Shown here piece after piece: positions 1-64,000 of a stretch of DNA of 64,000 nucleotides. The stretch's first letter is position 1; each line of letters opens with the position of its first letter. The DNA lies in the NCBI GenBank assembly GCA_947591785.1, contig CANQDK010000002.1:79069-143068 (forward strand). Reading direction: 5' to 3'. The position numbers and the translations under genes were made by a program. The notes beneath the pieces are model-generated. The model did not search any database. It worked only from the letters and a program-made list of their open reading frames with translations, and was not told where the DNA came from. Source of the DNA: an uncultured Clostridia bacterium (GTDB taxonomy: Bacteria; Bacillota; Clostridia; Christensenellales; UBA1242).

Positions 1-1500
1 ATAAACAATCGCTTTTCCTTCTTCATGAGCAATAAGAGAACCATAATCTCTGCGATTAATTTCTCCTCTGTAAGGCATATAATCATAGAAAATTGAATTG
101 ATAATTCCTTCTCCTCGTGTGTCTGTCAAAAATTCACTCTTAAATCCAAAAAGCCCCCTTGAAGGAATCAAAAATTCCATTCTCATTCTGTTTCCATGTG
201 GTGTCATTCCTTGAAGGTCACCCTTCCTGACACCCATTTTGTTCATTACAACTCCAACACAATCTTCTGGAACATCAAGATAAAGTCTGTCAATAGGTTC
301 GCATTTCACACCATCAATGGTTTTGATAAGAACTTTTGGTTGGCTTACCTGGAATTCATATCCATCTCTACGCATATTTTCAATCAAAATTGAAAGATGC
401 ATTTCGCCACGCCCTCGAACTTTAAATTTCTCAGCAGTGTCGCCATCTTCAACTCTCAAAGACAAATCTTTAACTGCTTCTTTATATAATCTGTCACGAA
501 GATGTCTAGATGTGACAAATTTTCCTTCTCTTCCCGCGAAAGGACTGTCATTAACCATAAATGTCATCTCAACACTTGGCTCTGCAATTTTCACAAATTC
601 AACTGGCTCAACAGCTGATTCATCACAAATAGTGTCACCAATAGTGACATCTTCAAGCCCTGCAACACAAACTATTTCTCCAACTTTTGCACTTTCCACA
701 GGAACTCTCTTTAAGCCTTCATACACAAACAGACTCACAATCTTTGAGCGAACTTTCTTGCTTTCATCATGATAGTTGCAAACAACAACATTTTGTCCAA
801 TATTAATGACGCCTCTTTCCACTTTGCCGACTGCAAGTTTTCCAACATAATCATTGTGTTCAGCGGCAGAAACAAGCATTTTAAGAGGCCCATTTTCATC
901 ACCCTTTGGTGCTGGAATATGCTCCAAAATTGTATCAAAAAGCGGTTTCATATCTGTGCCTTGTTTATTCATATCAACAGAAGCAACTCCAAGTCTTGCT
1001 GAAGCAAACACAAAAGGTGAGTTAAGTTGTTCTTCATTTGCATCAAGTTCAAGGAACAATTCCAAAACTTCATCAACAACTTCCTTAACACGAGCATCGG
1101 AACGGTCTATTTTATTGACAACAACAATAACTTTAAGTCCAAGAGACAATGCCTTTTCAAGCACAAATCTTGTTTGTGGCATAGGCCCTTCAAAAGCATC
1201 AACAACCAACAAAACGCCATCAACCATTTTGAGAACTCTTTCAACTTCGCCACCAAAATCAGCATGTCCTGGAGTGTCCACAACATTGATTTTAACACCA
1301 TTATAAAAGCAAGAAGTGTTTTTTGATAAAATTGTTATTCCTCTTTCTCTTTCAAGAGCATTACTGTCCATAACTCTATCTTCAACAACTTGATTATCGC
1401 GAAAAACATTCCCTTGTTTCAAAAGTTCGTTTACAAGCGAAGTCTTGCCGTGGTCAACGTGAGCAATAATAGCAATATTTCTTATTCCATTATTTTCCAT
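1..1500 (-). CDS. typA: Translational GTPase TypA/BipA (partial; C-terminus lies beyond the left window edge)
   Basis: Absent from the ORF track because no stop falls inside the window. My minus-strand translation from the ATG at 1500..1498 reads MENNGIRNIAIIAHVDHGKTSLV...VDTPGHADFGGEVERVL...VVVNKIDR... and stays open to position 1. It shows GTPase G1/G3/G4 motifs and BipA-like downstream domains. Confidence 0.9.
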   Translation of the reverse strand, partial: MENNGIRNIAIIAHVDHGKTSLVNELLKQGNVFRDNQVVEDRVMDSNALERERGITILSKNTSCFYNGVKINVVDTPGHADFGGEVERVLKMVDGVLLVVDAFEGPMPQTRFVLEKALSLGLKVIVVVNKIDRSDARVKEVVDEVLELFLELDANEEQLNSPFVFASARLGVASVDMNKQGTDMKPLFDTILEHIPAPKGDENGPLKMLVSAAEHNDYVGKLAVGKVERGVINIGQNVVVCNYHDESKKVRSKIVSLFVYEGLKRVPVESAKVGEIVCVAGLEDVTIGDTICDESAVEPVEFVKIAEPSVEMTFMVNDSPFAGREGKFVTSRHLRDRLYKEAVKDLSLRVEDGDTAEKFKVRGRGEMHLSILIENMRRDGYEFQVSQPKVLIKTIDGVKCEPIDRLYLDVPEDCVGVVMNKMGVRKGDLQGMTPHGNRMRMEFLIPSRGLFGFKSEFLTDTRGEGIINSIFYDYMPYRGEINRRDYGSLIAHEEGKAIVY

Positions 1501-1813
1501 AAAATTAAAGTCCTTTTTGTTATCTTCAGTTTTTTGTGAAAAATTCATATTTTCTAAACTTTTCATTATATGTTTAGGCATTTGAAACAGCATATTTACT
1601 GACTTCCAAATATAACTTCACAAAATGTTTATAACTTGTTTAGTATAGCACTAATTGGCAAAAAAAACAAGGGACAAAAGCCCTTTTTTATTAAAAATTT
1701 TAAAAATTAGATTATTTTTTGAATTAAAATTAGTTAAAAATGTTAAATTTTTAATTGTAAATTCTACAATATCCAATTTTAAATTAAAAACAATCAACTT
1801 TGAATTGTCAATT

Positions 1814-1935
1814 TTATAAAATATTCAACCCTAAATTAAAATCGTTCAATTTTTAAAGTTTATAAAATAATCAACATTAATTTAAAAAAGTTCAACATTA
1901 ATTTTATAAAATACTCAACTTTAAATTAACCATTT
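1814..1935. repeat. Degenerate ~45-bp AT-rich tandem repeat (three copies of TTATAAAATAnTCAAC...TAAATTAA)
   Basis: The 16-mer TTATAAAATA[T/A/C]TCAAC occurs at 1814, 1860 and 1904 (spacing 46 and 44 bp). Each copy is followed by a TAAATTAA-like word. The array lies in the 580-bp typA/lipoprotein intergenic region. Confidence 0.6.
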
Positions 1936-2081
1936 ATAACATTTGTCATCATTCTAAAAAATCAACAACTTTTTATTTGATTTTTAATTTTTTATATTTT
2001 TATATCTTATTTCTATTTTTTTGTTCCTGAATTTTTTATTTCTTTTTTTCTGTTTTTTCTGATTTTTGATTTTTCTTCCTT

Positions 2082-2948
2082 CTATTTTTCTTTTGTTTTT
2101 CGACTCTTCTTATTTTTTAAAATAAAATAAACTATAATCATTCCAATCAGGGTTATTCCAACTGCTAGAGCATACCAAATTGGAGTGTTTGGATAGACGG
2201 TAAAAAAACTTATTTTATTGTCATTTTCAATCTCTGCTTCAGATTTAATAAAGACATTATGATGAAAATTTGCATCATCATAACAAACATCAGATTTCAA
2301 TGCTGTTTGCTTGGTTGCATAATCATAAATAAAAACACTTTCATCAAACATACCTGAGAAAACAGATATATCGCTCAAATTTAAAAACTTTGCCCATGAT
2401 GTCAAAGCAAGCATATTTATTTGTTTTAAATTTTTTGCACTGCTAACAGATGAAATTGGAAATTTTGTTTGTATTTCAGTTTTTTTTATAAAAAATCCGC
2501 TTTGAACTGGCTTTTGAGTTTCTTGATTTTTATCTTCCTCCTGATTTGGCTCATTACCAAAAAAATTTTGTTGAGCTTCAATATTATCAAACAAAATAGA
2601 AAAACCAATTCCGTCAACATCAGAAAAATATGCAACTTTTTCAACACTCACGCCTTCGACAGCTTTTTCTTTGTTTTGTTCAGCAAGTGCATTGACATAG
2701 GTTGAAAGAAAAAGTCGATATGTTTTTATTTGCTCTTCACTGACACCTTTTTCAGATAAAATTGCCGAATTCACAGGAAAGATATAAGAAACAACAATTT
2801 TGCCCGAATTGTCCGCTTGTCTTATTATGCGAAAAGCGTTTTTTTCATAGATTTTTGAATAATCCACAACATCTGCTCCACAGCCACAAAGCATTAGACA
2901 ACTTACACATAAAACAAACAAAAAAAGAGTATAAAAGGCTTTTTTCAT
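2082..2948 (-). CDS. Hypothetical lipoprotein with a C-terminal transmembrane anchor
   Basis: 288-aa ORF. The N-terminus MKKAFYTLFLFVLCVSCLMLCGC is a signal peptide plus lipobox. The C-terminal hydrophobic helix IWYALAVGITLIGMIIVYFIL is followed by a KNKKSRKTKEK tail. It lies 77 nt downstream of the giant ORF on the same strand. Confidence 0.6.
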   Translation of the reverse strand: MKKAFYTLFLFVLCVSCLMLCGCGADVVDYSKIYEKNAFRIIRQADNSGKIVVSYIFPVNSAILSEKGVSEEQIKTYRLFLSTYVNALAEQNKEKAVEGVSVEKVAYFSDVDGIGFSILFDNIEAQQNFFGNEPNQEEDKNQETQKPVQSGFFIKKTEIQTKFPISSVSSAKNLKQINMLALTSWAKFLNLSDISVFSGMFDESVFIYDYATKQTALKSDVCYDDANFHHNVFIKSEAEIENDNKISFFTVYPNTPIWYALAVGITLIGMIIVYFILKNKKSRKTKEK

Positions 2949-3025
2949 ATCCTATTTATACTCTTTTTCGATTTTGATTATTCATAACAAAGTTTTTAAA
3001 TCTTTGTTTTAATAAATTTTCTCTA

Positions 3026-6000
3026 TCAGCCACCTGCCCTTCTTGTTGCATAAATCTTATCAACAGTTGCATTGTAAATTCCTGTGACAGTTGGTGTTGT
3101 TGTGCTGTCAGTGCTTAAGTCTAAGTTTCCTTTTTGAAGGACAACAACGCCACCAGCATAACATGTTATGGAATTGCTTGAAGAATCTGCCAGAACACTT
3201 ATGGAAGCATTGTTGCGTGCATTTATTTTTCCGTTTGAATTTGTGATTGCAATTCCCGCAATTTGAATTCCACCGCTTCCAGCACGAGTGATATGAATAC
3301 TCAAACTTGAACTGATTGATGTATTACAATTTTCGCCACCTTCAATTGTAGAGTAGTTTGTGTAAACAAGCCCTGCAATGAAAATGTTTTGAGCCCTTTC
3401 TTCAACAATTTCTGTTTGTGCAGTAAACACACAATTTCTTAAAGTTCCGCGATTGATAGAAGCAATTCCGCTGTAAGACATTGTTATCAAAGTGTTTGAT
3501 GCAATATATCCAACAAAATTTGTGCTGAATTCATCAATAACAACACTGTCAATTGTTCCATTGTTTATAATTGCAAGTCCTGAAACAAGCGAATGATTAT
3601 CAACATACTGTTCCTTTTCAAAATGTGCTTTTATATGCAAATTTCTTACTTCTGCATCTTGTTTTATTTCTCTAAACAATGCTGTCACATTTCTAAACTT
3701 AAATGGCCCTCCGCTTCCATTTGAAATTGCACTGTTTGAAGCCTCAATTGAAATTGTGTCCTCTTCTTTCAATTCAACAACATCTGTTGAAGTGTAGGTT
3801 ATCGTTGTGCCATTTCCACGCAAAACCCCATCAAAAACTCCATCAATAAGCACTCCTGAAAAACTCCCAAGTTCAAGTTCTTCTCCATCAACAACTTGAA
3901 TTGAGAAATAATATTTAGAGGAATCTCTATGTTGTATCCCATTTTCAGAATATTCAGTCAATTCTTTGCTTAATCGATATTTTATGTTCTTAAATTGCGT
4001 TGAATTTGTGATTATATATGGATTTTCATCAGTTCCTTGCCCACTTTCAAACAAATTGAATTCAATGCTGTCTGGCGAACCATTTCCATCTTCGTCATTT
4101 TCATCAAAATATTCTTTCTCGTCACTTTGTATGCTTGTTTGATTGAGTTTGACACGGACTTTGAGTTTCACGGTTGAAATTATTGTTGGTTTAAAACTGC
4201 TTTCTTTTGAGTTGTATGTTCTCACAGTTTGAGCATCACCAATAATATAGGTTGCTTCAATAACAAAGGTTGGTTTTTCAATTCGAGTTGTAGCAACTCT
4301 GTATGGCACATTTTCTATTTCAACAATAGAATAATCTCCCTGCGTTTCGAGAATTTTTACAAGAACACTTCCATCAAAATCTTGTGTTTTTATCACACCA
4401 TTTTCAATGTCGTCTTCAATTGTTCTTGTGACATCTGAGCGTTTAACAAAGAAGTATTCATCATCTTTGACAATCTTCAAATAATCTTTATCCCTGTCAT
4501 CTTCTGCAATTTCAAAGACTTCTCCTTTTGTCACAGTTTTATCTGAAGGATTTTCAAAATCTCCATCAATCCCATAAAGCAAGCACCCTTCATTTGCAGA
4601 ATAAACATATTTCAACTTTTCTGCTTTTACCTTTGAATTGAATGAATTAAATTGATAGTTCCATGAGAATTCTTGTTTAACACTGTCCCAAACAATATTC
4701 ACATCTTCAACGTCTGTCCTGTGAAGCATAAACGATTCGCTTGCATTACTGTTAAGTTTGCCTTCACATCGAACTTCAAACCAAACTTTTGAAATGTCGT
4801 TTTTGGTTATTATGACATAATCTTGAACATAACCTTCTGGCCATGAAACATCTCCCAAATTGACATTGTTTTTGAAAATATAGAGTTTGTTTTCATTGTT
4901 TGTAAATGTGACGTCTTTTGTGACTGCTCCGTTCATCATGTTTAGATCTTCAAAATGAGCAATAATTGTGTTGGTTTTATTACTAAAATCAGAGAAATAT
5001 CTCTCAAATGACAAATACTCAACCCCTGAAACAGACATAACTTCAAAATTGGTTGCATAAACGCCTTCAAGTTTTGTAAATTCCTTTGTTCTTGCAACAG
5101 AATTTACAAGAAGCGAATTTGGATTAAATTCTCCAACAGTCACATAAACTTGCAGGTTGTTTGTGCCAACAGGTATATCTCCAGATTCCTCAAAAGTTAT
5201 GGTGTAAACCCCATCTTCCATTGTGATTGTTTTTATGCCCGAATATTCATTTCCATTCACGTCTGCAACAACAAATCTATAGTAATATTCAATATTATCT
5301 GGGCTAAGTGTTTCTCCTGCAACAGATGTTTCACTTGGCCTGTAAGTCCATGTCAACAAACCATTTTCATTAACTTTCAAACTGTTTTCATCAATCGGTT
5401 TAATTCTCTTGATTCCCTTCAACACAACAGGTTCGCTCATCAAAATGCCATAGTTGTAATTATAGTATTTTGCACTTCCCCCAGCATAACCGCCTTCAAC
5501 AAGTGGAACTGAACTCAAACCCTTTTGAAGTGCTGTTGCTTGAACATACACTTTGTATAAAACATCTTCAGTGTCAAGTTCTGGATTTTCCTTCAAATTA
5601 AGGAAATCAAAAACAACATTTCCATTTGATTTTGCAGAAGTATAGAAAGTTTCAATATCTTTTTCTGTGCCAACTCTAGTGTCTGCTCCTTCAACATCGC
5701 TCGTCTTATATCTCTCAATCCTGATTCTATAAACATCAAGAGCATCAGTTGGAATTGTGTAAGAGGTTTCGTCCATCTTGCGTTCACTCACAGGCTTGAA
5801 ATTGATTAAACCATTTTCAATTTTCAAAGATTCTTCATCAATCTTATCAAGCATAATTGCTGGCAAAGAACCAACATCACTCTTGACAATAATATTCCCT
5901 GATGTTTCTTCACCTGTTTTAGAGTCCACACATTTGAGATTTTTGATATAATACGAACTTGTTGTTTCGGCTTCGCCTTTTACAAAACTTGCAGACGAAC

Positions 6001-9000
6001 CAAGACTTTCTGCATAGAACATCTTTGCAGAAAATTCTGTTGCCTTGAAGATGCCTTCTGGACTGTTTGGTTCAAGTCCAGGAACAACACCAACCTCATA
6101 TTCAAAGCCAAAATATTCTTTCTCATCACAAATTTGCAGATATGTCAACCCAGAAGTTGAACTGTCATTATAGAGGTTATAAACATATTTGTCTGTGTCA
6201 GAATAGCTGTTTGCAAGTGCATTTCGGTTTTCTTCATTGCCTCTTATGTAGAGTTTTCCGAGATTGTTTTCCAAATTTGGAGAATAGAGTTTAAAGACAT
6301 TTTTCACTTGAAGCATATCACTGTCAACATAAACTGTGTTTCCAGTAACACCACCAATCAAAAGGAAACGTATGTATTCATAAGAACCAGCACCTGCTCC
6401 ATCAGAGCCAATTCCACTGAGTGAGAACACTGGGTTTGCCAAATCTCCAGAAACTTTTCTTGAATCTTCAACAGCACCAGTTTGTTTGTAAATCACATAA
6501 GTATCGCGATTTTGTTGTGTTTGCCATGTGAACTGTCCATCTCTAATTTGGAATTGTTTAAGTTCCAACAAAGTCATTAAAAACATTTCCGACTTGCTGG
6601 ATAATGAATATTTTGTTCCAATCGCACATATTTGGAATTCTTTTGGAGCGGATCTTTCAATTTCATTTTCAAATTTCCCAAGCAAAGATTCTCCACTGTT
6701 GTAATTTATATAAAATTCCAAACTATCTCCATTTTCAGTCACACTCAATGTCGAGAAACTGGAAGAATTTGATAAACATTGTATTCTCCAACCGCTTGAT
6801 TGAATCAAACTGAAATATGCTTCTCCAATTTTAATGTAATAGCCTTCGGCATCTTTTTGGACATAACCTGATGAAATCTCATCATAAGTCCAAACCTTGC
6901 TCTTTTTCACAGTAACTTTCAAGACTGTTGTGTATTCTTGAGATTTTGTTCTGTCAATCTGTATGGTAACATCTGGCTCTTCATTAATGAAAATCTCATT
7001 TGTCCCTTTTGCGTTCTCATAACTATACATATAAGAATTAAGCGAAAATGCATTTCCAAGCAAACAATATTCCAACTTATATTTCCCTGCTTGTAAAGTG
7101 TTGAGACAGTCATCAATAAACAGTGCTGGCCCACCCAAACCTCTTGATGCTTTTTCAATTCTTTCATAAAAATTCATAAGAGTCGCCTTGCTTGAACCCA
7201 AAGTTGTGGCCTCAACCAATTCTTCAATTCTATCTCTCAAATTTCCTTTTGCGTTCTGTGAATAGAAATCAATAAGGCTCGACATCAGTTCAACAATTGG
7301 AATATCATAAGAGCGAGAATATCCTTTCACATCGGAATCTTCTCCTATTGGAGTGAATCTAAGTCTAAGATAGAGCATATTTTCTTCAAGCAAATCTTTC
7401 AAAGTAAATGTGAATGGCTCTTCAAAAATTGTGTTCTCACTTGCAAGTTCTTCTGCTATCATTGACAGACTTGTTGTTCCATCTGGCTGTTTTGTCAATA
7501 AATTGAAGAATTTTCCATCTTTATCCCAATCAATATAAAGCCTTCCTTTATCATCAAGATTGACAACTGATTCCTTAACTTGATTTCGTCTAACCATGAT
7601 AGGTTCACCATCAACTCCACCATAATAAGTGCGTGCAGAGGAAACAACTGACAAATTGTTTGTATCTTCACAAACTGCCTGCACTGCAACAAAAATACGA
7701 GTTTCATCACATGGCATTTTTGAAGTGTCAACTGTTGTCGATTTTGTCTTTATATATGCCCACGATGTTGGACTTTCGTCTAAAATGTTGGAAACAAAGA
7801 ATACATAATATTGCTCAGCATCAACACCAGCCCAACTCAAATTTCCTCCACGAATTATGATTGAAGAAACGTTTCTATAACGACTAAATTGGAATTTTTT
7901 GCCATTCTTGTCGGTTGAAATCCATTCCGAAACGCAATACAAATCTCCCTTTGTGGCAACTTTTGCAAACTCTACCTCAAACATTCCGGACTGCCCTTCA
8001 AGTTTTTTATTGTTAAAAACATGCTCAACAAGATTAATTGCAAAGGTGTCTGTTCCAAAATATGGATTTGCAAGAAGTTCTTCTTTTGAAACAAAAACAG
8101 AATCAATAAACTCGCCTTGCTTTAACTTGACATAGAATCCTGAAGTGATAAATCCGCTTTTATCAGCATCATCTTTATTATCAAACAAAACATAAGTGTT
8201 GACAAAATCTTCTTGAACTGTTCCGTCACCTTTTGATGCTGCATCTTTTCCAAGTTTAACAACTTCTTTAAAATATATATCTTCAATATATGAAAATTTA
8301 TATTCCTTTGGCTTTGACGCAAGATAAAGAGCTTCTTCCGTGCTTTCTTTGTATGCCCAGAATGTCAAACTCATGTTTGCGGACAATTCAATATTCCCCA
8401 CTTTTTCATTTAAGGCTGTCAATATATCCAAAAGCGAATACCTGAAATCAACTCCCAATCCAGAAGAAGACATCTCTCCATTTGTCAATTTGATTGAAAC
8501 AACTTCATTTCTGTCCAAACTGTTTCCGTTCTGCCCAACATAAAGGAAATTTGTATCGTCAAGAGTGTCCAAAGTGAATGTTATTCCATCTGGATTGTTT
8601 GGATTATATTGAATATCTAAAATATCATTGACTTTATAGAAACCAAACTCTCCATAAGAAGAATATGGCATTGAATCCAACACAAAATTTGCATGTGATG
8701 CAGGCCCTTCACCAATTATAACAATCTCAATATTGAAAGCCTGATAAATTTCTTCTTTCAAATCGATTTCAAGAACAACAGAAGTTGAATTAAGAACAGT
8801 CGTTGTTCTCCAAGCCTGAATTGGCCTTATTTGAGTTCCTTCAACAACAATATAACGATACATCAATTTTTGTCCTTCTTTAAGGTTGGAAAGATAGATT
8901 CTTCCCATTGAAATTGACACATCTTCTTTTTCAATTGGATTTCCAACTATGGTAGCACTGAATGTGCAATCGTGTGAATTGTTGTAATTTTCCCCATCAC

Positions 9001-12000
9001 CAACTGTGACGAGTTCAAACCAAACATCACAATCACCACTTTGCAATTCTAATTCAGAGAATTTTCCAGCACCAATCAAGTTTTCATAAGATTCGCCAAA
9101 AATGTCAAATAATTTGCGTTTGACATAATTTCCGCCTCTGCCACTATCATTAACATAAGAGCTGTCGGTTTCATAAGTGTATAAAAGTTCACCCTTTTCT
9201 CCATTTGAAAGTTTGTAGATTCTCAAAACATAACCTTCCGCATTATCCACAGCCTTCCAAATGAGAGACATTTCATCATCAAGACGCTCAATTTGAACAG
9301 TTTCCGAATCAACACGTTCAATTCTTCTCATCGTGAATGAAACTTCTTTTTCAACTGAAGAAACGTAGTATTTTGTTTGTGTTGAAATCACTTCTGTTTC
9401 ATGCGTTGCCATAACCTTCAAATTGAATTGCCCATTTTCCCAGTTGTCAGGAGCATCAAAGACAAATTCTCCATCAGCATTTGCTTTGACAATATTTATT
9501 TCAGCATTGTTCTTTACAAAATACGCAACTTTATTGTCTTTCCCACCAGTGATTTTAAAGCCATTTGATGCTCGAACAATATTTTCATCGCCAACACTTG
9601 CAAGCACTTCATAAGGTTCGCTTTCCTTCATTCCAGAAGGATTTGTTTGTGGGCCACCCACAGAAGCAAGAAAATATCTTGAATTTTCCGCACTGTTATT
9701 GACAAAGGCACTGACTTTGATTATTCCACCAGAAGAGAGATTTTCATTAAACCAAGAAGCCTGATTTTCGCCTAAATCATATTCAAATTGCCCCTCACTT
9801 CCAAGTTCTTCACCAGAGAAAGGCACAAAGAACGCTTTTGTAACTTTCACACTTGACAACGCATCATTATTGAAAATGTCAACCTTTAAAATAACGCCTT
9901 TTGCAAGTTCTTGAGCATATTCCGTATTATATGAAAACTTCACAACTTTGCTGTAACCTATTTGTTCTTCTTTAAATTCAACCGCTTCCAAATCATGAGC
10001 ACGTTTTAGTGTCAAAACCAAAGCTGAAGAAGGAATAAAGGCTTGAGCATTATCTCCTTCACTTACGGCAAAAATTTCAAATATTAAATCATGTTCAACA
10101 GAGAGATAGTTTGCAATTTCACTGCTTTCCAATGTAAAACTGTAAGTTTCGATTTCTTTTGAAACACTCTCCTTACGCAAAAATTCTCTTCCTGTTGATG
10201 CAACACGATAAATTTCAAACGTTCCAGTCTGATTGTAATCTCCCTTTAAAGAAATCTTAACATTAGGATATTGTGCATTAAGCGGATTTGAATCATCATA
10301 AACATATTCCAACCCACCAATTTCTGGTATGGCAAGCTTTTGAGTTTTTGCAGATGCATTGTATATGTAATGATTACATTCACCCACACCTTCATCTTCG
10401 GTGTTCAAAAGTTTTTGTGCTTTTGCAAAATAAATATCCCCTGCAACAGCAGAATATGGTTTTAAATGTGCGGACAAACTTACTGTGATTTCTCCAGCAT
10501 TTAACACTTTCAAATCTTCAAGGAGTTTTTGAGCATTTTTATCTTCTGCATCTGTCAAGTTGACACTTGTATTTTCAGTCCTATATGTTACTATTTTGTT
10601 TAAACTATCTTTAAAGATTAAAACATATTCCAAAGATGGCAGATTCTTTTCAACTCCATAAGGATTCCAAGAAACTATGTTCCCTGCAAAATTGATTTCA
10701 TCATTTGAAGGTTTAACATCTTCTCCATTCATTTCTTTCACAGTCCAAGATGCAACCTCACTGTCAATGTAATAGGTTGTGCAGAGAAGTTTTCCTTGCT
10801 CTTCTTGTTCAGGATTTTCTCTTTGCTCAAGTTTTTTACCAAGAATAGTGAAATCGTATTTTGTTCCAGTTTCGTCAATTTCCACACTGCCTGAAAGTTT
10901 ATCTTCACTTATTGTTCTTCCAGAACTTTCAACCTTAACCGCCTTTGTATAATCCGCCTCTGGAGCGTTATACAAAAGTTGAGCAGAGTCTGTCAAAGTC
11001 ACTTTATCAAGCGATTTGAGTTTGTAAATCTTGACGTAAGATGATTCATTTGATGTTAAGAATTGTGGGTGCGAAACTTTAATATAGAATGTGAAAAATT
11101 TCTCCGCTTCCTTATATTCGCTTGTAAAATTGGTGAATGTGTTTGCAGAAACTTTACCAATCAAGGTGTCGTCACCTTTTTCATTAAGCAAATAAATCTC
11201 ATATTCAACATTTGTAAGTTGTTGACTGTTTAATGCCTCTCCGCCAACCGTGGCAGAATTCCAAGAAAGAGTGTATGTTTGTCCTTCAGCACTGAATGTT
11301 GGAACAACTTCGTCAAATTTCTTAACTTCTATTGTTGTTTCAGAACTTGCACTCTTTGCAAACAAAGAGGAAATCTGAACAAATTTTGAATCATCATTAT
11401 CTCTTTCAATGTTTTGATAAGCAAAAGCACGAAATTTGATTGAATCGGCTTGTGCAAATTCTGCACTTAAATCTTCAACTTGGTTAAGTTTGTCTATGAA
11501 ACTTTGAATGTTGATTGAAATTTTATTATCTTCACTTTCTTCAACATAATCCACTTTAGGCCCAAAATCATGAGAATATCCATCAACAGACACGCTTTGA
11601 GTGTCAAATCGAACAGTGTAGGATTTTGAATCCCCATTCACTCCCACACAAACAATATCAACAACATAATATTTTGTCGCACTTGATTGTTCATGATTGA
11701 AAACAAGTTTTCCATTATTATATTCAAAATTTGTTGGAGTTGACAAGCGTTGAAAATCAATAGTTGATTCACCGCTTTCCAAGAATGTTGTCAAAACTTC
11801 TTGCGAATCTTGATTTTCCTGTCCAATATCAAAGTAATTTCCATCTATGTTTGAACCTTTCAAATTTATATTGAGTGAGAATTTAACATAATTTCCTTCT
11901 TCGTCAATAATTTTGATAGTTGTGTCTTCACTTGTGTTTGAAAGAAGTCTACCATTTTGAGAAACAACAATTTCGCTGACACCATCTTTTTTTCTGATAG

Positions 12001-14554
12001 TAACATTCTCCGTGCGATTGTCAAGTTCGATGTCTGCATAATGAACCTTTGCCAAACGAGTGACTTGCAAAACAATTTCGCTTGTCAAATAAAGTCTTGA
12101 ATCTGTATTTTTTGCTTGAACTTTCAGTTTAACAGCTCCTTCGTTGTCAAAGCCTTCTGTCAACACAAGTTTTAAACTTTCAGAACCTTCCACAATAGCA
12201 GTTTCTGCACATTTTGTTGAAATATCATCTGAAACAACAGAATAAGCATCAACAGATGTCACTTTGTCGTTAAGGTTTTTAAGTTCGACAAAATATCCTG
12301 TTGCTTTTGTCATGCCCTGTTCTTTCAAACTTTCATCATATCCAAACTTAAAGTTTTCTGCATCATATTCAAATTCAATCTTTTTCGCAATGCAAATTTT
12401 TTGTTTAAGTCCTCCAGAAGACAAGGTGACATTTTCGTTATTGCTGATTGCAAAAACTTCGACATAGAAATATCCTTCATGCGAAAAAGTAAAATTGTTT
12501 GTCGAACAAGTTTCAATTGTCATTTTTTTATCAGGAAGCCCATTTTCAACAACACATTCTTCAAAAGAATTCTTATCTGGCTTGCCATCATCTGTCAAAA
12601 ATTCATAATATTCCAGACGATATTCATTTGCTCCTTCAACTTGCCCCCATGTGTATAACATTTGTGTTTCATCACTTCGCGAAACTGATGTTGGAGTTTT
12701 CAAAATTTGTAAGGATTTTTCTGTTGATGACTTAATAACAAAATTTTCTTCTCCAGCAATCGCAACCACACGCAATCTGTATGCTTCTTCAACAGGCAAT
12801 ATTGCAACTTCAATTCGGGAAGAAAGTTCGATTTCAACCTGCCCCTCTTCTAAAAGTTTCACTGTATAAAGGGAGTCATCAACCTTTTCAAAAGTTTCTC
12901 CATTCCATCTTTGCAACTCATAATTGGTTGCATTTTCCACAGCCTTGAAAGAGAAAACAGATTTCTCATCTTTGTATTTGTGCAAAATGCCTTCTTTAAT
13001 TTGTGCAAGTTTAATAAAAGTCAATTCTTCACTTAGTGCAGAGTTTAAAACAAAAACAGAATTCTCACCAATATTGTTGTCCTGTTGCACAGGAATTTGT
13101 TTCAATTTTACAAGCTTTTTCCCAACTTCACTGAAGTTCAAACTTGTTTCAACAGTTTGTGCACCTTGAGAGAATCCCTCTCCAACAATTCCAAGTCCGT
13201 CGATTCCAATTTTTGTTGAAACAAGAGGAGCATTTGATGTGAATGTTAAATTAATCAAATTTCCATCAATATCATTTTCCCTTGCTGTCACAGTTTCAAT
13301 TTTTGGCAATTTATAGATTTTTTCAAATTCGACAGAATCGCTGTGATAGAAAAACTCTCCTGCTGAGCCTTTGTTAGAATTAACAGCAACAACAGACAAT
13401 TTCCATTCACCAGATGCAAGGTTTGGTAAATCAGTGTAAATTTCTGTCTGTTCCTTTTTCTCAAAAACATAGGCGGAAGAGTTCACATCAGTGGAAGCAG
13501 TGAAAACATATTTATCCGCATTTTCATCAGTAACAACTTTAAAAAGTCCGCCTTCAACAGCAGAAAAATTATATGAAACGTTTGGAGTGTTAAGTTTTTT
13601 GATTTTGAGAATTTCACTCTCTCTTGCCCATTTTTCTCCAGTTGAATCATAAACAACAACTGAAACTTCTGCCGATTGTCCCTGTTCAATTTCATCAAAA
13701 TAGTTTGACAAATCCATAGTGGTTTCTGTTTGATAGTCACCAAGTTCAATTCCGTTCATGCGAACTTTATATTTTGCATTTTCGCCAGCAACAACACTGC
13801 TCCACGACAATTCTCCTGTCTCTCCATTCCAATTAAGTCCACCATTTTCAATCGTAAGTTGAGGCATAAATCCAAAAAAGAAAGTTGACGGAGTCACCAC
13901 TTCGCTATCATCAAAATGTCCAAACTTTTTCGCTTTAAAAGAAAGATGATATTCTCCAATCTCTGTTAAAACGAGTTTGTTTGGAGTTTCATCGTTTTCT
14001 GCAGAAACTTCTTTATAAAAATCGGAAGTTCCTTCAGTTTCGTCTGGATTTTCCGCATTATGTAAAATTTTTTGCCCTTCAATTATATATGTTTTAGCAA
14101 AAGTAGGTTTGTCCTCAACGGAATCAGTTTCAAACATTGCAAAACTTTCATCCCACGTAATAACCGCAATTTCATTCTCCTGTTCATCTTTTTCAATGCT
14201 CATTTTAAAGTTTGATGGAGCTTCAAAAGGTTTGCCAACAACAACATTCATAGATGCAAGGGAATTTTTGTTGTATGTTGCAAAAACTTTTGTTGTTCCA
14301 TATTTCTTTGCCTTAAAACCGTTTTCAACCTTGTCAAAAATTGTCCCATCTGAAAATTGAAAATCAATCTGCCCTATATCAGCATTTTTCACATTTAGAT
14401 AACTTCCAAAATCCACAGTTTTGTCATCAGAAAGATAAACAACCAATTCATCTTGTGTGAACTTTGCTTCGACTCCTTTAAATGAACACGCCATAAGCAT
14501 ACCTGACAATGCAAGCGTGAATACTGACATTAAAACAGCACAAAACTTTTTCAT
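3026..14554 (-). CDS. Giant (3,842 aa) surface lipoprotein, adhesin-like, with a C-terminal GLUG-motif-like beta-helix
   Basis: Uninterrupted 11.5-kb ORF. The N-terminus MKKFCAVLMSVFTLALSGMLMAC is a signal peptide plus lipobox, with an SD-like GTGAGG 5 nt upstream. The body is beta-rich and Ig/FN3-like in composition. The last ~400 aa start with GTDENPYIITNSTQFKNI and carry repeated xxG(L/I)(A/V)xxNxGxI segments (VSGLAIINNGTI, IAGLVYTNYSTI, IAGIAITNSNGKI). Confidence 0.8.
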   Translation of the reverse strand: MKKFCAVLMSVFTLALSGMLMACSFKGVEAKFTQDELVVYLSDDKTVDFGSYLNVKNADIGQIDFQFSDGTIFDKVENGFKAKKYGTTKVFATYNKNSLASMNVVVGKPFEAPSNFKMSIEKDEQENEIAVITWDESFAMFETDSVEDKPTFAKTYIIEGQKILHNAENPDETEGTSDFYKEVSAENDETPNKLVLTEIGEYHLSFKAKKFGHFDDSEVVTPSTFFFGFMPQLTIENGGLNWNGETGELSWSSVVAGENAKYKVRMNGIELGDYQTETTMDLSNYFDEIEQGQSAEVSVVVYDSTGEKWARESEILKIKKLNTPNVSYNFSAVEGGLFKVVTDENADKYVFTASTDVNSSAYVFEKKEQTEIYTDLPNLASGEWKLSVVAVNSNKGSAGEFFYHSDSVEFEKIYKLPKIETVTARENDIDGNLINLTFTSNAPLVSTKIGIDGLGIVGEGFSQGAQTVETSLNFSEVGKKLVKLKQIPVQQDNNIGENSVFVLNSALSEELTFIKLAQIKEGILHKYKDEKSVFSFKAVENATNYELQRWNGETFEKVDDSLYTVKLLEEGQVEIELSSRIEVAILPVEEAYRLRVVAIAGEENFVIKSSTEKSLQILKTPTSVSRSDETQMLYTWGQVEGANEYRLEYYEFLTDDGKPDKNSFEECVVENGLPDKKMTIETCSTNNFTFSHEGYFYVEVFAISNNENVTLSSGGLKQKICIAKKIEFEYDAENFKFGYDESLKEQGMTKATGYFVELKNLNDKVTSVDAYSVVSDDISTKCAETAIVEGSESLKLVLTEGFDNEGAVKLKVQAKNTDSRLYLTSEIVLQVTRLAKVHYADIELDNRTENVTIRKKDGVSEIVVSQNGRLLSNTSEDTTIKIIDEEGNYVKFSLNINLKGSNIDGNYFDIGQENQDSQEVLTTFLESGESTIDFQRLSTPTNFEYNNGKLVFNHEQSSATKYYVVDIVCVGVNGDSKSYTVRFDTQSVSVDGYSHDFGPKVDYVEESEDNKISINIQSFIDKLNQVEDLSAEFAQADSIKFRAFAYQNIERDNDDSKFVQISSLFAKSASSETTIEVKKFDEVVPTFSAEGQTYTLSWNSATVGGEALNSQQLTNVEYEIYLLNEKGDDTLIGKVSANTFTNFTSEYKEAEKFFTFYIKVSHPQFLTSNESSYVKIYKLKSLDKVTLTDSAQLLYNAPEADYTKAVKVESSGRTISEDKLSGSVEIDETGTKYDFTILGKKLEQRENPEQEEQGKLLCTTYYIDSEVASWTVKEMNGEDVKPSNDEINFAGNIVSWNPYGVEKNLPSLEYVLIFKDSLNKIVTYRTENTSVNLTDAEDKNAQKLLEDLKVLNAGEITVSLSAHLKPYSAVAGDIYFAKAQKLLNTEDEGVGECNHYIYNASAKTQKLAIPEIGGLEYVYDDSNPLNAQYPNVKISLKGDYNQTGTFEIYRVASTGREFLRKESVSKEIETYSFTLESSEIANYLSVEHDLIFEIFAVSEGDNAQAFIPSSALVLTLKRAHDLEAVEFKEEQIGYSKVVKFSYNTEYAQELAKGVILKVDIFNNDALSSVKVTKAFFVPFSGEELGSEGQFEYDLGENQASWFNENLSSGGIIKVSAFVNNSAENSRYFLASVGGPQTNPSGMKESEPYEVLASVGDENIVRASNGFKITGGKDNKVAYFVKNNAEINIVKANADGEFVFDAPDNWENGQFNLKVMATHETEVISTQTKYYVSSVEKEVSFTMRRIERVDSETVQIERLDDEMSLIWKAVDNAEGYVLRIYKLSNGEKGELLYTYETDSSYVNDSGRGGNYVKRKLFDIFGESYENLIGAGKFSELELQSGDCDVWFELVTVGDGENYNNSHDCTFSATIVGNPIEKEDVSISMGRIYLSNLKEGQKLMYRYIVVEGTQIRPIQAWRTTTVLNSTSVVLEIDLKEEIYQAFNIEIVIIGEGPASHANFVLDSMPYSSYGEFGFYKVNDILDIQYNPNNPDGITFTLDTLDDTNFLYVGQNGNSLDRNEVVSIKLTNGEMSSSGLGVDFRYSLLDILTALNEKVGNIELSANMSLTFWAYKESTEEALYLASKPKEYKFSYIEDIYFKEVVKLGKDAASKGDGTVQEDFVNTYVLFDNKDDADKSGFITSGFYVKLKQGEFIDSVFVSKEELLANPYFGTDTFAINLVEHVFNNKKLEGQSGMFEVEFAKVATKGDLYCVSEWISTDKNGKKFQFSRYRNVSSIIIRGGNLSWAGVDAEQYYVFFVSNILDESPTSWAYIKTKSTTVDTSKMPCDETRIFVAVQAVCEDTNNLSVVSSARTYYGGVDGEPIMVRRNQVKESVVNLDDKGRLYIDWDKDGKFFNLLTKQPDGTTSLSMIAEELASENTIFEEPFTFTLKDLLEENMLYLRLRFTPIGEDSDVKGYSRSYDIPIVELMSSLIDFYSQNAKGNLRDRIEELVEATTLGSSKATLMNFYERIEKASRGLGGPALFIDDCLNTLQAGKYKLEYCLLGNAFSLNSYMYSYENAKGTNEIFINEEPDVTIQIDRTKSQEYTTVLKVTVKKSKVWTYDEISSGYVQKDAEGYYIKIGEAYFSLIQSSGWRIQCLSNSSSFSTLSVTENGDSLEFYINYNSGESLLGKFENEIERSAPKEFQICAIGTKYSLSSKSEMFLMTLLELKQFQIRDGQFTWQTQQNRDTYVIYKQTGAVEDSRKVSGDLANPVFSLSGIGSDGAGAGSYEYIRFLLIGGVTGNTVYVDSDMLQVKNVFKLYSPNLENNLGKLYIRGNEENRNALANSYSDTDKYVYNLYNDSSTSGLTYLQICDEKEYFGFEYEVGVVPGLEPNSPEGIFKATEFSAKMFYAESLGSSASFVKGEAETTSSYYIKNLKCVDSKTGEETSGNIIVKSDVGSLPAIMLDKIDEESLKIENGLINFKPVSERKMDETSYTIPTDALDVYRIRIERYKTSDVEGADTRVGTEKDIETFYTSAKSNGNVVFDFLNLKENPELDTEDVLYKVYVQATALQKGLSSVPLVEGGYAGGSAKYYNYNYGILMSEPVVLKGIKRIKPIDENSLKVNENGLLTWTYRPSETSVAGETLSPDNIEYYYRFVVADVNGNEYSGIKTITMEDGVYTITFEESGDIPVGTNNLQVYVTVGEFNPNSLLVNSVARTKEFTKLEGVYATNFEVMSVSGVEYLSFERYFSDFSNKTNTIIAHFEDLNMMNGAVTKDVTFTNNENKLYIFKNNVNLGDVSWPEGYVQDYVIITKNDISKVWFEVRCEGKLNSNASESFMLHRTDVEDVNIVWDSVKQEFSWNYQFNSFNSKVKAEKLKYVYSANEGCLLYGIDGDFENPSDKTVTKGEVFEIAEDDRDKDYLKIVKDDEYFFVKRSDVTRTIEDDIENGVIKTQDFDGSVLVKILETQGDYSIVEIENVPYRVATTRIEKPTFVIEATYIIGDAQTVRTYNSKESSFKPTIISTVKLKVRVKLNQTSIQSDEKEYFDENDEDGNGSPDSIEFNLFESGQGTDENPYIITNSTQFKNIKYRLSKELTEYSENGIQHRDSSKYYFSIQVVDGEELELGSFSGVLIDGVFDGVLRGNGTTITYTSTDVVELKEEDTISIEASNSAISNGSGGPFKFRNVTALFREIKQDAEVRNLHIKAHFEKEQYVDNHSLVSGLAIINNGTIDSVVIDEFSTNFVGYIASNTLITMSYSGIASINRGTLRNCVFTAQTEIVEERAQNIFIAGLVYTNYSTIEGGENCNTSISSSLSIHITRAGSGGIQIAGIAITNSNGKINARNNASISVLADSSSNSITCYAGGVVVLQKGNLDLSTDSTTTPTVTGIYNATVDKIYATRRAGG

Positions 14555-14617
14555 AAAAACCTCACTGATTCATTTGAGAATTTTTTTGCAAGTGTTAGCC
14601 TTTAAATCTATATTTTT

Positions 14618-14647
14618 ATTTTAACACTTTTGAATTGAATTTATCAA
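14618..14647 (-). promoter_or_regulatory. Candidate sigma-A promoter of the giant lipoprotein gene
   Basis: The minus strand reads TTGATA-N18-TGtTAAAAT (extended -10), about 60 nt upstream of the ATG at 14554. Confidence 0.4.
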
Positions 14648-14959
14648 ATAAAAATACAAAATAAATTATATAAAATATAAAGGAATTTTCGCAAATAACA
14701 AATCCATAAAATTTTTATTTTTTAAAGAAAAATTCGCAGAACATAAAAAGTATTTTTGTTTAGGATTTCTAACACGAAAAAATGGTTTAAAAATTTTTAT
14801 TTTTTACAATATTTTTAAAAAAAATAAATTAATAAAAAAATCAAAAAATTAATATTTTTCTTGATTTTTTCATCATTTTTTTGTAAAAAAATTGATTTTT
14901 TATTTATTTTTCATTTTTTCATATATTTTTTCACATTATAAAAACTGTCGAAAAAATAT

Positions 14960-15772
14960 CTAAAAAACATACCAATTTGGATATTTTTCAATTTTTTTAT
15001 TATTTAGGTTTTCAAGTCCAATAAAATCAAATTTTAAGCAAAAACAGCACAGTTTTTGGTGATTTAATTTGAATTTTTTGTTATTTTCATTTTTTCCATA
15101 CTTACCATCTCCAACAATAGGAAATCCGAGAAAAGCAAGATGAGCCCTTATTTGATGAGTTCTCCCTGTTAAAAGTTCAATTTGTAATAAGCTTGTTTCG
15201 TTTCCAACTTTCAAAGTTTTAATTTTTGTGCTGATTGGCAATGCGTTTTTGGTAGGTTTATCAAAAATTTTAACAAGCGATTTTTCTTCGTCTTTCAAAA
15301 GGTAGGCATTAAATGTTTTATCCACATCAAACTCACCAACCACTTCTGTGATATAAAATTTGTGAATTTTATGATTTTTAATTGCATTTTTTAAGATTTT
15401 TTCACTTTTTTCATTTTTTGAAAAGATGACAAGTCCTTCTGTGTTCCTGTCAAGACGATGCACAGCTCTTGCTTGAAGAATTTTTTCCAAACCATTATCT
15501 CCATCGGTTTCTATGCCCGCATGCTTGAAAACGATAATACAATCATCATCATCAAAAACCTTTTCATATTTTTTTTCTAGCATATTTGAAGTATAATAAC
15601 AAATAACCTTTTGCCCAACAGATAAAGATATGTCATCTTTAACAACAACATCGTCAACGCGTATATCCTTATTTCTCAACATTTTTCTTACATCAGCAAA
15701 AGTAAACCCACAATCTTGCAAAGTGGAAATAAGTTTTTTACTTTTTTTTACTAAAATCTCTTTTCTGTTCAT
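14960..15772 (-). CDS. RluA-family 23S rRNA/tRNA pseudouridine synthase with an N-terminal S4-like domain
   Basis: Motifs HRLDRNTEGLVIF (catalytic Asp) and GRTHQIRAHLAFLGFPIVGDGKYG. I chose the start at MNRKEILV (ATG 15772); the longer track ORF starts at 15796. Neither start has a clear SD. Confidence 0.8.
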   Translation of the reverse strand: MNRKEILVKKSKKLISTLQDCGFTFADVRKMLRNKDIRVDDVVVKDDISLSVGQKVICYYTSNMLEKKYEKVFDDDDCIIVFKHAGIETDGDNGLEKILQARAVHRLDRNTEGLVIFSKNEKSEKILKNAIKNHKIHKFYITEVVGEFDVDKTFNAYLLKDEEKSLVKIFDKPTKNALPISTKIKTLKVGNETSLLQIELLTGRTHQIRAHLAFLGFPIVGDGKYGKNENNKKFKLNHQKLCCFCLKFDFIGLENLNNKKIEKYPNWYVF

Positions 15773-15851
15773 ATAGTATAAGTAAAGAAAATACATTTCT
15801 TTGAATAAAATTTACCATATTTTTTGCAATTTTGCAAGCAAAAGGAGAAAA

Positions 15852-16100
15852 ATGGAAACGATTTTAATTGAAGACAGAAAAAATATAATTATAAAAGGTG
15901 CAACAAAAGTAATTTCTTCCACCAACACTCAGGCAGTAGTGGAACTTGGAGGAACAAACATAGTTATTTCTGGAAACAATATGGAAGTTACAAAACTTGA
16001 TCTTGAAAATAAAGATGTCAGTTTTTCTGGGAATATAATATCTGTGAAATACACACAAAAACCTGAAAAAACAAATCTAATGAAAAGGTTGTTTAAATAA
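15852..16100 (+). CDS. yabP: Sporulation protein YabP
   Basis: METILIEDRKNIIIKGATKVISSTNTQAVVELGGTNIVISGNNMEVTKLDLENKDVSFSGNIISVKY matches the YabP pattern. An AAAGGAGAAA SD lies just upstream of ATG 15852; the track ORF starts earlier at 15801. Confidence 0.75.
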   Translation: METILIEDRKNIIIKGATKVISSTNTQAVVELGGTNIVISGNNMEVTKLDLENKDVSFSGNIISVKYTQKPEKTNLMKRLFK

Positions 16101-16484
16101 ATGCTTTACGAAGCATTAAATCAACCCCAAATTTTTCTTTATATGTGTCTGGGAGGATTTTTCACGGCATTCATTTTTGATATAAAATCAATTTTGATGT
16201 ATTTTTTTAAGAAAAATCATTTTTTTTCGCATTTTTTTGATTTTTTTGCGTGTTTTTTTGTATTTTTTTCATTTTTTTATATAAATTTATTAACAAATTA
16301 TGGAGAGTTAAGATTGTTTACGGTAACCACTTTTTTCCTTTCCTTTTTTATTCAACGTTTTTTTGTCAAAAATTTTGTTGCAAATCCTACGCTCAAATGT
16401 TACAATATTCTCAAAGGGAAACTATATGAAAGAAGAATTGTCAAATCAAAACGAAAAGAAGAAAATAAAAATCAAAATTGTTGA
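16101..16484 (+). CDS. yabQ: Spore cortex biosynthesis protein YabQ-like membrane protein
   Basis: The start codon abuts the yabP stop. The protein is multi-pass and Phe-rich, in the conserved yabP-yabQ position. The call rests mainly on synteny. Confidence 0.55.
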   Translation: MLYEALNQPQIFLYMCLGGFFTAFIFDIKSILMYFFKKNHFFSHFFDFFACFFVFFSFFYINLLTNYGELRLFTVTTFFLSFFIQRFFVKNFVANPTLKCYNILKGKLYERRIVKSKRKEENKNQNC

Positions 16485-16797
16485 AGACACTGAAACTAAA
16501 AAAAACAACATTCCACAAGAAAACAGCGATGAAAAATCACAAAAAAACATAAAAATTCTTCTTTCTAATAAATCTAATCAAGAAAAAAGCACTGAAGAGT
16601 TGTCCTTGAAACAAAACACTAAGAAAATGTCTGCTTTCAAAATTACAGCGATAATTTTAATTGTCCTTCTTATAACTGCAATCGTTGTTGAAATTATTGT
16701 TATGGTTTGGCTTAGAATTTCAACCGACAATTTAAAAAACAAAAATGACAAAATTCCACCTGTTGAAGAATCTTCTTATTGCTTATTTATTGATTAA
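16426..16797 (+). CDS. Bitopic membrane protein (occupies the DivIC/FtsB slot after yabPQ; function not established)
   Basis: ATG 16426 follows AGGGAA. A Lys/Glu/Asn-rich N-terminal region precedes a single TM (AFKITAIILIVLLITAIVVEIIVMVWL) and a short tail. It overlaps the yabQ 3' end by 59 nt. Confidence 0.45.
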   Translation: MKEELSNQNEKKKIKIKIVEDTETKKNNIPQENSDEKSQKNIKILLSNKSNQEKSTEELSLKQNTKKMSAFKITAIILIVLLITAIVVEIIVMVWLRISTDNLKNKNDKIPPVEESSYCLFID

Positions 16798-16873
16798 TTA
16801 TAGAAATCTTATTGCTTATTAATAGTAAAATCCTAAAGTAAAAAACATATCTTAAAAAAAATACATACTTAAA

Positions 16874-17539
16874 CTAATAAAAAATTGGAATTATTTTTGA
16901 AAGCAAGCTTTCATAAAGAAAATTTGAAATTTCTCCACTTTTAATAAACTGCAACAATCCTTCACTCATAATCAAATTTGAAATCATAGATAAAACAAAA
17001 AAGAGAACTCCAAAAACAAAAATTCCTTTAATTAAGCCGACAACACCCCCTAAAACACGATTTCCAATTGAAAGCCCACATTTTTTTACTATTTTAGTTA
17101 TAAAACATTTTAAAAATTTTAAAATTAACTCGATTAAAATAAATATAACAATAAATAAAGCAATCTTTATCAATACTTTTGAGATTGAAGGAGCTAATAT
17201 TTGTCCTGCTGTTAATGTGCCATCAAAAGTGATATTTCCAAGTAATTTTGCAATTAAAAGTCCAAACAATTCTCCAAATTTTGACGCTGTTAAAACTTCT
17301 CCAAATTTTTCAATACTAGTAAATTGTCCAGGGAATAACCCATTAAAAAGAACTGATATTGTTTCTTCAACATAATTCCCAACATAATTTTGTGCAAAAG
17401 GTAGAAAAACTTGCATAAGCTTCCAAGAAATTATTGCAACAAAAAAAACTCCAATGAGTGAAAATATCATTGATATAAAACCTTTAAAAAAACCTCGAGC
17501 AAAATAAAAAGACAAAAGTCCAAACAGAACAAAGTCCAT
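16874..17539 (-). CDS. CvpA-family membrane protein
   Basis: The N-terminus MDFVLFGLLSFYFARGFFKGFISMIFSLIGVFFVAIISW plus 4-5 TM helices fits the colicin V production (CvpA) family pattern. Confidence 0.65.
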   Translation of the reverse strand: MDFVLFGLLSFYFARGFFKGFISMIFSLIGVFFVAIISWKLMQVFLPFAQNYVGNYVEETISVLFNGLFPGQFTSIEKFGEVLTASKFGELFGLLIAKLLGNITFDGTLTAGQILAPSISKVLIKIALFIVIFILIELILKFLKCFITKIVKKCGLSIGNRVLGGVVGLIKGIFVFGVLFFVLSMISNLIMSEGLLQFIKSGEISNFLYESLLSKIIPIFY

Positions 17540-17624
17540 AATTAGAGTTTTGCCTTTTTATTTTTTTACAAACTTTACAAAACTAAATTTATTAAATTTC
17601 TTTTATTTAAAATGTTTCTATTTT

Positions 17625-18155
17625 TTAGATTGTTTCATCTTGCATATTTTTGTCAATTAAATCTGTCTTTACTTCAATATTTTCCTTTTTAGAAACATCT
17701 TCAGTTTGATTTCTTAATGTTTGAATATAATCATAAAGAGGTTGCATGTTTTTATCTATCAAATCAATATAAATACATCTGCCTTGATATATGCCATTAT
17801 TCCCTCTGTAAAGGTTAAAACCTTGATAATCTGGAATAACCTCAAAAACAAGTTCGTCAAAGAGTAAATCATTAATACAGTATTGCCTATCAAATTTCAA
17901 ATAGACAAAAGTCCCTTCCTTTGTTTTTTCTTGAAAATCATTTTCAAACATTACAGCAAGAGAAGGCAACGTATGTGAACCTTCAAAAAGGCTTTCTATT
18001 TGTGAACCTAACTCCACTTTCTGCTCTTCTGTGAGAATTATCTCTTGCCCATCAATACAAACATTTGTATCTTGAACAAATGGTAAAGCATCAATTGCTT
18101 GAAAGAAAGACATAATCATCATTGGCACTCCAAACACAAAAAATAAGAATCTCAT
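17625..18155 (-). CDS. Hypothetical secreted protein
   Basis: Signal-peptide-like MRFLFFVFGVPMMIMSFFQAIDA. GGAGGTG lies 4-5 nt upstream of ATG 18155; the track start at 18167 is a GTG overlapping the SD. Confidence 0.55.
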   Translation of the reverse strand: MRFLFFVFGVPMMIMSFFQAIDALPFVQDTNVCIDGQEIILTEEQKVELGSQIESLFEGSHTLPSLAVMFENDFQEKTKEGTFVYLKFDRQYCINDLLFDELVFEVIPDYQGFNLYRGNNGIYQGRCIYIDLIDKNMQPLYDYIQTLRNQTEDVSKKENIEVKTDLIDKNMQDETI

Positions 18156-18264
18156 TTTCACCTCCACTTTTCGATATTTTGTGAAAATTATCTTATTTTA
18201 ATCATTATTTTTGCTTTTTTTACGTTTTTTTTATTAATTTTTTATTATTTTTTGATTCCTTTAA

Positions 18265-20052
18265 TTAAACCTCTTCAAACTGACTATTATACAAATCTGC
18301 ATAAAAACCACCAGCTTTTAACAATTCTTCATGATTTCCACTTTCAATTATGTCGCCATCTTTTAGCACCAATATTAAATCTGCATTCTTAATTGTTGAC
18401 AAACGATGTGCAATAATAAACGATGTTCGCCCTTCCATTACCTTATCCATTGCTTTTTGCAAAAGGACTTCCGTTCTTGTGTCAACCGAACTTGTTGCTT
18501 CATCAAGAATCATCATAGGCTTATTTTCAATCATAGTTCTTGCAATTGTTAGAAGTTGCTTCTGTCCAGCAGACAAATTTACCGCATCGTCAATAACCGT
18601 ATCATACCCATTGGAAAGAGTTTGTATAAAGTGGTCAATTCCAACCTTTTTACAAGCATCAACTATTTGCTCATCGGTTACGTTTTCTGTGTTATAACGC
18701 AAATTTTCCTTTATTGTTCCTTCAAACAGCCATGTGTCTTGCAAAACCATTCCAAAAAGCTTATGCACATTATCACGAGTCAAATCCTTTGTTGAAACAC
18801 CATCAATTTTTATATCTCCACTGTTAACCTCATAAAATCTCATAAGCAGATTGACAAGCGTTGTCTTTCCTGCTCCTGTTGGGCCAACTATTGCAACTTT
18901 CTCTCCCGCCTTAATATTCGCTGAGAAGTCCTTTATTATGATTTTGTTTTCATTATAGCCAAAAACAACATTGTCAAATTCAACATCTCCTCTCACATCA
19001 TTAAGAACAAGAGTTTTTCCAGATTCATCTGAAAGTTCCTTCTCTTCAAGAAAATCAAAAACTCTGTTTGCAGCAGCAGATGTAGCCTGCAAGTTTGTTA
19101 AAGATTGTGCTATTTGAGAAAGAGGATTTGAAAACAGTCTAACATAAATCATAAATGCGGAAATTATGCCAATATATTCAATTCCTCCACGTTGCAAAGC
19201 CAATATTGCACCAACAATACAAACTGCAACATAGCCAAAATTTCCAACAAACCCCATAATTGGCCCCATCACACCTGAAATAAATTGTGATTTCCAACCA
19301 CTTGTGAAAAGACGCTTGTTTATTTTATCAAACTCTTCTCCTGTTTGCTCCTTTGCGTTAAAGAGTTGCACAACGTTATGTCCAGAATAAACTTCTTCAA
19401 TATGAGAGTTTAAATCCCCAAGATTCTTCTGGTTTTGATTAAAATATTTTTGTGCTCGAGTCATAAAAATCAGTGAGAAAGCGAAACCAATTATTGTCGC
19501 ACCTATAACAGTCAATGCAAGAATCCAGTCTGTTACAAACATCATTATAAAAACACCAACAAACAGCAAGCCACTATGGAAGAGAGTTCCTATACTTTCA
19601 TTTAGACTTTGCCCAACCCTGTCAACATCATTTGTTACACGGCTTAAAACATCGCCAAACATATTTGTGTCAAAATAGTTAAGAGGAAGTTTGTTGATTT
19701 TATGAGAGATATCATGCCTAAATTTCTTTGATAATTTTTGCGTCACTGTTGTAAGGATAAACTGCTGAAAATATGAAAGTATTGCCCCTGCAACATATAT
19801 ACAAACAAGGAAAATTCCAATTTTTCCAACAGCAGCCAAATCGACTCCAGATGAATTTAGCCCAGTGGCAATCAATGTTATAAGATCTTGAATCTTGTTT
19901 GGGCCAATAATTTGAAAAGTCACCCCAACTGCACCAAATATCATTGATAGTGCAATCCACCACCAAAATTTTTTGCAATATAAAAGCAGTTTTTTCATTG
20001 ATTTTTTGAAAGAACCTTTTTCTGTTTTTTCAGAAAGCATCATTCTTGGCAT
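18265..20052 (-). CDS. ABC exporter, fused permease/ATPase subunit (heterodimer partner B)
   Basis: Six-TM N-terminal domain. Walker A GPTGAGKTT, signature LSAGQKQLL, Walker B MMILDEATSSVD. The start lies 1 nt after the upstream stop. Confidence 0.9.
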   Translation of the reverse strand: MPRMMLSEKTEKGSFKKSMKKLLLYCKKFWWWIALSMIFGAVGVTFQIIGPNKIQDLITLIATGLNSSGVDLAAVGKIGIFLVCIYVAGAILSYFQQFILTTVTQKLSKKFRHDISHKINKLPLNYFDTNMFGDVLSRVTNDVDRVGQSLNESIGTLFHSGLLFVGVFIMMFVTDWILALTVIGATIIGFAFSLIFMTRAQKYFNQNQKNLGDLNSHIEEVYSGHNVVQLFNAKEQTGEEFDKINKRLFTSGWKSQFISGVMGPIMGFVGNFGYVAVCIVGAILALQRGGIEYIGIISAFMIYVRLFSNPLSQIAQSLTNLQATSAAANRVFDFLEEKELSDESGKTLVLNDVRGDVEFDNVVFGYNENKIIIKDFSANIKAGEKVAIVGPTGAGKTTLVNLLMRFYEVNSGDIKIDGVSTKDLTRDNVHKLFGMVLQDTWLFEGTIKENLRYNTENVTDEQIVDACKKVGIDHFIQTLSNGYDTVIDDAVNLSAGQKQLLTIARTMIENKPMMILDEATSSVDTRTEVLLQKAMDKVMEGRTSFIIAHRLSTIKNADLILVLKDGDIIESGNHEELLKAGGFYADLYNSQFEEV

Positions 20053-20053
20053 A

Positions 20054-21778
20054 TTACAGTTCCTCCTTTGAAAGTTGCGAAAGGGCGATTTCTTGATAAA
20101 CAGGGCAATTTCTTAACAGCTCGTCATGAGTGCCAATACCAACCATATTCCCATTATCAAGAACAATAATTTTGTCCGCATCTTTTATTGTTCCAATCCT
20201 TTGTGCAACAATCAGTTTTGTGACTTTTTCAGTATGTTTTTTCAAAGCAGAACGAAGTTTTCTGTCAGTCTTATAGTCAAGAGCAGAAAAACTATCATCA
20301 AAAATGAATATTTCAGGGCGTCTTGCAACCGCACGTGCGATTGAAAGTCGTTGTTTTTGTCCACCAGAAACATTAGTTCCTCCCTGAGAAATGGAACTAT
20401 CAACTCCCTTTTCCATTCGGGAAACAAAATTTGACGCCTGAGAAATGGAGAGAGCATTTGCAACAGTGTCGTCAGTCGCATTATTGTCCCCAAAATTTAC
20501 ATTGCTTTTGACAGTTCCTCGAAAGAGGACACCTCGTTGTGGAACGTATCCAATTTTTTTGTTAAGCGAATTTGGTTCGTAGTCCCTAACATCAACACCG
20601 TCAATCAAAACTCTGCCTTCCGTGGCATCATAGAGCCTTGGAATAAGGTTTATTAAAGTGCTTTTACCACTTCCCGTGCTACCAATAAAGGCAACAGTTT
20701 CTCCCTCATTTGCAGTGAATGAAATGTCGTGCAAAACATATTCGTCAGCATCTGGATATTTAAAGGACACATTATCAAAAACCACGCACGCTTTTCCATC
20801 TGGATTATCATCGACAAACTTACCAGGCAAGATACTGTTTGGAGTGTCAAGGACTTCGTTAATTCTCTTAGCAGAAACAAGGGCACGAGGCATAAGGATA
20901 AAAATCATAATCAAGAGCATAAAAGCCATGATAACTTGCATTGAGAAAGACATATATTTTGTGATTGAGCCGATTTCGAGCGGAGATTTGATGATATACG
21001 CACCAATCCAGTTTATAGCAAGGCCAAGTCCACTCATCAAGAGATTCATACCAGGGTTCATAATTCCCATAACTCTGTTTGCGAAGAGTGTGGTTTTAGT
21101 GATTTCGTCGTTACTTTTTTCAAATTTTGCATTTTGGTATTCTTCAGCATTTGAAGCTCTAATAACCCTAATTCCAGTCAAATTTTCTCTAGTGACACGG
21201 TTGATATTATCCATCATAATTTGGATTTTTTTAAATTTAGGCACAGCGAAGCAAACGATAATCAAAACCATAAGCACAAGGACACAAATAACAATTGCAG
21301 TTGCGGTAGTCCATTGCCAGCTGACATTGACAATTTTAGTGATAGTCCAAATCGCCATGATAGGAGCTTTAATGAGAGCTTGCAGTCCCATAGCGATGAA
21401 GAATTGAATATTCATAATATCATTTGTTGTTCGAGTTATAAGGCTTGCGGTTGAGAATTTATTAATTTCTCCGAGAGAAAAATTTTGAATTTTGTCATAG
21501 ACTTTTCTTCTCAAATTGTAAGTCAAACGTGAGGCAATATTAGCGACAAGGAAACCAACCAAGATAGCACTTGCAAGGCTGCCAAAAGCACAAGCAAGCA
21601 TAAGCCCACCATTGACAAGAATGGTGTTCATATTGATTTTTCCCATAATACCGTTGACTAATTTTTCACTATAGGTAGGCAAAGTCAAATCAAGCCAAAC
21701 TTGAAAGACAACCAATCCCAAAATAAGTAGCATAAAAATATAGTCAATTTTTTTTAAATTTTTAAGTAATTTAAACAT
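20054..21778 (-). CDS. ABC exporter, fused permease/ATPase subunit (heterodimer partner A)
   Basis: Walker A GSTGSGKST, signature VSGGQKQRLSIARA, Walker B IFIFDDSFSALD. ATG 21778 lies 5 nt after AGGAG; the track start at 21784 is a GTG. Confidence 0.9.
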   Translation of the reverse strand: MFKLLKNLKKIDYIFMLLILGLVVFQVWLDLTLPTYSEKLVNGIMGKINMNTILVNGGLMLACAFGSLASAILVGFLVANIASRLTYNLRRKVYDKIQNFSLGEINKFSTASLITRTTNDIMNIQFFIAMGLQALIKAPIMAIWTITKIVNVSWQWTTATAIVICVLVLMVLIIVCFAVPKFKKIQIMMDNINRVTRENLTGIRVIRASNAEEYQNAKFEKSNDEITKTTLFANRVMGIMNPGMNLLMSGLGLAINWIGAYIIKSPLEIGSITKYMSFSMQVIMAFMLLIMIFILMPRALVSAKRINEVLDTPNSILPGKFVDDNPDGKACVVFDNVSFKYPDADEYVLHDISFTANEGETVAFIGSTGSGKSTLINLIPRLYDATEGRVLIDGVDVRDYEPNSLNKKIGYVPQRGVLFRGTVKSNVNFGDNNATDDTVANALSISQASNFVSRMEKGVDSSISQGGTNVSGGQKQRLSIARAVARRPEIFIFDDSFSALDYKTDRKLRSALKKHTEKVTKLIVAQRIGTIKDADKIIVLDNGNMVGIGTHDELLRNCPVYQEIALSQLSKEEL

Positions 21779-21944
21779 AAGCACTCCTAAAGCAGACGAA
21801 TTAATATATTATATCTCAAATAATTTTTAATGGCAACAAAAAACGTATTGTTGCAACAAGTTAAAGAGTTAAACTTACCACCAAAGCCAAAATCAAAAAG
21901 AAAGACAACAAGATATAAATATGAAATAAAAAAGCAAAAGTTAC

Positions 21945-21972
21945 ATAAAAAAGAGGAATTTTACACTCCTCT
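21945..21972 (-). terminator. Rho-independent terminator after the 435-aa lipoprotein gene
   Basis: AGAGGA (21952-57) pairs with TCCTCT (21967-72). On the minus strand the hairpin is followed by a T-run (A-run 21947-51 on plus). Confidence 0.5.
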
Positions 21973-21998
21973 TTTAAATTTACAACTTATTCTTCAAT

Positions 21999-23306
21999 TT
22001 ATTCTTCAACTTTGTCAAAACCAGCAGTATTCATTAAAGTTGGAACACGCCCTGTCAAAGGACTAATTGAAAGGAGAAGAACGTTTTCTCTATTATAGGA
22101 TTCAAATTTGGCGAGTTCATCATTAACAAAAGTTATGACATTTTTTAATACCTGTCCATTTTCAGTGAATGTAAGAGTGAAAACTTTTGTGTTGTCAGTT
22201 CTTTCTCTCTGGATTTTCAATTCAGCGTAAGGGTGAGCAATTGAATAAATATTGATGTATTCTGCAATATCAAAATTTTCAAAATCAACATTCAGCGAGC
22301 CTAATTTATAACATAATGCTTTTTCAAGAGCCTGTTTTGCTCTTTGAATTGGAGAGTTGTTTCCAGAAGCAATACTTTCATATTCATTAAAGATTTTATG
22401 AGTCAATTGCGATTCGTCATATTGATAATACAAGAATCCGTTTTCAAACCAAATTTCTTCGTTGCTCACACCTGCGGTTGTGCTGTCTGAAACTGTGAGA
22501 TAGGCAACTTTTGAAACCCCTTCAATAGCAACTTGAGCATTAAATTCAAAGTTACCTTTTGAATAAATCGAATAGCCTGTTGAAGTGAAATTGTTTTCCT
22601 TTCCTGAAATATAGTTTAGAAAATCATCTTTAGTTATGATTGAACCATCTTCATAGTCTGCAAAACTTGGAAAATTTATTTCAGAAGAATAGGTTGAAAT
22701 TGTGATTTTACGGTTGCCAACACTGTATTCTTCAATATTGTTTGTGATAGAAGCAATTTTTTTGTTGATAAACTTAACATTGATAGTTTTCTTTTTAGTC
22801 AAGTCTTTAAGTGAAATTTCAAAATTAACTTCATCATCTTCAACAACTTTTTTTAAGGAGTTTTCATTTCCAATCTTTTCCATTTCTTTAATTTCTGAAT
22901 TAACATAAGGAAAAGCATCACGATGAATATCAAACAAGAAATTGATGTCCTGCCATTCGTCCTCATAAAAAGCCATTTGTTTCTTTTGATTTGTTTGAGA
23001 ATTACTATAATAAATAATGTCGTTTTTTAAATACCATTGTCTTACAACGGTTTGTGAGCCAACCGCTTTGTCTTGTCTAACTGAAAATTGTTGACTGTTG
23101 TCGTTTTTATCAAATGTGAAATAAGCAATCAATCTTTCATTGTCAGAAATGCTTTCATATTTCATAGTGTTAAAAATTGTTGAAACACCTTTACTTTTTG
23201 CATAGTCCCTGAAAGATTCAGAAACGCCACCGCCACAGGCAGTAAGCATCAAACCAAGTCCAATTGTAAAAAATAAGGTTGCACAAATTGTAAAGAATTT
23301 TTTCAT
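21999..23306 (-). CDS. Hypothetical lipoprotein (435 aa)
   Basis: MKKFFTICATLFFTIGLGLMLTACGGG is a signal peptide plus lipobox. A GAGAGGGG SD lies upstream. I recognise no other motif. Confidence 0.7.
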   Translation of the reverse strand: MKKFFTICATLFFTIGLGLMLTACGGGVSESFRDYAKSKGVSTIFNTMKYESISDNERLIAYFTFDKNDNSQQFSVRQDKAVGSQTVVRQWYLKNDIIYYSNSQTNQKKQMAFYEDEWQDINFLFDIHRDAFPYVNSEIKEMEKIGNENSLKKVVEDDEVNFEISLKDLTKKKTINVKFINKKIASITNNIEEYSVGNRKITISTYSSEINFPSFADYEDGSIITKDDFLNYISGKENNFTSTGYSIYSKGNFEFNAQVAIEGVSKVAYLTVSDSTTAGVSNEEIWFENGFLYYQYDESQLTHKIFNEYESIASGNNSPIQRAKQALEKALCYKLGSLNVDFENFDIAEYINIYSIAHPYAELKIQRERTDNTKVFTLTFTENGQVLKNVITFVNDELAKFESYNRENVLLLSISPLTGRVPTLMNTAGFDKVEE

Positions 23307-23424
23307 AGAACCCCTCTCAATTTATTTTAATACATTATATCACAAATTATAAAAAAGTCAATAAAATGTGAGCATAAAAAAATCCTTGCTTTAAGCAAAG
23401 ATTTTTTTTATTTAGAAAGTTTTA

Positions 23425-25029
23425 TTATTCTTCTTCAGCAACAACTTCGTAAACGTTGCCTTCGCCACCTTTTTGTTGTGCCTTATAACCTTGTTTCACA
23501 TAAGTTGATTTGTCATTTGTATTTGGAGTTTCTGGATTAAATTCTGTGAATTCCCCACCAGTAACTTCAATTTTTGTCCTATCAATAGCTTTTGCATTGT
23601 CATATATATTCAAAGCCCAATGATTACTATTTGTTGAATTGAATTTTCCGCCTTTGATTTCGGCAGTTCCATTGCTAACCAAAACAACTTCTGCAACACT
23701 TTCAAATTCTCCACTTTCAATCACAAGATGTCCTGCTCTATCTTCATCTTCAAAGAAAGGTTGAGCACCGACAAGAAAGAGAGCAACAGTTTGGTTTGTA
23801 GAAACAATTTTTCCTGTTTGTTGTGTGTCTTTGATAGTCAATGTTGCACCTGAGCAAATAACAATTTTAGAGTCTGTGCTTAATGTGTGTCCGTTAAGAT
23901 CAAGAGTTATGTTGCTATTTACACTATCAAGTTGAATCATAGAAGTGTTAAAACTTATATTTTTGTCAAGAACAACAGTTTGAGTTTTAGGAGCAGTAAG
24001 AGCCTCTCTAAGGCCAGCTTCTGTTCTTACATGTGCTTTTTCATCTTCATATTTCTTTACAGTATAAGTTGATTGACTGTCTTCAACATAGTAACCATCA
24101 GCAAGATAATCAATTCCACCATTCACGCTTTCTGCTTTGTTGTTTTCTGGGTTAAATCCTTTGAATGTTCCGCCTTTAACAATAATCTTTGCAGTTTTGT
24201 TTTGATAATTTGCATCAAGGCAGTTCAAAACAAAAGTCTTATCTTCTGTTTGAATGTCAAATTCTCCGCCATTGATTGTGCAAATTCCTTTGAAAACATA
24301 AATTGTATGTCCATTTCCACTATATTTTCCACCATCGATTGTCAATTCTCCGCCATCAACATCAACAGCAAAGCAATCATTTTCCTTTGCCACAACTTCA
24401 CCTGTTGTGCCTTTCAATGTCAATTTCCCGCCTTCTTTGACAGAAATAAGAGACCATTTGTCTTGTGAGTGATCTTCAACATCAGTATAAATATCTTTTT
24501 CATTTTTAATTGTATGAGTGTCCAAATCAAGAGTAAATTCTTTATTTACAGCAAAGGTATCTGACAAAACAACATCTCCTGTCAATTTTGCAGATTCGTA
24601 GTGTTCAAGTGCTATTTTAAGCTCTTCCTCGCTTGAAACAAGGGCAACACCACCTTCTTGTTTCAAGTTGACGGTAACTACATATTCTTTTGTGAATGTT
24701 GTGTTTTTGTCAAATTCATAACTTACTGTGACTGTGTAATCTCCAGCTTCTGGAAATTCTTGGCCAAGAGTAACAGTTGTTTGATCTTTAACTGCACTTG
24801 CAGTCACTTTGTCATATTCTTTTTCTTCCAAAGCCTTCTTAGATTTGTTGTCATAAACTCCATTGATTTTCAAACTCTCTTTTGTGAATGTATTTCCTTC
24901 AACAAAAGTTGTGTGAGTGCTTTCGTCAATTTCAATTCCTGTAAGTTTTGGTTCACCACACGCAGTAAGAACAATCCCTCCCACTAAAAGAAAACAAAAG
25001 CAAGCCAAAATTGATAAAATCTTTTTCAT
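23425..25029 (-). CDS. Surface lipoprotein (534 aa) with an Ig-like N-terminal domain and beta-helix-like repeats
   Basis: MKKILSILACFCFLLVGGIVLTACGEP lipobox and an AGGAGG SD. It has repeated G-G-x-(L/F)-T-I/x-G-G segments (GGKLTLKG, GGELTIDGG, INGGEFD, VKGGTFKGF, IKGGKFNS, VTGGEFTEF). Confidence 0.75.
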   Translation of the reverse strand: MKKILSILACFCFLLVGGIVLTACGEPKLTGIEIDESTHTTFVEGNTFTKESLKINGVYDNKSKKALEEKEYDKVTASAVKDQTTVTLGQEFPEAGDYTVTVSYEFDKNTTFTKEYVVTVNLKQEGGVALVSSEEELKIALEHYESAKLTGDVVLSDTFAVNKEFTLDLDTHTIKNEKDIYTDVEDHSQDKWSLISVKEGGKLTLKGTTGEVVAKENDCFAVDVDGGELTIDGGKYSGNGHTIYVFKGICTINGGEFDIQTEDKTFVLNCLDANYQNKTAKIIVKGGTFKGFNPENNKAESVNGGIDYLADGYYVEDSQSTYTVKKYEDEKAHVRTEAGLREALTAPKTQTVVLDKNISFNTSMIQLDSVNSNITLDLNGHTLSTDSKIVICSGATLTIKDTQQTGKIVSTNQTVALFLVGAQPFFEDEDRAGHLVIESGEFESVAEVVLVSNGTAEIKGGKFNSTNSNHWALNIYDNAKAIDRTKIEVTGGEFTEFNPETPNTNDKSTYVKQGYKAQQKGGEGNVYEVVAEEE

Positions 25030-25106
25030 AAAACCTCCTAAATTTTTCTTATGCAGTGATTTTCAATTTATTTCTTTTTTCTTGTTACTCCTGCACTTTC
25101 AAAGTG

Positions 25107-25137
25107 ATTCTAGCATAATGGGGGGGGGTATTGTCAA
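25107..25137 (-). promoter_or_regulatory. Near-consensus promoter with a C9 homopolymer in the spacer (candidate phase-variable promoter of the 534-aa lipoprotein)
   Basis: The minus strand reads TTGACA-ATACCCCCCCCCATTATGC-TAGAAT, with TGC giving an extended -10. The spacer is 19 nt. The G9 run on plus (25120-25128) is the longest G/C run in the window. Confidence 0.55.
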
Positions 25138-25357
25138 ACATTTTATCTAAAAAACAAAACTTTTTTCAATTATTTTTTTACAAGTAAAAATTTTGCAGAA
25201 ACACTCCCCTCCAAATTCAAGCAATCACTGAAAAACTAAACATATTATATGTGAAAACAAACAATTTATACCGCCACTCCCTCCACTTCTTCTCTCATTC
25301 TATATTTTGTTTCTCGCTCTATATTATTGTAAAATTATTATATTTATATATTACTTC

Positions 25358-25387
25358 CCATTTATAAACCAACCATTTATAAACCAA
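25358..25387. repeat. Perfect 15-bp tandem duplication CCATTTATAAACCAA x2
   Basis: Units at 25358-25372 and 25373-25387 are identical. They lie ~115 nt upstream of the Cys/Gly-rich peptide gene. Confidence 0.8.
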
Positions 25388-25501
25388 TTATAAAAACCAC
25401 ACTGAAAATTTTGTCACACTTTTCTTAACTTTAAAATAAATTGATAATGTGCAAACGATTGCACGAAAAGTCGTACATAAGAAATTTTTTAGGAGGCACA
25501 A

Positions 25502-25729
25502 ATGAACTTTTTTGGAGGCTCAAATTGTAGCGAAGTTGGAAATGGTTGCTCTGGCAATGGCGGTTGCGATTGCTGTTCTCTTATCTTCCTTCTTTTGCTC
25601 TTACAAAACTGCGGTTGCGGTGGTGGATTCGGCGGTTTCAAAGGCGGGCAAATCTGCATTGACTGTGAAACACTGCTCCTTTTGATTTTATTGTCTGGCT
25701 TCGGCAATGGCTGTGGTTGTGGCAAATAA
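25502..25729 (+). CDS. Small Cys/Gly-rich hydrophobic peptide (75 aa), resembling tiny-TM YjcZ-type sporulation peptides
   Basis: TTAGGAGGCACAA precedes the ATG and a clean terminator follows. The sequence has 11 Cys and 20 Gly in 75 aa, arranged as G/C-rich, LIFLLLLL, G/C-rich, LLLLILL, GCGCGK. Confidence 0.6.
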   Translation: MNFFGGSNCSEVGNGCSGNGGCDCCSLIFLLLLLQNCGCGGGFGGFKGGQICIDCETLLLLILLSGFGNGCGCGK

Positions 25730-25747
25730 TTTGCAGTTTTGAAAAAC

Positions 25748-25770
25748 TCCCCTGTTTTAGGGGATTTTTT
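25748..25770 (+). terminator. Rho-independent terminator of the Cys/Gly-rich peptide gene
   Basis: TCCCCT (25748-53), a 5-nt loop, AGGGGA (25759-64), then TTTTTT. Confidence 0.7.
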
Positions 25771-26014
25771 CTTTTTGCTTAAACCTAATCCGATTTGAAA
25801 ACATTTTGAAAAAGAACCTATTTTTTTGAATTTTTCGCTAAAAATTTCATTTTTTTTATAATTTTTTGACATTTTTAATCATTTTTTTCTTGATTTTATA
25901 TTATTTTTGTTGTATCATAATATTGTGTTAGGGAATTGTGATTTTTTTACCATGCTCTTCAAATTATATCAAACAAAAATTCAACCATTCCAAAATTCGT
26001 TCAGGAGGAAATTT

Positions 26015-26407
26015 ATGAGTATTCAATCAAAATATGGTTCAGATGCAGAACTTTTATGGAAGGATAGAAAAAGATTCTTCGGCTTGCCTTTGTCTTTCAC
26101 AAGATATAGCCTTGTAAAGAAACCTGGTGCATGGGTTAAACTATTCCTTAATGTTGGATTCCTTTCAAACATGGTTGACGAAATCAACGCATACCGCATC
26201 TGCGACATAAACCTTCGCCAAACTCTCTTAGGAAAAATGTTTAACTACGGAACTGTCACCGTTTTTAGTAGTGATGAAAGCAAACCAACACTCCACCTTC
26301 AAAATATCAAAAATCCATATCAAGTCAGAGATTTGATTTCAAGTGTTGCAGAAGAACAACGCAAACTCAACAATATCCGCATGACAGAATTCCACGCTCA
26401 CGAATAA
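26015..26407 (+). CDS. Bacterial PH-domain (bPH_2/DUF304-like) protein
   Basis: CAGGAGGAAATTT precedes ATG 26015. The stretch ...INAYRICDINLRQTLLGKMFNYGTVTVFSSDESKPTLHLQNIKNPYQVRDLI fits the YdbS/YdbT-type PH-domain pattern. The track ORF starts earlier at 25907. Confidence 0.55.
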   Translation: MSIQSKYGSDAELLWKDRKRFFGLPLSFTRYSLVKKPGAWVKLFLNVGFLSNMVDEINAYRICDINLRQTLLGKMFNYGTVTVFSSDESKPTLHLQNIKNPYQVRDLISSVAEEQRKLNNIRMTEFHAHE

Positions 26408-26567
26408 TAAATTTATAAATTGTTTTCTAATCTAATATTTTTGAATTTAAAGCAAATCAAATCTAAAATCGAACAAAAATTTTGAATCTAAAAATTGAAT
26501 TAAAAATATTTGTATTTAAAAATATGAACAAAAAAACAACTTGAACTCAAAAACAATTTGAATTATA

Positions 26568-26592
26568 AACAGCAAATTTTTGCTGTTTTTTA
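26568..26592 (+). terminator. Rho-independent terminator
   Basis: AACAGCA (26568-74), loop, TGCTGTT (26581-87), followed by a T-run. Confidence 0.55.
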
Positions 26593-26793
26593 TTTTTTTT
26601 ATAATTTGATGCACATTACAAATAGCATTTTATTTAGATTAAATTTACTTCATTGCTTAAAACAATGGCGAATTTATACCCCAATTTTGACGATAATTTT
26701 GACGATAATTTCTTCACAAAATGAGTCACAAACCCATTTTTTGACAAAAAAAGAACACAACATATTGTGTATGTTGCGTTCTTAAACCACTAT

Positions 26794-26869
26794 TGGTGGA
26801 GATGAGCGGATTCGAACCGCTGACCCTCTGCTTGCAAGGCAGATGCTCTACCAACTGAGCCACACCCCC
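26794..26869 (-). tRNA. tRNA-Ala: tRNA-Ala (anticodon UGC), CCA encoded
   Basis: The reverse complement is GGGGGTGTGGCTCAGTTGGTAGAGCATCTGCCTTGCAAGCAGAGGGTCAGCGGTTCGAATCCGCTCATCTCCACCA. It folds as a cloverleaf with anticodon stem TCTGC/GCAGA and loop CTTGCAA. It has the G3:U70 alanine identity pair and a GGTTCGAATCC T-arm. Confidence 0.9.
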
Positions 26870-26961
26870 ATAAATTTGATGCTCTTGCATTTTATCATAA
26901 ATATTCCAAATTGTCAACAAATTTTATAAAAATTATTTATTTTTTATTAATACGTCTTAAA

Positions 26962-26998
26962 AAATAAAAAAAGTGGATTTCTCCACTTTATTTTTTTT
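26962..26998. terminator. Bidirectional hairpin terminator (serves mscL on the minus strand)
   Basis: GTGGA (26973-77) pairs with TCCAC (26982-86), flanked by an A-run upstream and a T-run downstream. Confidence 0.5.
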
Positions 26999-27004
26999 GT
27001 TTGT

Positions 27005-27583
27005 TTATTTTGCTGATTTTGTTTCATTCTGCTTTTTAAGTTCTTCCAAAATTCCAGTCAAAAGTTCTTCTTGTGTTGGCTTTGGTGGTGGTGGAACTTC
27101 TTTTGTTTTTTCACGAAGTTCAAGTGTGGCTTTCTTCACTGCTTCACGGTCATGCATATTCACACCTTGTTCTTTTAAAGTTTTCTTTTCTTCTTTTGTT
27201 GGTTGCCCTTCTGCCGTCTTTTTTGCAAAATTGCGAGCATTCATAACAACTTTCAAAATGATGAAAAGCACAAGTGCAATGAGAAGGAAATCCAAAATTG
27301 CTGTGATAAATGCACCCCAATCAATATAGATTGTATGCGACCAGTCAATCACCTGTTTAGCTTCATCAAGATATGCTGGTTCGCCCAATATTGTGTAAGC
27401 ACTTTCAAGTCCACCTGCACCTGCAAGTGCCCAATTGATTAATGGCATCAAAATTTTGTTTGTGAGAGCTGTGACAATTGCACTGAAAGCTCCGCCGATG
27501 ATAACACCAACAGCAAGGTCAAGAACATTTCCTCTTGAAATAAAAGCTTTAAAATCAGCAAAGAATTTTTTTATTCTGCTCAT
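27005..27583 (-). CDS. mscL: Large-conductance mechanosensitive channel MscL (long form with extended loop and C-terminal tail)
   Basis: [49 protein letters not shown] is the canonical MscL N-terminus/TM1. AGGAG lies upstream of ATG 27583; the track start is 27616. Confidence 0.85.
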
Positions 27584-27758
27584 ATATTTTCTCCTACTTT
27601 CAATATGATAAAACAATTTAAATTAAAAAGCAAATAATTTTTATTATTTTTTAATTAAAATTTTAAAAAATGACTTTATTTTTCAAACAACCTTAAAAAG
27701 AAAATTAAAAATGTTTCTGTTTTTACTATTCTTTTAATCTTCATAAAATTCTCACTCT

Positions 27759-27782
27759 AAAAAAGATGGATTTTCTCCATCT
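27759..27782 (-). terminator. Rho-independent terminator after the 668-aa lipoprotein gene
   Basis: AGATGGA (27764-70) pairs with TCCATCT (27776-82). A minus-strand T-run follows (A-run 27759-63 on plus), 10 nt after the stop. Confidence 0.6.
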
Positions 27783-27791
27783 TTTCTAATA

Positions 27792-29798
27792 TCAATCTTC
27801 CATTCCTAAGTATTTAAACACCAACTCTTCTGCATTTGACTTCGATTCCCCACATTGATAATTGCTCACTATAAACATGAAGCACTCTTCCTTATTACCA
27901 TTGGAAAGGACGTTTTCTTCCATGTTCACGACATATCCAGCTCTTGAATTAATAAGTTGGAAATCTCCGCCATATCTACTTGCAAGAATTGAAAATCTTA
28001 AATAGATTATTTGCCCATCTACGACAGATAATGTCACTTTTTCATCATTTTTTAATTCTTTATAAATCGGTTCCGCTTCCGCATCATCTGTTTCAAAATT
28101 TTTAGTTGCATAAAAAACTTTTGTGTAAGGAACTAAAATATTACTATTAACAGTGTTGGTCAATGTGATATATTTTTTAAATCTAACAAAGTTATCAAAT
28201 ATAAAGTCTGTATCTTTAGATGTCACAAATTTAATATAAAAATTGTCATATTTCCCAGTCGATTTATTAAATATTGCATTAAAAACATATCCATTTCCCA
28301 ATTCATACGAAACATTTTCTTTGGTTGTGAAATTAGCGGTTTGTTCATTGAGAACTTCTTTCACATTAAGAAGTTTCTTTATCGGCTCTTGTGCAACTTG
28401 AATTGAAATATCATAGTCATATAAATCGTAACCAAACATATATGCACTGTTATAACTGTCATATTCAAAATTCCAGACTATTGCATTTGTCAGTTCTTCA
28501 TTTGTGAAAATTGTTCCATCTGAGTCCTTGGATAAATATGGTTTTAATTCATTTTCACCATTTATCGTTTTAAAAGTTGGATTAAAAGATTCCTTTAATT
28601 TTTCTTCATCCTCTCTTCCAACTGAATATGTCAATTTGTGAGTGTTTTCAAGAGTGACTCCAACAACATTAATCTTAAATTCATCATAAATTTCACCTTG
28701 GATATCATCACACCAGCTTTGTGGAGTTCTCGCCTTGAAGTTATAAATCAAGGAATCTTCCTTTTCTTCTGTTGGTAAAACTTGTCTTTGATTGATATAA
28801 ACTGCCAATTTGTCATAGTTTGCAAAAGCAGTATTCACTTTCTTAACAGTAAAATTGAAATTTTCAGAATATGTTATTTCATCTGGCAGTCCAGTGATTT
28901 CACAAACCAAATTTTCGTCAGGCTTATGAACCACAAATTTTCTATATTCAATTTTACTAAAATCAACAGAAATTATCCATTCGTCTTTTTGGGAAATCTT
29001 TTCTCCCATATCAACAACATAGTAAACATATTGTCCATTAGCCCCTATTTGATGAACCCCTGAAACAGACATCTTAATTTCTCCATCTTTAGACTGAAGA
29101 ACAAATGGAGAATTCTCCACACTAAGATTGTTTTGTGGAATTGTAAAAATGTCACCATCTTTAAATCTTAATCTGAAACAACGATATTTGTTTAATGCGG
29201 CGTCAGTTTCAACACCATCATAGTCATGCGTAAAACTCTTCCCCGTTGAACCAGAAAGAAGAGTTCCAAAATTGCTATAACTCCCATCTTCTTCATTTTC
29301 AAAATTAATTTCTGTTAATTTTAATTTTTTATCTGTTTCAGAATCGGTTTCTTCATTATAAAGTTTTTGAAATGTAAAAGTTGTCGAAATTCTTTTAACA
29401 CCACTCACAATAATATCATAGTTGTCTGCAACACGTCCAAACAGGAAATTGGCGTAAAGTGTTTTCCCACTTTTTAAATCATAATTCTTATAGTTGAGAT
29501 TTTGCTGTTTGCCATTTACTAAAACTGAAATTCTAGATAAATCATAACCATCTTCTTCACATCTCAATTCCACAGTTATATTTGAAAATTTATCAACAGT
29601 GTAAACTTTTTTTGAATCAACAATATTTCCGTCCAAAACTCTATCAATTTTTTCATTTAAAAGGACGTTAACAAAAACAGGGCTAGCGCTGTTATCAACG
29701 GTTATCTTAAACGTTGATTGTCCAAAACAACCTGTCAAAGTCAGCCCTGACACAAAAAACATAAAACTAATCGCAAGAACAAAAATCAACTTTTTCAT
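27792..29798 (-). CDS. Hypothetical lipoprotein (668 aa)
   Basis: MKKLIFVLAISFMFFVSGLTLTGCFGQ lipobox with a GGGAGA SD. I recognise no enzymatic motif. Confidence 0.7.
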   Translation of the reverse strand: MKKLIFVLAISFMFFVSGLTLTGCFGQSTFKITVDNSASPVFVNVLLNEKIDRVLDGNIVDSKKVYTVDKFSNITVELRCEEDGYDLSRISVLVNGKQQNLNYKNYDLKSGKTLYANFLFGRVADNYDIIVSGVKRISTTFTFQKLYNEETDSETDKKLKLTEINFENEEDGSYSNFGTLLSGSTGKSFTHDYDGVETDAALNKYRCFRLRFKDGDIFTIPQNNLSVENSPFVLQSKDGEIKMSVSGVHQIGANGQYVYYVVDMGEKISQKDEWIISVDFSKIEYRKFVVHKPDENLVCEITGLPDEITYSENFNFTVKKVNTAFANYDKLAVYINQRQVLPTEEKEDSLIYNFKARTPQSWCDDIQGEIYDEFKINVVGVTLENTHKLTYSVGREDEEKLKESFNPTFKTINGENELKPYLSKDSDGTIFTNEELTNAIVWNFEYDSYNSAYMFGYDLYDYDISIQVAQEPIKKLLNVKEVLNEQTANFTTKENVSYELGNGYVFNAIFNKSTGKYDNFYIKFVTSKDTDFIFDNFVRFKKYITLTNTVNSNILVPYTKVFYATKNFETDDAEAEPIYKELKNDEKVTLSVVDGQIIYLRFSILASRYGGDFQLINSRAGYVVNMEENVLSNGNKEECFMFIVSNYQCGESKSNAEELVFKYLGMED

Positions 29799-29906
29799 TT
29801 TTTTCTCCCAAAGAAGTTTTCGTGCAAGTTAAAATGTTATTTGATAAATTTATTTTATCACAAAAAATAAAACTTACAAAATAAACGAGCAAAATTTTTA
29901 CAATAC

Positions 29907-29936
29907 TTGACAAATTTTATAGAGATTTTTTATAAT
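29907..29936 (+). promoter_or_regulatory. Consensus-like sigma-A promoter of the NMNAT-fusion gene
   Basis: TTGACA (29907-12), an 18-nt spacer, TATAAT (29931-36), then AAAAGGAGAA and ATG 29958. Confidence 0.5.
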
Positions 29937-29957
29937 TTCTAAAAGGAGAAGTCACTT

Positions 29958-31034
29958 ATGACAACTGCACTCTTTATAGGCAGGTTTGCCCCATCTCATA
30001 AAGGGCATATTGATGTTGTTATGCAATTACTCGATTCTTATGACAGAGTTGTGATTGGAATAGGAAGTTGCTATGAAATAGGCTCAAGCAGATATCCTCT
30101 TCTGGCAATTTTTCGTGAAAAAATGCTTTTGTTAAGCATTGCTGAACGTGGTGGAGACCTTTCGAGAATAAAAGTTGTTTATCTTGAAGACTATCCAAAT
30201 TTTGATGAATGGCTCAAAGATGTTCTTGAGATATGCAAAAAATATAATGTCACTCACTTTATCACAGGTAATAGAGAAGAAATTTTAGATGTCCTACTTG
30301 AAAGGAAAATTCATTTACCATTTCAGTTTATTAATCCCGAACTTACAAGCAATTTTTCACATCATGCAACAGAACTGAGAAACGCAATAAAAAACGGAGA
30401 TTTTCAAAAAGTAAAACATATTGCCTCTTATGGAACATTAATGCTTATGGGAAATGTCGATGGATTAAATGGAATAAGAATGGCTGTCGAAAATTCAGGT
30501 AGAGTTTTTAATGTTGGAAGACAAACTGTTGACCTTATCTTCACAATTCAAGAAAAAGAAGTTTCACCATCAAATGAAGCATATTACAAAACCTATGTGC
30601 TTTGTGGGTATCGACCAAAAGACAAGGAAGATTATCCAAACTATTTGGGACTTGTTGGAGATATGATAAACAAATTTGAATCGCCAATAGATGCTGTGCT
30701 TCGTGCTTTAAAACAAAGAACTGGAATTGAAGCAAAAGTTGAAATGAACACAACCGAACCCACAATCATAACTTTAAAATCTGACAACGGCCCAATTCTT
30801 GCCGATTTAAAGTTTTTGGAATTTTACACAGACAAAGAACAGTCTGGAAAACATGGCGGTTCAAGTCAAGCCTTCCATATAAATATAAATGGTGATAGAA
30901 AAATGTTTGACAACATATTGAAAAATGGAAGACTTGGTTTTATGCCTGCCTATGAAGCCCTTAAAATTGGACTTGCATATCAACAAACAGAAATGTTACA
31001 AGATGCTCTTAACAAATTAAAACACTATGCCTAA
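29958..31034 (+). CDS. NadM-type nicotinamide-nucleotide adenylyltransferase fused to a degenerate Nudix-like domain
   Basis: The N-terminus has ALFIGRFAPSHKGHIDVV, a (H/T)xGH nucleotidyltransferase motif in GRFxPxHxGH form, and later SHHATELRNAI (ISxTxxR-like). The C-terminal half has the Nudix-box position GDMINKFESPIDAVLRALKQRTGIE, which lacks the REx2EE glutamates. Confidence 0.65.
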   Translation: MTTALFIGRFAPSHKGHIDVVMQLLDSYDRVVIGIGSCYEIGSSRYPLLAIFREKMLLLSIAERGGDLSRIKVVYLEDYPNFDEWLKDVLEICKKYNVTHFITGNREEILDVLLERKIHLPFQFINPELTSNFSHHATELRNAIKNGDFQKVKHIASYGTLMLMGNVDGLNGIRMAVENSGRVFNVGRQTVDLIFTIQEKEVSPSNEAYYKTYVLCGYRPKDKEDYPNYLGLVGDMINKFESPIDAVLRALKQRTGIEAKVEMNTTEPTIITLKSDNGPILADLKFLEFYTDKEQSGKHGGSSQAFHININGDRKMFDNILKNGRLGFMPAYEALKIGLAYQQTEMLQDALNKLKHYA

Positions 31035-31116
31035 ACACAAAGAATTTCTTTAATAAAAAATTTAAAATTGGATTAAATCCTAAAAAAATCAAAAAAAATG
31101 CAAATTTTTCAAAAAA

Positions 31117-31139
31117 AAGATGATTTTTTCATCTTTTTT
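31117..31139. terminator. Bidirectional hairpin terminator between convergent genes
   Basis: AAGATGA (31117-23), T5 loop, TCATCTT (31129-35), flanked by A8 upstream and T4 downstream. Confidence 0.6.
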
Positions 31140-31141
31140 CA

Positions 31142-31975
31142 TTATTTTTTATCGCTTTGCCTATTTTGTTTTTTGTTAGAAGCAATTTTTGGAATTGGAA
31201 TTGTTGTTAATTTTGATTTATATTTTTCTAAAACTTCCTTTGTTGGCAAATTTAGAAAATTATAATAATCACCCACATTTGCATAAATTGGATAAGAAAT
31301 CATATTGTTGCCGTCTTCATTATTTGACGATAAAAGTTTATTTCCGCCCTTTGAAAGATTTTTTATATAGTCTTTCAAATAAACAGGGCCAAAATCGTTT
31401 GTTGGTTGTGATAAATCTTTTTCCTTACAATGAATCATTGATGAAATGTCAATTATAATTGGTTCACCAGTGAAAGTTATTGCATTGACAGCGTGTCCAA
31501 CTTTTTTTCCATTCATTTCGATTCGACAGCCAACATAATGCGAAAGCGGAGCATCTTTTGTGTGAACATAGTCAATCAAAGTTAAAAGTGCAAACGCTTG
31601 TGCAAATTGCTGACAAACACCTTTTTTCTCTTGAAAAAGTCTTGCAAGATTGAACTCTTTTTCTTTAAAACTTTCAGCATTGAATGGTTTGATTTCTTTT
31701 TGTTTTCCAAGTGCAAATTGCTCAACAAAATAATCCATATATTTTGATTTTTTAGACAAAATATCATCTCTTAATTTTTTATCATAAGAAAAATTGTCCA
31801 CAAAAAATTTTATATATGCTGTCAATCTGTCTGTCGGTTCAAGTTGTTTATATTCATTAAAAACTTCTGTAAGATAATTTATCACAAGACTTTTGCAATT
31901 TTCTTCAATAATTTTTCTTCCATTCACTTCGCCAACAAATTTAACATTTGCTTTAATCGATTTATTTTCTACCAT
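31142..31975 (-). CDS. Hypothetical protein, possibly a transglutaminase-like Cys-peptidase fold
   Basis: KKGVCQQFAQAFALLTLIDYV...GHAVNAITFTGEPIIIDIS has the Cys...His...Asp spacing typical of transglutaminase-like cores. The functional call is weak and no SD is visible. Confidence 0.4.
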   Translation of the reverse strand: MVENKSIKANVKFVGEVNGRKIIEENCKSLVINYLTEVFNEYKQLEPTDRLTAYIKFFVDNFSYDKKLRDDILSKKSKYMDYFVEQFALGKQKEIKPFNAESFKEKEFNLARLFQEKKGVCQQFAQAFALLTLIDYVHTKDAPLSHYVGCRIEMNGKKVGHAVNAITFTGEPIIIDISSMIHCKEKDLSQPTNDFGPVYLKDYIKNLSKGGNKLLSSNNEDGNNMISYPIYANVGDYYNFLNLPTKEVLEKYKSKLTTIPIPKIASNKKQNRQSDKK

Positions 31976-32183
31976 ATAAAAAGAATATCATAAATTAAAA
32001 AAAAACACAATAAAAATCAAAATTTTATAATTTTAATCGTGTTTTTTTGCGTTTTTTTGTAATTTTGAAATATTTTTATCAATTTTTATTTTATTTAAAA
32101 ATTATTTTTTTTAAATATTTTTTAAATTTTTTTAATTATTTTTTTTGATTGTCTTTTTGATTATTCATTTGATATATTTTTAA

Positions 32184-32669
32184 TTATTTATTTTGGTTTT
32201 TATCAAATTTTTGAATTATTCCACATGCAATTTTTTGTCCCGAATTTCCTGCTGGCTGAGTTGTGAAATCGTCAGGCATTTCATGAATTACAACACTTTT
32301 TCCTATAATTTCTTTTATCAAAAATCTTTCAGTATAAAACATAAAAAATGCTTCTCCATTATTGGAAAAGATTGGTGGCATATCTCCTGCATGTTTTGGA
32401 TGTGGTTGTTCTGTTGGATTATAATGGCCACCAGTTTTTGAAAAATTATCCTGACAATCTCCATTTTCATGAATATGCATTGCAAAAATATCTGTGTTTG
32501 TTTTTGGAAGGTTCTCAATTTCTCCAACAACGCACACTCCTTGCTTTAAACCATAAAATTCAACAATTCCCTGAATGTCGGAATATTTTTCTCCTCCTTG
32601 AATTTCAGCAATTGCACTTGGTTTTGTTTTATCAATATAACTAAAAATTTGTTTATCAACACCTTTCAT
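32184..32669 (-). CDS. sodC: Cu/Zn superoxide dismutase family protein (no signal peptide)
   Basis: Motifs MHIHENGDC, GGHYNP, HPKHAGDMPP, VVIHEMPDDF and GNSGQKIACGII. A GAGAGGG SD lies upstream. Confidence 0.8.
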   Translation of the reverse strand: MKGVDKQIFSYIDKTKPSAIAEIQGGEKYSDIQGIVEFYGLKQGVCVVGEIENLPKTNTDIFAMHIHENGDCQDNFSKTGGHYNPTEQPHPKHAGDMPPIFSNNGEAFFMFYTERFLIKEIIGKSVVIHEMPDDFTTQPAGNSGQKIACGIIQKFDKNQNK

Positions 32670-32849
32670 ATAAGCCCTCTCTTTTTATTTATGCCTAAAA
32701 AGAAAACTATGTGAAAAATTCGATAAATAAAATTTTTGATTTAAAAACTTTAAAAATTAAAATTGTCTTAAATTTATATAAAAAATCACTTTTTGTTTGT
32801 CAAATTTTTAATTTTTATGTCCTAAATATTTACGATAGTGCATTTGTAG

Positions 32850-32879
32850 TTGATTTTTTAAGAAAGCAAATGTTATAAT
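32850..32879 (+). promoter_or_regulatory. Candidate promoter of the ADH-ALDH-YhhN operon
   Basis: TTGATT (32850-55), an 18-nt spacer, TGtTATAAT (TATAAT at 32874-79), ~90 nt upstream of ATG 32970. Confidence 0.4.
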
Positions 32880-32969
32880 TGTTTTGTTAAAATATATTTG
32901 CATACAATTTTTATATAAGATAATTTGTTACATCAAATTTATAAAATTTAAAAAAAGGAGTTGTTTTTT

Positions 32970-34175
32970 ATGAACATTTTAAAAAAATTTTATTGCAGAG
33001 CCTATCAAATCGCTCTAAGAATTGCTCTTCCAATTTTACCTTATAGAGAACCTGTTTTGTTAAAAGATTATGACGAACTTGTGACAACTCTAAAAAATTT
33101 GGGTAAAACAAGCGTTTTACTCGTCACAGATAAAAGTATAAGAAATCTTGGTTTGACAGCCGATTTGGAAAACATAGTTTCTCAAAATGAAATATCTCTC
33201 TTTGTTTATGATAACACTGTCGCAAATCCAACCATTAAAAATGTTGAAGAAGCTGTTGAGTTATACAAAGAGAATCAATGCGACTGCATCATTGCTTTTG
33301 GCGGTGGCTCTGCTATTGATTGTGCTAAAGCAACTGGTGCAAGAATTGTCAAACCAAAAAAATCTCTCTCAAAAATGAAAGGCATTTTGAAAATTAGAAA
33401 AAAACTTCCAACATTGATTGCTATTCCAACAACTGCAGGCACGGGAAGTGAAACAACCTTGGCAAGTGTGATAACAGATGACGAAACCAGACATAAATTT
33501 GCAATCAATGATTTCCCATTGATTCCAAAATACGCCCTTCTTGATGCAAAATTGACAATAGGACTTCCAAAACATATCACTTCAACAACTGGAATGGATG
33601 CACTCACACATGCAATTGAGGCCTATATTGGACGAAGCACCACAAAAACAACTCGCGACAATGCCGTTCAAGCAATAAAACTTATTTTTGAAAATCTTGA
33701 AGTTGCATACTTTAACGGAGAAAATCTTACTGCAAGAGAAAATATGTTAAAAGCATCTTACTTGGCTGGGCTTGCTTTCACAAAAAGTTATGTGGGATAT
33801 GTTCATGCAATAGCTCATTCACTCGGTGGAAAATACAACATTCCTCATGGTCTTGCAAACGCAATCATTCTTCCTTATGTATTGAAAAAATATGGAAAGA
33901 AAATATATAAGAAATTATGGAAACTTGGTGTTTTAAGTGGGCTTTTTGAAGAAAAAACCCCTTGCGAAATAGGTGCAAAAATTTTTATTCAAAAAATTGA
34001 AGATATGAACAATAAAATGGGAATCAGTCAAACAATTCAAGAAATTCAGGAAGAAGATATTCCCGCCCTTGCAAAGACAGCAGAAAAAGAAGGAAATCCT
34101 TTATATCCTGTGCCAAAACTTTTAACAGCGGAACAATTGGAAGAAATTTATCGTGAGGTAAAATATGGGAAATAA
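32970..34175 (+). CDS. Iron-containing (group III) alcohol dehydrogenase
   Basis: Motifs GGGSAIDCAKA, PTTAGTGSE, and the His cluster HAIAHSLGGKYNIPHG. AAGGAG lies 9 nt upstream of ATG 32970. Confidence 0.9.
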   Translation: MNILKKFYCRAYQIALRIALPILPYREPVLLKDYDELVTTLKNLGKTSVLLVTDKSIRNLGLTADLENIVSQNEISLFVYDNTVANPTIKNVEEAVELYKENQCDCIIAFGGGSAIDCAKATGARIVKPKKSLSKMKGILKIRKKLPTLIAIPTTAGTGSETTLASVITDDETRHKFAINDFPLIPKYALLDAKLTIGLPKHITSTTGMDALTHAIEAYIGRSTTKTTRDNAVQAIKLIFENLEVAYFNGENLTARENMLKASYLAGLAFTKSYVGYVHAIAHSLGGKYNIPHGLANAIILPYVLKKYGKKIYKKLWKLGVLSGLFEEKTPCEIGAKIFIQKIEDMNNKMGISQTIQEIQEEDIPALAKTAEKEGNPLYPVPKLLTAEQLEEIYREVKYGK

Positions 34176-35544
34176 TGAACTTATTGATAAACTTAATGCA
34201 CAAAGGAAATTTCTTGCTGACAATCCTGTTATCAGCTTAGAAATGAGAAAACTTGCTCTTAAAACACTTTACAAAAACATTAAAGAAATGATACCTGAAA
34301 TTGAAGAGGCTCTGAAAAAAGATTTAAACAAATGTAAAACTGAAAGTTATATGACGGAAATTGGACTTGTTTTAAGTGAAATTTCGTTTATGCTTCGTCA
34401 CCTTCGTCATCTTTCACGAAAGAAATATGCTTACAGCCCTATATCAAATTTTCCTTCAAAATCCTACCGAAAGGCAAGTGCTTATGGAGTTGTGCTTATC
34501 GTAAGCCCTTGGAATTATCCATTTTTGTTGGCTATTGAGCCCCTGGTTGATGCCATTTCTGCAGGAAACACAGTAATTTTAAAACCAAGTTCAAACTCTG
34601 TGAATGTAAGCAAAGTTATTGAAAAACTCATTGCTAAAAGTTTTGCTCCAACGCATGCAACAACAATTATTTTAAATTCAAAAGTTGACGGAGATTTCCT
34701 TCTTGAACAAAAATATGATTACATTTTTTACACAGGAAGCACGCGTGTTGGGCAAATTGTAATGAGAAAAGCCACAGAAAATTTCACTCCTGTAACTTTG
34801 GAAATGGGCGGTAAAAGTCCATGTATTGTTGATGAAACCGCAAACTTGGAACTTGCAGCAAAAAGAATTGTGTTTGGAAAATTTTTAAATGCTGGCCAAA
34901 CTTGTGTTGCTCCCGACTATATAATATGTCAGGAAAACATTAAGGATAAATTAATAGAAGCTTTGGAGGTGGAAATTATTAGACAATACAGTGTTGATCC
35001 AATTTTAAATAAAAATTATCCTAAAATGATAAATCAAAAACAATTTGACTTCGCAAAAAATCTGATAAGCGAAGAAAAACTTATTTTTGGCGGAAAAACA
35101 GATGAAACAATATTAAAAATCGAACCAACACTTGTTAATGCAACCTTGGAAGACGAATGCATGTCAAAAGAAATCTTTGCTCCAATTTTGCCAATTTTAA
35201 CTTTCAATACTATAAGCGATATTGATTCAATTGTCATGAAAAATCCAAATCCTCTTGCTTTTTATGTGTTCACTAAAAACAGAAAATTTCAAAAACAACT
35301 TTTGGAAAAATATCAATTTGGTGGTTGCTGTGTTAACGACACCATTATGCATATTGCCAACAATCACCTTGCTTTTGGCGGAGTGAGAGAAAGTGGAATA
35401 GGACAATATCATGGAAAATATGGGTTTGAAACCTTCTCACATTTTAAAAGTGTTGTCAAAAAAAGAAACTGGATTGACATTCCTCTTAGATATCAACCTT
35501 ACAATAAAATTAAGAGATTCTTTATAAAGATGTTTTTAAAATAA
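34165..35544 (+). CDS. Aldehyde dehydrogenase (ALDH3/fatty-aldehyde-type architecture, 459 aa)
   Basis: Motifs LEMGGKSP (catalytic Glu), GQTCVAPDY (catalytic Cys) and FGGVRESGIG. It overlaps the ADH stop by 11 nt. Confidence 0.9.
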   Translation: MGNNELIDKLNAQRKFLADNPVISLEMRKLALKTLYKNIKEMIPEIEEALKKDLNKCKTESYMTEIGLVLSEISFMLRHLRHLSRKKYAYSPISNFPSKSYRKASAYGVVLIVSPWNYPFLLAIEPLVDAISAGNTVILKPSSNSVNVSKVIEKLIAKSFAPTHATTIILNSKVDGDFLLEQKYDYIFYTGSTRVGQIVMRKATENFTPVTLEMGGKSPCIVDETANLELAAKRIVFGKFLNAGQTCVAPDYIICQENIKDKLIEALEVEIIRQYSVDPILNKNYPKMINQKQFDFAKNLISEEKLIFGGKTDETILKIEPTLVNATLEDECMSKEIFAPILPILTFNTISDIDSIVMKNPNPLAFYVFTKNRKFQKQLLEKYQFGGCCVNDTIMHIANNHLAFGGVRESGIGQYHGKYGFETFSHFKSVVKKRNWIDIPLRYQPYNKIKRFFIKMFLK

Positions 35545-35599
35545 AATAAAATAAAAAATAAAAAAATTGAAATAAAAGCCCATAAAAAAGGAAAATAAA

Positions 35600-36331
35600 A
35601 TGAAAAAAATTGCATTTTTCACAAATTTAGCACTAATTTTATTAATTTTAGTTGGTGATGCTCTTTACATTTATTATGGAATATACACCCCTGTTAATGC
35701 ACTTTGGATAAAATCTGTAACAAGTGCTTTGTTTGTTATCCTTGGTGCTGCAAATCTGTTCTTTGCTTTCAAATTTCATATTTTAAATTTAAAATTTGGA
35801 ATTCTCCTGTTATGTGGGCTTACTTTTGCAATGCTTGGTGATATTGTTTTAAACATTCATTTCATCGGTGGAGCAATCTTATTTGCAATAGGCCATATTT
35901 TCTTCTTCACTTCTTATTGTTTTCTATCTAAAATCAATTGGAAAGATTTTTGCTATGGACTTGCCATATTTGTTCCTTCACTTTTATTAATTACGCTTGC
36001 ACCAATTTTTGATTTTGGCAGTATTCTTATGGAAATTATTTGTATTGTTTATGCCCTTATAATTTCTCTTATGGTGGGAAAAGCTTTATCAAATTTAATT
36101 ACCCTTAAAAATATTGTGGCTTGGTTTATTCTTATTGGAAGTGTTCTGTTCTTTATTTCTGATTTAATGCTCCTGTTAAATGTTTTTGCACATTTACCTC
36201 CAATCGTTGATATTCTTTGTCTTGTAACCTATTACCCTGCAGAAATAATCCTTGCTCTATCTGTTTCGGCAAGTATTTTTAAATCAAATCCAATCGAAAC
36301 TCAACAAAATAATGCAAATATTAATCAATAA
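35600..36331 (+). CDS. YhhN-family (lysoplasmalogenase/TMEM86-like) membrane protein
   Basis: About 8 TM helices. It carries LVGDALYIY, FAMLGDIVLN and FFISDLMLLL, the conserved Asp-containing motifs of the YhhN family. Confidence 0.7.
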   Translation: MKKIAFFTNLALILLILVGDALYIYYGIYTPVNALWIKSVTSALFVILGAANLFFAFKFHILNLKFGILLLCGLTFAMLGDIVLNIHFIGGAILFAIGHIFFFTSYCFLSKINWKDFCYGLAIFVPSLLLITLAPIFDFGSILMEIICIVYALIISLMVGKALSNLITLKNIVAWFILIGSVLFFISDLMLLLNVFAHLPPIVDILCLVTYYPAEIILALSVSASIFKSNPIETQQNNANINQ

Positions 36332-36430
36332 TTTTATTCTAAATTAATCAAATCATAAATTCTATTTTCTATAATTTTTTCTAACATTTTTTGCAAAAAA
36401 TAAATAAAATTTTATAAAAATTTAAAAAAA

Positions 36431-36453
36431 ACACACAAAATTGTGTGTTTTTT
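36431..36453. terminator. Bidirectional hairpin terminator between yhhN-like and T4CP genes
   Basis: ACACACA (36431-37), AAAT loop, TGTGTGT (36442-48), flanked by A8 upstream and T5 downstream. Confidence 0.6.
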
Positions 36454-36474
36454 ATTAATATCAATATTAAATTA

Positions 36475-38469
36475 TTAGAAATCAAATGGATTGGTTGATT
36501 TAAGTATCTTCTTGTTTCTCATCTTTATATCATAATAAACTTTTTGAGTATCCAAGCTTTTCATTATTCCAATGGCTGGTTGGGCATTTTTAACATAGAA
36601 AAGCGGAACTTGGTCATTTCGAGTCGCTTGCAATTTCATTGGATTATATCTAAACAACTTAACAATAACTGTTCCAAATGGAATCTGCCCCAGTTCGTAT
36701 GGTGTGATAAGTGCACGGTTTGAACGTTGAACACTGGTTTGAGTTGTTTTTTCTTCATAATTTTTGTTATTTTTAGAAATTGTTGCCTCTTCATGAATAA
36801 GCTGAACTTCACCACATTGTTTTGAAAAACTCTCCAGTGTTGGCTGATCATCAGTTCCAAGGAAAATCTGTGCATTGCAGTTTCCAAGAATTGTTTTTGC
36901 TGTGTCCTGTCCATATTTTGTTTCCATTTGTGTATATGACTGAACAACCATTTCAAATAAAATGTTTCGTCCACGAGAAACTGTTATCATACTGTCAAAT
37001 TTTGGAATTGGTGGCAAGTTTCCAAATTCGTCAAGCAAGAAATAAACATGGTGTGGAAATTTTTTGCTTGGATATGATTGAGCTTTATCAACCAATCTCT
37101 TGTAAAGTTGCGATATTCCCAAAATCGCAAGATTATGTCTTTCTTCACGATCATCTGGAATAACAAGATAAAGCACTGTTGGTTTACTTGTGAAATCATC
37201 AAAATTTATATCGCTCTGTGAAGTCAAATAGGCAATTCCTATATCATTCATAAAAGAAATTTTTCCGTTCAAAACACCCATATATGATTTTGTTGTGTTT
37301 GGTGCGTTGTTGATGACTGCCGAAGTCAAATTTTGAACAATTGATGTTGCTTCATCTCGCCCTTCCAAAAGATATTTTCTCACAGTGTCAAATGGAGCGT
37401 CTGCATCAGGGTCACGAAAAGTTGCAATCTTATAGAGATTAAAGAAATTGAATTTTTCTTTTGTCATGCCAAGTTCTGGATTAAGACTGTCCTCAAGCAT
37501 TGCCAAAGCACAACCATACAAATAGTCTTGAGCACCTTCTTCCCATGTTGGATCGGTTGCATTTTTTGACTTTGGAGCAATTGTGTTGCAAATCTCTTTT
37601 AATTCATTTTGTGCTTGAGCACAATAAACTTGTTCTGCCGAGTTTACAGCAACCCTCAATTCGTCTTCAGTTGGATATGCAATGCCTTCAAAACCAAACC
37701 ATTCCTTACCATATTTCGCACCAGGAATTTCTTTAAAACCAAATTCTTTTGGCTTTGCACCATTTGTGCATTTTTTTATGTTATTTTTACAATTTTTGCC
37801 TTTGTGATACATGTCAAATGCATGTTCCATTGGATTCCAACGTGTTGACGAAAATGGATCACGCAAATCCAAAGTAATAACACGATATCCCTCATCTTGC
37901 ATAATTCTGCTTGTCTTTTGATAAAGCTCTCCCTTAGGATCGGATACCACCATACAAGGTTTCTCAGCTGTGTGTGCTAAAATTCTTATTGTTGGAATCA
38001 AACATATGGAAGTTTTACCTGAACCTGTTGTTCCTATGATAAGACAATGATACTCGTCCTTCATCGCAATTTGGTATTTTCCATTTTCCATAACATTTCT
38101 AAAAACAATTCCAGTGTTTTTCAACTGAGGGAGCTGATTCCATGTTGTTGCGATAAGCCCAAACTGTTTTGGAATATCCTCTGGTTTTAACCATTTTGCA
38201 TTAAAGGACAAATCCATTTCTTGCCCATCTGAAGTTTTACCAGTTGATTTTGCATTTGGCCTGCTGTCAACCTTCTTCGGATTAATAAGCCAAAAAATTC
38301 CTAATGCCAAAACAAAGCCAACAGCAATTCCAACAAAAGCATAATCTGCTAAGAAAGCATCAAGGAATGATGGTGGCTCTTTTGTGAAGTAAAAAATTGC
38401 CACACCACCAAAATAACCAATAATAACACCAATAATTATAAAAACAAAAATATTCTTCTTAATCTTCAT
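36475..38469 (-). CDS. Type IV secretion/conjugation coupling protein (VirD4/TraG/TraD family), orphan
   Basis: Two N-terminal TM helices. Walker A IIGTTGSGKTS, then VVSDPKGELY, then Walker B VYFLLDEFGNLP. AAGAGGA lies upstream of ATG 38469. No other conjugation genes are in the window. Confidence 0.85.
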   Translation of the reverse strand: MKIKKNIFVFIIIGVIIGYFGGVAIFYFTKEPPSFLDAFLADYAFVGIAVGFVLALGIFWLINPKKVDSRPNAKSTGKTSDGQEMDLSFNAKWLKPEDIPKQFGLIATTWNQLPQLKNTGIVFRNVMENGKYQIAMKDEYHCLIIGTTGSGKTSICLIPTIRILAHTAEKPCMVVSDPKGELYQKTSRIMQDEGYRVITLDLRDPFSSTRWNPMEHAFDMYHKGKNCKNNIKKCTNGAKPKEFGFKEIPGAKYGKEWFGFEGIAYPTEDELRVAVNSAEQVYCAQAQNELKEICNTIAPKSKNATDPTWEEGAQDYLYGCALAMLEDSLNPELGMTKEKFNFFNLYKIATFRDPDADAPFDTVRKYLLEGRDEATSIVQNLTSAVINNAPNTTKSYMGVLNGKISFMNDIGIAYLTSQSDINFDDFTSKPTVLYLVIPDDREERHNLAILGISQLYKRLVDKAQSYPSKKFPHHVYFLLDEFGNLPPIPKFDSMITVSRGRNILFEMVVQSYTQMETKYGQDTAKTILGNCNAQIFLGTDDQPTLESFSKQCGEVQLIHEEATISKNNKNYEEKTTQTSVQRSNRALITPYELGQIPFGTVIVKLFRYNPMKLQATRNDQVPLFYVKNAQPAIGIMKSLDTQKVYYDIKMRNKKILKSTNPFDF

Positions 38470-38554
38470 AAAATCCTCTTTCAATTCTATTCAATTTTTA
38501 TTTTATATCTAAAATTAAAAAAAAGCAAGAAAAGAGAGATATTTTCAAATAAAT

Positions 38555-38583
38555 TTGACTTTTTTTTGTAAATAAATTATAAT
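38555..38583 (+). promoter_or_regulatory. Consensus sigma-A promoter upstream of the tRNA-Arg locus
   Basis: TTGACT (38555-60), a 17-nt spacer, TATAAT (38578-83). No ORF follows. The next plus-strand features are the tRNA fragment and tRNA-Arg. Confidence 0.45.
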
Positions 38584-38743
38584 TCAAGTGTTTTTTTAGT
38601 TGTCACTCTTACTTAAAAATCTCTTGTTTAAAACTTTTACTGTCATTTAAAGCACATCTTCTTAATATAAAAAAATAAAATCTCCAGAAACAATTTCGTG
38701 GGTTGTTTAAAATATCGTGTGATGCACAAACAAAATAGATATT

Positions 38744-38783
38744 GCTCTCGTGGTGAAATGGATATCACATTCGTCTTCGGAAC
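38744..38783 (+). pseudogene. Truncated tRNA 5' half (acceptor arm, D-arm, and anticodon loop of a UCG-type tRNA)
   Basis: GCTCTCG-TG-GTGA-AATGGATA-TCAC-A-TTCGT-CTTCGGA-AC keeps a compensated D-stem (GTGA/TCAC). It shares an identical 11-nt block GTCTTCGGAAC with the intact tRNA-Arg 45 bp downstream. It then diverges, with no 3' anticodon stem or T-arm. Confidence 0.55.
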
Positions 38784-38786
38784 ACA

Positions 38787-38799
38787 TATTTAGGGTTTG
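38787..38799 (+). repeat. Direct repeat copy 1 (TATTTAGGGTTTG) heading a ~50-bp imperfect duplicated segment
   Basis: Exact 13-mer also present at 39015-39027. The following ~35 nt are similar in both copies (TCCTTCAAAAAATTGCCAATTTTGCC versus TCTTATCAAAAAATGGGCTATTTTTGGCC). Confidence 0.7.
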
Positions 38800-38829
38800 C
38801 AATTTTTCCTTCAAAAAATTGCCAATTTT

Positions 38830-38905
38830 GCCCGTGTAGCTCAATGGATAGAGCATCGGTCTTCGGAACCGAGTGTTGCGTGTTCGAGTCGCGTCACGGG
38901 CACCA
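38830..38905 (+). tRNA. tRNA-Arg: tRNA-Arg (anticodon UCG), CCA encoded
   Basis: GCCCGTGTAGCTCAATGGATAGAGCATCGGTCTTCGGAACCGAGTGTTGCGTGTTCGAGTCGCGTCACGGGCACCA. The acceptor pair is GCCCGTG/CACGGGC and the anticodon stem TCGGT/ACCGA with loop CTTCGGA. The T-arm has GTTCGAGTC. Confidence 0.9.
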
Positions 38906-38927
38906 TAAATCCCTTTATTTTAGGGAG

Positions 38928-38960
38928 ATGTAGCGATTTTGATGTCGCTACATTTTTTTA
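38928..38960 (+). terminator. Rho-independent terminator after tRNA-Arg
   Basis: ATGTAGCGA (38928-36), an 8-nt loop, TCGCTACAT (38945-53), then T7. Confidence 0.7.
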
Positions 38961-39014
38961 ATTTTTGCTACAAATTTTCTTGCAAAATAGACCTTCATTT
39001 TGCAAAAAAACTTT

Positions 39015-39027
39015 TATTTAGGGTTTG
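39015..39027 (+). repeat. Direct repeat copy 2 (TATTTAGGGTTTG)
   Basis: Identical to 38787-38799. A looser third copy, TATTTTAGGGAG, lies at ~38915. Confidence 0.7.
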
Positions 39028-39580
39028 ATTTCATCTTATCAAAAAATGGGCTATTTTTGGCCTTTTTTTGCCCAAATTGCAAATTTTTTGCAAATTTGTT
39101 GAAAATTTTTGCACGAAAAAGCCAAAAATGTCAGTAAATATCGGTCATTTACGGATAGTGTTGTATGCTATCATTTTTGCAGAAAAAATGTAAAGGCACC
39201 AATTTTGCTCGGTGCCTTTATCTTATTCATATTCGCTTATTGCGTGCAAATCAAGTTCTGGATATTGAGTTTTATATTCTTCTAACAAGTCGTCTGGCAC
39301 ATAAATCTTTGCACCAGTTTCTATGTCCCAAAAGGGGAATATTTGGAAGGCTCACAAGGATATTACATCAAAGTTTATAATGACAAAATTCTTGTTTTGG
39401 GCAAAGATTTTGTGGAAGGCAAATGGATTGCAAGCGCTTGCTATGAAGCAAAATAATAAAAAAACATGGGGCGCAGGAAAAACGCCTTAAAATTCAAAAA
39501 AACGCGATTTTTGCGGAAAAAATGCAAAATTTTTGAATTATTTAGGCAAAATCTTTGAAAAAAAACTCCGCAAAATTTGC

Positions 39581-39609
39581 AAAAAAAAGAGGGGCTCATT
39601 GAGCCCTTC
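39581..39609 (-). terminator. Rho-independent terminator overlapping the GT2 stop codon
   Basis: GAGGGGCTC (39589-97) pairs with GAGCCCTTC (39601-09): 9 bp with one G-U and a 3-nt loop. On the minus strand it is followed by T8 (A8 at 39581-88 on plus). Confidence 0.7.
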
Positions 39610-40900
39610 TTTTGGTTTTTGTCGAATCTGGAACTTCGTCGATGTTTGTGGAAACGTTGTGTTTGATTGACACCCATTCCACTTTTTTAAACAAAGCGAT
39701 GAAGCAAATTGGAATCAGTGTGATCATGAAAATTGGATAGGCGAACAAAGAAACAAATTTTTTCCAATTTGTCGCTTTGATTCTTTTCCAATCTCGAATC
39801 ACCGCCAAAGAGCCATAGAGGAACAGCCCAAAATATAGCAAGGCGAAAGTGGAAAGTGTTGAAATCAAAAGGTTCAACAAAATTGTGCCGGCAACTCCTC
39901 CAGCCGAGATCTGGATTATGCTTTGCACAACTGACACAAAAAAGTTTACAATTGCCCAACTTGCGGAAAAGACGGGCATAGGGAAAAAGAACACAAAAAA
40001 GTCGAAAAACGCGAAATTCAAGTTTTTAAAAAATTTCAGGAACAAATTCAAAAGGAAGGCAGAAGCACATTGATAGGACCCCTTTTGCCATCGCAAACGC
40101 TGTTTGTAGGTCTGCTTCCACGTCACAGGCTGTTCGTCATAAAAAATTGCGCTGTCACAATAGGCGACACTGTTTCCCTTAATCAGGTTGTCGCAAGAAA
40201 ATTCCAAATCCTCGGTCAATTTTCCATATTTCCAGCCAGTTTGCAAATTCAAAATTTCGCTTGAAACCAAAAATCCAGTTCCGGAAATGTGAGTGGAAAA
40301 GCCAAAAAAGTTTCGCGGGTTGTGAAGGAATCGGCATTCTCTTATGAAATGAACAGATGAACCCATGGTGAAAAGGCTGTCTCCAAAATTTTTGGAGTTT
40401 CGATATGACGTGATAATTTTTTTGCCAGAATCAAAAACCTTGTTCATTTCTTTGACATAATTTTTGTCAAGAAGGTTGTCGGCATCAAAAACAAACCAGC
40501 CGTCCGGCTTATAATCTGGAAAATCGGTCGCAATGTTTTTCAACAAAAAATCCAAAGCAAAGCTTTTGCTGACTTTTTCCAAATTGAATCTTTCATAGAC
40601 AACCGCACCCATTTTTTTTGAAATTTCCGCGGTTTTGTCACCTTTGCTACAGTTGTCGGCGACAACAAAAATTTTCAAATTTTCTGCTGGAAAGTCTTGC
40701 TTTTTGATGCTGTCAATAAGTTGTCCAATAACCTTCTCCTCGTTTCTGCCGGCAATCAAAATTCCATAGGTGTGGTTGACTTTTGCGGGAGGAGTTTTTT
40801 CTTTCACAAAAAAGCCAACAATGATGTAAAGAATTTGATACAGCCCCAAAATTGCGAAAAAACTGCCAAGCACCAAATTGATAATATCCCATGCGTTCAT
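39596..40900 (-). CDS. Membrane-embedded family-2 glycosyltransferase, processive synthase type (PgaC/IcaA/cellulose-synthase-like)
   Basis: N-terminal TM, then GILIAGRNEE...FVVADNCS, DxD-like FVFDADN, QRLRWQKG (QxxRW), and 4-5 C-terminal TMs. GGAGA lies upstream of ATG 40900; the track start is 40954. Confidence 0.8.
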   Translation of the reverse strand: MNAWDIINLVLGSFFAILGLYQILYIIVGFFVKEKTPPAKVNHTYGILIAGRNEEKVIGQLIDSIKKQDFPAENLKIFVVADNCSKGDKTAEISKKMGAVVYERFNLEKVSKSFALDFLLKNIATDFPDYKPDGWFVFDADNLLDKNYVKEMNKVFDSGKKIITSYRNSKNFGDSLFTMGSSVHFIRECRFLHNPRNFFGFSTHISGTGFLVSSEILNLQTGWKYGKLTEDLEFSCDNLIKGNSVAYCDSAIFYDEQPVTWKQTYKQRLRWQKGSYQCASAFLLNLFLKFFKNLNFAFFDFFVFFFPMPVFSASWAIVNFFVSVVQSIIQISAGGVAGTILLNLLISTLSTFALLYFGLFLYGSLAVIRDWKRIKATNWKKFVSLFAYPIFMITLIPICFIALFKKVEWVSIKHNVSTNIDEVPDSTKTKRRAQ

Positions 40901-41148
40901 TTTTTTTACATCTCCAAGTCTTCTTATTTTAATCCATTGAGAAAAACAAGTCAAGCAAAAAGGTGATTGACAGCAAAATTATTTAAGATTTTTTAAATAT
41001 TTTTGACAAAATATATTGTTTTTCAAAACTGAGCCCAAACAAAATCACAATTTGCGAAAAAACAAAAAGCCCCATGAAAGGGCTTTTGGTGAAAATTGAT
41101 TGTGGACTCTCAAACTGTTTTTATCCAAACTGTTTTTGTCTTGCAGTG

Positions 41149-41433
41149 TCACGCCTGTGGGGGACAACTGTTCAGCCGGCAGTTGAGCCTAAAATTATTC
41201 AGCAGTTTCGCCGTTCCAAGTGAGAGTTTCCACTTTCCCTTCTTTGCTTTTTCTATCCACTGTTTTGGAGAAAGAGTAAACGAGTGTGCGCCACTTTGTG
41301 ATAAAAACTGGTCGATTTCGACCACTTTTACATCTGGATTATAAAACCTTTCCCATAATCCCATATATTCTATTGCTGAATAAGTCCTAAACCAATTCTT
41401 AACAACATCTGCTGGTGCGATTGGATTTTTCAT
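41149..41433 (-). pseudogene. KilA-N-like DNA-binding domain fragment (truncated at both ends)
   Basis: APADVVKNWFRTYSAIEYMGLWERFYNPDVKVVEIDQF...HSFTLSPKQWIEKA matches the central conserved block of KilA-N proteins. The N-terminal part and the C-terminal GRYGGTxAHxDIA block are absent in all three frames I checked. Confidence 0.45.
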
Positions 41434-41590
41434 TTTTGCAATGTCTGTAAGAGAAATAAATTTTTTTTGTCAATGTTTTTGTAAGAAACATTTATGCATA
41501 TCCGCCTCCGCCGAAAAAATCATAACGGTTTTGACACAAAAAAACGACCTTCTCGGTCGTTTTTTTTGCTTTCGCTATATGTTAAAGTTT

Positions 41591-43651
41591 TTATTGCTCG
41601 CAATATGTTCTGTAAACAGCATCAAAGAAACATTGTGCAATTTTATCCATTCCCCATTCATTTGGATGAATCATGGCATCTTCTGAAGATACGAAATAGA
41701 AAGGTAAATTTGTAGAGTTTATTCCGCTGTCGTTATATAAATCAACAACATGACACATATATTGTCTTGCAAGGCGTGTTATTGCTTCGTTGTATGCAAT
41801 AAGGTCAGACTCTGGTCTTGAATGCTCTGCAAAATTTGGTAAAAGTGTAAACAAATACACATCTGCACCATCATACTTATGCCTAAGTTGTGAAAGCATA
41901 TCACTATAAGCCTTTTCAAAATCACTAACTGATATACTCCAATTATAATCATTTGCTCCCATATACACAGCAATTATATCTGGGTAAACATCTTTAGTTT
42001 GTTGCTCATCGTGGGTGTCATCGTGAAGTTGTAGGCATCTTGTTTGAGCCAATTCAGAAACTTTGTCTGCTGAATAGGAATTGTTTACACACAACTCCAT
42101 TCCCGTCGTTTCAAGCGCTTTATACCACCAGGTTTTCCAAACTCGATTAAGTTCGTAGCCGTCCCAATAAGTATAAGCATTGTTTTCTATAGTAGAGTTG
42201 TATTTTGTATTGTTTGAATAGCCATTGTATGCGCTGACGCTGTCACCTAAAATTGAAAATTGTTTTCCGCCCAATTTTGCTTTAAGTTCCGTTTCTTTTT
42301 GTTTTTGAACTAACTCGCCTTCAAGCGATTCCAAGTGTTCAACTTGAGTTTCAAAGTTCCTAAATTCTGTGTAATAAACATCCATGTATATTGAGCCGTC
42401 GCCAACGCCGCCCCAATTTTCGCCTTCTCCACAAAATTGCCATGAAAATGGAGAAACAATCCTAAGAGGCTCATCATCTTTTTTTCCATCCCATCCAAAA
42501 ATAACGCTGTCGCTAGGACCTCCAAAACCTAAAGTTTCGTCTTCTGCCAATTGAATATTACATTCAAAGGTTATCCACTTATCAACCCATCCCCCGCCGT
42601 TTTCATCGACATACCAATTAAGTTTGAGTTCGTGTTTTTCTATTGCTCGACTTCCCAACCCTTCTTTTGTGTTTTTAAAAACAGATACTGTAAACACACC
42701 ATCCGCTTTCTCGTTTTTCTTATCTGGCAACGTTATCGTCATAACTGGAACATCAATTCTTGTTATTCTCTTGCCAGCAAACAATCTTAAATCCTTGTAT
42801 GCAATCGGTTTACCTACGCCCCAAGATAGATAATTTTTGGATATATCTTCCTTATTTGGTTGCTTTTCTCTTATTTCAGCCATTGTTTTGAAAACAGGTC
42901 TTTCCCATTCAACAATATTAACTTTGACTTGAATAGCAAGGGTGTCTGCATATTCTCCACTTGCAATAACTTCGTCGTGAGCCTTGTTATCTAGCAAAGT
43001 AAAATTGCCAACTTCGTCATCAACAGGAACATCTTTTAAGCAATAAAGCGAAACTGAGTTATTTCCACCAAGCACAATTGTTTCGTCTTCATTAAGTTCC
43101 AAAGGCTCTTTAAAGTGGATTGTGGTTTTGCCTTTAACGACAAAATAGTTTTGTGCGTTATCAACCGTCAATGGTTCTCCCGTTTTGCGAGAGTTGACGA
43201 CATCACTTACCTTTGACGTGCCGACTGACAATTTTCCCGATGTTTTGGCATAAAATGTTAAATCTGTTATTTCCAAGCCAGAGTAAAGTGCGACATTGGC
43301 ATTTTCCTTGTAATAAGACATTAGGGCAATGTGATTTTGTGCCAAATCAACATATTCTCCGTCAAAGAAACTACTCATTTCACCTGTCACGCCAAGTGTG
43401 TCTTCAAACACCTCGTCTTCCTGCGCCTGTGGTGCTATATAAGCATCTGTCCTTTGAGTTCCATTCCAAACATAATTGTCATAGCCAACATAGAGATTTG
43501 TTTCTTCTGTCGGTGGTAAAGGTGGTAAAACAGGATCGTCTTTACCATTTATAAAAACAGCGGTTACTATTGATGTGATTATTGAAATTACAAGCGACAA
43601 GCTTGCAATAATATATAATATCGCCGTTTTCCAGTTAATTTTCTTTTCCAT
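41591..43651 (-). CDS. Membrane-anchored extracytoplasmic protein with a C-terminal SGNH/GDSL hydrolase domain
   Basis: AAGGAGGAG SD before ATG 43651. N-terminal TM TAILYIIASLSLVISIITSIVTAVFI. The SGNH blocks are FSILGDSVSAY (block I Ser), AVYMGANDY (block III) and MIHPNEWG (block V His). Confidence 0.75.
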   Translation of the reverse strand: MEKKINWKTAILYIIASLSLVISIITSIVTAVFINGKDDPVLPPLPPTEETNLYVGYDNYVWNGTQRTDAYIAPQAQEDEVFEDTLGVTGEMSSFFDGEYVDLAQNHIALMSYYKENANVALYSGLEITDLTFYAKTSGKLSVGTSKVSDVVNSRKTGEPLTVDNAQNYFVVKGKTTIHFKEPLELNEDETIVLGGNNSVSLYCLKDVPVDDEVGNFTLLDNKAHDEVIASGEYADTLAIQVKVNIVEWERPVFKTMAEIREKQPNKEDISKNYLSWGVGKPIAYKDLRLFAGKRITRIDVPVMTITLPDKKNEKADGVFTVSVFKNTKEGLGSRAIEKHELKLNWYVDENGGGWVDKWITFECNIQLAEDETLGFGGPSDSVIFGWDGKKDDEPLRIVSPFSWQFCGEGENWGGVGDGSIYMDVYYTEFRNFETQVEHLESLEGELVQKQKETELKAKLGGKQFSILGDSVSAYNGYSNNTKYNSTIENNAYTYWDGYELNRVWKTWWYKALETTGMELCVNNSYSADKVSELAQTRCLQLHDDTHDEQQTKDVYPDIIAVYMGANDYNWSISVSDFEKAYSDMLSQLRHKYDGADVYLFTLLPNFAEHSRPESDLIAYNEAITRLARQYMCHVVDLYNDSGINSTNLPFYFVSSEDAMIHPNEWGMDKIAQCFFDAVYRTYCEQ

Positions 43652-43784
43652 TAACTCCTCCTTGCGTATTTGCTTATTTAAATTATAACACATTTGTTTT
43701 TTTATCAAAATAAAACCGGCAAAATCTAATTATTATTTTTGCATTAATTTATTATTTTTAACAAAAAGCATATTTTATTCGCTT

Positions 43785-45869
43785 TTAATTAAGTTTAATT
43801 TTAATTTTTAACAAGTCGCCAAGATTTCCCATATTGTCCTCTGGTTGAATAACTATATAAAATTCTCCCTTACATTCTGGCGTAAAGTAAAAGGCAGGAC
43901 CTTCAGGTTGTCCAATTAGTTTGCAATAATTTATTTCTTCACCCTCTTTCACTTTATACACATTGTAATGCCAAATATTTTCACTTGGTGCATCCCACGA
44001 CAACTGCAACATTCCTTCTTTAAAGACAACTTTTGCATTTGTCGGTTTGCCTGGATTTACGGCAATATATTTTTGAAAGGTTGAGCCTATGTCACGGCTT
44101 AACCAATCTATAAACTTGTAACTTTTCGGGCATAGTGAAGCCCCATCCATGTAATTTATATCATATATTGATTGAGTAACATCTTCACAAATAAAAGAAG
44201 ACAAATTCCCTGAATAATATTTATTGTTTGCAAATTTTCCCCAACTTGCTTCTACTCCAGAGTCGGAGACGGTGTCCTCAATAAGGTTATAGAAAAAGTT
44301 TGTGCCAGAGCCGGTATATACAACATGATTATCGACAAAAGAATTGCCATGCCACTTTTTTACTCCATTTGTGTTTCTTGCAACAAACATTCCTCTTCTT
44401 ACATATTCGTTTGAAACATTGAGTCCATGCACCGGCGCGGCTTTTATGAGATTGTCAGAAACTTCTAGATTGCGAAGGGACAGCAAATCTTCCGAATTTT
44501 TTTCAAAATATTTCCAAGACTTATCCTCTCCACCCCAAGGGAGATAGTCACTGACGGAAATTTGTCCATATTGATTTGAGCAACAACGAATGTCCCAAAC
44601 ACGATTATGCGTTATCTTGCTGTTAGCACAAGCCATAGTAGAAATTCCAGCACCATCACAATGATAGCAGTTGTTGTAGGAAACATCAATGTTCATGCAG
44701 TTAAAATCGATATCAATTGCTGTGCCATCATAAGGTCCACCTTGTCTAAAACAATCAAACGCTTCATTGTATTTTATTTCGGCTTCATTCACGGACAAAA
44801 CCATTATGCCGCCTTGACCCTCCATAGGGGAGTCAGTCGAACTTTCAAGTAGAGTCCCAATTTGATATTTCCCGCCATTATAAACATAGTTACGGTTGAT
44901 GGTGCAACCAGTCGTTGACTCTACAACAATACACATACAACCCGCATCATGCACTAAATTGTTGTCTACATGAACATCATTAAATATTGTAAACTTCACT
45001 TGATTGCCATAGTATTCATTAATTGAGTCAGAAATCCATCCGCCTACAACAATTGCTGTTCTTCCTACATTATAAACATGATTATTTGTTATATATAGAC
45101 CTTTCAAAACAAAATCATCTGCCGACCCTTCGTATGATGTAGCCATTTGAGATACATTTATGCCGCTAAAGTTGGTGAAAAAACTATTAGAATAAACAAC
45201 ATTGTTTGCTATGTAAACATTTTTATATTTCTCCGTTTTCCCATCTTCGTAGTCATAATTAACATTGATGCCATAACCACATTCGTCTGTGTTTTTGCGG
45301 CTACCCCAAATTACGCTTATTTCCAAATCTCGAACAACAATGTTTGAACAACGAACAATATTAACGGCAGCACAACGCCCGCTTTGGTCAGTAAGATTTT
45401 CAGCATTTTGATTTATTTCAATAACAGGTCTCTTATCCGAGTCGCCATAAGAGGCAATAGTAATAGGGTTTCCCTCAACTCCATAACAGTCATATATTTC
45501 CAAGTTGGTTGTGAAGACATCTCCTCTTTTCAACAAGATTTGGTCACCTGGTCTGAAAAACGGAAGGTCTCCTCTCTCCTTACTGCCACGAGTAAGCCAC
45601 CTAATACAGTCAATGTTAACTGGGTCATCTTCCGACAAGCCTGTTTGGGAGTTAAATTCGGGATCCTCAAAAGTTTTCCCATCTGCCGCCACATAAAATG
45701 TTCGTCCATCGTGAGAGATTGGATAATTAGGCTTTTCTTCTGCAAGCCCCGTTTCAAAAAATTCAAATGATACAGTGCTCCCCTGAAAAAACAGCGCCAT
45801 ATTCAAAGATACCAAAAAAATTATAATGAGCATAAATATTGAAACTGCTTTAAGTATCTTTTTTTTCAT
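43785..45869 (-). CDS. Secreted/anchored right-handed parallel beta-helix (pectate-lyase-fold) protein with a C-terminal FN3-like domain
   Basis: N-terminal signal/anchor KAVSIFMLIIIFLVSLNMALFF. It has many N-x-V/I-x-x-N-x turns (IANNVVYSN, ITNNHVYNV, VDNNLVHDAG, INRNYVYNGG, VSYNNCYHCDG, ITHNRVWD). The C-terminus is PGKPTNAKVVFKEGMLQLSWDAPSENIWHYNVYKV. Confidence 0.7.
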   Translation of the reverse strand: MKKKILKAVSIFMLIIIFLVSLNMALFFQGSTVSFEFFETGLAEEKPNYPISHDGRTFYVAADGKTFEDPEFNSQTGLSEDDPVNIDCIRWLTRGSKERGDLPFFRPGDQILLKRGDVFTTNLEIYDCYGVEGNPITIASYGDSDKRPVIEINQNAENLTDQSGRCAAVNIVRCSNIVVRDLEISVIWGSRKNTDECGYGINVNYDYEDGKTEKYKNVYIANNVVYSNSFFTNFSGINVSQMATSYEGSADDFVLKGLYITNNHVYNVGRTAIVVGGWISDSINEYYGNQVKFTIFNDVHVDNNLVHDAGCMCIVVESTTGCTINRNYVYNGGKYQIGTLLESSTDSPMEGQGGIMVLSVNEAEIKYNEAFDCFRQGGPYDGTAIDIDFNCMNIDVSYNNCYHCDGAGISTMACANSKITHNRVWDIRCCSNQYGQISVSDYLPWGGEDKSWKYFEKNSEDLLSLRNLEVSDNLIKAAPVHGLNVSNEYVRRGMFVARNTNGVKKWHGNSFVDNHVVYTGSGTNFFYNLIEDTVSDSGVEASWGKFANNKYYSGNLSSFICEDVTQSIYDINYMDGASLCPKSYKFIDWLSRDIGSTFQKYIAVNPGKPTNAKVVFKEGMLQLSWDAPSENIWHYNVYKVKEGEEINYCKLIGQPEGPAFYFTPECKGEFYIVIQPEDNMGNLGDLLKIKIKLN

Positions 45870-46142
45870 TTTTTTGTTCCCTTAAAGGGAGTATAACACA
45901 TTTTTTCATGATTTAAAAACTTTATTGCAAAAATTCGTGAAAAATGTTAAAAAAGACAGTTTTTTGCTTCTATGCAAAGCGGTATTAAATATGTTCACAT
46001 TAAGGCTAAGAAAAATTCTTTAGAAAATTTTACAAATAGTAATATAATTATCCTATATTATATAGGTTAATATTTTGTAAAAAAAAGAACTTGCAAAAGC
46101 ATTGGTTAAAATTGCAAGTGAAAATGTCATTACAATTCGTTC

Positions 46143-46451
46143 TTGTTGGGAAGGCTCGCACTTAAAAAGTTTGGTGTTGACATTTCGGGCTGCCAAACAA
46201 AAGAAGTGATTGAAAAAGCCACAGGGCAACAACTAAATCCACCAAAAAGGAAAAATGCTCGCGCAATCTGTAATTGCCTTTTAGGACAAGATATTGGCAC
46301 ATACAACACTTGCGACCACTTATGCAAATATTGTTATGCAAACATGGATAAACAAATTGTGCTAAACAATATGAAAAAGCATAATCCAAATTCGCCATTA
46401 CTTATTGGAAATTTGCAAAAAGGCGACAAAATAATGGAAGCAAAACAATAA
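46143..46451 (+). pseudogene. C-terminal fragment of a DUF1848-type protein (5'-truncated)
   Basis: ...RAICNCLLGQDIGTYNTCDHLCKYCYANMD is the conserved C-terminal Cys-rich block of DUF1848. Only ~100-120 codons remain. No ATG/SD is present, the track start is a TTG, and the upstream reading frame is shifted. Confidence 0.5.
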
Positions 46452-46581
46452 AAAGTGCGTTAAGGGTATAAATCTGACAAAATTGGATGATGATACGACC
46501 ACAAAAGAAAAGTTTGCAAAATTTTGATACAAATTCACTGCGAGTATGTTATCATATAGATAATAGTAAAAAGGAGTTAAT

Positions 46582-47334
46582 ATGAAAAAGATAACACAAG
46601 ACGCAGGCAAAAAACAACTTGGGGATTTTGCCCCAGACTTTGCACATTTCAATGATGATGTGCTTTTTGGCGAGAATTGGAATAATCACGACATTGACCT
46701 TAAAACAAGATGCATTATCACTGTTGTTGGGCTTATGTCGTCTGGAATAACAGACAGTTCGTTAATTTATCACTTGCAAAATGCAAAAAACAATGGAGTT
46801 AGCAAAAAAGAAATTGCAGCCATAATCACACACTGCGCTTTTTATGTTGGCTGGCCAAAGGCGTGGGCAGTGTTCAGACTTGTAAAAGATGTTTGGAATG
46901 AAAAAGTTGACTCCAAAACAGAGAAAGAAATTTATCAAAACACAATTTTCTTTCCAATAGGCGAGCCAAATGACGCCTTTAAAGATTATTTTGTTGGACA
47001 AAGTTATCTTGCACCAATTTGCAAAGAACAAGGCATCTTTAATGTAACTTTCGAGCCAGGCTGCCGAAACAACTGGCATATTCATCGTGCAAAAAGTGGT
47101 GGCGGGCAAATTCTTATTTGTGTTGGCGGCAGGGGATATTATCAAGAATTTGGCAAAAAAGCCATTGAATTAAAGCCGGGCGATTGTGTGAATATCCCAG
47201 CAAATGTCAAACATTGGCATGGGGCGGCAAAAGACAGTTGGTTTTCTCATCTCGCAATCGAAGTGCCGGGAACAAAAACATCAAACGAGTGGTTAGAGCC
47301 TGTTGACGACAAACAATATAACAAATTGAAATAG
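46582..47334 (+). CDS. Carboxymuconolactone decarboxylase (AhpD-like) domain fused to a cupin domain
   Basis: The N-terminal half has ...DLKTRCIITVVGLMSSG...KKEIAAIITHCAFYVGWPKAW (CMD family). The C-terminal half has NNWHIHRAKSGGGQILICVGGRGYY...PANVKHWHGA (cupin_2). AAAAGGAG SD. Confidence 0.8.
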   Translation: MKKITQDAGKKQLGDFAPDFAHFNDDVLFGENWNNHDIDLKTRCIITVVGLMSSGITDSSLIYHLQNAKNNGVSKKEIAAIITHCAFYVGWPKAWAVFRLVKDVWNEKVDSKTEKEIYQNTIFFPIGEPNDAFKDYFVGQSYLAPICKEQGIFNVTFEPGCRNNWHIHRAKSGGGQILICVGGRGYYQEFGKKAIELKPGDCVNIPANVKHWHGAAKDSWFSHLAIEVPGTKTSNEWLEPVDDKQYNKLK

Positions 47335-47344
47335 GAGAAGAAAA

Positions 47345-47854
47345 ATGACAGATTTAAAAAACAAAAAAAGTATTGTGATTTATTTTTCAAGAGCAGATGA
47401 AAATTATGCGGTTGGCTATATTGACAAAGGCAACACCGAAGTGATTGCTGAATATATCAGGGATTTGACAGGTGCAGAACTTTTTAAAGTTGAAAGAAAA
47501 AAGCCTTATGCAAAGGATTATAACACTTGCATTAAAGAGGCACAAATTGAACAAGAAAGAAATGAACGCCCAGAAATTGTTAAAGTTTTGCCTTCTATTG
47601 ACGATTACGAGGTTGTTTATATTGGTGTGCCTGTTTATTGGGGAGATTTGCCACAGCCTATGCTTACACAACTTGAAAAATTGAATTGGAATGGCAAAAT
47701 TGTGCGACCTTTCACAACACACGAAGGCTCAGGACTTGGAAACATACCAAATCAATTAAAATCAATATGTAAAGGTGCAGAAGTTTTAAACGGTCTTGCA
47801 ATTCGCGGTGCTTCTGTCCGTTCTTCAAAAGACAAAGTTGCAGATTGGATTTGA
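47345..47854 (+). CDS. Flavodoxin-family protein
   Basis: KSIVIYFSRADENYAVGYIDKGNTEVIAEYI...YEVVYIGVPVYWGDLPQPM is the typical Firmicute flavodoxin-like pattern. AGGAGAAG SD. Confidence 0.7.
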   Translation: MTDLKNKKSIVIYFSRADENYAVGYIDKGNTEVIAEYIRDLTGAELFKVERKKPYAKDYNTCIKEAQIEQERNERPEIVKVLPSIDDYEVVYIGVPVYWGDLPQPMLTQLEKLNWNGKIVRPFTTHEGSGLGNIPNQLKSICKGAEVLNGLAIRGASVRSSKDKVADWI

Positions 47855-47874
47855 AGTATTTAAAGGAGAAACTA

Positions 47875-48837
47875 ATGGTTGTAGATTTTCACACACATGC
47901 TATTACAAAAGAATATTTAGACGGATTAAAAACTCTTGGCATTGACCCCTTAAAAGTAGATGGCTTTAAAGTGCCAGATTGGAGTGCAAAAGACCACCTT
48001 GCGTTTATGAAAGAAGCAGGAATAGATTTTTCTATTCTTTCTTCGCCAACTCCACACCTTTATAATGGAGATAATAAGCAGAGCGCAAAGGCCAATAGGC
48101 AAGTTAACAAATCTTTAAGTGAAGTTTGCAAAGAATATCCAAATAAGTTTGCTTTTGTTGCTTCTGTCCCACTTCCAGATGTCAAAGGTGCAATTAAAGA
48201 ATATAAATATGCGGTGGAAAAGTTGGGTGCGGCTGGTGTTAAACTAACTTCAAACGCGTTTGGCGTATATCTTGGCGACCCCACTTTTGATGATTTTATG
48301 GCAGAATTAAATAAGAACAATGCGCTTGTTATTATCCATCCACAAAGAGCCGCAGAATATCCTAAAACGCCTATTACGGGAACGGTTGCTGCCATATTTG
48401 AATATCCAACCGACACCACTCGTGCGGTATTAAACATGATAGCGAACAAAATTATGACAAGATATCCAAACATAAAATTTGTTGTTCCACACACGGGCTC
48501 GTTTTTGCCTTATATGTTGCAAAGATTTAAAGGCGTTTCAGGAATTCTCGCTTCGCTTGGTATGATGGAAGTTGTAGATTTGCAAGAGGAATTTAAAAAT
48601 TTGTATTTTGATATTGCCGGCGATCCAGAGCCTGTGGCTTTGGATATGCTTTTAATGGTGGCAGATAAAAATAAAATTGTTTATGGCAGTGATTATCCGC
48701 ACTCGCCAGCAAAAGTAATCGTTGCAAAGAAACAACATTTAGATAACAACGAAAAATATAAAACCTTAACAAAAAAGATTTATTCTACAAACGCTAAAAC
48801 ATTACTAAAAGAAGGTGGATATGAGCATAACAATTAA
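47875..48837 (+). CDS. Amidohydrolase-2 (ACMSD/TIM-barrel metal hydrolase) family protein
   Basis: MVVDFHTHAI (HxH metal motif), internal VIIHPQ and VVPHTG, and C-terminal YGSDYPH. AAGGAG lies upstream of ATG 47875. Confidence 0.75.
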   Translation: MVVDFHTHAITKEYLDGLKTLGIDPLKVDGFKVPDWSAKDHLAFMKEAGIDFSILSSPTPHLYNGDNKQSAKANRQVNKSLSEVCKEYPNKFAFVASVPLPDVKGAIKEYKYAVEKLGAAGVKLTSNAFGVYLGDPTFDDFMAELNKNNALVIIHPQRAAEYPKTPITGTVAAIFEYPTDTTRAVLNMIANKIMTRYPNIKFVVPHTGSFLPYMLQRFKGVSGILASLGMMEVVDLQEEFKNLYFDIAGDPEPVALDMLLMVADKNKIVYGSDYPHSPAKVIVAKKQHLDNNEKYKTLTKKIYSTNAKTLLKEGGYEHNN

Positions 48838-49147
48838 CATTTTATACACAGGCAAAAACAGGAACGCAAAAAAGTTTGCAGAAGAAATGACTAAAAGCGG
48901 AATTGCCCAAAAAATTCGCAAAACAAAAGGCAATTTAAGATATGAATATTTTTTGCCTTTGGAAAATAAAGAAAGCGTGCTGCTTATTGACAGTTGGGAA
49001 AGCCAAGCAGCGCTTGACAAACATCATGCTTCCGCTACAATGCAAGAAATTGCTGCCTTGCGTGATAAATATGATTTGCACATGAGTGTTAAACGATATG
49101 TTGAAGATAATCCAAACAGAAATGATGAAAAATTTATAAGGAAATAA
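48821..49147 (+). CDS. Antibiotic-biosynthesis-monooxygenase (ABM, ferredoxin-like) family protein
   Basis: ...LRYEYFLPLENKESVLLIDSWESQAALDKHHASATMQEI fits the ABM/quinol monooxygenase pattern. It overlaps the upstream gene end. Confidence 0.65.
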   Translation: MSITINILYTGKNRNAKKFAEEMTKSGIAQKIRKTKGNLRYEYFLPLENKESVLLIDSWESQAALDKHHASATMQEIAALRDKYDLHMSVKRYVEDNPNRNDEKFIRK

Positions 49148-49163
49148 GCTTTGCAAATTATAT

Positions 49164-49189
49164 AGGTTTACAATTCGTAAGCCTTTTTT
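49164..49189 (+). terminator. Rho-independent terminator ending the redox gene string
   Basis: AGGTTTAC (49164-71), a 5-nt loop, GTAAGCCT (49177-84, one G-U pair), then T5. Confidence 0.6.
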
Positions 49190-49245
49190 ATTTTATTTGC
49201 AATTTTAATTCTTCTTATAGTTAGAAAATCATGTATCTATAAATT

Positions 49246-49584
49246 TTAATCAATCTTTTTAGGTGCTTGCTTTTTATATTCATTTCCCCAATCGGCAAGG
49301 GCTTTGATTATAGGTCGCATTTGCTCGCCAAGGTCTGTGAGTGAATATTCAACTCGAAGTGGCACTTCTGCAAACACTTCTCGTTTAACAAGTCCGTCTT
49401 CTTCAAGTTGCTTTAAGTTTTCGGTCAAAACCTTTGCGCTTATTCCCTTTATGCCATATTGAAGATATTTATATCTTTGTTTGCCATTCAACAAATCGCG
49501 AATAATAAGCGGCTTCCACTTATTTCCTATAAGATTAACCGCTGTGGCAACAGGACAATCTGGCAATTCTTCTTTACTTAACAT
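49246..49584 (-). CDS. HxlR-family winged-helix transcriptional regulator
   Basis: CPVATAVNLIGNKWKPLIIRDLLNGKQRYKYLQ...ISAKVLTENLKQLEEDGLVKREVFAEVPLRVEYSLTDLG is a textbook HxlR signature. Confidence 0.85.
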   Translation of the reverse strand: MLSKEELPDCPVATAVNLIGNKWKPLIIRDLLNGKQRYKYLQYGIKGISAKVLTENLKQLEEDGLVKREVFAEVPLRVEYSLTDLGEQMRPIIKALADWGNEYKKQAPKKID

Positions 49585-49721
49585 ATATTACTCCTATTAC
49601 TTACAAAAAGTAATTTAGATTACAAAAAAGTGCGTAGAAACAATTTGTAAGTTATGGTGATATAATATCACTGACAAGCAAAAAAGTCAAGCCTGTCAGT
49701 TCAAAATAAAGGAGATTTTTT

Positions 49722-50525
49722 ATGAAAAAGACTGATTACACAAAAATCAAATTAAACAAAGGAGAAATGGCTGTTTATGATTTTGGCAAAGTAAAACTTC
49801 ACGCATACAAAACAAACGATTTCATTGATGACGAAGTGTTCTTGCTTGAAAAGAATGGAAATGTTGTTGTGATTGAAAGCCCTTGCTTCTTTGACAATAA
49901 CACAGAACTTGAAAAATATATTACTGACAACAAAATGAAAGTTGCAGGCGTTTTGATTTCTTATCACGCTGCCGGCGCAACATTTTTAAAGAATGCAAAG
50001 AAATATGCCACAAAGCACGCAGATGTTTATGGACATAGTGGTGGTGGCAAAGCACTTATTGACAATTTTACAACTGCTTTTGGAAAGATTTTTGATAATT
50101 CTATTCACACAACAACAAACTTTTTGAAAAATGGCAAAAATGTTATTGGTGGTATTGAATTTGACATTATTGATAAAGCGGAAGGCTTTGACATTGTTAT
50201 TCCAGAAATAAATGCAATTTACACACACATGCTTGGGCATGATTGTCATTCTATTGTTGCGGGAAGTGGACACGCAGACGCAATTATTGCCGAACTTAAA
50301 GATTATCTTGCAAAAGGTTATGATTTGGTTTTGACTTCTCACTACACACCAGAAGATCTAAAAGATGTTGAAACAAAAATTGCTTATATTGAACAATTAA
50401 AGAAAATTGCTTTGACTTGCAAAAACGCAAACGAATTCAAAGAAAAGGTTGCAAAAAAATATCCAAAATATTCTGGTCAAAACTATTTGGATATGACCGC
50501 AGGATTTTTCTTCCAAAATAAATAA
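49722..50525 (+). CDS. Hypothetical protein (possibly a degenerate metallo-beta-lactamase-like fold)
   Basis: Good SD (AAAGGAG). The layout resembles small MBL-fold proteins, but the HxHxDH motif position reads ISYHAAGA. Function is not supported. Confidence 0.35.
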   Translation: MKKTDYTKIKLNKGEMAVYDFGKVKLHAYKTNDFIDDEVFLLEKNGNVVVIESPCFFDNNTELEKYITDNKMKVAGVLISYHAAGATFLKNAKKYATKHADVYGHSGGGKALIDNFTTAFGKIFDNSIHTTTNFLKNGKNVIGGIEFDIIDKAEGFDIVIPEINAIYTHMLGHDCHSIVAGSGHADAIIAELKDYLAKGYDLVLTSHYTPEDLKDVETKIAYIEQLKKIALTCKNANEFKEKVAKKYPKYSGQNYLDMTAGFFFQNK

Positions 50526-50534
50526 GGAGTGCTT

Positions 50535-50973
50535 ATGCAAGAAGTTTTTGAATTTTTAGAGAACAATCCTGTGCAATATTGTGCTACAATAGGTTTGGAC
50601 GGAAAGCCAAAAGTTAGGCCTTTTCAAATGATGTATCACGAGCAAGGCAATTTGTTCTATTGCACAGGTGCAAAAAAAAGATGTGTATGCAGAGCTTACA
50701 AAAAATCCATATTTGGAAATAAGCGTTTCTACACTTGATAAATGGCTTCGCATTCGTGGAAAAGTGCATTGGGTTACAAACAACGAAACAAGAGAAAAGT
50801 GTTTGAATGCAAGCCCACTTGTAAAATCAATATACAAAACAGCGGACAATCCTATTTTGCAAGTTTTCTACATTGAGGACGCAGAAGCTGTGCTTGCCGA
50901 TTTTTCTGGCAATCCGCCAAAGAAGTTTAATCTTAATAAATGTGAGGAAAATGGAAAAACAAAAAGTAATTGA
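50535..50973 (+). pseudogene. Pyridoxamine-5'-phosphate-oxidase-like (FMN-binding split-barrel) gene disrupted by a +1 nt frameshift in an A8 run
   Basis: The track ORFs 50529-50738 and 50668-50973 are two halves of one protein: ...NLFYCTGAKK | DVYAELTKNPYLEISVS...RIRGKV. They join if the A8 run at 50672-50679 is read as A7. Confidence 0.7.
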
Positions 50974-51706
50974 CAAGCTTTTGAATATGCTTGCAAAAAA
51001 ACTTAATTTGAAAATTCAGCCGACGGGCGACTACCTACAAGATAGACGCCTGTTTCGTGGCGTTTGTAATCAGCTTCCGCCTATGGATTTGGGAGATGAT
51101 TTTTATAAATTGCAAGATGAACTTTTGAAAACTGAAAGCATAGAAAAAGGTGTTGTTGACATAAATTCTTTGAAATATAAAAACAATATTTCGCTTTTTA
51201 AGGGCGATATAACAACACTCAAAGCAGACGCCATTGTCAACGCAGCAAACGACCAATTTCTTGGTTGTTTTGTGCCATGCCATAATTGTATTGACAATGT
51301 GATTATGAGTGCAAGCGGCTTTCAAATGCGAAATGAACTTGCTCGGCTTAAAAAACAAAAAAATTATGATAACGAGTTTGTAAAAATAACAAGCGGATAC
51401 AACTTGCCATGCAAGTATGTTTTTCATGTTGCAGGGCCACAAATTTTTGGCGAAGTAACCGAAAAAGATAAGCAGGATTTGGCGAATTGTTATCTTTATT
51501 GCTTAAACAAAGCAAAAGAAATGGGATTAAAAAGTATAGTATTTTGTTGTATTTCAACAGGTGTTTACTCTTTTCCAAACGAACTTGCTTGTGAAATTGC
51601 AATTAAAACTGCTCGAGATTGGCAAAGCAAAACAAAAAGCAATCTAAAAATTGTTTTTAATGTTTTTAAGGATATTGATGAGGAACTTTATGAGCAAAGA
51701 TTATGA
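50951..51706 (+). CDS. Macro-domain protein (ADP-ribose binding / protein-ADP-ribose hydrolase type)
   Basis: Motifs ISLFKGDITTLKADAIVNAANDQFLG, VFHVAGP and CISTGVYSFP (GxY-type phosphate loop). GAGGAAA lies upstream of ATG 50951; the track start is 50873. Confidence 0.8.
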   Translation: MEKQKVIDKLLNMLAKKLNLKIQPTGDYLQDRRLFRGVCNQLPPMDLGDDFYKLQDELLKTESIEKGVVDINSLKYKNNISLFKGDITTLKADAIVNAANDQFLGCFVPCHNCIDNVIMSASGFQMRNELARLKKQKNYDNEFVKITSGYNLPCKYVFHVAGPQIFGEVTEKDKQDLANCYLYCLNKAKEMGLKSIVFCCISTGVYSFPNELACEIAIKTARDWQSKTKSNLKIVFNVFKDIDEELYEQRL

Positions 51707-51795
51707 GGAAAGAATTAAAAAAGCAAAAGAGCTAATCGCAAACGCCCAAAGAGAGGTTGAAAATTTTTAAATCTTTAAGAGTTTTTATTTTATCC

Positions 51796-51912
51796 TTACG
51801 GTTTTCCGCTATAACAGAAGAATTTGCAAATACAGTTGAGTATTTGCTTTCGGACAAAGCAAGCTTTAAAAACAGAGTAAATTATTGCAGTTGATGGTGG
51901 CTTTACTTTAAA
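51796..51912 (+). pseudogene. 3'-terminal remnant of a short-chain dehydrogenase/reductase gene (frameshifted)
   Basis: LRFSAITEEFANTVEYLLSDKASF, then in another frame KIIAVDGGFTL. This is the characteristic SDR C-terminus (...PEEIAxxVxFLxSDxAS...VDGG). No upstream SDR body is present. Confidence 0.45.
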
Positions 51913-52013
51913 ACGAATTGTTTTTACAACATTAAACATTTATATAAAATTAAAACTAAGAAATCAAAAAAAAACTTTGTGCTCAGTTGATACAAATTAT
52001 AATTATTAATTTC

Positions 52014-52043
52014 TTGACATGATAAACTGAAATATAGTAAAAT
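52014..52043 (+). promoter_or_regulatory. Promoter placed so that the downstream ATG sits at the predicted +1 (leaderless mRNA candidate)
   Basis: TTGACA (52014-19), an 18-nt spacer, TAAAAT (52038-43). ATG 52050 lies only 6 nt after the -10 and has no SD. Confidence 0.45.
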
Positions 52044-52049
52044 GTTTCT

Positions 52050-52286
52050 ATGAACGAAACAAATAATTCAAGAAAAAGAAGGTCAACAAGGTCAAAAATA
52101 GGCAATGCTCTTTTAACTGCAGGCGTGATTATGGGTGTGGCAGGCATTGCCAAATCAATTAAAAAGTCTAATGACGAGCAGCCAACAAGTAAGGTCAAGT
52201 ATTGCAGCGAGTGCGGAGTAAAAAACGAAATCACTGCAAATTTCTGTTGGCAATGTGGACATAAATTTGTTCAAATAGACAAATAA
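52050..52286 (+). CDS. Small bitopic membrane protein with a C-terminal zinc-ribbon
   Basis: TM segment IGNALLTAGVIMGVAGIA, then KYCSECGVKNEITANFCWQCGHKF (CxxC-x10-CxxC). Confidence 0.6.
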   Translation: MNETNNSRKRRSTRSKIGNALLTAGVIMGVAGIAKSIKKSNDEQPTSKVKYCSECGVKNEITANFCWQCGHKFVQIDK

Positions 52287-52297
52287 AGGAGAAAATT

Positions 52298-52861
52298 ATG
52301 GCAGAACTTAATGGAAATTACGTTAACGAAGAAAATCATCAAAAGGTAAAAACAAAACTTCAAAAAATTGGATATGTCCTGTTGGGTGTTGGTGCTGTTT
52401 TCAGTATTGTGGGCATTGTGTTGTTGATTTTTGGTTTCACATCAATGGGCAAAATAGTTGAAAAAACCGAGCCTGGAATTCCAACAGTAGGTCAAGGATT
52501 TTCTTCAAGTATCGGCTTATTTATAGGTGGAGGAATTTTGTTAACTATCGGCATAGGTATGTTTGCTTATGGTGTCTATGCATCATTTTTTGCTCATGCA
52601 CGTGAAATAGCCGCGTATGGTGCAAGCACGGTTGCTCCAGTTATTGGAGAGACAACAAACTATCTTGCAGATGAAACATCTCCTGCAATTCAGAAAGTTA
52701 CAAGTGCTATTTCAAATGGAATAAGAGGAAAACAACCAAACGAAAAAGCTGAAACACAAAGTGAACAACAAATAAATTCTGATATAAAATATTGCACTGA
52801 GTGCGGAGCAAAAAACACTCGTGAATCAAAATTCTGCACAAAATGCGGAAACAAATTTTAA
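52298..52861 (+). CDS. Membrane protein (2-3 TM) with a C-terminal zinc-ribbon
   Basis: AAAGGAGAAAATT SD. TM segments IGYVLLGVGAVFSIVGIVLLIFGF and IGLFIGGGILLTIGIGMFAYGVYASFF. The C-terminus is KYCTECGAKNTRESKFCTKCGNKF. Confidence 0.7.
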   Translation: MAELNGNYVNEENHQKVKTKLQKIGYVLLGVGAVFSIVGIVLLIFGFTSMGKIVEKTEPGIPTVGQGFSSSIGLFIGGGILLTIGIGMFAYGVYASFFAHAREIAAYGASTVAPVIGETTNYLADETSPAIQKVTSAISNGIRGKQPNEKAETQSEQQINSDIKYCTECGAKNTRESKFCTKCGNKF

Positions 52862-53036
52862 GTAATTGTAACAAATTTTTTCTTAATTTAAAACTTAACA
52901 ATCTCACTAAAGAAACAAATCGCTAAGTTCTATCCTTTTAGGCAAATATGTTATTATAAATAATTAAAAGTAAATGATTCAACCGAAATTTTATTCAAAA
53001 TATCTTTATCCTTTACAATAAACACAAATTTATTTT

Positions 53037-53480
53037 TTATAAATCTCTAAAGTTCTCTCGAGCAACCATTCCAAGAATGCCAGCACCTGCTATAGAAGTT
53101 ACGCTGGCTAAAACTAAACCTGCTCCAATGCTTGCGTCTTTTATAGCGGTTTTATATAATTTTTCACAACAATCTTTATGCCCTTCTTCGACCCAAATAT
53201 TGCGGAAAACACTTAAATCTTCTGTTCCATTGATATAAGACACCCTCACATCAAACTCCGAATTCGATATTTCCCCATTATCGAATTTTTCTTGAACCTT
53301 TTGAAGTTCTTCTAAACGATAGTTGTCATACGCTTTTGCTTCGTTTAAATGTCCCCGCCATGAAAAAATGCCTCCACCTATCATAAGTCCAACCGAGCCT
53401 GCACCAATTACGGCAGCACCTAAACTGCAAATAATTCCTGCTTTCAAACAAGATTTTCTCCAACTTTTATCTGAATACAT
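53037..53480 (-). CDS. Small two-TM protein with glycine-zipper-like helices
   Basis: AAAGGAGAAAAAAT SD. TM helices GIICSLGAAVIGAGSVGLMIGGGIF and ASIGAGLVLASVTSIAGAGILGMV flank an ~80-aa soluble loop. It lies directly downstream (same strand) of the AAA+ gene. Confidence 0.6.
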   Translation of the reverse strand: MYSDKSWRKSCLKAGIICSLGAAVIGAGSVGLMIGGGIFSWRGHLNEAKAYDNYRLEELQKVQEKFDNGEISNSEFDVRVSYINGTEDLSVFRNIWVEEGHKDCCEKLYKTAIKDASIGAGLVLASVTSIAGAGILGMVARENFRDL

Positions 53481-53510
53481 ATTTTTTCTCCTTTATTTTT
53501 CAGAAAGAAA

Positions 53511-53546
53511 AACAAGACTTTCTGAATTTCTTCAAAAAGTCTTGTT
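53511..53546 (-). other. Perfect 11-bp-stem hairpin between the AAA+ gene and the glycine-zipper gene
   Basis: AACAAGACTTT (53511-21) pairs with AAAGTCTTGTT (53536-46) across a 14-nt loop. On the minus strand it is followed by TTTCTTTCTG and then the SD/ATG of the 53480 gene. Confidence 0.5.
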
Positions 53547-53787
53547 AAAGCATTTGGATTGCTCTTGCAAAGCGGAACAAAAGTTCGAATTGACGCCTTA
53601 CAACCACTTTCGGCTGTGGAAACTACTCCCTTTTTATGTCCATATATTATCACAATCTTTTTTTATTGTCAATATATTTCAAATTTTTTTCTATTTTTTT
53701 TATTTCAACTTTGTCAACCCCTAACAAAAAGAAAAAACAAACTTTAAAAAATTTACAAACATTTACGCCCTTTTTCACATTATACAT

Positions 53788-55806
53788 TTATCCGTTTGCT
53801 TTTTTCCATTCTAGAATTTTTTCAATGTCCTCTTTTTGAACAGAAGGAGTGGTTTGAGAAAGTGCCTCAACAAAGTCATCGTTACAAATAAATTTTTCAT
53901 TTGTTTTTAAACCTCGTATAGCAGAAATTTCCTCAACTTTGTCAAGAAGGGAAGAAATATCTGCACCATTGAAGCCTTCTGTATTTTTGACAACATTTTC
54001 AATGTCAAAATCTCTTATCTCAACAACTTTTTTCTCTTTCAATTTTTCCATTCGTCTGTTTATCATGTATTGTCTCGCAGGAGCATCTGGCAATCCTATA
54101 TAAATTCTTGTTCCAAAACGCCCTGGCCTTAGAAATGCACTATCCACATCCCATGGTTTGTTTGTTGACGCAATGAGAAATAATATATTCTTATTTTCTT
54201 TGCCGTAATCTTCAATGCCTTGCAATTGTGACAACAACTCTGATCTCAATTGTTTTGCATATTGTGCCCTGGTCGATTTTGAGGAAATTGAATCCATCTC
54301 ATCAAAATATATAACTGCACACGGAAATTGTCGTGCCTGCAAGAACAATGATTTTACTGCTTTTTCAGTGTTTCCAATTCCTGTATTTAAAAGGTCGGAA
54401 GGTTTAATTGAACAAAACTTTGCACCAATTTCATTTGCTATCGCAGCTGCTATCATGGTTTTTCCTGTTCCAGGAGGTCCATACAGCAAAAGCCCGCCTC
54501 CGCTTTTTCGAACATACCCTTCAAAAGCATCAGGGCGTTGAAGAGGCAATAAAACTTTCACTTTGACAACTTCTTTCACATTTTCTAGTCCTGCGATGTC
54601 ATCAAAATTTATTGCTGGAAGGTTGTCCCAGTCAAATTTATATTCATTTTTTTCTTCTTCTTTTTCAAAAGAAAACTTCTCTTCAATTTTTTCATTTTTG
54701 TCTATTTTTTCATCATTAGACATGTTCACTTCAAGCGGAATATCTTCCATTGTTATCGTTTGTAATTGGCTGTCACTTGGCTCATCCATTTGAGCAATTC
54801 GCTTAGACTGTTTTGTAACAACATTTTCAAAAAAGTTTCTCACATCTCTTCCATTACCAAAATTTTTACCTCTGTTTTGATAAAGAGAATAAAAATATTT
54901 CTGTAAGAAATGCTTTACATCTTCTTCAATAACATACTGACTCTTTTGACAAAATTTGACGAAAATGTTGTATAATTCTTTTCCGTCATAGTCATCGAAA
55001 TGAATAAAGTTTTTGAAACGAGATTTAAGGCCAGGATTTGAATTTATAAATTTTTCCATAGGTCCGTCATAACCAGCCACGATTACCACAAGGTCATCAC
55101 GCTTATCTTCCATTTCCTTTAATATGGTTTCAATAGACTCCTGTCCAAAGTCGTTTGAGCCACCACCCACAAGCGAATAAGCTTCATCAATAAACAGAAC
55201 TCCGCCTAGAGCCTTTTTGATAACTTCTCTTGTCTTTTCAGCGGTCTGCCCAACATAACCAGCAACAAGTCCGCCTCTGTCAACTTCAACTAAACTCCCC
55301 TCACTCAAGATTCCAAGTGCACAATAAATTTGAGCCATCAGACGAGCAACAGTTGTTTTTCCTGTTCCAGGATTTCCAGTGAACACAAGATGATATGACA
55401 TATCAGGAACGGACAAGCCTCTTTCCTTTCGCTTTTGAAAAACTTTTATTTGGTCAACCCAGTCGCGAACCTTCGCTTTAACCTTTCCCAAGCCCTCAAG
55501 ATTTTCAAGACGACTTAATGCTTCTTCAAGGGAGATTTTTTCATTTTTCTGAGCTTCAACTTCTTTATTTACAGATTTTTCTTTCTTAGGTAAATCAATG
55601 CTTTCCGCCATTTCAATTAAACTTTTTGCTCTGCTAAACCTTGCTTTTTGAAGTTGATTATCGCTTGCCTTTGCCATTTTTAACATCTGTTCAGCAGCAA
55701 GAAAATAATATCGCTTTGCAAGAAGCATATCTTTTTTTTCGTGACACTCCTTTGCTTTGCGATAATAAAGTTCAAATGTTTCATTTAACAAACTTATGTC
55801 AGGCAT
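53788..55806 (-). CDS. MIT-domain protein with two AAA+ modules (SpoVK/CbbX-type followed by Vps4/katanin-type)
   Basis: aa 1-75, ELYYRKAKECHEKKDMLLAKRYYFLAAEQMLKMAKASD...RAKSLIEMAESI, follow the MIT three-helix pattern. AAA-1 has HLVFTGNPGTGKTTVARL...VLFIDEAY...VIVAGY. AAA-2 has LLLYGPPGTGKTMIAAAIA...VIYFDEMDS...ASTNKPWDVDSAFLRPGRF. The C-terminus ...TPSVQKEDIEKILEWKK resembles meiotic-clade AAA proteins. Confidence 0.85.
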   Translation of the reverse strand: MPDISLLNETFELYYRKAKECHEKKDMLLAKRYYFLAAEQMLKMAKASDNQLQKARFSRAKSLIEMAESIDLPKKEKSVNKEVEAQKNEKISLEEALSRLENLEGLGKVKAKVRDWVDQIKVFQKRKERGLSVPDMSYHLVFTGNPGTGKTTVARLMAQIYCALGILSEGSLVEVDRGGLVAGYVGQTAEKTREVIKKALGGVLFIDEAYSLVGGGSNDFGQESIETILKEMEDKRDDLVVIVAGYDGPMEKFINSNPGLKSRFKNFIHFDDYDGKELYNIFVKFCQKSQYVIEEDVKHFLQKYFYSLYQNRGKNFGNGRDVRNFFENVVTKQSKRIAQMDEPSDSQLQTITMEDIPLEVNMSNDEKIDKNEKIEEKFSFEKEEEKNEYKFDWDNLPAINFDDIAGLENVKEVVKVKVLLPLQRPDAFEGYVRKSGGGLLLYGPPGTGKTMIAAAIANEIGAKFCSIKPSDLLNTGIGNTEKAVKSLFLQARQFPCAVIYFDEMDSISSKSTRAQYAKQLRSELLSQLQGIEDYGKENKNILFLIASTNKPWDVDSAFLRPGRFGTRIYIGLPDAPARQYMINRRMEKLKEKKVVEIRDFDIENVVKNTEGFNGADISSLLDKVEEISAIRGLKTNEKFICNDDFVEALSQTTPSVQKEDIEKILEWKKANG

Positions 55807-55816
55807 ATTTCCCCTT

Positions 55817-56377
55817 TTAAGACATCTTTTTCTTTAACTGTTCAAGTTCCTTTTCAATCTCACTGTCAACCGCACCATCCATGCTTGCTTCATTGTTGAG
55901 AACAGCTTCAAGTTCTTTATGTTCTTCTTCACTAGTCATTGTGCGAGAAGAGAAAGTCGATTGAGTTTCTTCCAAAAATTCTTCCATCTGCTCGGCTTGA
56001 ACTTCGACACCCATCATTGCCTCATTAAACTGCTTCTCAACCTTCTTAAAGTCGGATTCTTTTGTAAGTTTCATCATATCCTTGCTTAAAACACTCATGC
56101 CTGCAAGAAAGTCAGAAGTCATTTTTGTCATATCTTTCATTTGAGAGGTGATTTCAAAATTTAACTTCATTTCATAAACACTTCTCTGCTGAGAAATTGT
56201 CATTTTTAAACCAGCTAAGGCAAGATTGTATTGAGCAGTAAGGCCTTTTTGTTTTGCCTCCTTTCCAGCATCAATATAGCCTTGCTTTTGTTTTTCAAGC
56301 TTCTGGATTTGTTTCTCCATTTCGTTTATTGTGCGTTTTATAAGCATACGCTTTTCAATTTCTTTTTTAGACGACAT
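55817..56377 (-). CDS. ESCRT-III/Snf7-like (PspA/Vipp1 superfamily) coiled-coil protein with a C-terminal MIM1-like motif
   Basis: 186 aa, all-helical heptad pattern. INEMEKQIQKLEKQKQGYIDAGKEAKQKG + LTAQYNLALAGLKMTISQQRSVYEMKLNFE reads as an alpha1/alpha2 hairpin. MTSDFLAGMSVLSKDMMKL...FKKVEKQFNEAMMGVEVQAEQMEEFLEE matches the Snf7 alpha3-alpha5 pattern. An acidic linker follows, then the terminal DSEIEKELEQLKKK. Confidence 0.6.
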   Translation of the reverse strand: MSSKKEIEKRMLIKRTINEMEKQIQKLEKQKQGYIDAGKEAKQKGLTAQYNLALAGLKMTISQQRSVYEMKLNFEITSQMKDMTKMTSDFLAGMSVLSKDMMKLTKESDFKKVEKQFNEAMMGVEVQAEQMEEFLEETQSTFSSRTMTSEEEHKELEAVLNNEASMDGAVDSEIEKELEQLKKKMS

Positions 56378-56388
56378 AAATTTCTCCT

Positions 56389-56985
56389 TTATTTATTTTC
56401 ATCACTACTCGTTTTGGTTTCGGCGGAAGTTGAAAACATTTCTTGTTCATTGTCAATTTGCTCTTCTGTTTCAAACATGGCAAGAAGTGCATCATCTTGG
56501 TCGCTCATTCCGTATATGCTTTCATTCTTGTCATAAGACTCTTCAACCTCTTTAAAAACTTCGTCAGCAGATGTCAAAATATCTTCGCTCTTTGTCTTTG
56601 TTCCAAGTGCTTTATTCAAAAACTTTGCAAGCCCTTTTTGGTCTGCAAGAAGTTTGTTAAGCGGAATTTTTGTTGTGTTTTTAAAAAATTGATTGTCATC
56701 TATTGCGGTTTTAAGTTTGTTTAAAAGTTGAGTGTTATACATGAGATACATTGCTCGCTGAACACTTTGTTCTCTTTCAAGTTTAAGTGAGTTGATTTTT
56801 TTTGCATAAAAAAGTTTGACATCTTTCTCTTTTTCAGCCTTTCCCTTTGCCATTAACTGATTGATTTGTTCTTGTTTTGCACTCAAACCTTCTTCAATTT
56901 CTTTTTCTTCTTGTTCAAGTTTGCAAATGGCGTCAACCACTTCTTCGCGTGACATTTTGTCATATTTATTTTTAAAAAACCACAT
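56389..56985 (-). CDS. Second ESCRT-III/Snf7-like coiled-coil protein
   Basis: 198 aa. It has an aromatic N-terminus (MWFFKNK). LEQEEKEIEEGLSAKQEQINQLMAKGKAEKEKDVKLFYAKKINSLKLEREQSVQRAMYLMYNTQLLNKLKTAI fits the Snf7 hairpin pattern (K..A...lk.kk..e.q). The C-terminal tail is acidic. Confidence 0.5.
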   Translation of the reverse strand: MWFFKNKYDKMSREEVVDAICKLEQEEKEIEEGLSAKQEQINQLMAKGKAEKEKDVKLFYAKKINSLKLEREQSVQRAMYLMYNTQLLNKLKTAIDDNQFFKNTTKIPLNKLLADQKGLAKFLNKALGTKTKSEDILTSADEVFKEVEESYDKNESIYGMSDQDDALLAMFETEEQIDNEQEMFSTSAETKTSSDENK

Positions 56986-56998
56986 ATTTTACTACCCC

Positions 56999-57325
56999 TT
57001 AAAGTTTTGCGTTTCTGTCAGCGATATTAAGACGAATATCTGCAAGAGCATTTTCAACTTTTTTGCTGGTTTCACCATCTGATTTGACAAGGGCAATTCT
57101 CATATCCTCAATATGTCTTTTGATTTTGACATCAAAATCATAAATCTTATCATCAGGAGAAGGAACAAGATATTTAATTTTTTCCTTTAATTCTTTAAGT
57201 TTTTCAACCAAATTTTCATCTTTTTCGGCAAGAATTAAAAGAGCATCAATAGCCTTTTCGTTTTGACTTATAAGTTCTCTGTCTTTTGTATTGTTTTGTG
57301 AATTTTTCTTTTTAAATAAGCCCAT
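56999..57325 (-). CDS. Small helical protein with a CHMP-like MGLFKKK N-terminus
   Basis: 108 aa with a TAGGAGG SD. It is predicted all-helical and its family is unassigned. Confidence 0.5.
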   Translation of the reverse strand: MGLFKKKNSQNNTKDRELISQNEKAIDALLILAEKDENLVEKLKELKEKIKYLVPSPDDKIYDFDVKIKRHIEDMRIALVKSDGETSKKVENALADIRLNIADRNAKL

Positions 57326-57335
57326 TTTAAACCTC

Positions 57336-58355
57336 CTATTTTAACTTTGTTCCGCAAGACGAACAGAACACTGCATCTTTATCATTTAACTTTCCGCATT
57401 TTGGACAAAGATTTGTGTCTTTTCCAACTTTCTTTCCACATTTTGCACAGAATTTGTCATTGCCACTGATTTCCGCTCCGCAGTTTGAACAGAACGAACC
57501 TGTTTTGTTATCTTTTGGATGGCCAATGATTTTCAAAACTTCATAATATGCATTTTTGTCTGCCAATTCAAGTTGGCGGAGATATTTTTCTCTTTCCCAT
57601 TGTTTGTCATCAAGTCTTTCAAGTTCGGCAAGATACTCTTTGACTTTCTCGTTTTTCTTCACTTCGGCAGCAGCTTCTTCGACAGCATTGCTATCTTCGT
57701 CACTTATGCCCAAATATTCAATGACAAAATTGCTAAGTCCAATTCCCCAACTGTTTTCAAAAATTTTGCTGAGGAGTTTTCCAGTGTTCTCTTGGATTTT
57801 TTTCTTGTTTGCATCAAATTTGTCATACGTCAACTTTAACTCATCAACAACTTTCAAGAAATTGTCAGTAAATTCACTTAAAACATTTGCACTAAATCTT
57901 TCTTGGAATTCATCAAGGCTGAACTCTTTTTTGACACCAACAACTTTTCTGAAAAATTGTTCAGGATTAACGATTACAACATCAAAGACACCATGTGCAG
58001 CAACACTGATAACTTTGTTGCTTGCCTCATCTCTATATTTGATTTTTTCCTTTGTCCCCCACTTTATAGGAACATTTGGGTCTTTTGGCATATAGATTAT
58101 GTCTACAGATGAGCCGATTTTCCAATTTTTAACTTCTGTCTTGTCGTCAAAAACAGGATAAGTTCCACTCTTATAAACTCTTCCATCTCCGCCACCTTTG
58201 ATGACATAGGCGATATGTGTAAGTGGAACTTCAAACATAGCCTTTTTGTTTTTAACCTGGTCGGTTACTCTCACAAACAAAATCTTATTGTCGTCAACAC
58301 TAGCTTTGCAAAGATTTTGTTCAAACTTAATCACTTGTGTTTCTTTTTTTAACAT
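57336..58355 (-). CDS. SPFH/Band-7-like protein with C-terminal tandem zinc-ribbons (COG4260/YdjI-type architecture)
   Basis: AAGGAGAG SD before ATG 58355; the track start is 58403. A beta-rich N-terminal ~230 aa is followed by the coiled-coil KVKEYLAELERLDDKQWEREKYLRQLELADK. The C-terminus is FCSNCGAEISGNDKFCAKCGKKV...LCPKCGKLNDKDAVFCSSCGTKL. Confidence 0.65.
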   Translation of the reverse strand: MLKKETQVIKFEQNLCKASVDDNKILFVRVTDQVKNKKAMFEVPLTHIAYVIKGGGDGRVYKSGTYPVFDDKTEVKNWKIGSSVDIIYMPKDPNVPIKWGTKEKIKYRDEASNKVISVAAHGVFDVVIVNPEQFFRKVVGVKKEFSLDEFQERFSANVLSEFTDNFLKVVDELKLTYDKFDANKKKIQENTGKLLSKIFENSWGIGLSNFVIEYLGISDEDSNAVEEAAAEVKKNEKVKEYLAELERLDDKQWEREKYLRQLELADKNAYYEVLKIIGHPKDNKTGSFCSNCGAEISGNDKFCAKCGKKVGKDTNLCPKCGKLNDKDAVFCSSCGTKLK

Positions 58356-58471
58356 AACTCTCTCCTTAAAAAATTTTTCTTTAGAAAAATAATATTCTGT
58401 CAATTCATTATATCACTAAACGATGTGGAAAAGTCAAGTGTTTTACATTCTGTAAACCTTTACATGCAAAA

Positions 58472-59221
58472 TTAGAACATAGGTATAGTCTTTCTCACAC
58501 TTGACAAAAATTGGATTATGATATCGCAAGGCACTGCAAAATTCATGCCTTCTGCACCAGTGACACCCGAAACTATTGCACCAATCACTTTTCCTTTTTC
58601 GTTGAACATAGGGCCACCCGAATTTCCACCATTTATTGCACAGTCTGTCATTAAAAGTCGTTTTCCTTTGACAATTCTTGACTTATCGCTGACAATTCCA
58701 CTTGTGATGCAAGTTCCAGCACCCAACGAATTCCCAACAACATAAACTTGTTCGCCGATACGAACTTTTTCAAAGTCTTCAAATTCAAGTGCAACAGCCC
58801 CTCTTGGTAGATATTGCAATTTGATAAGTGCCAAATCGACACCACTGCCATCTCCGTGTCTATCGTCACCCAATGCAACAACCACTGCAGGAACTTTTGT
58901 GTTGTTTATCTTCACCCAAACTTGTTCACAAGACTTGCCATCTGCAAATGTGACGACATGAGTATTTGTGATTGCATATCCCTGTTTGTTGATGAGAAAG
59001 CCCGAGCCTGAGTTTAGAATGTTTCCATTTTGCCAAGTGATTTCAAGAATGCCGCCAATGTTTTTTTCAAACACACTTGCACCACCGCTTATAGATTTTT
59101 CTTTCACGTGAACTGACTCTGTCATCACGTCATCTTCTGAAAAAACCGAACCGCAATACAAACATTTATATTTCCCGTTTTCTTGTTTTTTACATTCACC
59201 TTGACAGAATTTGCAATTCAT
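58472..59221 (-). CDS. Zinc-ribbon-fused trypsin-like (S1/HtrA-type) serine protease, no signal peptide
   Basis: N-terminal CKFCQGEC-x10-CLYCGSVF. The catalytic triad context is AITNTHVV (His), VDLALIKL (Asp) and NGGNSGGPMFN (Ser). AAGGAGG SD. Confidence 0.8.
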   Translation of the reverse strand: MNCKFCQGECKKQENGKYKCLYCGSVFSEDDVMTESVHVKEKSISGGASVFEKNIGGILEITWQNGNILNSGSGFLINKQGYAITNTHVVTFADGKSCEQVWVKINNTKVPAVVVALGDDRHGDGSGVDLALIKLQYLPRGAVALEFEDFEKVRIGEQVYVVGNSLGAGTCITSGIVSDKSRIVKGKRLLMTDCAINGGNSGGPMFNEKGKVIGAIVSGVTGAEGMNFAVPCDIIIQFLSSVRKTIPMF

Positions 59222-59275
59222 ATTTCCTCCTTGAATCTTTTATAGACTTGAATTTTTAGAATAATCTTATATTTT

Positions 59276-62200
59276 TTATACATCTTTTTTCCACGTCTCA
59301 GTCCTATAATCGGATTTAAGTAATTGTGCCATTTTAGTAGGATTTTTCAACTCATAATAAATTCCTTTTGAACCAGCATGCCAACCAGTTGACGTATCTT
59401 TAAATACTACTTCATTTAGATTTTTGAGACTTGAAAATGCATAACTGTTTATGGTGGTAAGTCCTGTAGAAATTGTCACCTTTGTAACCCTTTCCATCAT
59501 TTCACCTGGAATCCAGCCACCGTCTATTGTTATTACCACCTTTCCATTAAGTTCTTCTGGAATTTCAATTTCAACATCACCATCATCTCTGATATAACAA
59601 GTTCTAACTTCCCCCGATGTAATTCTCAAAAGGTAGCCCTCCCCCACAAACACTTGGCTTTGATAGAGAGGAATCATTCCCAAGCATACAGAAATCAAAA
59701 CTGGTGCTATGAATGGCAAGAAAAGCATTATTTTGTCTACTGTGACGCTATATGGCTCTCTATAATATGCCACCATACAGTAAATAGTCACTAATAATAA
59801 TATGCTGAACAAAATTAGCATTGGAATTAATATGTAATCATCACCCATAAATCCGACAGCATAGACAAGCCAGAAATCAAATTTTCCACAAAGCGTTAAA
59901 ATCAACGTAACAACTATGCCAGCACCCAAAATAAACGATGCAGGAAGAAGAATATAGCGTTGTGGCCTTGTTTCGTCCCACCCTTCGCGGCCAAAAAAAT
60001 ATACAAAAGCTTTCCAAAGCATTATTAAAGGAAAACCAATTATCATAAAGAATTTTTTGATTAAAGATGCATTAAGAAATTGCATTCTATATGTGCGATC
60101 TAGTTTGTTGTCGTATCTATGTGTCTCTATTAATTCTCTTTTCTTTTTAAAATTGTCTGAATAATAATCATTTTCACTTTCTTGCAATTCTTTTAAACAT
60201 TTTTCTATATCGTTGTGATTAAAAATGTTTGCAAGTGCTATAAGATTGTCAAATACATCAGTTTTCATTCTTGGAAGACGAGAACCATGATAAGTTTGAT
60301 TTAAAGCCAATTTTAATTCCCCTGTTGCACTCTTCAGCCCCTTACATATATTTGATGGAGTGGAAGTTTTCAAATTTAACCCATAATTGTTGTTAAATCT
60401 TTTAACTAAATCTTTTAAATAATTTTCACTAAAGGTTTCGTAGGCTTTTTTGTAAATCGGTAGCATGTCGTTTTTGTGAAGTTTTGAATCAAATCCAAAA
60501 CTTATGGTTGGAACCATATATTTGTTTACTTTTGCACAATCAGCCACAGCTTTATTTAATTCAAGATAATAGTTTTCAGCATTTGGAAACTTTTCTGTGT
60601 AGGTGTTTATTGCTGAAAGATAATCTTCATCGTCTAAAAGTTCATCAGAATACTTCATTAAATCTGCATCTTGAACAACTTTATGTCTAACCAAAAATCT
60701 GTTAAAATAAGCATTATGGTCAAACGGGTCAATTGAGAGGACAAGATTGATATATTCAGCGATTTTATCAAAATCCTTTTTTAAATAGTCTATATTTTCT
60801 GCCCCTTGCACTTCGCCCATTTTTTCAATTCGATAGTTCACTCTGTTTGAAAAGTCTTCAAAGTCATAGAGATAATCCAAAAACGAGTTTACCGTATTTT
60901 TAAACATTTCGTTTTCTTGCTTTGGTATCATGCTGAGCAAAAAGTCAAATATGCTGCAAGCACTATCAATATCTCTTTTGCCAGATTCATCTCTTTTATT
61001 GATTGTTATTTCTGTCAGTTTTTTAACCGCATAATTGTTATAGCCATAGGCAAAAACTTGTTCTTCAATCGTCTTTTGATTTTCGATATTACTGCAATAT
61101 TCGTAAATCAAATCATCGTTTAACAAATTATTCTCTACTAAGAAAGTTTCATAAAGAGCCTCTTGATTTGATGGATCAATGCTTAAAATGTTGTCATAAT
61201 ATGTTTTTCGGTTTTCGGCAGGAAGAATATGTAAAAACTCTGTGTTCATCTTTAAATAAAGGTCGGTATCCTTAATCGTTCTGATAATACTATTGAACAC
61301 TGTTTCATCTTTTGATTCCAATGCGGATTTAAACATAACACTTGTTAAGGTTGCAATTGATTCATCATCTGAATCAGGCAAAGCAATATATTCTTCATAA
61401 TCGGAAAGATTTTTATGTTTTTTAACTCTTTCCTCAAGCAAATCATACAACGAGTTGTCATCTTTATGGCGTGTTGCGATAGCCTTTTCAAAGACACTAT
61501 AATCGTCTATCTTTGGACATTCCACAAACTTCTCTTTGTCTGAAAATTTGTTTTCAGCAAGGAATGAAATAAAATACGCGTCACTAAGACTAGGATTTAT
61601 GCCCAAAATGCTATTGCAGAAAGACTGAGCATGAACATAGTCACCATTTTTCAAAAGATCTTCCGCATTTTTAAGCATTGTAAGTTCTGAAATTGTGGCT
61701 TTTTTACCCTTTAAATCTCCCAAATCCCTCTTTTTGATGGCTTGTTTATTTAATTGCTTTTTCTTTACTTGAATTTCGGCATAATCTTTTCTTTGAATTG
61801 TTGGAATATTTGAAGAAGAAAATTTATCTACAAAATCCAACACCTGTTGAAGTGCCTTATAGTTGTTAAAATCAATACCTTGAATTTTTCCCTTAACATT
61901 TGGCAATTTTTCAACAGGTTTACCTTTAAAAACAAAGGTTATACTCCCATCTTCCTTTTCACCCTCGGAAAGCATGTGATTATATCTTGAATATTCATTT
62001 CGAACCCAAGGAGTCTGCAAATATGCTTCATTTGTGCAAACAATAATCATGCTTTTTGCACAATAAAGAGCATAGAGAATCATTGCCTCATAGTCCGAAC
62101 CAACTTTGCCACTCATTTCCTCTTCCGAGTAGAAAGGTTTATAGTCAAGTTTTCTCAGTTCGTGATAAAGTTTTGAAGCGATTGTGCTGTCCTCTGTGTG

Positions 62201-62734
62201 ATTTCCCTCTTCAGTGGTAACTTTCACGCAGATAAAGGTGTCGTAGTCAAGTCCAGAATTTTTAAGTTCAAAAAACTTGTTTCTTATGTAGTCTATCTCT
62301 TCCGCCTTTGCCTTATAAATGGCTCTCTGCTCTGGCGAAGCAAGTTCCATCGCTTTGAGATAGTTTTTGTCTTCTACAAATTTATTACTGCTGACATCAT
62401 AACAAATAGGTTGAAAGCGATATTTCACTCCATCTTCCCCATTTGTGACATCTTTAAGATACTGAACCTTTGCTGTTGCAAGAGCCATTCCAAAGTAACC
62501 CTCAGGCCCATCTGGTTCAAGTTCTGTTGCCTTTTGGAACATTATGTAGGCATCATCAAAGTGAAAGGTTTCAAGATTTTGTTCACCTTCCACTAATTTA
62601 GACCTTGTTGAAGAAAATGACTTAGGTAAAATCATTTTGCTTCTGCAATATGGACATGTCAACACGCCATTCACAGAGGTTGTTATATCAAGTTTGCCTT
62701 CACAGTTTTTACATCTCAATTCATTAACATTCAT
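59276..62734 (-). CDS. Zn-ribbon / TPR-like / TIR-domain protein with a long helical region, 4-5 TM helices and a C-terminal BspA-type LRR-like segment
   Basis: N-terminal CKNCEGK-x15-CPYCRSK. The TIR-like block is DYDTFICVKV...EDSTIASKLYHELRKLDYKPFYSEEEMSGKVGSDYEAMILYALYCAKSMIIVCTNEAYLQTPWVRNEY. The TM cluster includes FFMIIGFPLIMLWKAFVYFF...IMLFLPFIAPVLISVCLGMIPLY. The C-terminus is VTKVTISTGLTTINSYAFSSLKNLNEVVF. GAGAGG lies 6 nt upstream of ATG 62734. Confidence 0.7.
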   Translation of the reverse strand: MNVNELRCKNCEGKLDITTSVNGVLTCPYCRSKMILPKSFSSTRSKLVEGEQNLETFHFDDAYIMFQKATELEPDGPEGYFGMALATAKVQYLKDVTNGEDGVKYRFQPICYDVSSNKFVEDKNYLKAMELASPEQRAIYKAKAEEIDYIRNKFFELKNSGLDYDTFICVKVTTEEGNHTEDSTIASKLYHELRKLDYKPFYSEEEMSGKVGSDYEAMILYALYCAKSMIIVCTNEAYLQTPWVRNEYSRYNHMLSEGEKEDGSITFVFKGKPVEKLPNVKGKIQGIDFNNYKALQQVLDFVDKFSSSNIPTIQRKDYAEIQVKKKQLNKQAIKKRDLGDLKGKKATISELTMLKNAEDLLKNGDYVHAQSFCNSILGINPSLSDAYFISFLAENKFSDKEKFVECPKIDDYSVFEKAIATRHKDDNSLYDLLEERVKKHKNLSDYEEYIALPDSDDESIATLTSVMFKSALESKDETVFNSIIRTIKDTDLYLKMNTEFLHILPAENRKTYYDNILSIDPSNQEALYETFLVENNLLNDDLIYEYCSNIENQKTIEEQVFAYGYNNYAVKKLTEITINKRDESGKRDIDSACSIFDFLLSMIPKQENEMFKNTVNSFLDYLYDFEDFSNRVNYRIEKMGEVQGAENIDYLKKDFDKIAEYINLVLSIDPFDHNAYFNRFLVRHKVVQDADLMKYSDELLDDEDYLSAINTYTEKFPNAENYYLELNKAVADCAKVNKYMVPTISFGFDSKLHKNDMLPIYKKAYETFSENYLKDLVKRFNNNYGLNLKTSTPSNICKGLKSATGELKLALNQTYHGSRLPRMKTDVFDNLIALANIFNHNDIEKCLKELQESENDYYSDNFKKKRELIETHRYDNKLDRTYRMQFLNASLIKKFFMIIGFPLIMLWKAFVYFFGREGWDETRPQRYILLPASFILGAGIVVTLILTLCGKFDFWLVYAVGFMGDDYILIPMLILFSILLLVTIYCMVAYYREPYSVTVDKIMLFLPFIAPVLISVCLGMIPLYQSQVFVGEGYLLRITSGEVRTCYIRDDGDVEIEIPEELNGKVVITIDGGWIPGEMMERVTKVTISTGLTTINSYAFSSLKNLNEVVFKDTSTGWHAGSKGIYYELKNPTKMAQLLKSDYRTETWKKDV

Positions 62735-62820
62735 CACAGACCTCTCATAAAATTAAAAAAACAACTTCAACATGACGGCTCAGTTTTGCTAAATAAACTA
62801 TGCATCAATAATACATATTA

Positions 62821-62850
62821 ATTCTACCATTTAAGTGTAAACTATGTCAA
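62821..62850 (-). promoter_or_regulatory. Near-consensus extended -10 promoter of the seven-gene TIR/ESCRT-III-like operon
   Basis: The minus strand reads TTGACA (62850-45), an 18-nt spacer, then TGgTAGAAT (TAGAAT at 62826-21), ~80 nt upstream of the start codon. Confidence 0.55.
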
Positions 62851-63186
62851 GTTTTTGCATAACTCAAATGCGTTATTTTACTATTTAAAGCGAAAGATTC
62901 CGTGCTTAACTTTATCGCAAGCAAATAATGTTGTTTTTAGATGAACACATATCTAAAAAAAGTGTGTTTTTATTCTCAAAATAAATTGTCAAATAGAATT
63001 TGGAAGTAAATTCAACACATATTTTTCTATTTTTGTTAAAAAATATAAATGTAATCAATTTATAAAATCTCGCAAAATTATTTTTATTTTTTTTGAAATT
63101 ATTTAAAAATTTGTTGACAGCGGGGGGATTTGAGCTATCCTAATTATAGCATTTAGATTGCAAAATTTATAAAAGGAGAAAAAAGG

Positions 63187-63765
63187 ATGAAAAAGAAATT
63201 GCTTACAAGTTTAGGATGTCTTGCTTTGGCTGTTGCAGGTGCATTTGGTTTGGTTGGCTGTGGGGCAAAACCAGACGTTAGCTTTGGTAAAGTTAAGGGA
63301 TTCTATAGAGAACATAATGTTTCAGTTCAAGAATCATCTTGGAAGAAAATTTCAAGCGATGCTGATGATACCAACTTTGATAAGTTGACAGCAGCTTATG
63401 AAATGACTGACGCCATTAAACTTTCAAAAGCTGATGACGACACTAAAGAAGCATTTGGCAGTGACTATGTTGTTTGCATTACTTTCGCAGGAAAAGGTCG
63501 TTCCGTCAACGACATTATTGTAAAGGTTTCTAAAGACACATACCCTGCAGATTGGAAAAGTGAAGAAGCCGGAACAAATGAAACGGCAAGAGATGGTGAA
63601 ACAGATTTCCACGCTTTCATGTCAGTTGATGTGTCAGAAAACAAGACAACAAAAAAAGTGGTTTATCTCTATCTCGACTGGGATGGTAACGAGGAAACAA
63701 CAGAAGACACAGAAATTTATAGATTTGTTATCCCTGCTGGACTCGCTTTGGCAGACGCAGAATAA
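63187..63765 (+). CDS. Hypothetical lipoprotein (192 aa), acidic
   Basis: MKKKLLTSLGCLALAVAGAFGLVGCGAKP lipobox with an AAAAGGAGAAAAAAGG SD. Confidence 0.7.
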   Translation: MKKKLLTSLGCLALAVAGAFGLVGCGAKPDVSFGKVKGFYREHNVSVQESSWKKISSDADDTNFDKLTAAYEMTDAIKLSKADDDTKEAFGSDYVVCITFAGKGRSVNDIIVKVSKDTYPADWKSEEAGTNETARDGETDFHAFMSVDVSENKTTKKVVYLYLDWDGNEETTEDTEIYRFVIPAGLALADAE

Positions 63766-63791
63766 GTCAGTAAAATAACTCAATTAAAAAA

Positions 63792-63822
63792 ACATATACA
63801 ACCCACAAGTATATGTTTTTTT
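63792..63822 (+). terminator. Rho-independent terminator
   Basis: ACATATAC (63792-99), a 9-nt loop, GTATATGT (63809-16), then T6. Confidence 0.65.
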
Positions 63823-64000
63823 ATTGTAAAGAATGCTGTTATTTGTATTATAAAGACCAATAAAGAAATCACTAAGAATTACATTTCAAATAAAAAGTTG
63901 TTCAATCACTTAACTTTTAAATAATCAAAACGACATCATAAAAATAAAAAATTTTTTAAACTTTTAACTTTCATTTTCAAATTGATAACAAACAAAGCAT

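Follow-up and report, generated by a model that had tools for sequence, protein, structure and literature searches.

NADase activity of TIR domains requires self-association and a conserved glutamate, and in SARM1 an alpha-solenoid ARM domain regulates a TIR NADase on a membrane. BspA-LRR and beta-helix domains are typical of surface proteins. [quoted passage not shown] The window, by which is meant the whole 64,000-nucleotide stretch of DNA analysed, encodes a membrane TIR protein that does stand, as the original prediction proposed, at the head of a membrane-remodelling-like operon, its neighbours being an SPFH protein, a Snf7-fold protein, and a CdvC/Vps4-like AAA+ ATPase. No description of a membrane TIR protein combined with an ESCRT-III-like/AAA+/SPFH operon was found in the literature searched.

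The TIR gene and its operon

The TIR membrane protein is encoded on the reverse strand by an uninterrupted ORF (59276..62737, stop codon at 59276-59278) of 1153 aa counted from a GTG codon at 62737, from which residues are numbered throughout. Because a GAGAGG ribosome-binding site lies 6 nt upstream of the ATG at 62734, the latter is probably the true start, giving 1152 aa, the length first reported. Upstream of the ORF on the same strand, the best sigma-70-like promoter match (62821..62850; TTGACA-18-TAGAAT with a TG extension) agrees with the consensus at 11 of 12 positions and is the highest-scoring site in the region, as a consensus match only. The operon genes are co-directional and separated by gaps of 10-68 nt, and a terminator-like hairpin on the reverse strand after the AAA+ gene (53511..53546) is the probable operon end.

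Beside the TIR gene, and like all the genes that follow on the reverse strand, is one for a Zn-ribbon and trypsin/HtrA-like serine protease (58472..59221; 249 aa; Trypsin_2 E = 1.3e-27, with a degP_htrA domain match), in which neither a PDZ domain nor a TM segment was found and which co-occurs with the operon in many loci. It is followed by a flotillin-like SPFH protein of the Band_7_1, YdjI type (57336..58403; Band_7_1 58.3 bits) that ends in a double zinc ribbon (Zn_Ribbon_1 and DZR matches). Two helical proteins come next: p108 (56999..57325), a small conserved operon member with an N-terminal hydrophobic-basic motif (MGLFKKK) and, in some orthologues, an N-terminal TM, and p198 (56389..56985), also conserved, with an N-terminal MWFFKNKY and an acidic tail, for which no PDB or Pfam match and no similarity to p186 could be detected.

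The Snf7/ESCRT-III fold of p186 (55817..56377) is indicated by both profile and structure. Pfam Snf7 was matched, below cut-off, by 8 of 11 p186 orthologues, and distant family members reach the cut-off (P0329, 28.9 bits; P0379, 27.3 bits). When an AF2 model of moderate quality (pLDDT 64) was searched with Foldseek, ranks 1-16 all belonged to the ESCRT-III superfamily (best E = 2.5e-3). The conserved C-terminal helix, D-x-x-I-x-x-E-L-x-x-L-K, resembles a MIM1 motif. The last gene encodes a double AAA+ ATPase (53788..55806; AAA E = 7e-53, AAA_lid_6), SpoVK/CbbX-like in its N-terminal half and in its C-terminal half a classical AAA nearest CdvC/Cdc48 that also carries a Vps4_C helix (24.6 bits, cut-off 21.3). 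CdvC was its best classical-AAA NCBIfam match (195.6 bits), VAT/p97 D2 and CbbX were its best PDB matches, and a search of it for an MIT domain detected none.

Cytoplasmic modules and the candidate catalytic glutamate

The Zn ribbon and TPR-like helices expected N-terminal to the TIR domain were both recovered. The cysteines of the C4 zinc ribbon (62630..62719, aa 7-36, with AF2 strands; C9, C12, C28, C31) are kept in 119-120 of 121 relatives. The pre-TIR region that follows (62255..62611; AF2 pLDDT ~80-97) comprises a three-helix TPR-like unit (aa 43-88), for which AlphaFold2 helices coincide with weak TPR_17/TPR_11 matches, a beta-hairpin (91-112), and further helices (124-161).

The TIR domain itself (61817..62245, aa 165-307) proved genuine. 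Pfam TIR_2 matches aa 181-294 with 37.3 bits in the whole protein and 41.8 bits in the isolated region, the cut-off being 28 bits; by this profile the match is far above chance level, and the AF2 model alternates beta and alpha elements with pLDDT >90. The conserved glutamate of TIR NADases, named at the outset as a feature to look for, has a candidate in E248 of the W244-V-R-N-E248 motif (61994..62008), which is invariant in alignment A1 and whose W244 and E248 are each retained in 114 of 116 aligned relatives. Both residues line up with the W and E of RUN1 'SRWCLDEL' in a profile comparison, where this solved TIR structure is matched weakly (E = 0.8). Other TIR core residues, D166, F168, E217, and R251, likewise recur in 114 or more of the 116. 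Such conservation, the WxxxE glutamate included, accords with a catalytic site under selection, and the domain looks catalytically competent, with NADase activity predicted.

A disordered K-rich linker (aa 308-348) leads to a TPR-like alpha-solenoid (60218..61693, aa 349-840; AF2 pLDDT mostly >90), for which Foldseek returned TPR superhelices from the PDB, among them Ctr9, Ski3, and OGT (E down to 2.6e-6); the full-length AF2 model is confident through aa 740. The region placed after the TIR domain was correctly described as helical, and the solenoid in it covers ~490 aa.

Membrane anchor, tail, and topology

The protein had been called multi-pass, with four or five hydrophobic helices, and this is supported by four, no fifth being found. 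Three of them, TM-B (928-950), TM-C (968-992), and TM-D (1003-1025), make up a conserved membrane unit (59660..59956) evident from hydropathy and AF2 helices, with a short 'FDFW' loop helix between TM-B and TM-C, and correspond in sequence to TM1-3 of P0008 and other homologues. The remaining one, segment A (59993..60061, aa 893-915), is marginal (summed Hessa dG +1.8), K/R-rich on either flank, and specific to this protein, an insertion missing from all eight 3-TM homologues examined.

The C-terminal beta-rich domain (59279..59659, aa 1027-1153) opens with a conserved 'VGEGY' entry motif and contains BspA-type LRR_5 repeats, one or two in number, with the best match at aa 1082-1121 (59375-59494). 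Pfam LRR_5 scores 16.9 bits in the whole protein and 21.9 bits (E = 1.7e-4) in the isolated tail, below the cut-off of 27.7 bits. Because aa 1082-1121 match the LRR_5 arrays of paralogues repeatedly, up to 13 times per protein and down to a full-sequence E of 6e-15, the repeat type is real and homologous to those arrays. Strands are modelled by AF2 at 1029-1112 (pLDDT ~78-86), and the last 40 aa are poorly modelled. The final ~100 aa had been read as BspA-type LRR-like repeats; comparison with the paralogues bears out the type, but in one or two units that stay under the Pfam cut-off.

It had also been argued that an odd number of TM helices would put the LRR outside and the TIR domain inside. 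Four segments, read naively, leave the tail in the cytoplasm. Loop charges in twelve homologues with three TMs and a C-terminal domain, however, follow a clear pattern indicating N-in/C-out (K+R per loop 5.6 / 1.1 / 3.7 / 1.3), the TM-B/C/D unit of this protein has the same charge pattern, and odd TM counts prevail in members whose C-terminal domain is at least 100 aa long (18 odd, 5 even). With the homologue charges on one side and four segments, A being marginal, on the other, an inside/outside arrangement like that of Toll-like receptors is likely for the family as a whole and, less strongly, somewhat favoured for this protein.

These charges and counts would suit a receptor in the style of Toll-like receptors, in which the C-terminal LRR binds an extracellular ligand (for instance a phage protein, or a molecule on the surface of a host or microbe) and activates the cytoplasmic TIR domain, as would the post-TM domains of the family, which are of the BspA-LRR or beta-helix ('GNGHTI') types usual on surface proteins. 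We nevertheless hold such a receptor to be doubtful. Besides the four segments and the short tail of this copy, 45 of the 104 complete family members lack a TM altogether, and in several of them TIR and LRR_5 occur together in a protein that is soluble and hence cytoplasmic. Many copies embedded in the operon are without an LRR or any ectodomain; the family's constant function therefore cannot lie in the sensing of ligands by an ectodomain.

Family, loci, and comparison with known systems

The Zn-ribbon–TPR–TIR module is the constant part of a large, expanded, and rapidly diversifying family in gut Clostridia MAGs, with interchangeable C-termini that range from nothing through 1-12 TM helices to LRR_5 arrays and beta-helix domains. 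Genomes carry several paralogues (at least five loci from each of two MAGs among the matches listed), and no relatives were found in IMG/VR viral contigs. In a survey centred on TIR genes, SPFH/p108/p198/p186/AAA/protease genes adjoined the TIR gene in ~20 of 76 genome loci, in varying order, the TIR gene standing between p186 and AAA+ in some and after AAA+ or the protease in others. In a survey centred on p186, which takes in a clade with only ~50% p186 identity, the operon included a TIR-module gene, or two of them, in ~21 of 25 informative loci. Judged by these loci, the TIR family is a near-obligate component of a conserved SPFH/Snf7-fold/AAA+/protease operon.

Many family members are encoded singly, away from the operon and among unrelated genes, and some TIR loci adjoin GmrSD genes or a prophage integrase, which would befit a TIR toxin or sensor that acts by itself in abortive infection and tends to insert beside the SPFH/Snf7-like operon without functional coupling. 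Such independence is highly improbable given the p186-centred count, the tightly spaced position of the TIR-module gene between p186 and AAA+ or between AAA+ and protease in many independent loci, including clades with only 50% core identity, and the Zn-ribbon modules common to the TIR, SPFH, and protease proteins. The core operon is highly conserved and in some genomes lies amid housekeeping or sporulation genes (e.g. spo0A, spoIIID), a pattern more to be expected of a core role in the cell than of a defence system, which would be patchy and mobile.

Over 26 operon loci, the median identity to the proteins encoded in the window was 66% for p186, 67% for AAA+, 64% for p198, 51% for SPFH, 49% for the protease, and 29% for TIR, so that by sequence no component has diverged further than the fast-evolving TIR protein (29% against ~65% for the core). 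The constancy of the core over divergent genomes, near spo0A/spoIIID in some loci, is compatible with a non-enzymatic TIR assembly or adaptor domain in a family of targeting adaptors, analogous to CdvA or ESCRT-I/II/ALIX, that recruit the Snf7-like polymer and ATPase to membrane sites for a housekeeping process, for example cell division, vesicle formation, or the membrane fission of sporulation. The SpoVK-like half of the ATPase, the ESCRT adaptor logic by which a constant cytoplasmic module is fitted with differing C-termini that target membranes, and the SPFH–coiled-coil–Zn-ribbon protein of archaeal ESCRT loci (PMC10936438) point the same way. Pure scaffolding, however, would have no need of a near-invariant W244/E248 and catalytic-pocket residues, and paralogue number and TIR divergence suggest diversifying pressure; we rate this role as rather improbable.

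The account to which we give slightly better than an even chance is that the protein is a TIR NADase anchored in the membrane that serves an ESCRT-like envelope machine as its sensor/effector arm, a mechanism that we infer. Its cytoplasmic part would consist of the Zn ribbon, small TPR-like unit, TIR domain, and long TPR-like solenoid, held by the three-helix anchor with its marginal extra segment and ending in a miniature LRR, and the protein would be the sensing or executing arm of a sub-membrane machine. An envelope cue (phage attack, damage to the membrane or wall, or a ligand recognised by the variable C-terminal domain) might gather TIR modules at the membrane, possibly on an SPFH/ESCRT-III-like lattice via the Zn-ribbon/TPR module. 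Clustered TIR domains could then cleave NAD+, causing depletion or yielding a signalling nucleotide. Remodelling or repair of the membrane would fall to the ESCRT-III-like polymer and AAA+ ATPase, and processing of a component to the protease. Trigger, product, and direction of information flow are guesses. Counting against this account are the missing PADLOC match, the negative search of IMG/VR viral contigs, the core-function pattern of the conserved operon, the family members encoded singly, the weak profile match to a solved TIR structure, the moderate p186 model, and the negative MIT search of the ATPase.

Like animal Toll-like receptors, the protein has LRR-type, membrane-anchor, and TIR parts joined in a single chain, and for the 3-TM members the LRR is predicted outside and the TIR inside, so the formal likeness first proposed stands in that combination. 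It fails in the reversed order, with TIR N-terminal, in the multi-pass rather than single-pass anchor, in the BspA-type LRR_5 in place of typical LRRs with LRRNT/LRRCT caps, and in the ~490-aa TPR solenoid in between; a Zn ribbon is added and the NADase glutamate retained. The resemblance is convergent architecture, an analogy and not membership. Thoeris ThsB, CBASS/Pycsar TIR effectors, TIR-APAZ/SPARTA, and AbTir-type proteins likewise have a TIR_2-type domain with a W-x-x-x-E glutamate; fast evolution and paralogue expansion, typical of immune components, are also shared with bacterial TIR NADase immunity proteins. Unlike these, the present protein matches no known defence family in PADLOC, has no ThsA, cyclase, or Argonaute partner, and is membrane-anchored within an SPFH/Snf7-like/AAA+/protease operon.

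Compared with archaeal Cdv/ESCRT systems, the host is bacterial, and the ATPase, in which no MIT domain was detected, carries an additional AAA module of the SpoVK/CbbX-like kind; we know of no archaeal counterpart of the TIR and protease components. Shared with these systems (CdvB and CdvC/Vps4) are a Snf7-fold subunit whose C-terminal helix is MIM1-like, a classical AAA that bears a Vps4_C helix and is nearest CdvC, and an SPFH and Zn-ribbon partner (PMC10936438). The pspA-ydjGHI operon of B. subtilis also unites Band_7_1-type SPFH, ESCRT-III-superfamily, and Zn-ribbon proteins (the last being YdjG there; PMC10936438, PMC7619361, PMC11237479), whereas here the ESCRT-III-like protein is Snf7-like and not PspA_IM30, a TPM (YdjH) protein is lacking, and AAA+ ATPase, protease, and TIR proteins are added. 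Finally, SAM domains are absent here and the solenoid is TPR, not ARM, and C-terminal to the TIR domain, but as in SARM1 an alpha-solenoid would be joined to a catalytic TIR domain on a membrane-tethered protein, an analogy of logic only.

Domain layout of the TIR protein and its relatives

The TIR protein is encoded by an uninterrupted ORF on the minus strand (59276..62737) that comprises 1153 aa when counted from a GTG codon, from which residues are numbered here. A GAGAGG ribosome-binding site lies six bases upstream of the ATG at 62734, so this codon, taken as the start in the original prediction, is probably the real one. A full-length AlphaFold2 model was generated with 55 homologues as input and has a mean pLDDT of 80, with values >90 over most of aa 1-740. 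The protein begins with a zinc ribbon (C9, C12, C28, and C31) that is kept in 119-120 of 121 distinct relatives gathered from genomes and metagenomes. As modeled, this is followed by a three-helix TPR-like unit (aa 43-88), a beta-hairpin, the TIR domain (165-307), a lysine-rich disordered linker, and an all-helical region (aa 349-840); beyond these lie four hydrophobic segments, A–D (893-915, 928-950, 968-992, and 1003-1025), and a beta-rich C-terminal end of ~125 aa. Apart from the number of hydrophobic segments, given as four to five for a protein that is indeed multi-pass, and the number of LRR units, the original description of the protein was correct. Foldseek searches with the full-length model were dominated by TPR superhelices (e.g. 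Ctr9, Ski3, and OGT), which resemble aa 349-840, and returned no TIR or LRR structures; the search is therefore uninformative on these two domains.

Pfam TIR_2 (PF13676) matches aa 181-294 with 37.3 bits in the whole protein and 41.8 bits in the isolated region, above the cut-off of 28, and the same family is precomputed on nearly all listed homologues. The modeled domain has an alternating beta/alpha, flavodoxin-like TIR fold with pLDDT mostly >90, consisting of bA (167-171), aA (182-196), aB (214-226), bC (229-233), aC (243-257), bD (266-270), bE (287-289), and aE (295-307). E248 occupies the glutamate position of the WxxxE or "SxWCxxE" motif at the start of helix aC, and when the query is aligned with 54 full-length homologues (55 sequences), neither W244 nor E248 of "TPWVRNEY" varies. 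Of the 116 wider relatives that were aligned at the TIR residues, 114 retain W244, 114 retain E248, and all 116 retain E217 and R251. A profile search of PDB sequences with the TIR region aligned W244 and E248, at a weak E value of 0.8, to the tryptophan and glutamate of "SRWCLDEL" in the RUN1 TIR domain (6o0w), the latter of which we take to be the NADase catalytic residue of plant and bacterial TIR enzymes. The PDB match from a single-sequence search with the same region was spurious. Judged by sequence, this is a TIR_2-domain protein with an NADase-type motif, and both the TIR profile match and the conserved glutamate that had been foreseen are present.

Hundreds of proteins contain the Zn-ribbon–TPR–TIR module, and practically all of them come from gut Clostridia MAGs, with hosts including uncultured Clostridia of rabbit gut, Christensenellaceae/Christensenella, and "Candidatus Coproplasma." Source databases name these proteins just "TIR domain-containing protein" or "leucine-rich repeat protein." The window protein itself has no entry in the index of encoding contigs. 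A genome can hold several paralogues, with at least 5 loci in each of two MAGs, and their C-termini differ widely: among 104 complete members, 45 proteins are soluble, 36 carry TM helices alone, and 23 combine TM helices with a C-terminal domain, these domains being LRR_5/LRR_8 arrays or beta-helix-like "GNGHTI" repeats. Relatives were not found in IMG/VR viral contigs, and there is therefore no evidence for a phage-borne gene. At the locus of one homologue, P0008 (L001/L002), a short system of an SPFH protein, a p108-like protein, and a 1174-aa TIR-3TM-LRR_5 protein (L001, 6508-13525) directly follows a prophage holin and integrase and may be prophage cargo or mark an integration hotspot. Operon-terminal members can be very large, as in locus L091 (12728-20554), where a giant TIR-module ORF of at least 2609 aa reaches the end of the available sequence, and in L089 (12450-17420), which encodes a 1656-aa protein that combines TIR and LRR_5 and has glycine-rich repeats in its C-terminal region.

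LRR-like tail and membrane topology

The C-terminal tail had been described as carrying BspA-type LRR repeats. Pfam LRR_5 (PF13306) stays below its cut-off of 27.7 both for the whole protein (16.9 bits) and for the tail in isolation (21.9 bits), and the match takes in no more than profile positions 13-45 of 127. Several PF13306/PF13855 paralogues each contain 6-13 repeats that match residues 1082-1121, with full-sequence E values of 6e-15 to 3e-9, and the tail entry motif "xG(D/E)GY" is common to the query and to LRR_5-bearing homologues, where it begins the LRR_5 domain. By these matches, the tail repeat is homologous to the bona fide LRR_5 arrays of the paralogues; the proposed repeat type is thus real, but just one or two units are present.

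Three TM helices are present in most close homologues, which either end there or continue into a C-terminal domain of 145-1100 aa. Segments B, C, and D of the query correspond in sequence to TM1-3 of these proteins, as seen from "FDFW" aligned with "CEFW" in the first loop and "ILIPMLIL" with "LLIIPMLIL" in TM2. For 12 homologues with three TM helices and a C-terminal domain, K+R residues average 5.6 ahead of TM1 and 1.3 beyond TM3, with 1.1 in loop 1-2 and 3.7 in loop 2-3, a clear signature predicting an N-in/C-out orientation. Where a member has a C-terminal domain of 100 aa or more, the TM count is odd in 18 cases and even in 5. The TIR protein contains no signal peptide. Segment A is missing in 8/8 homologues inspected, has K/R on both flanks, and has the weakest summed Hessa score (+1.8, against -0.8, -3.0, and +0.6 for the others); it is a marginal segment inserted in the query. 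The simplest reading, which we consider rather probable, is that segment A is interfacial or re-entrant and that the tail lies outside. Given the even number of hydrophobic segments, all four may instead truly span the membrane in the query, which would leave the tail in the cytoplasm. The TLR-like inside/outside topology put forward, for an odd TM count, in the original prediction therefore agrees with the N-in/C-out three-TM homologues but not with the even count of four in the query itself, and the interpretation as a whole is supported in part. That this particular copy is a true TLR-like extracellular receptor seems doubtful.

The operon and its partners

The TIR gene is followed on the minus strand, with intergenic gaps of 10-68 nt, by genes for a protease combining a Zn-ribbon with a trypsin/HtrA-like domain, an SPFH protein (Band_7_1, YdjI) with a double zinc ribbon, the small helical proteins p108, p198, and p186, and a 672-aa double AAA+ ATPase. 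A promoter-like site is located upstream of the operon and a terminator-like hairpin downstream. The partners are ESCRT-III-like, SPFH, and AAA+ in nature, and the earlier placement of the TIR gene in an operon of membrane-remodelling type was borne out.

The window copy of p186 scores 14.3 bits with Pfam Snf7 against a cut-off of 27.3, and matches below the cut-off were obtained for 8/11 p186 orthologues (best 5e-4); two of the distant relatives found with the p186 profile (E<=1e-15) reach it, with 28.9 bits for P0329 and 27.3 for P0379. The AF2 model of p186 (pLDDT 64) has five helices (2-44, 47-104, 109-144, 151-162, and 170-185) in the ESCRT-III layout, and Foldseek ranks 1-16 in the PDB all belong to the ESCRT-III superfamily, at modest E-values (CHMP1B, 2.5e-3). 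The top ranks are CHMP1B, CHMP2A/CHMP3, Asgard ESCRT-IIIB, Vipp1, and Snf7, with CdvB and PspA further down. An alignment of orthologues shows a conserved p186 C-terminus, "D-x-x-I-x-x-E-L-x-x-L-K," that resembles what we take to be the MIM1 consensus. Profiles of p186 and p198 gave no matches to PDB sequences, and p198 has neither a Pfam family nor profile similarity to p186. The SPFH protein matches Band_7_1 with 58.3 bits. The N-terminal half of the ATPase is SpoVK/CbbX-like, and its C-terminal half is a classical AAA domain; of the classical-AAA NCBIfam models, archaeal CdvC matches it best at 195.6 bits, which falls short of the equivalog cut-off, and CDC48, PAN, and FtsH score lower. A Vps4_C helix scores 24.6 bits against a Pfam cut-off of 21.3, and the top PDB sequence-search matches are to VAT/p97 D2. 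An N-terminal MIT domain on the ATPase, suggested by visual impression, is not supported, with no Pfam MIT match in aa 1-106; the NCBIfam CdvC alignment begins after the MIT region. Distant p186 relatives also make up the N-terminal part of fusion proteins with RuvB-like AAA+ ATPases (P0285, P0290, P0338, P0368, and P0379), some of these fusions also carrying NERD or TnsA-like nuclease domains, and with FtsK/SpoIIIE ATPases (P0294 and P0296). We know of no description of such Snf7-like–ATPase(–nuclease) fusions.

Linkage was surveyed from both ends. Using window proteins as queries against 76 genome loci of the TIR family, operon genes were found to adjoin the TIR gene in ~20, in varying order. 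A p186-centred survey, drawn from four look-ups and 29 metagenome loci, found 1-2 TIR-module genes within the operon in ~21/25 informative loci, often between p186 and the ATPase, and this pattern persists in a clade with only ~50% p186 identity. An abortive-infection toxin without any link to its neighbours is at odds with a TIR gene positioned inside the operon, and is very improbable. Median identity to the window proteins, taken over 26 operon loci, is 66% for p186, 67% for the ATPase, 64% for p198, 51% for the SPFH protein, 49% for the protease, and 48% for p108, whereas the TIR protein reaches only 29% over partial length and can therefore be regarded as the variable part of an otherwise conserved machine. 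Strong conservation of the operon core, together with neighbours such as spo0A and spoIIID at some loci, would suit a non-enzymatic adaptor for a housekeeping membrane-fission process, but the catalytic residues are conserved in the TIR module, and we regard this alternative as improbable. The p186 family numbers at least 368 clusters at 50% identity, found with a profile in 1.84 billion representative proteins, and no fewer than 776 clusters at 90%; by these counts, the system is widespread among Christensenellaceae-related gut Clostridia, a prominent and poorly studied group.

Several further features were noted around these loci. In loci L093 and L094 (7325-9037), a single 571-aa stop-to-stop frame has matches to the SPFH protein as well as to the trypsin-like protease, which suggests a fusion and hence physical cooperation of the two; no TIR-module gene is found within the available flanks of either locus. 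Convergent with the window operon are genes for two small membrane proteins ending in a C4 zinc ribbon (52050-52286 and 52298-52861, plus strand), whose matches in other loci are limited to their Zn ribbons; counting the TIR, protease, and SPFH proteins, five Zn-ribbon proteins are encoded within 11 kb. A 147-aa two-TM protein with weak SHOCT/GvpG-like matches (53037-53480, minus strand) lies beyond the terminator-like hairpin and is absent from the related loci surveyed. Approximately 1.3 kb past the operon end is a Macro-domain protein-ADP-ribose hydrolase (50873-51706, plus strand; Pfam Macro, and NCBIfam PRK04143 at 272.5 bits against a cut-off of 272). It was considered as a partner acting on NAD products and set aside as coincidental, with a homologue near just one other TIR locus (L072). 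A type IV secretion coupling protein (T4SS-DNA_transf, TraG-D_C; 36475-38484, minus strand) adjoins a tRNA-Arg gene (38830-38905), which hints at an integrative conjugative element lying ~15 kb away from the operon. GC content is 0.26-0.28 at 14001-18000 and 0.30-0.37 elsewhere in the window.

Proposed function and comparison with known systems

As with every statement made here on the function of the protein or operon, we infer a role: the reading towards which we lean is that the TIR protein is the sensing or executing arm of a sub-membrane ESCRT-like machine. Confidence in this proposal is high for the anatomy and linkage and low for the trigger and output. TIR modules would cluster at the membrane, either through the variable C-terminal domain, through the TM unit, or through binding of the Zn-ribbon/TPR region to a lattice of SPFH and Snf7-like proteins, and clustering would switch on NAD+ cleavage, while the Snf7-like polymer and ATPase would remodel or repair the membrane. 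More speculatively, and on balance unlikely, gut Clostridia could possess a genuine bacterial ESCRT-like machine with an obligate, diversifying TIR-NADase arm that acts as receptor-like input and output, some versions being TLR-like in topology; this would be a new type of immune or envelope-surveillance system in which detection of envelope attack is coupled to NAD+ signalling or depletion and to membrane repair or scission. According to recent reviews, only archaea and eukaryotes combine a Snf7-fold polymer with a CdvC/Vps4-like AAA+ ATPase and an SPFH scaffold.

No family of PADLOC-DB v2 matches the TIR protein at E<=0.1, nor does any NCBIfam model, and the PADLOC matches to its partners are generic (IetA-like for the ATPase, 1e-40; RT-Protease_XI and LmuA for the protease). 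A survey of PSP systems links bacterial PspA/Snf7 proteins to band-7 proteins and AAA+ ATPases and notes no such link for Toll/IL-1R TIR domains (PMC11237479); the "Tir" that appears in that paper is the unrelated CesT/Tir chaperone. Searches of the full-text literature, whose incomplete coverage makes this absence of evidence only, yielded no description of a TIR–Snf7-like–SPFH–AAA+–protease combination, nor of a Toll/IL-1R-type TIR domain tied to Snf7, SPFH, or Vps4-like genes, and for the system as a whole we could not find a described counterpart in the literature searched.

The closest likenesses are partial. The operon resembles pspA-ydjGHI of B. subtilis, in which the SPFH protein YdjI accompanies an ESCRT-III-superfamily protein; Band_7_1 SPFH is common to both, whereas no Pfam PspA_IM30 match was found among the small proteins of the window operon. 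A second resemblance of the operon is to archaeal Cdv/ESCRT loci, some of which encode an SPFH–coiled-coil–Zn-ribbon protein (PMC10936438). The likeness of the TIR protein to TLRs is loose and consists in the combination of LRR, membrane, and TIR elements: TLRs are type I single-pass proteins with a C-terminal TIR domain and typical LRRs, whereas the TIR protein has a multi-pass anchor, an N-terminal TIR domain (aa 165-307), and no typical LRR array. For a bacterial TIR protein, both the architecture and the conserved genomic partnership are new, and the linkage is likely to surprise specialists in bacterial immunity or ESCRT evolution and opens the way to concrete experiments, for example on whether ESCRT-III-type polymers can serve as activation platforms for immune NADases. 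LRR–TM–TIR receptor logic would have an independent origin in bacteria, and TIR domains would here be wired to membrane-remodelling machinery instead of nucleotide-signal receptors, Argonautes, or NLR-type ATPases.
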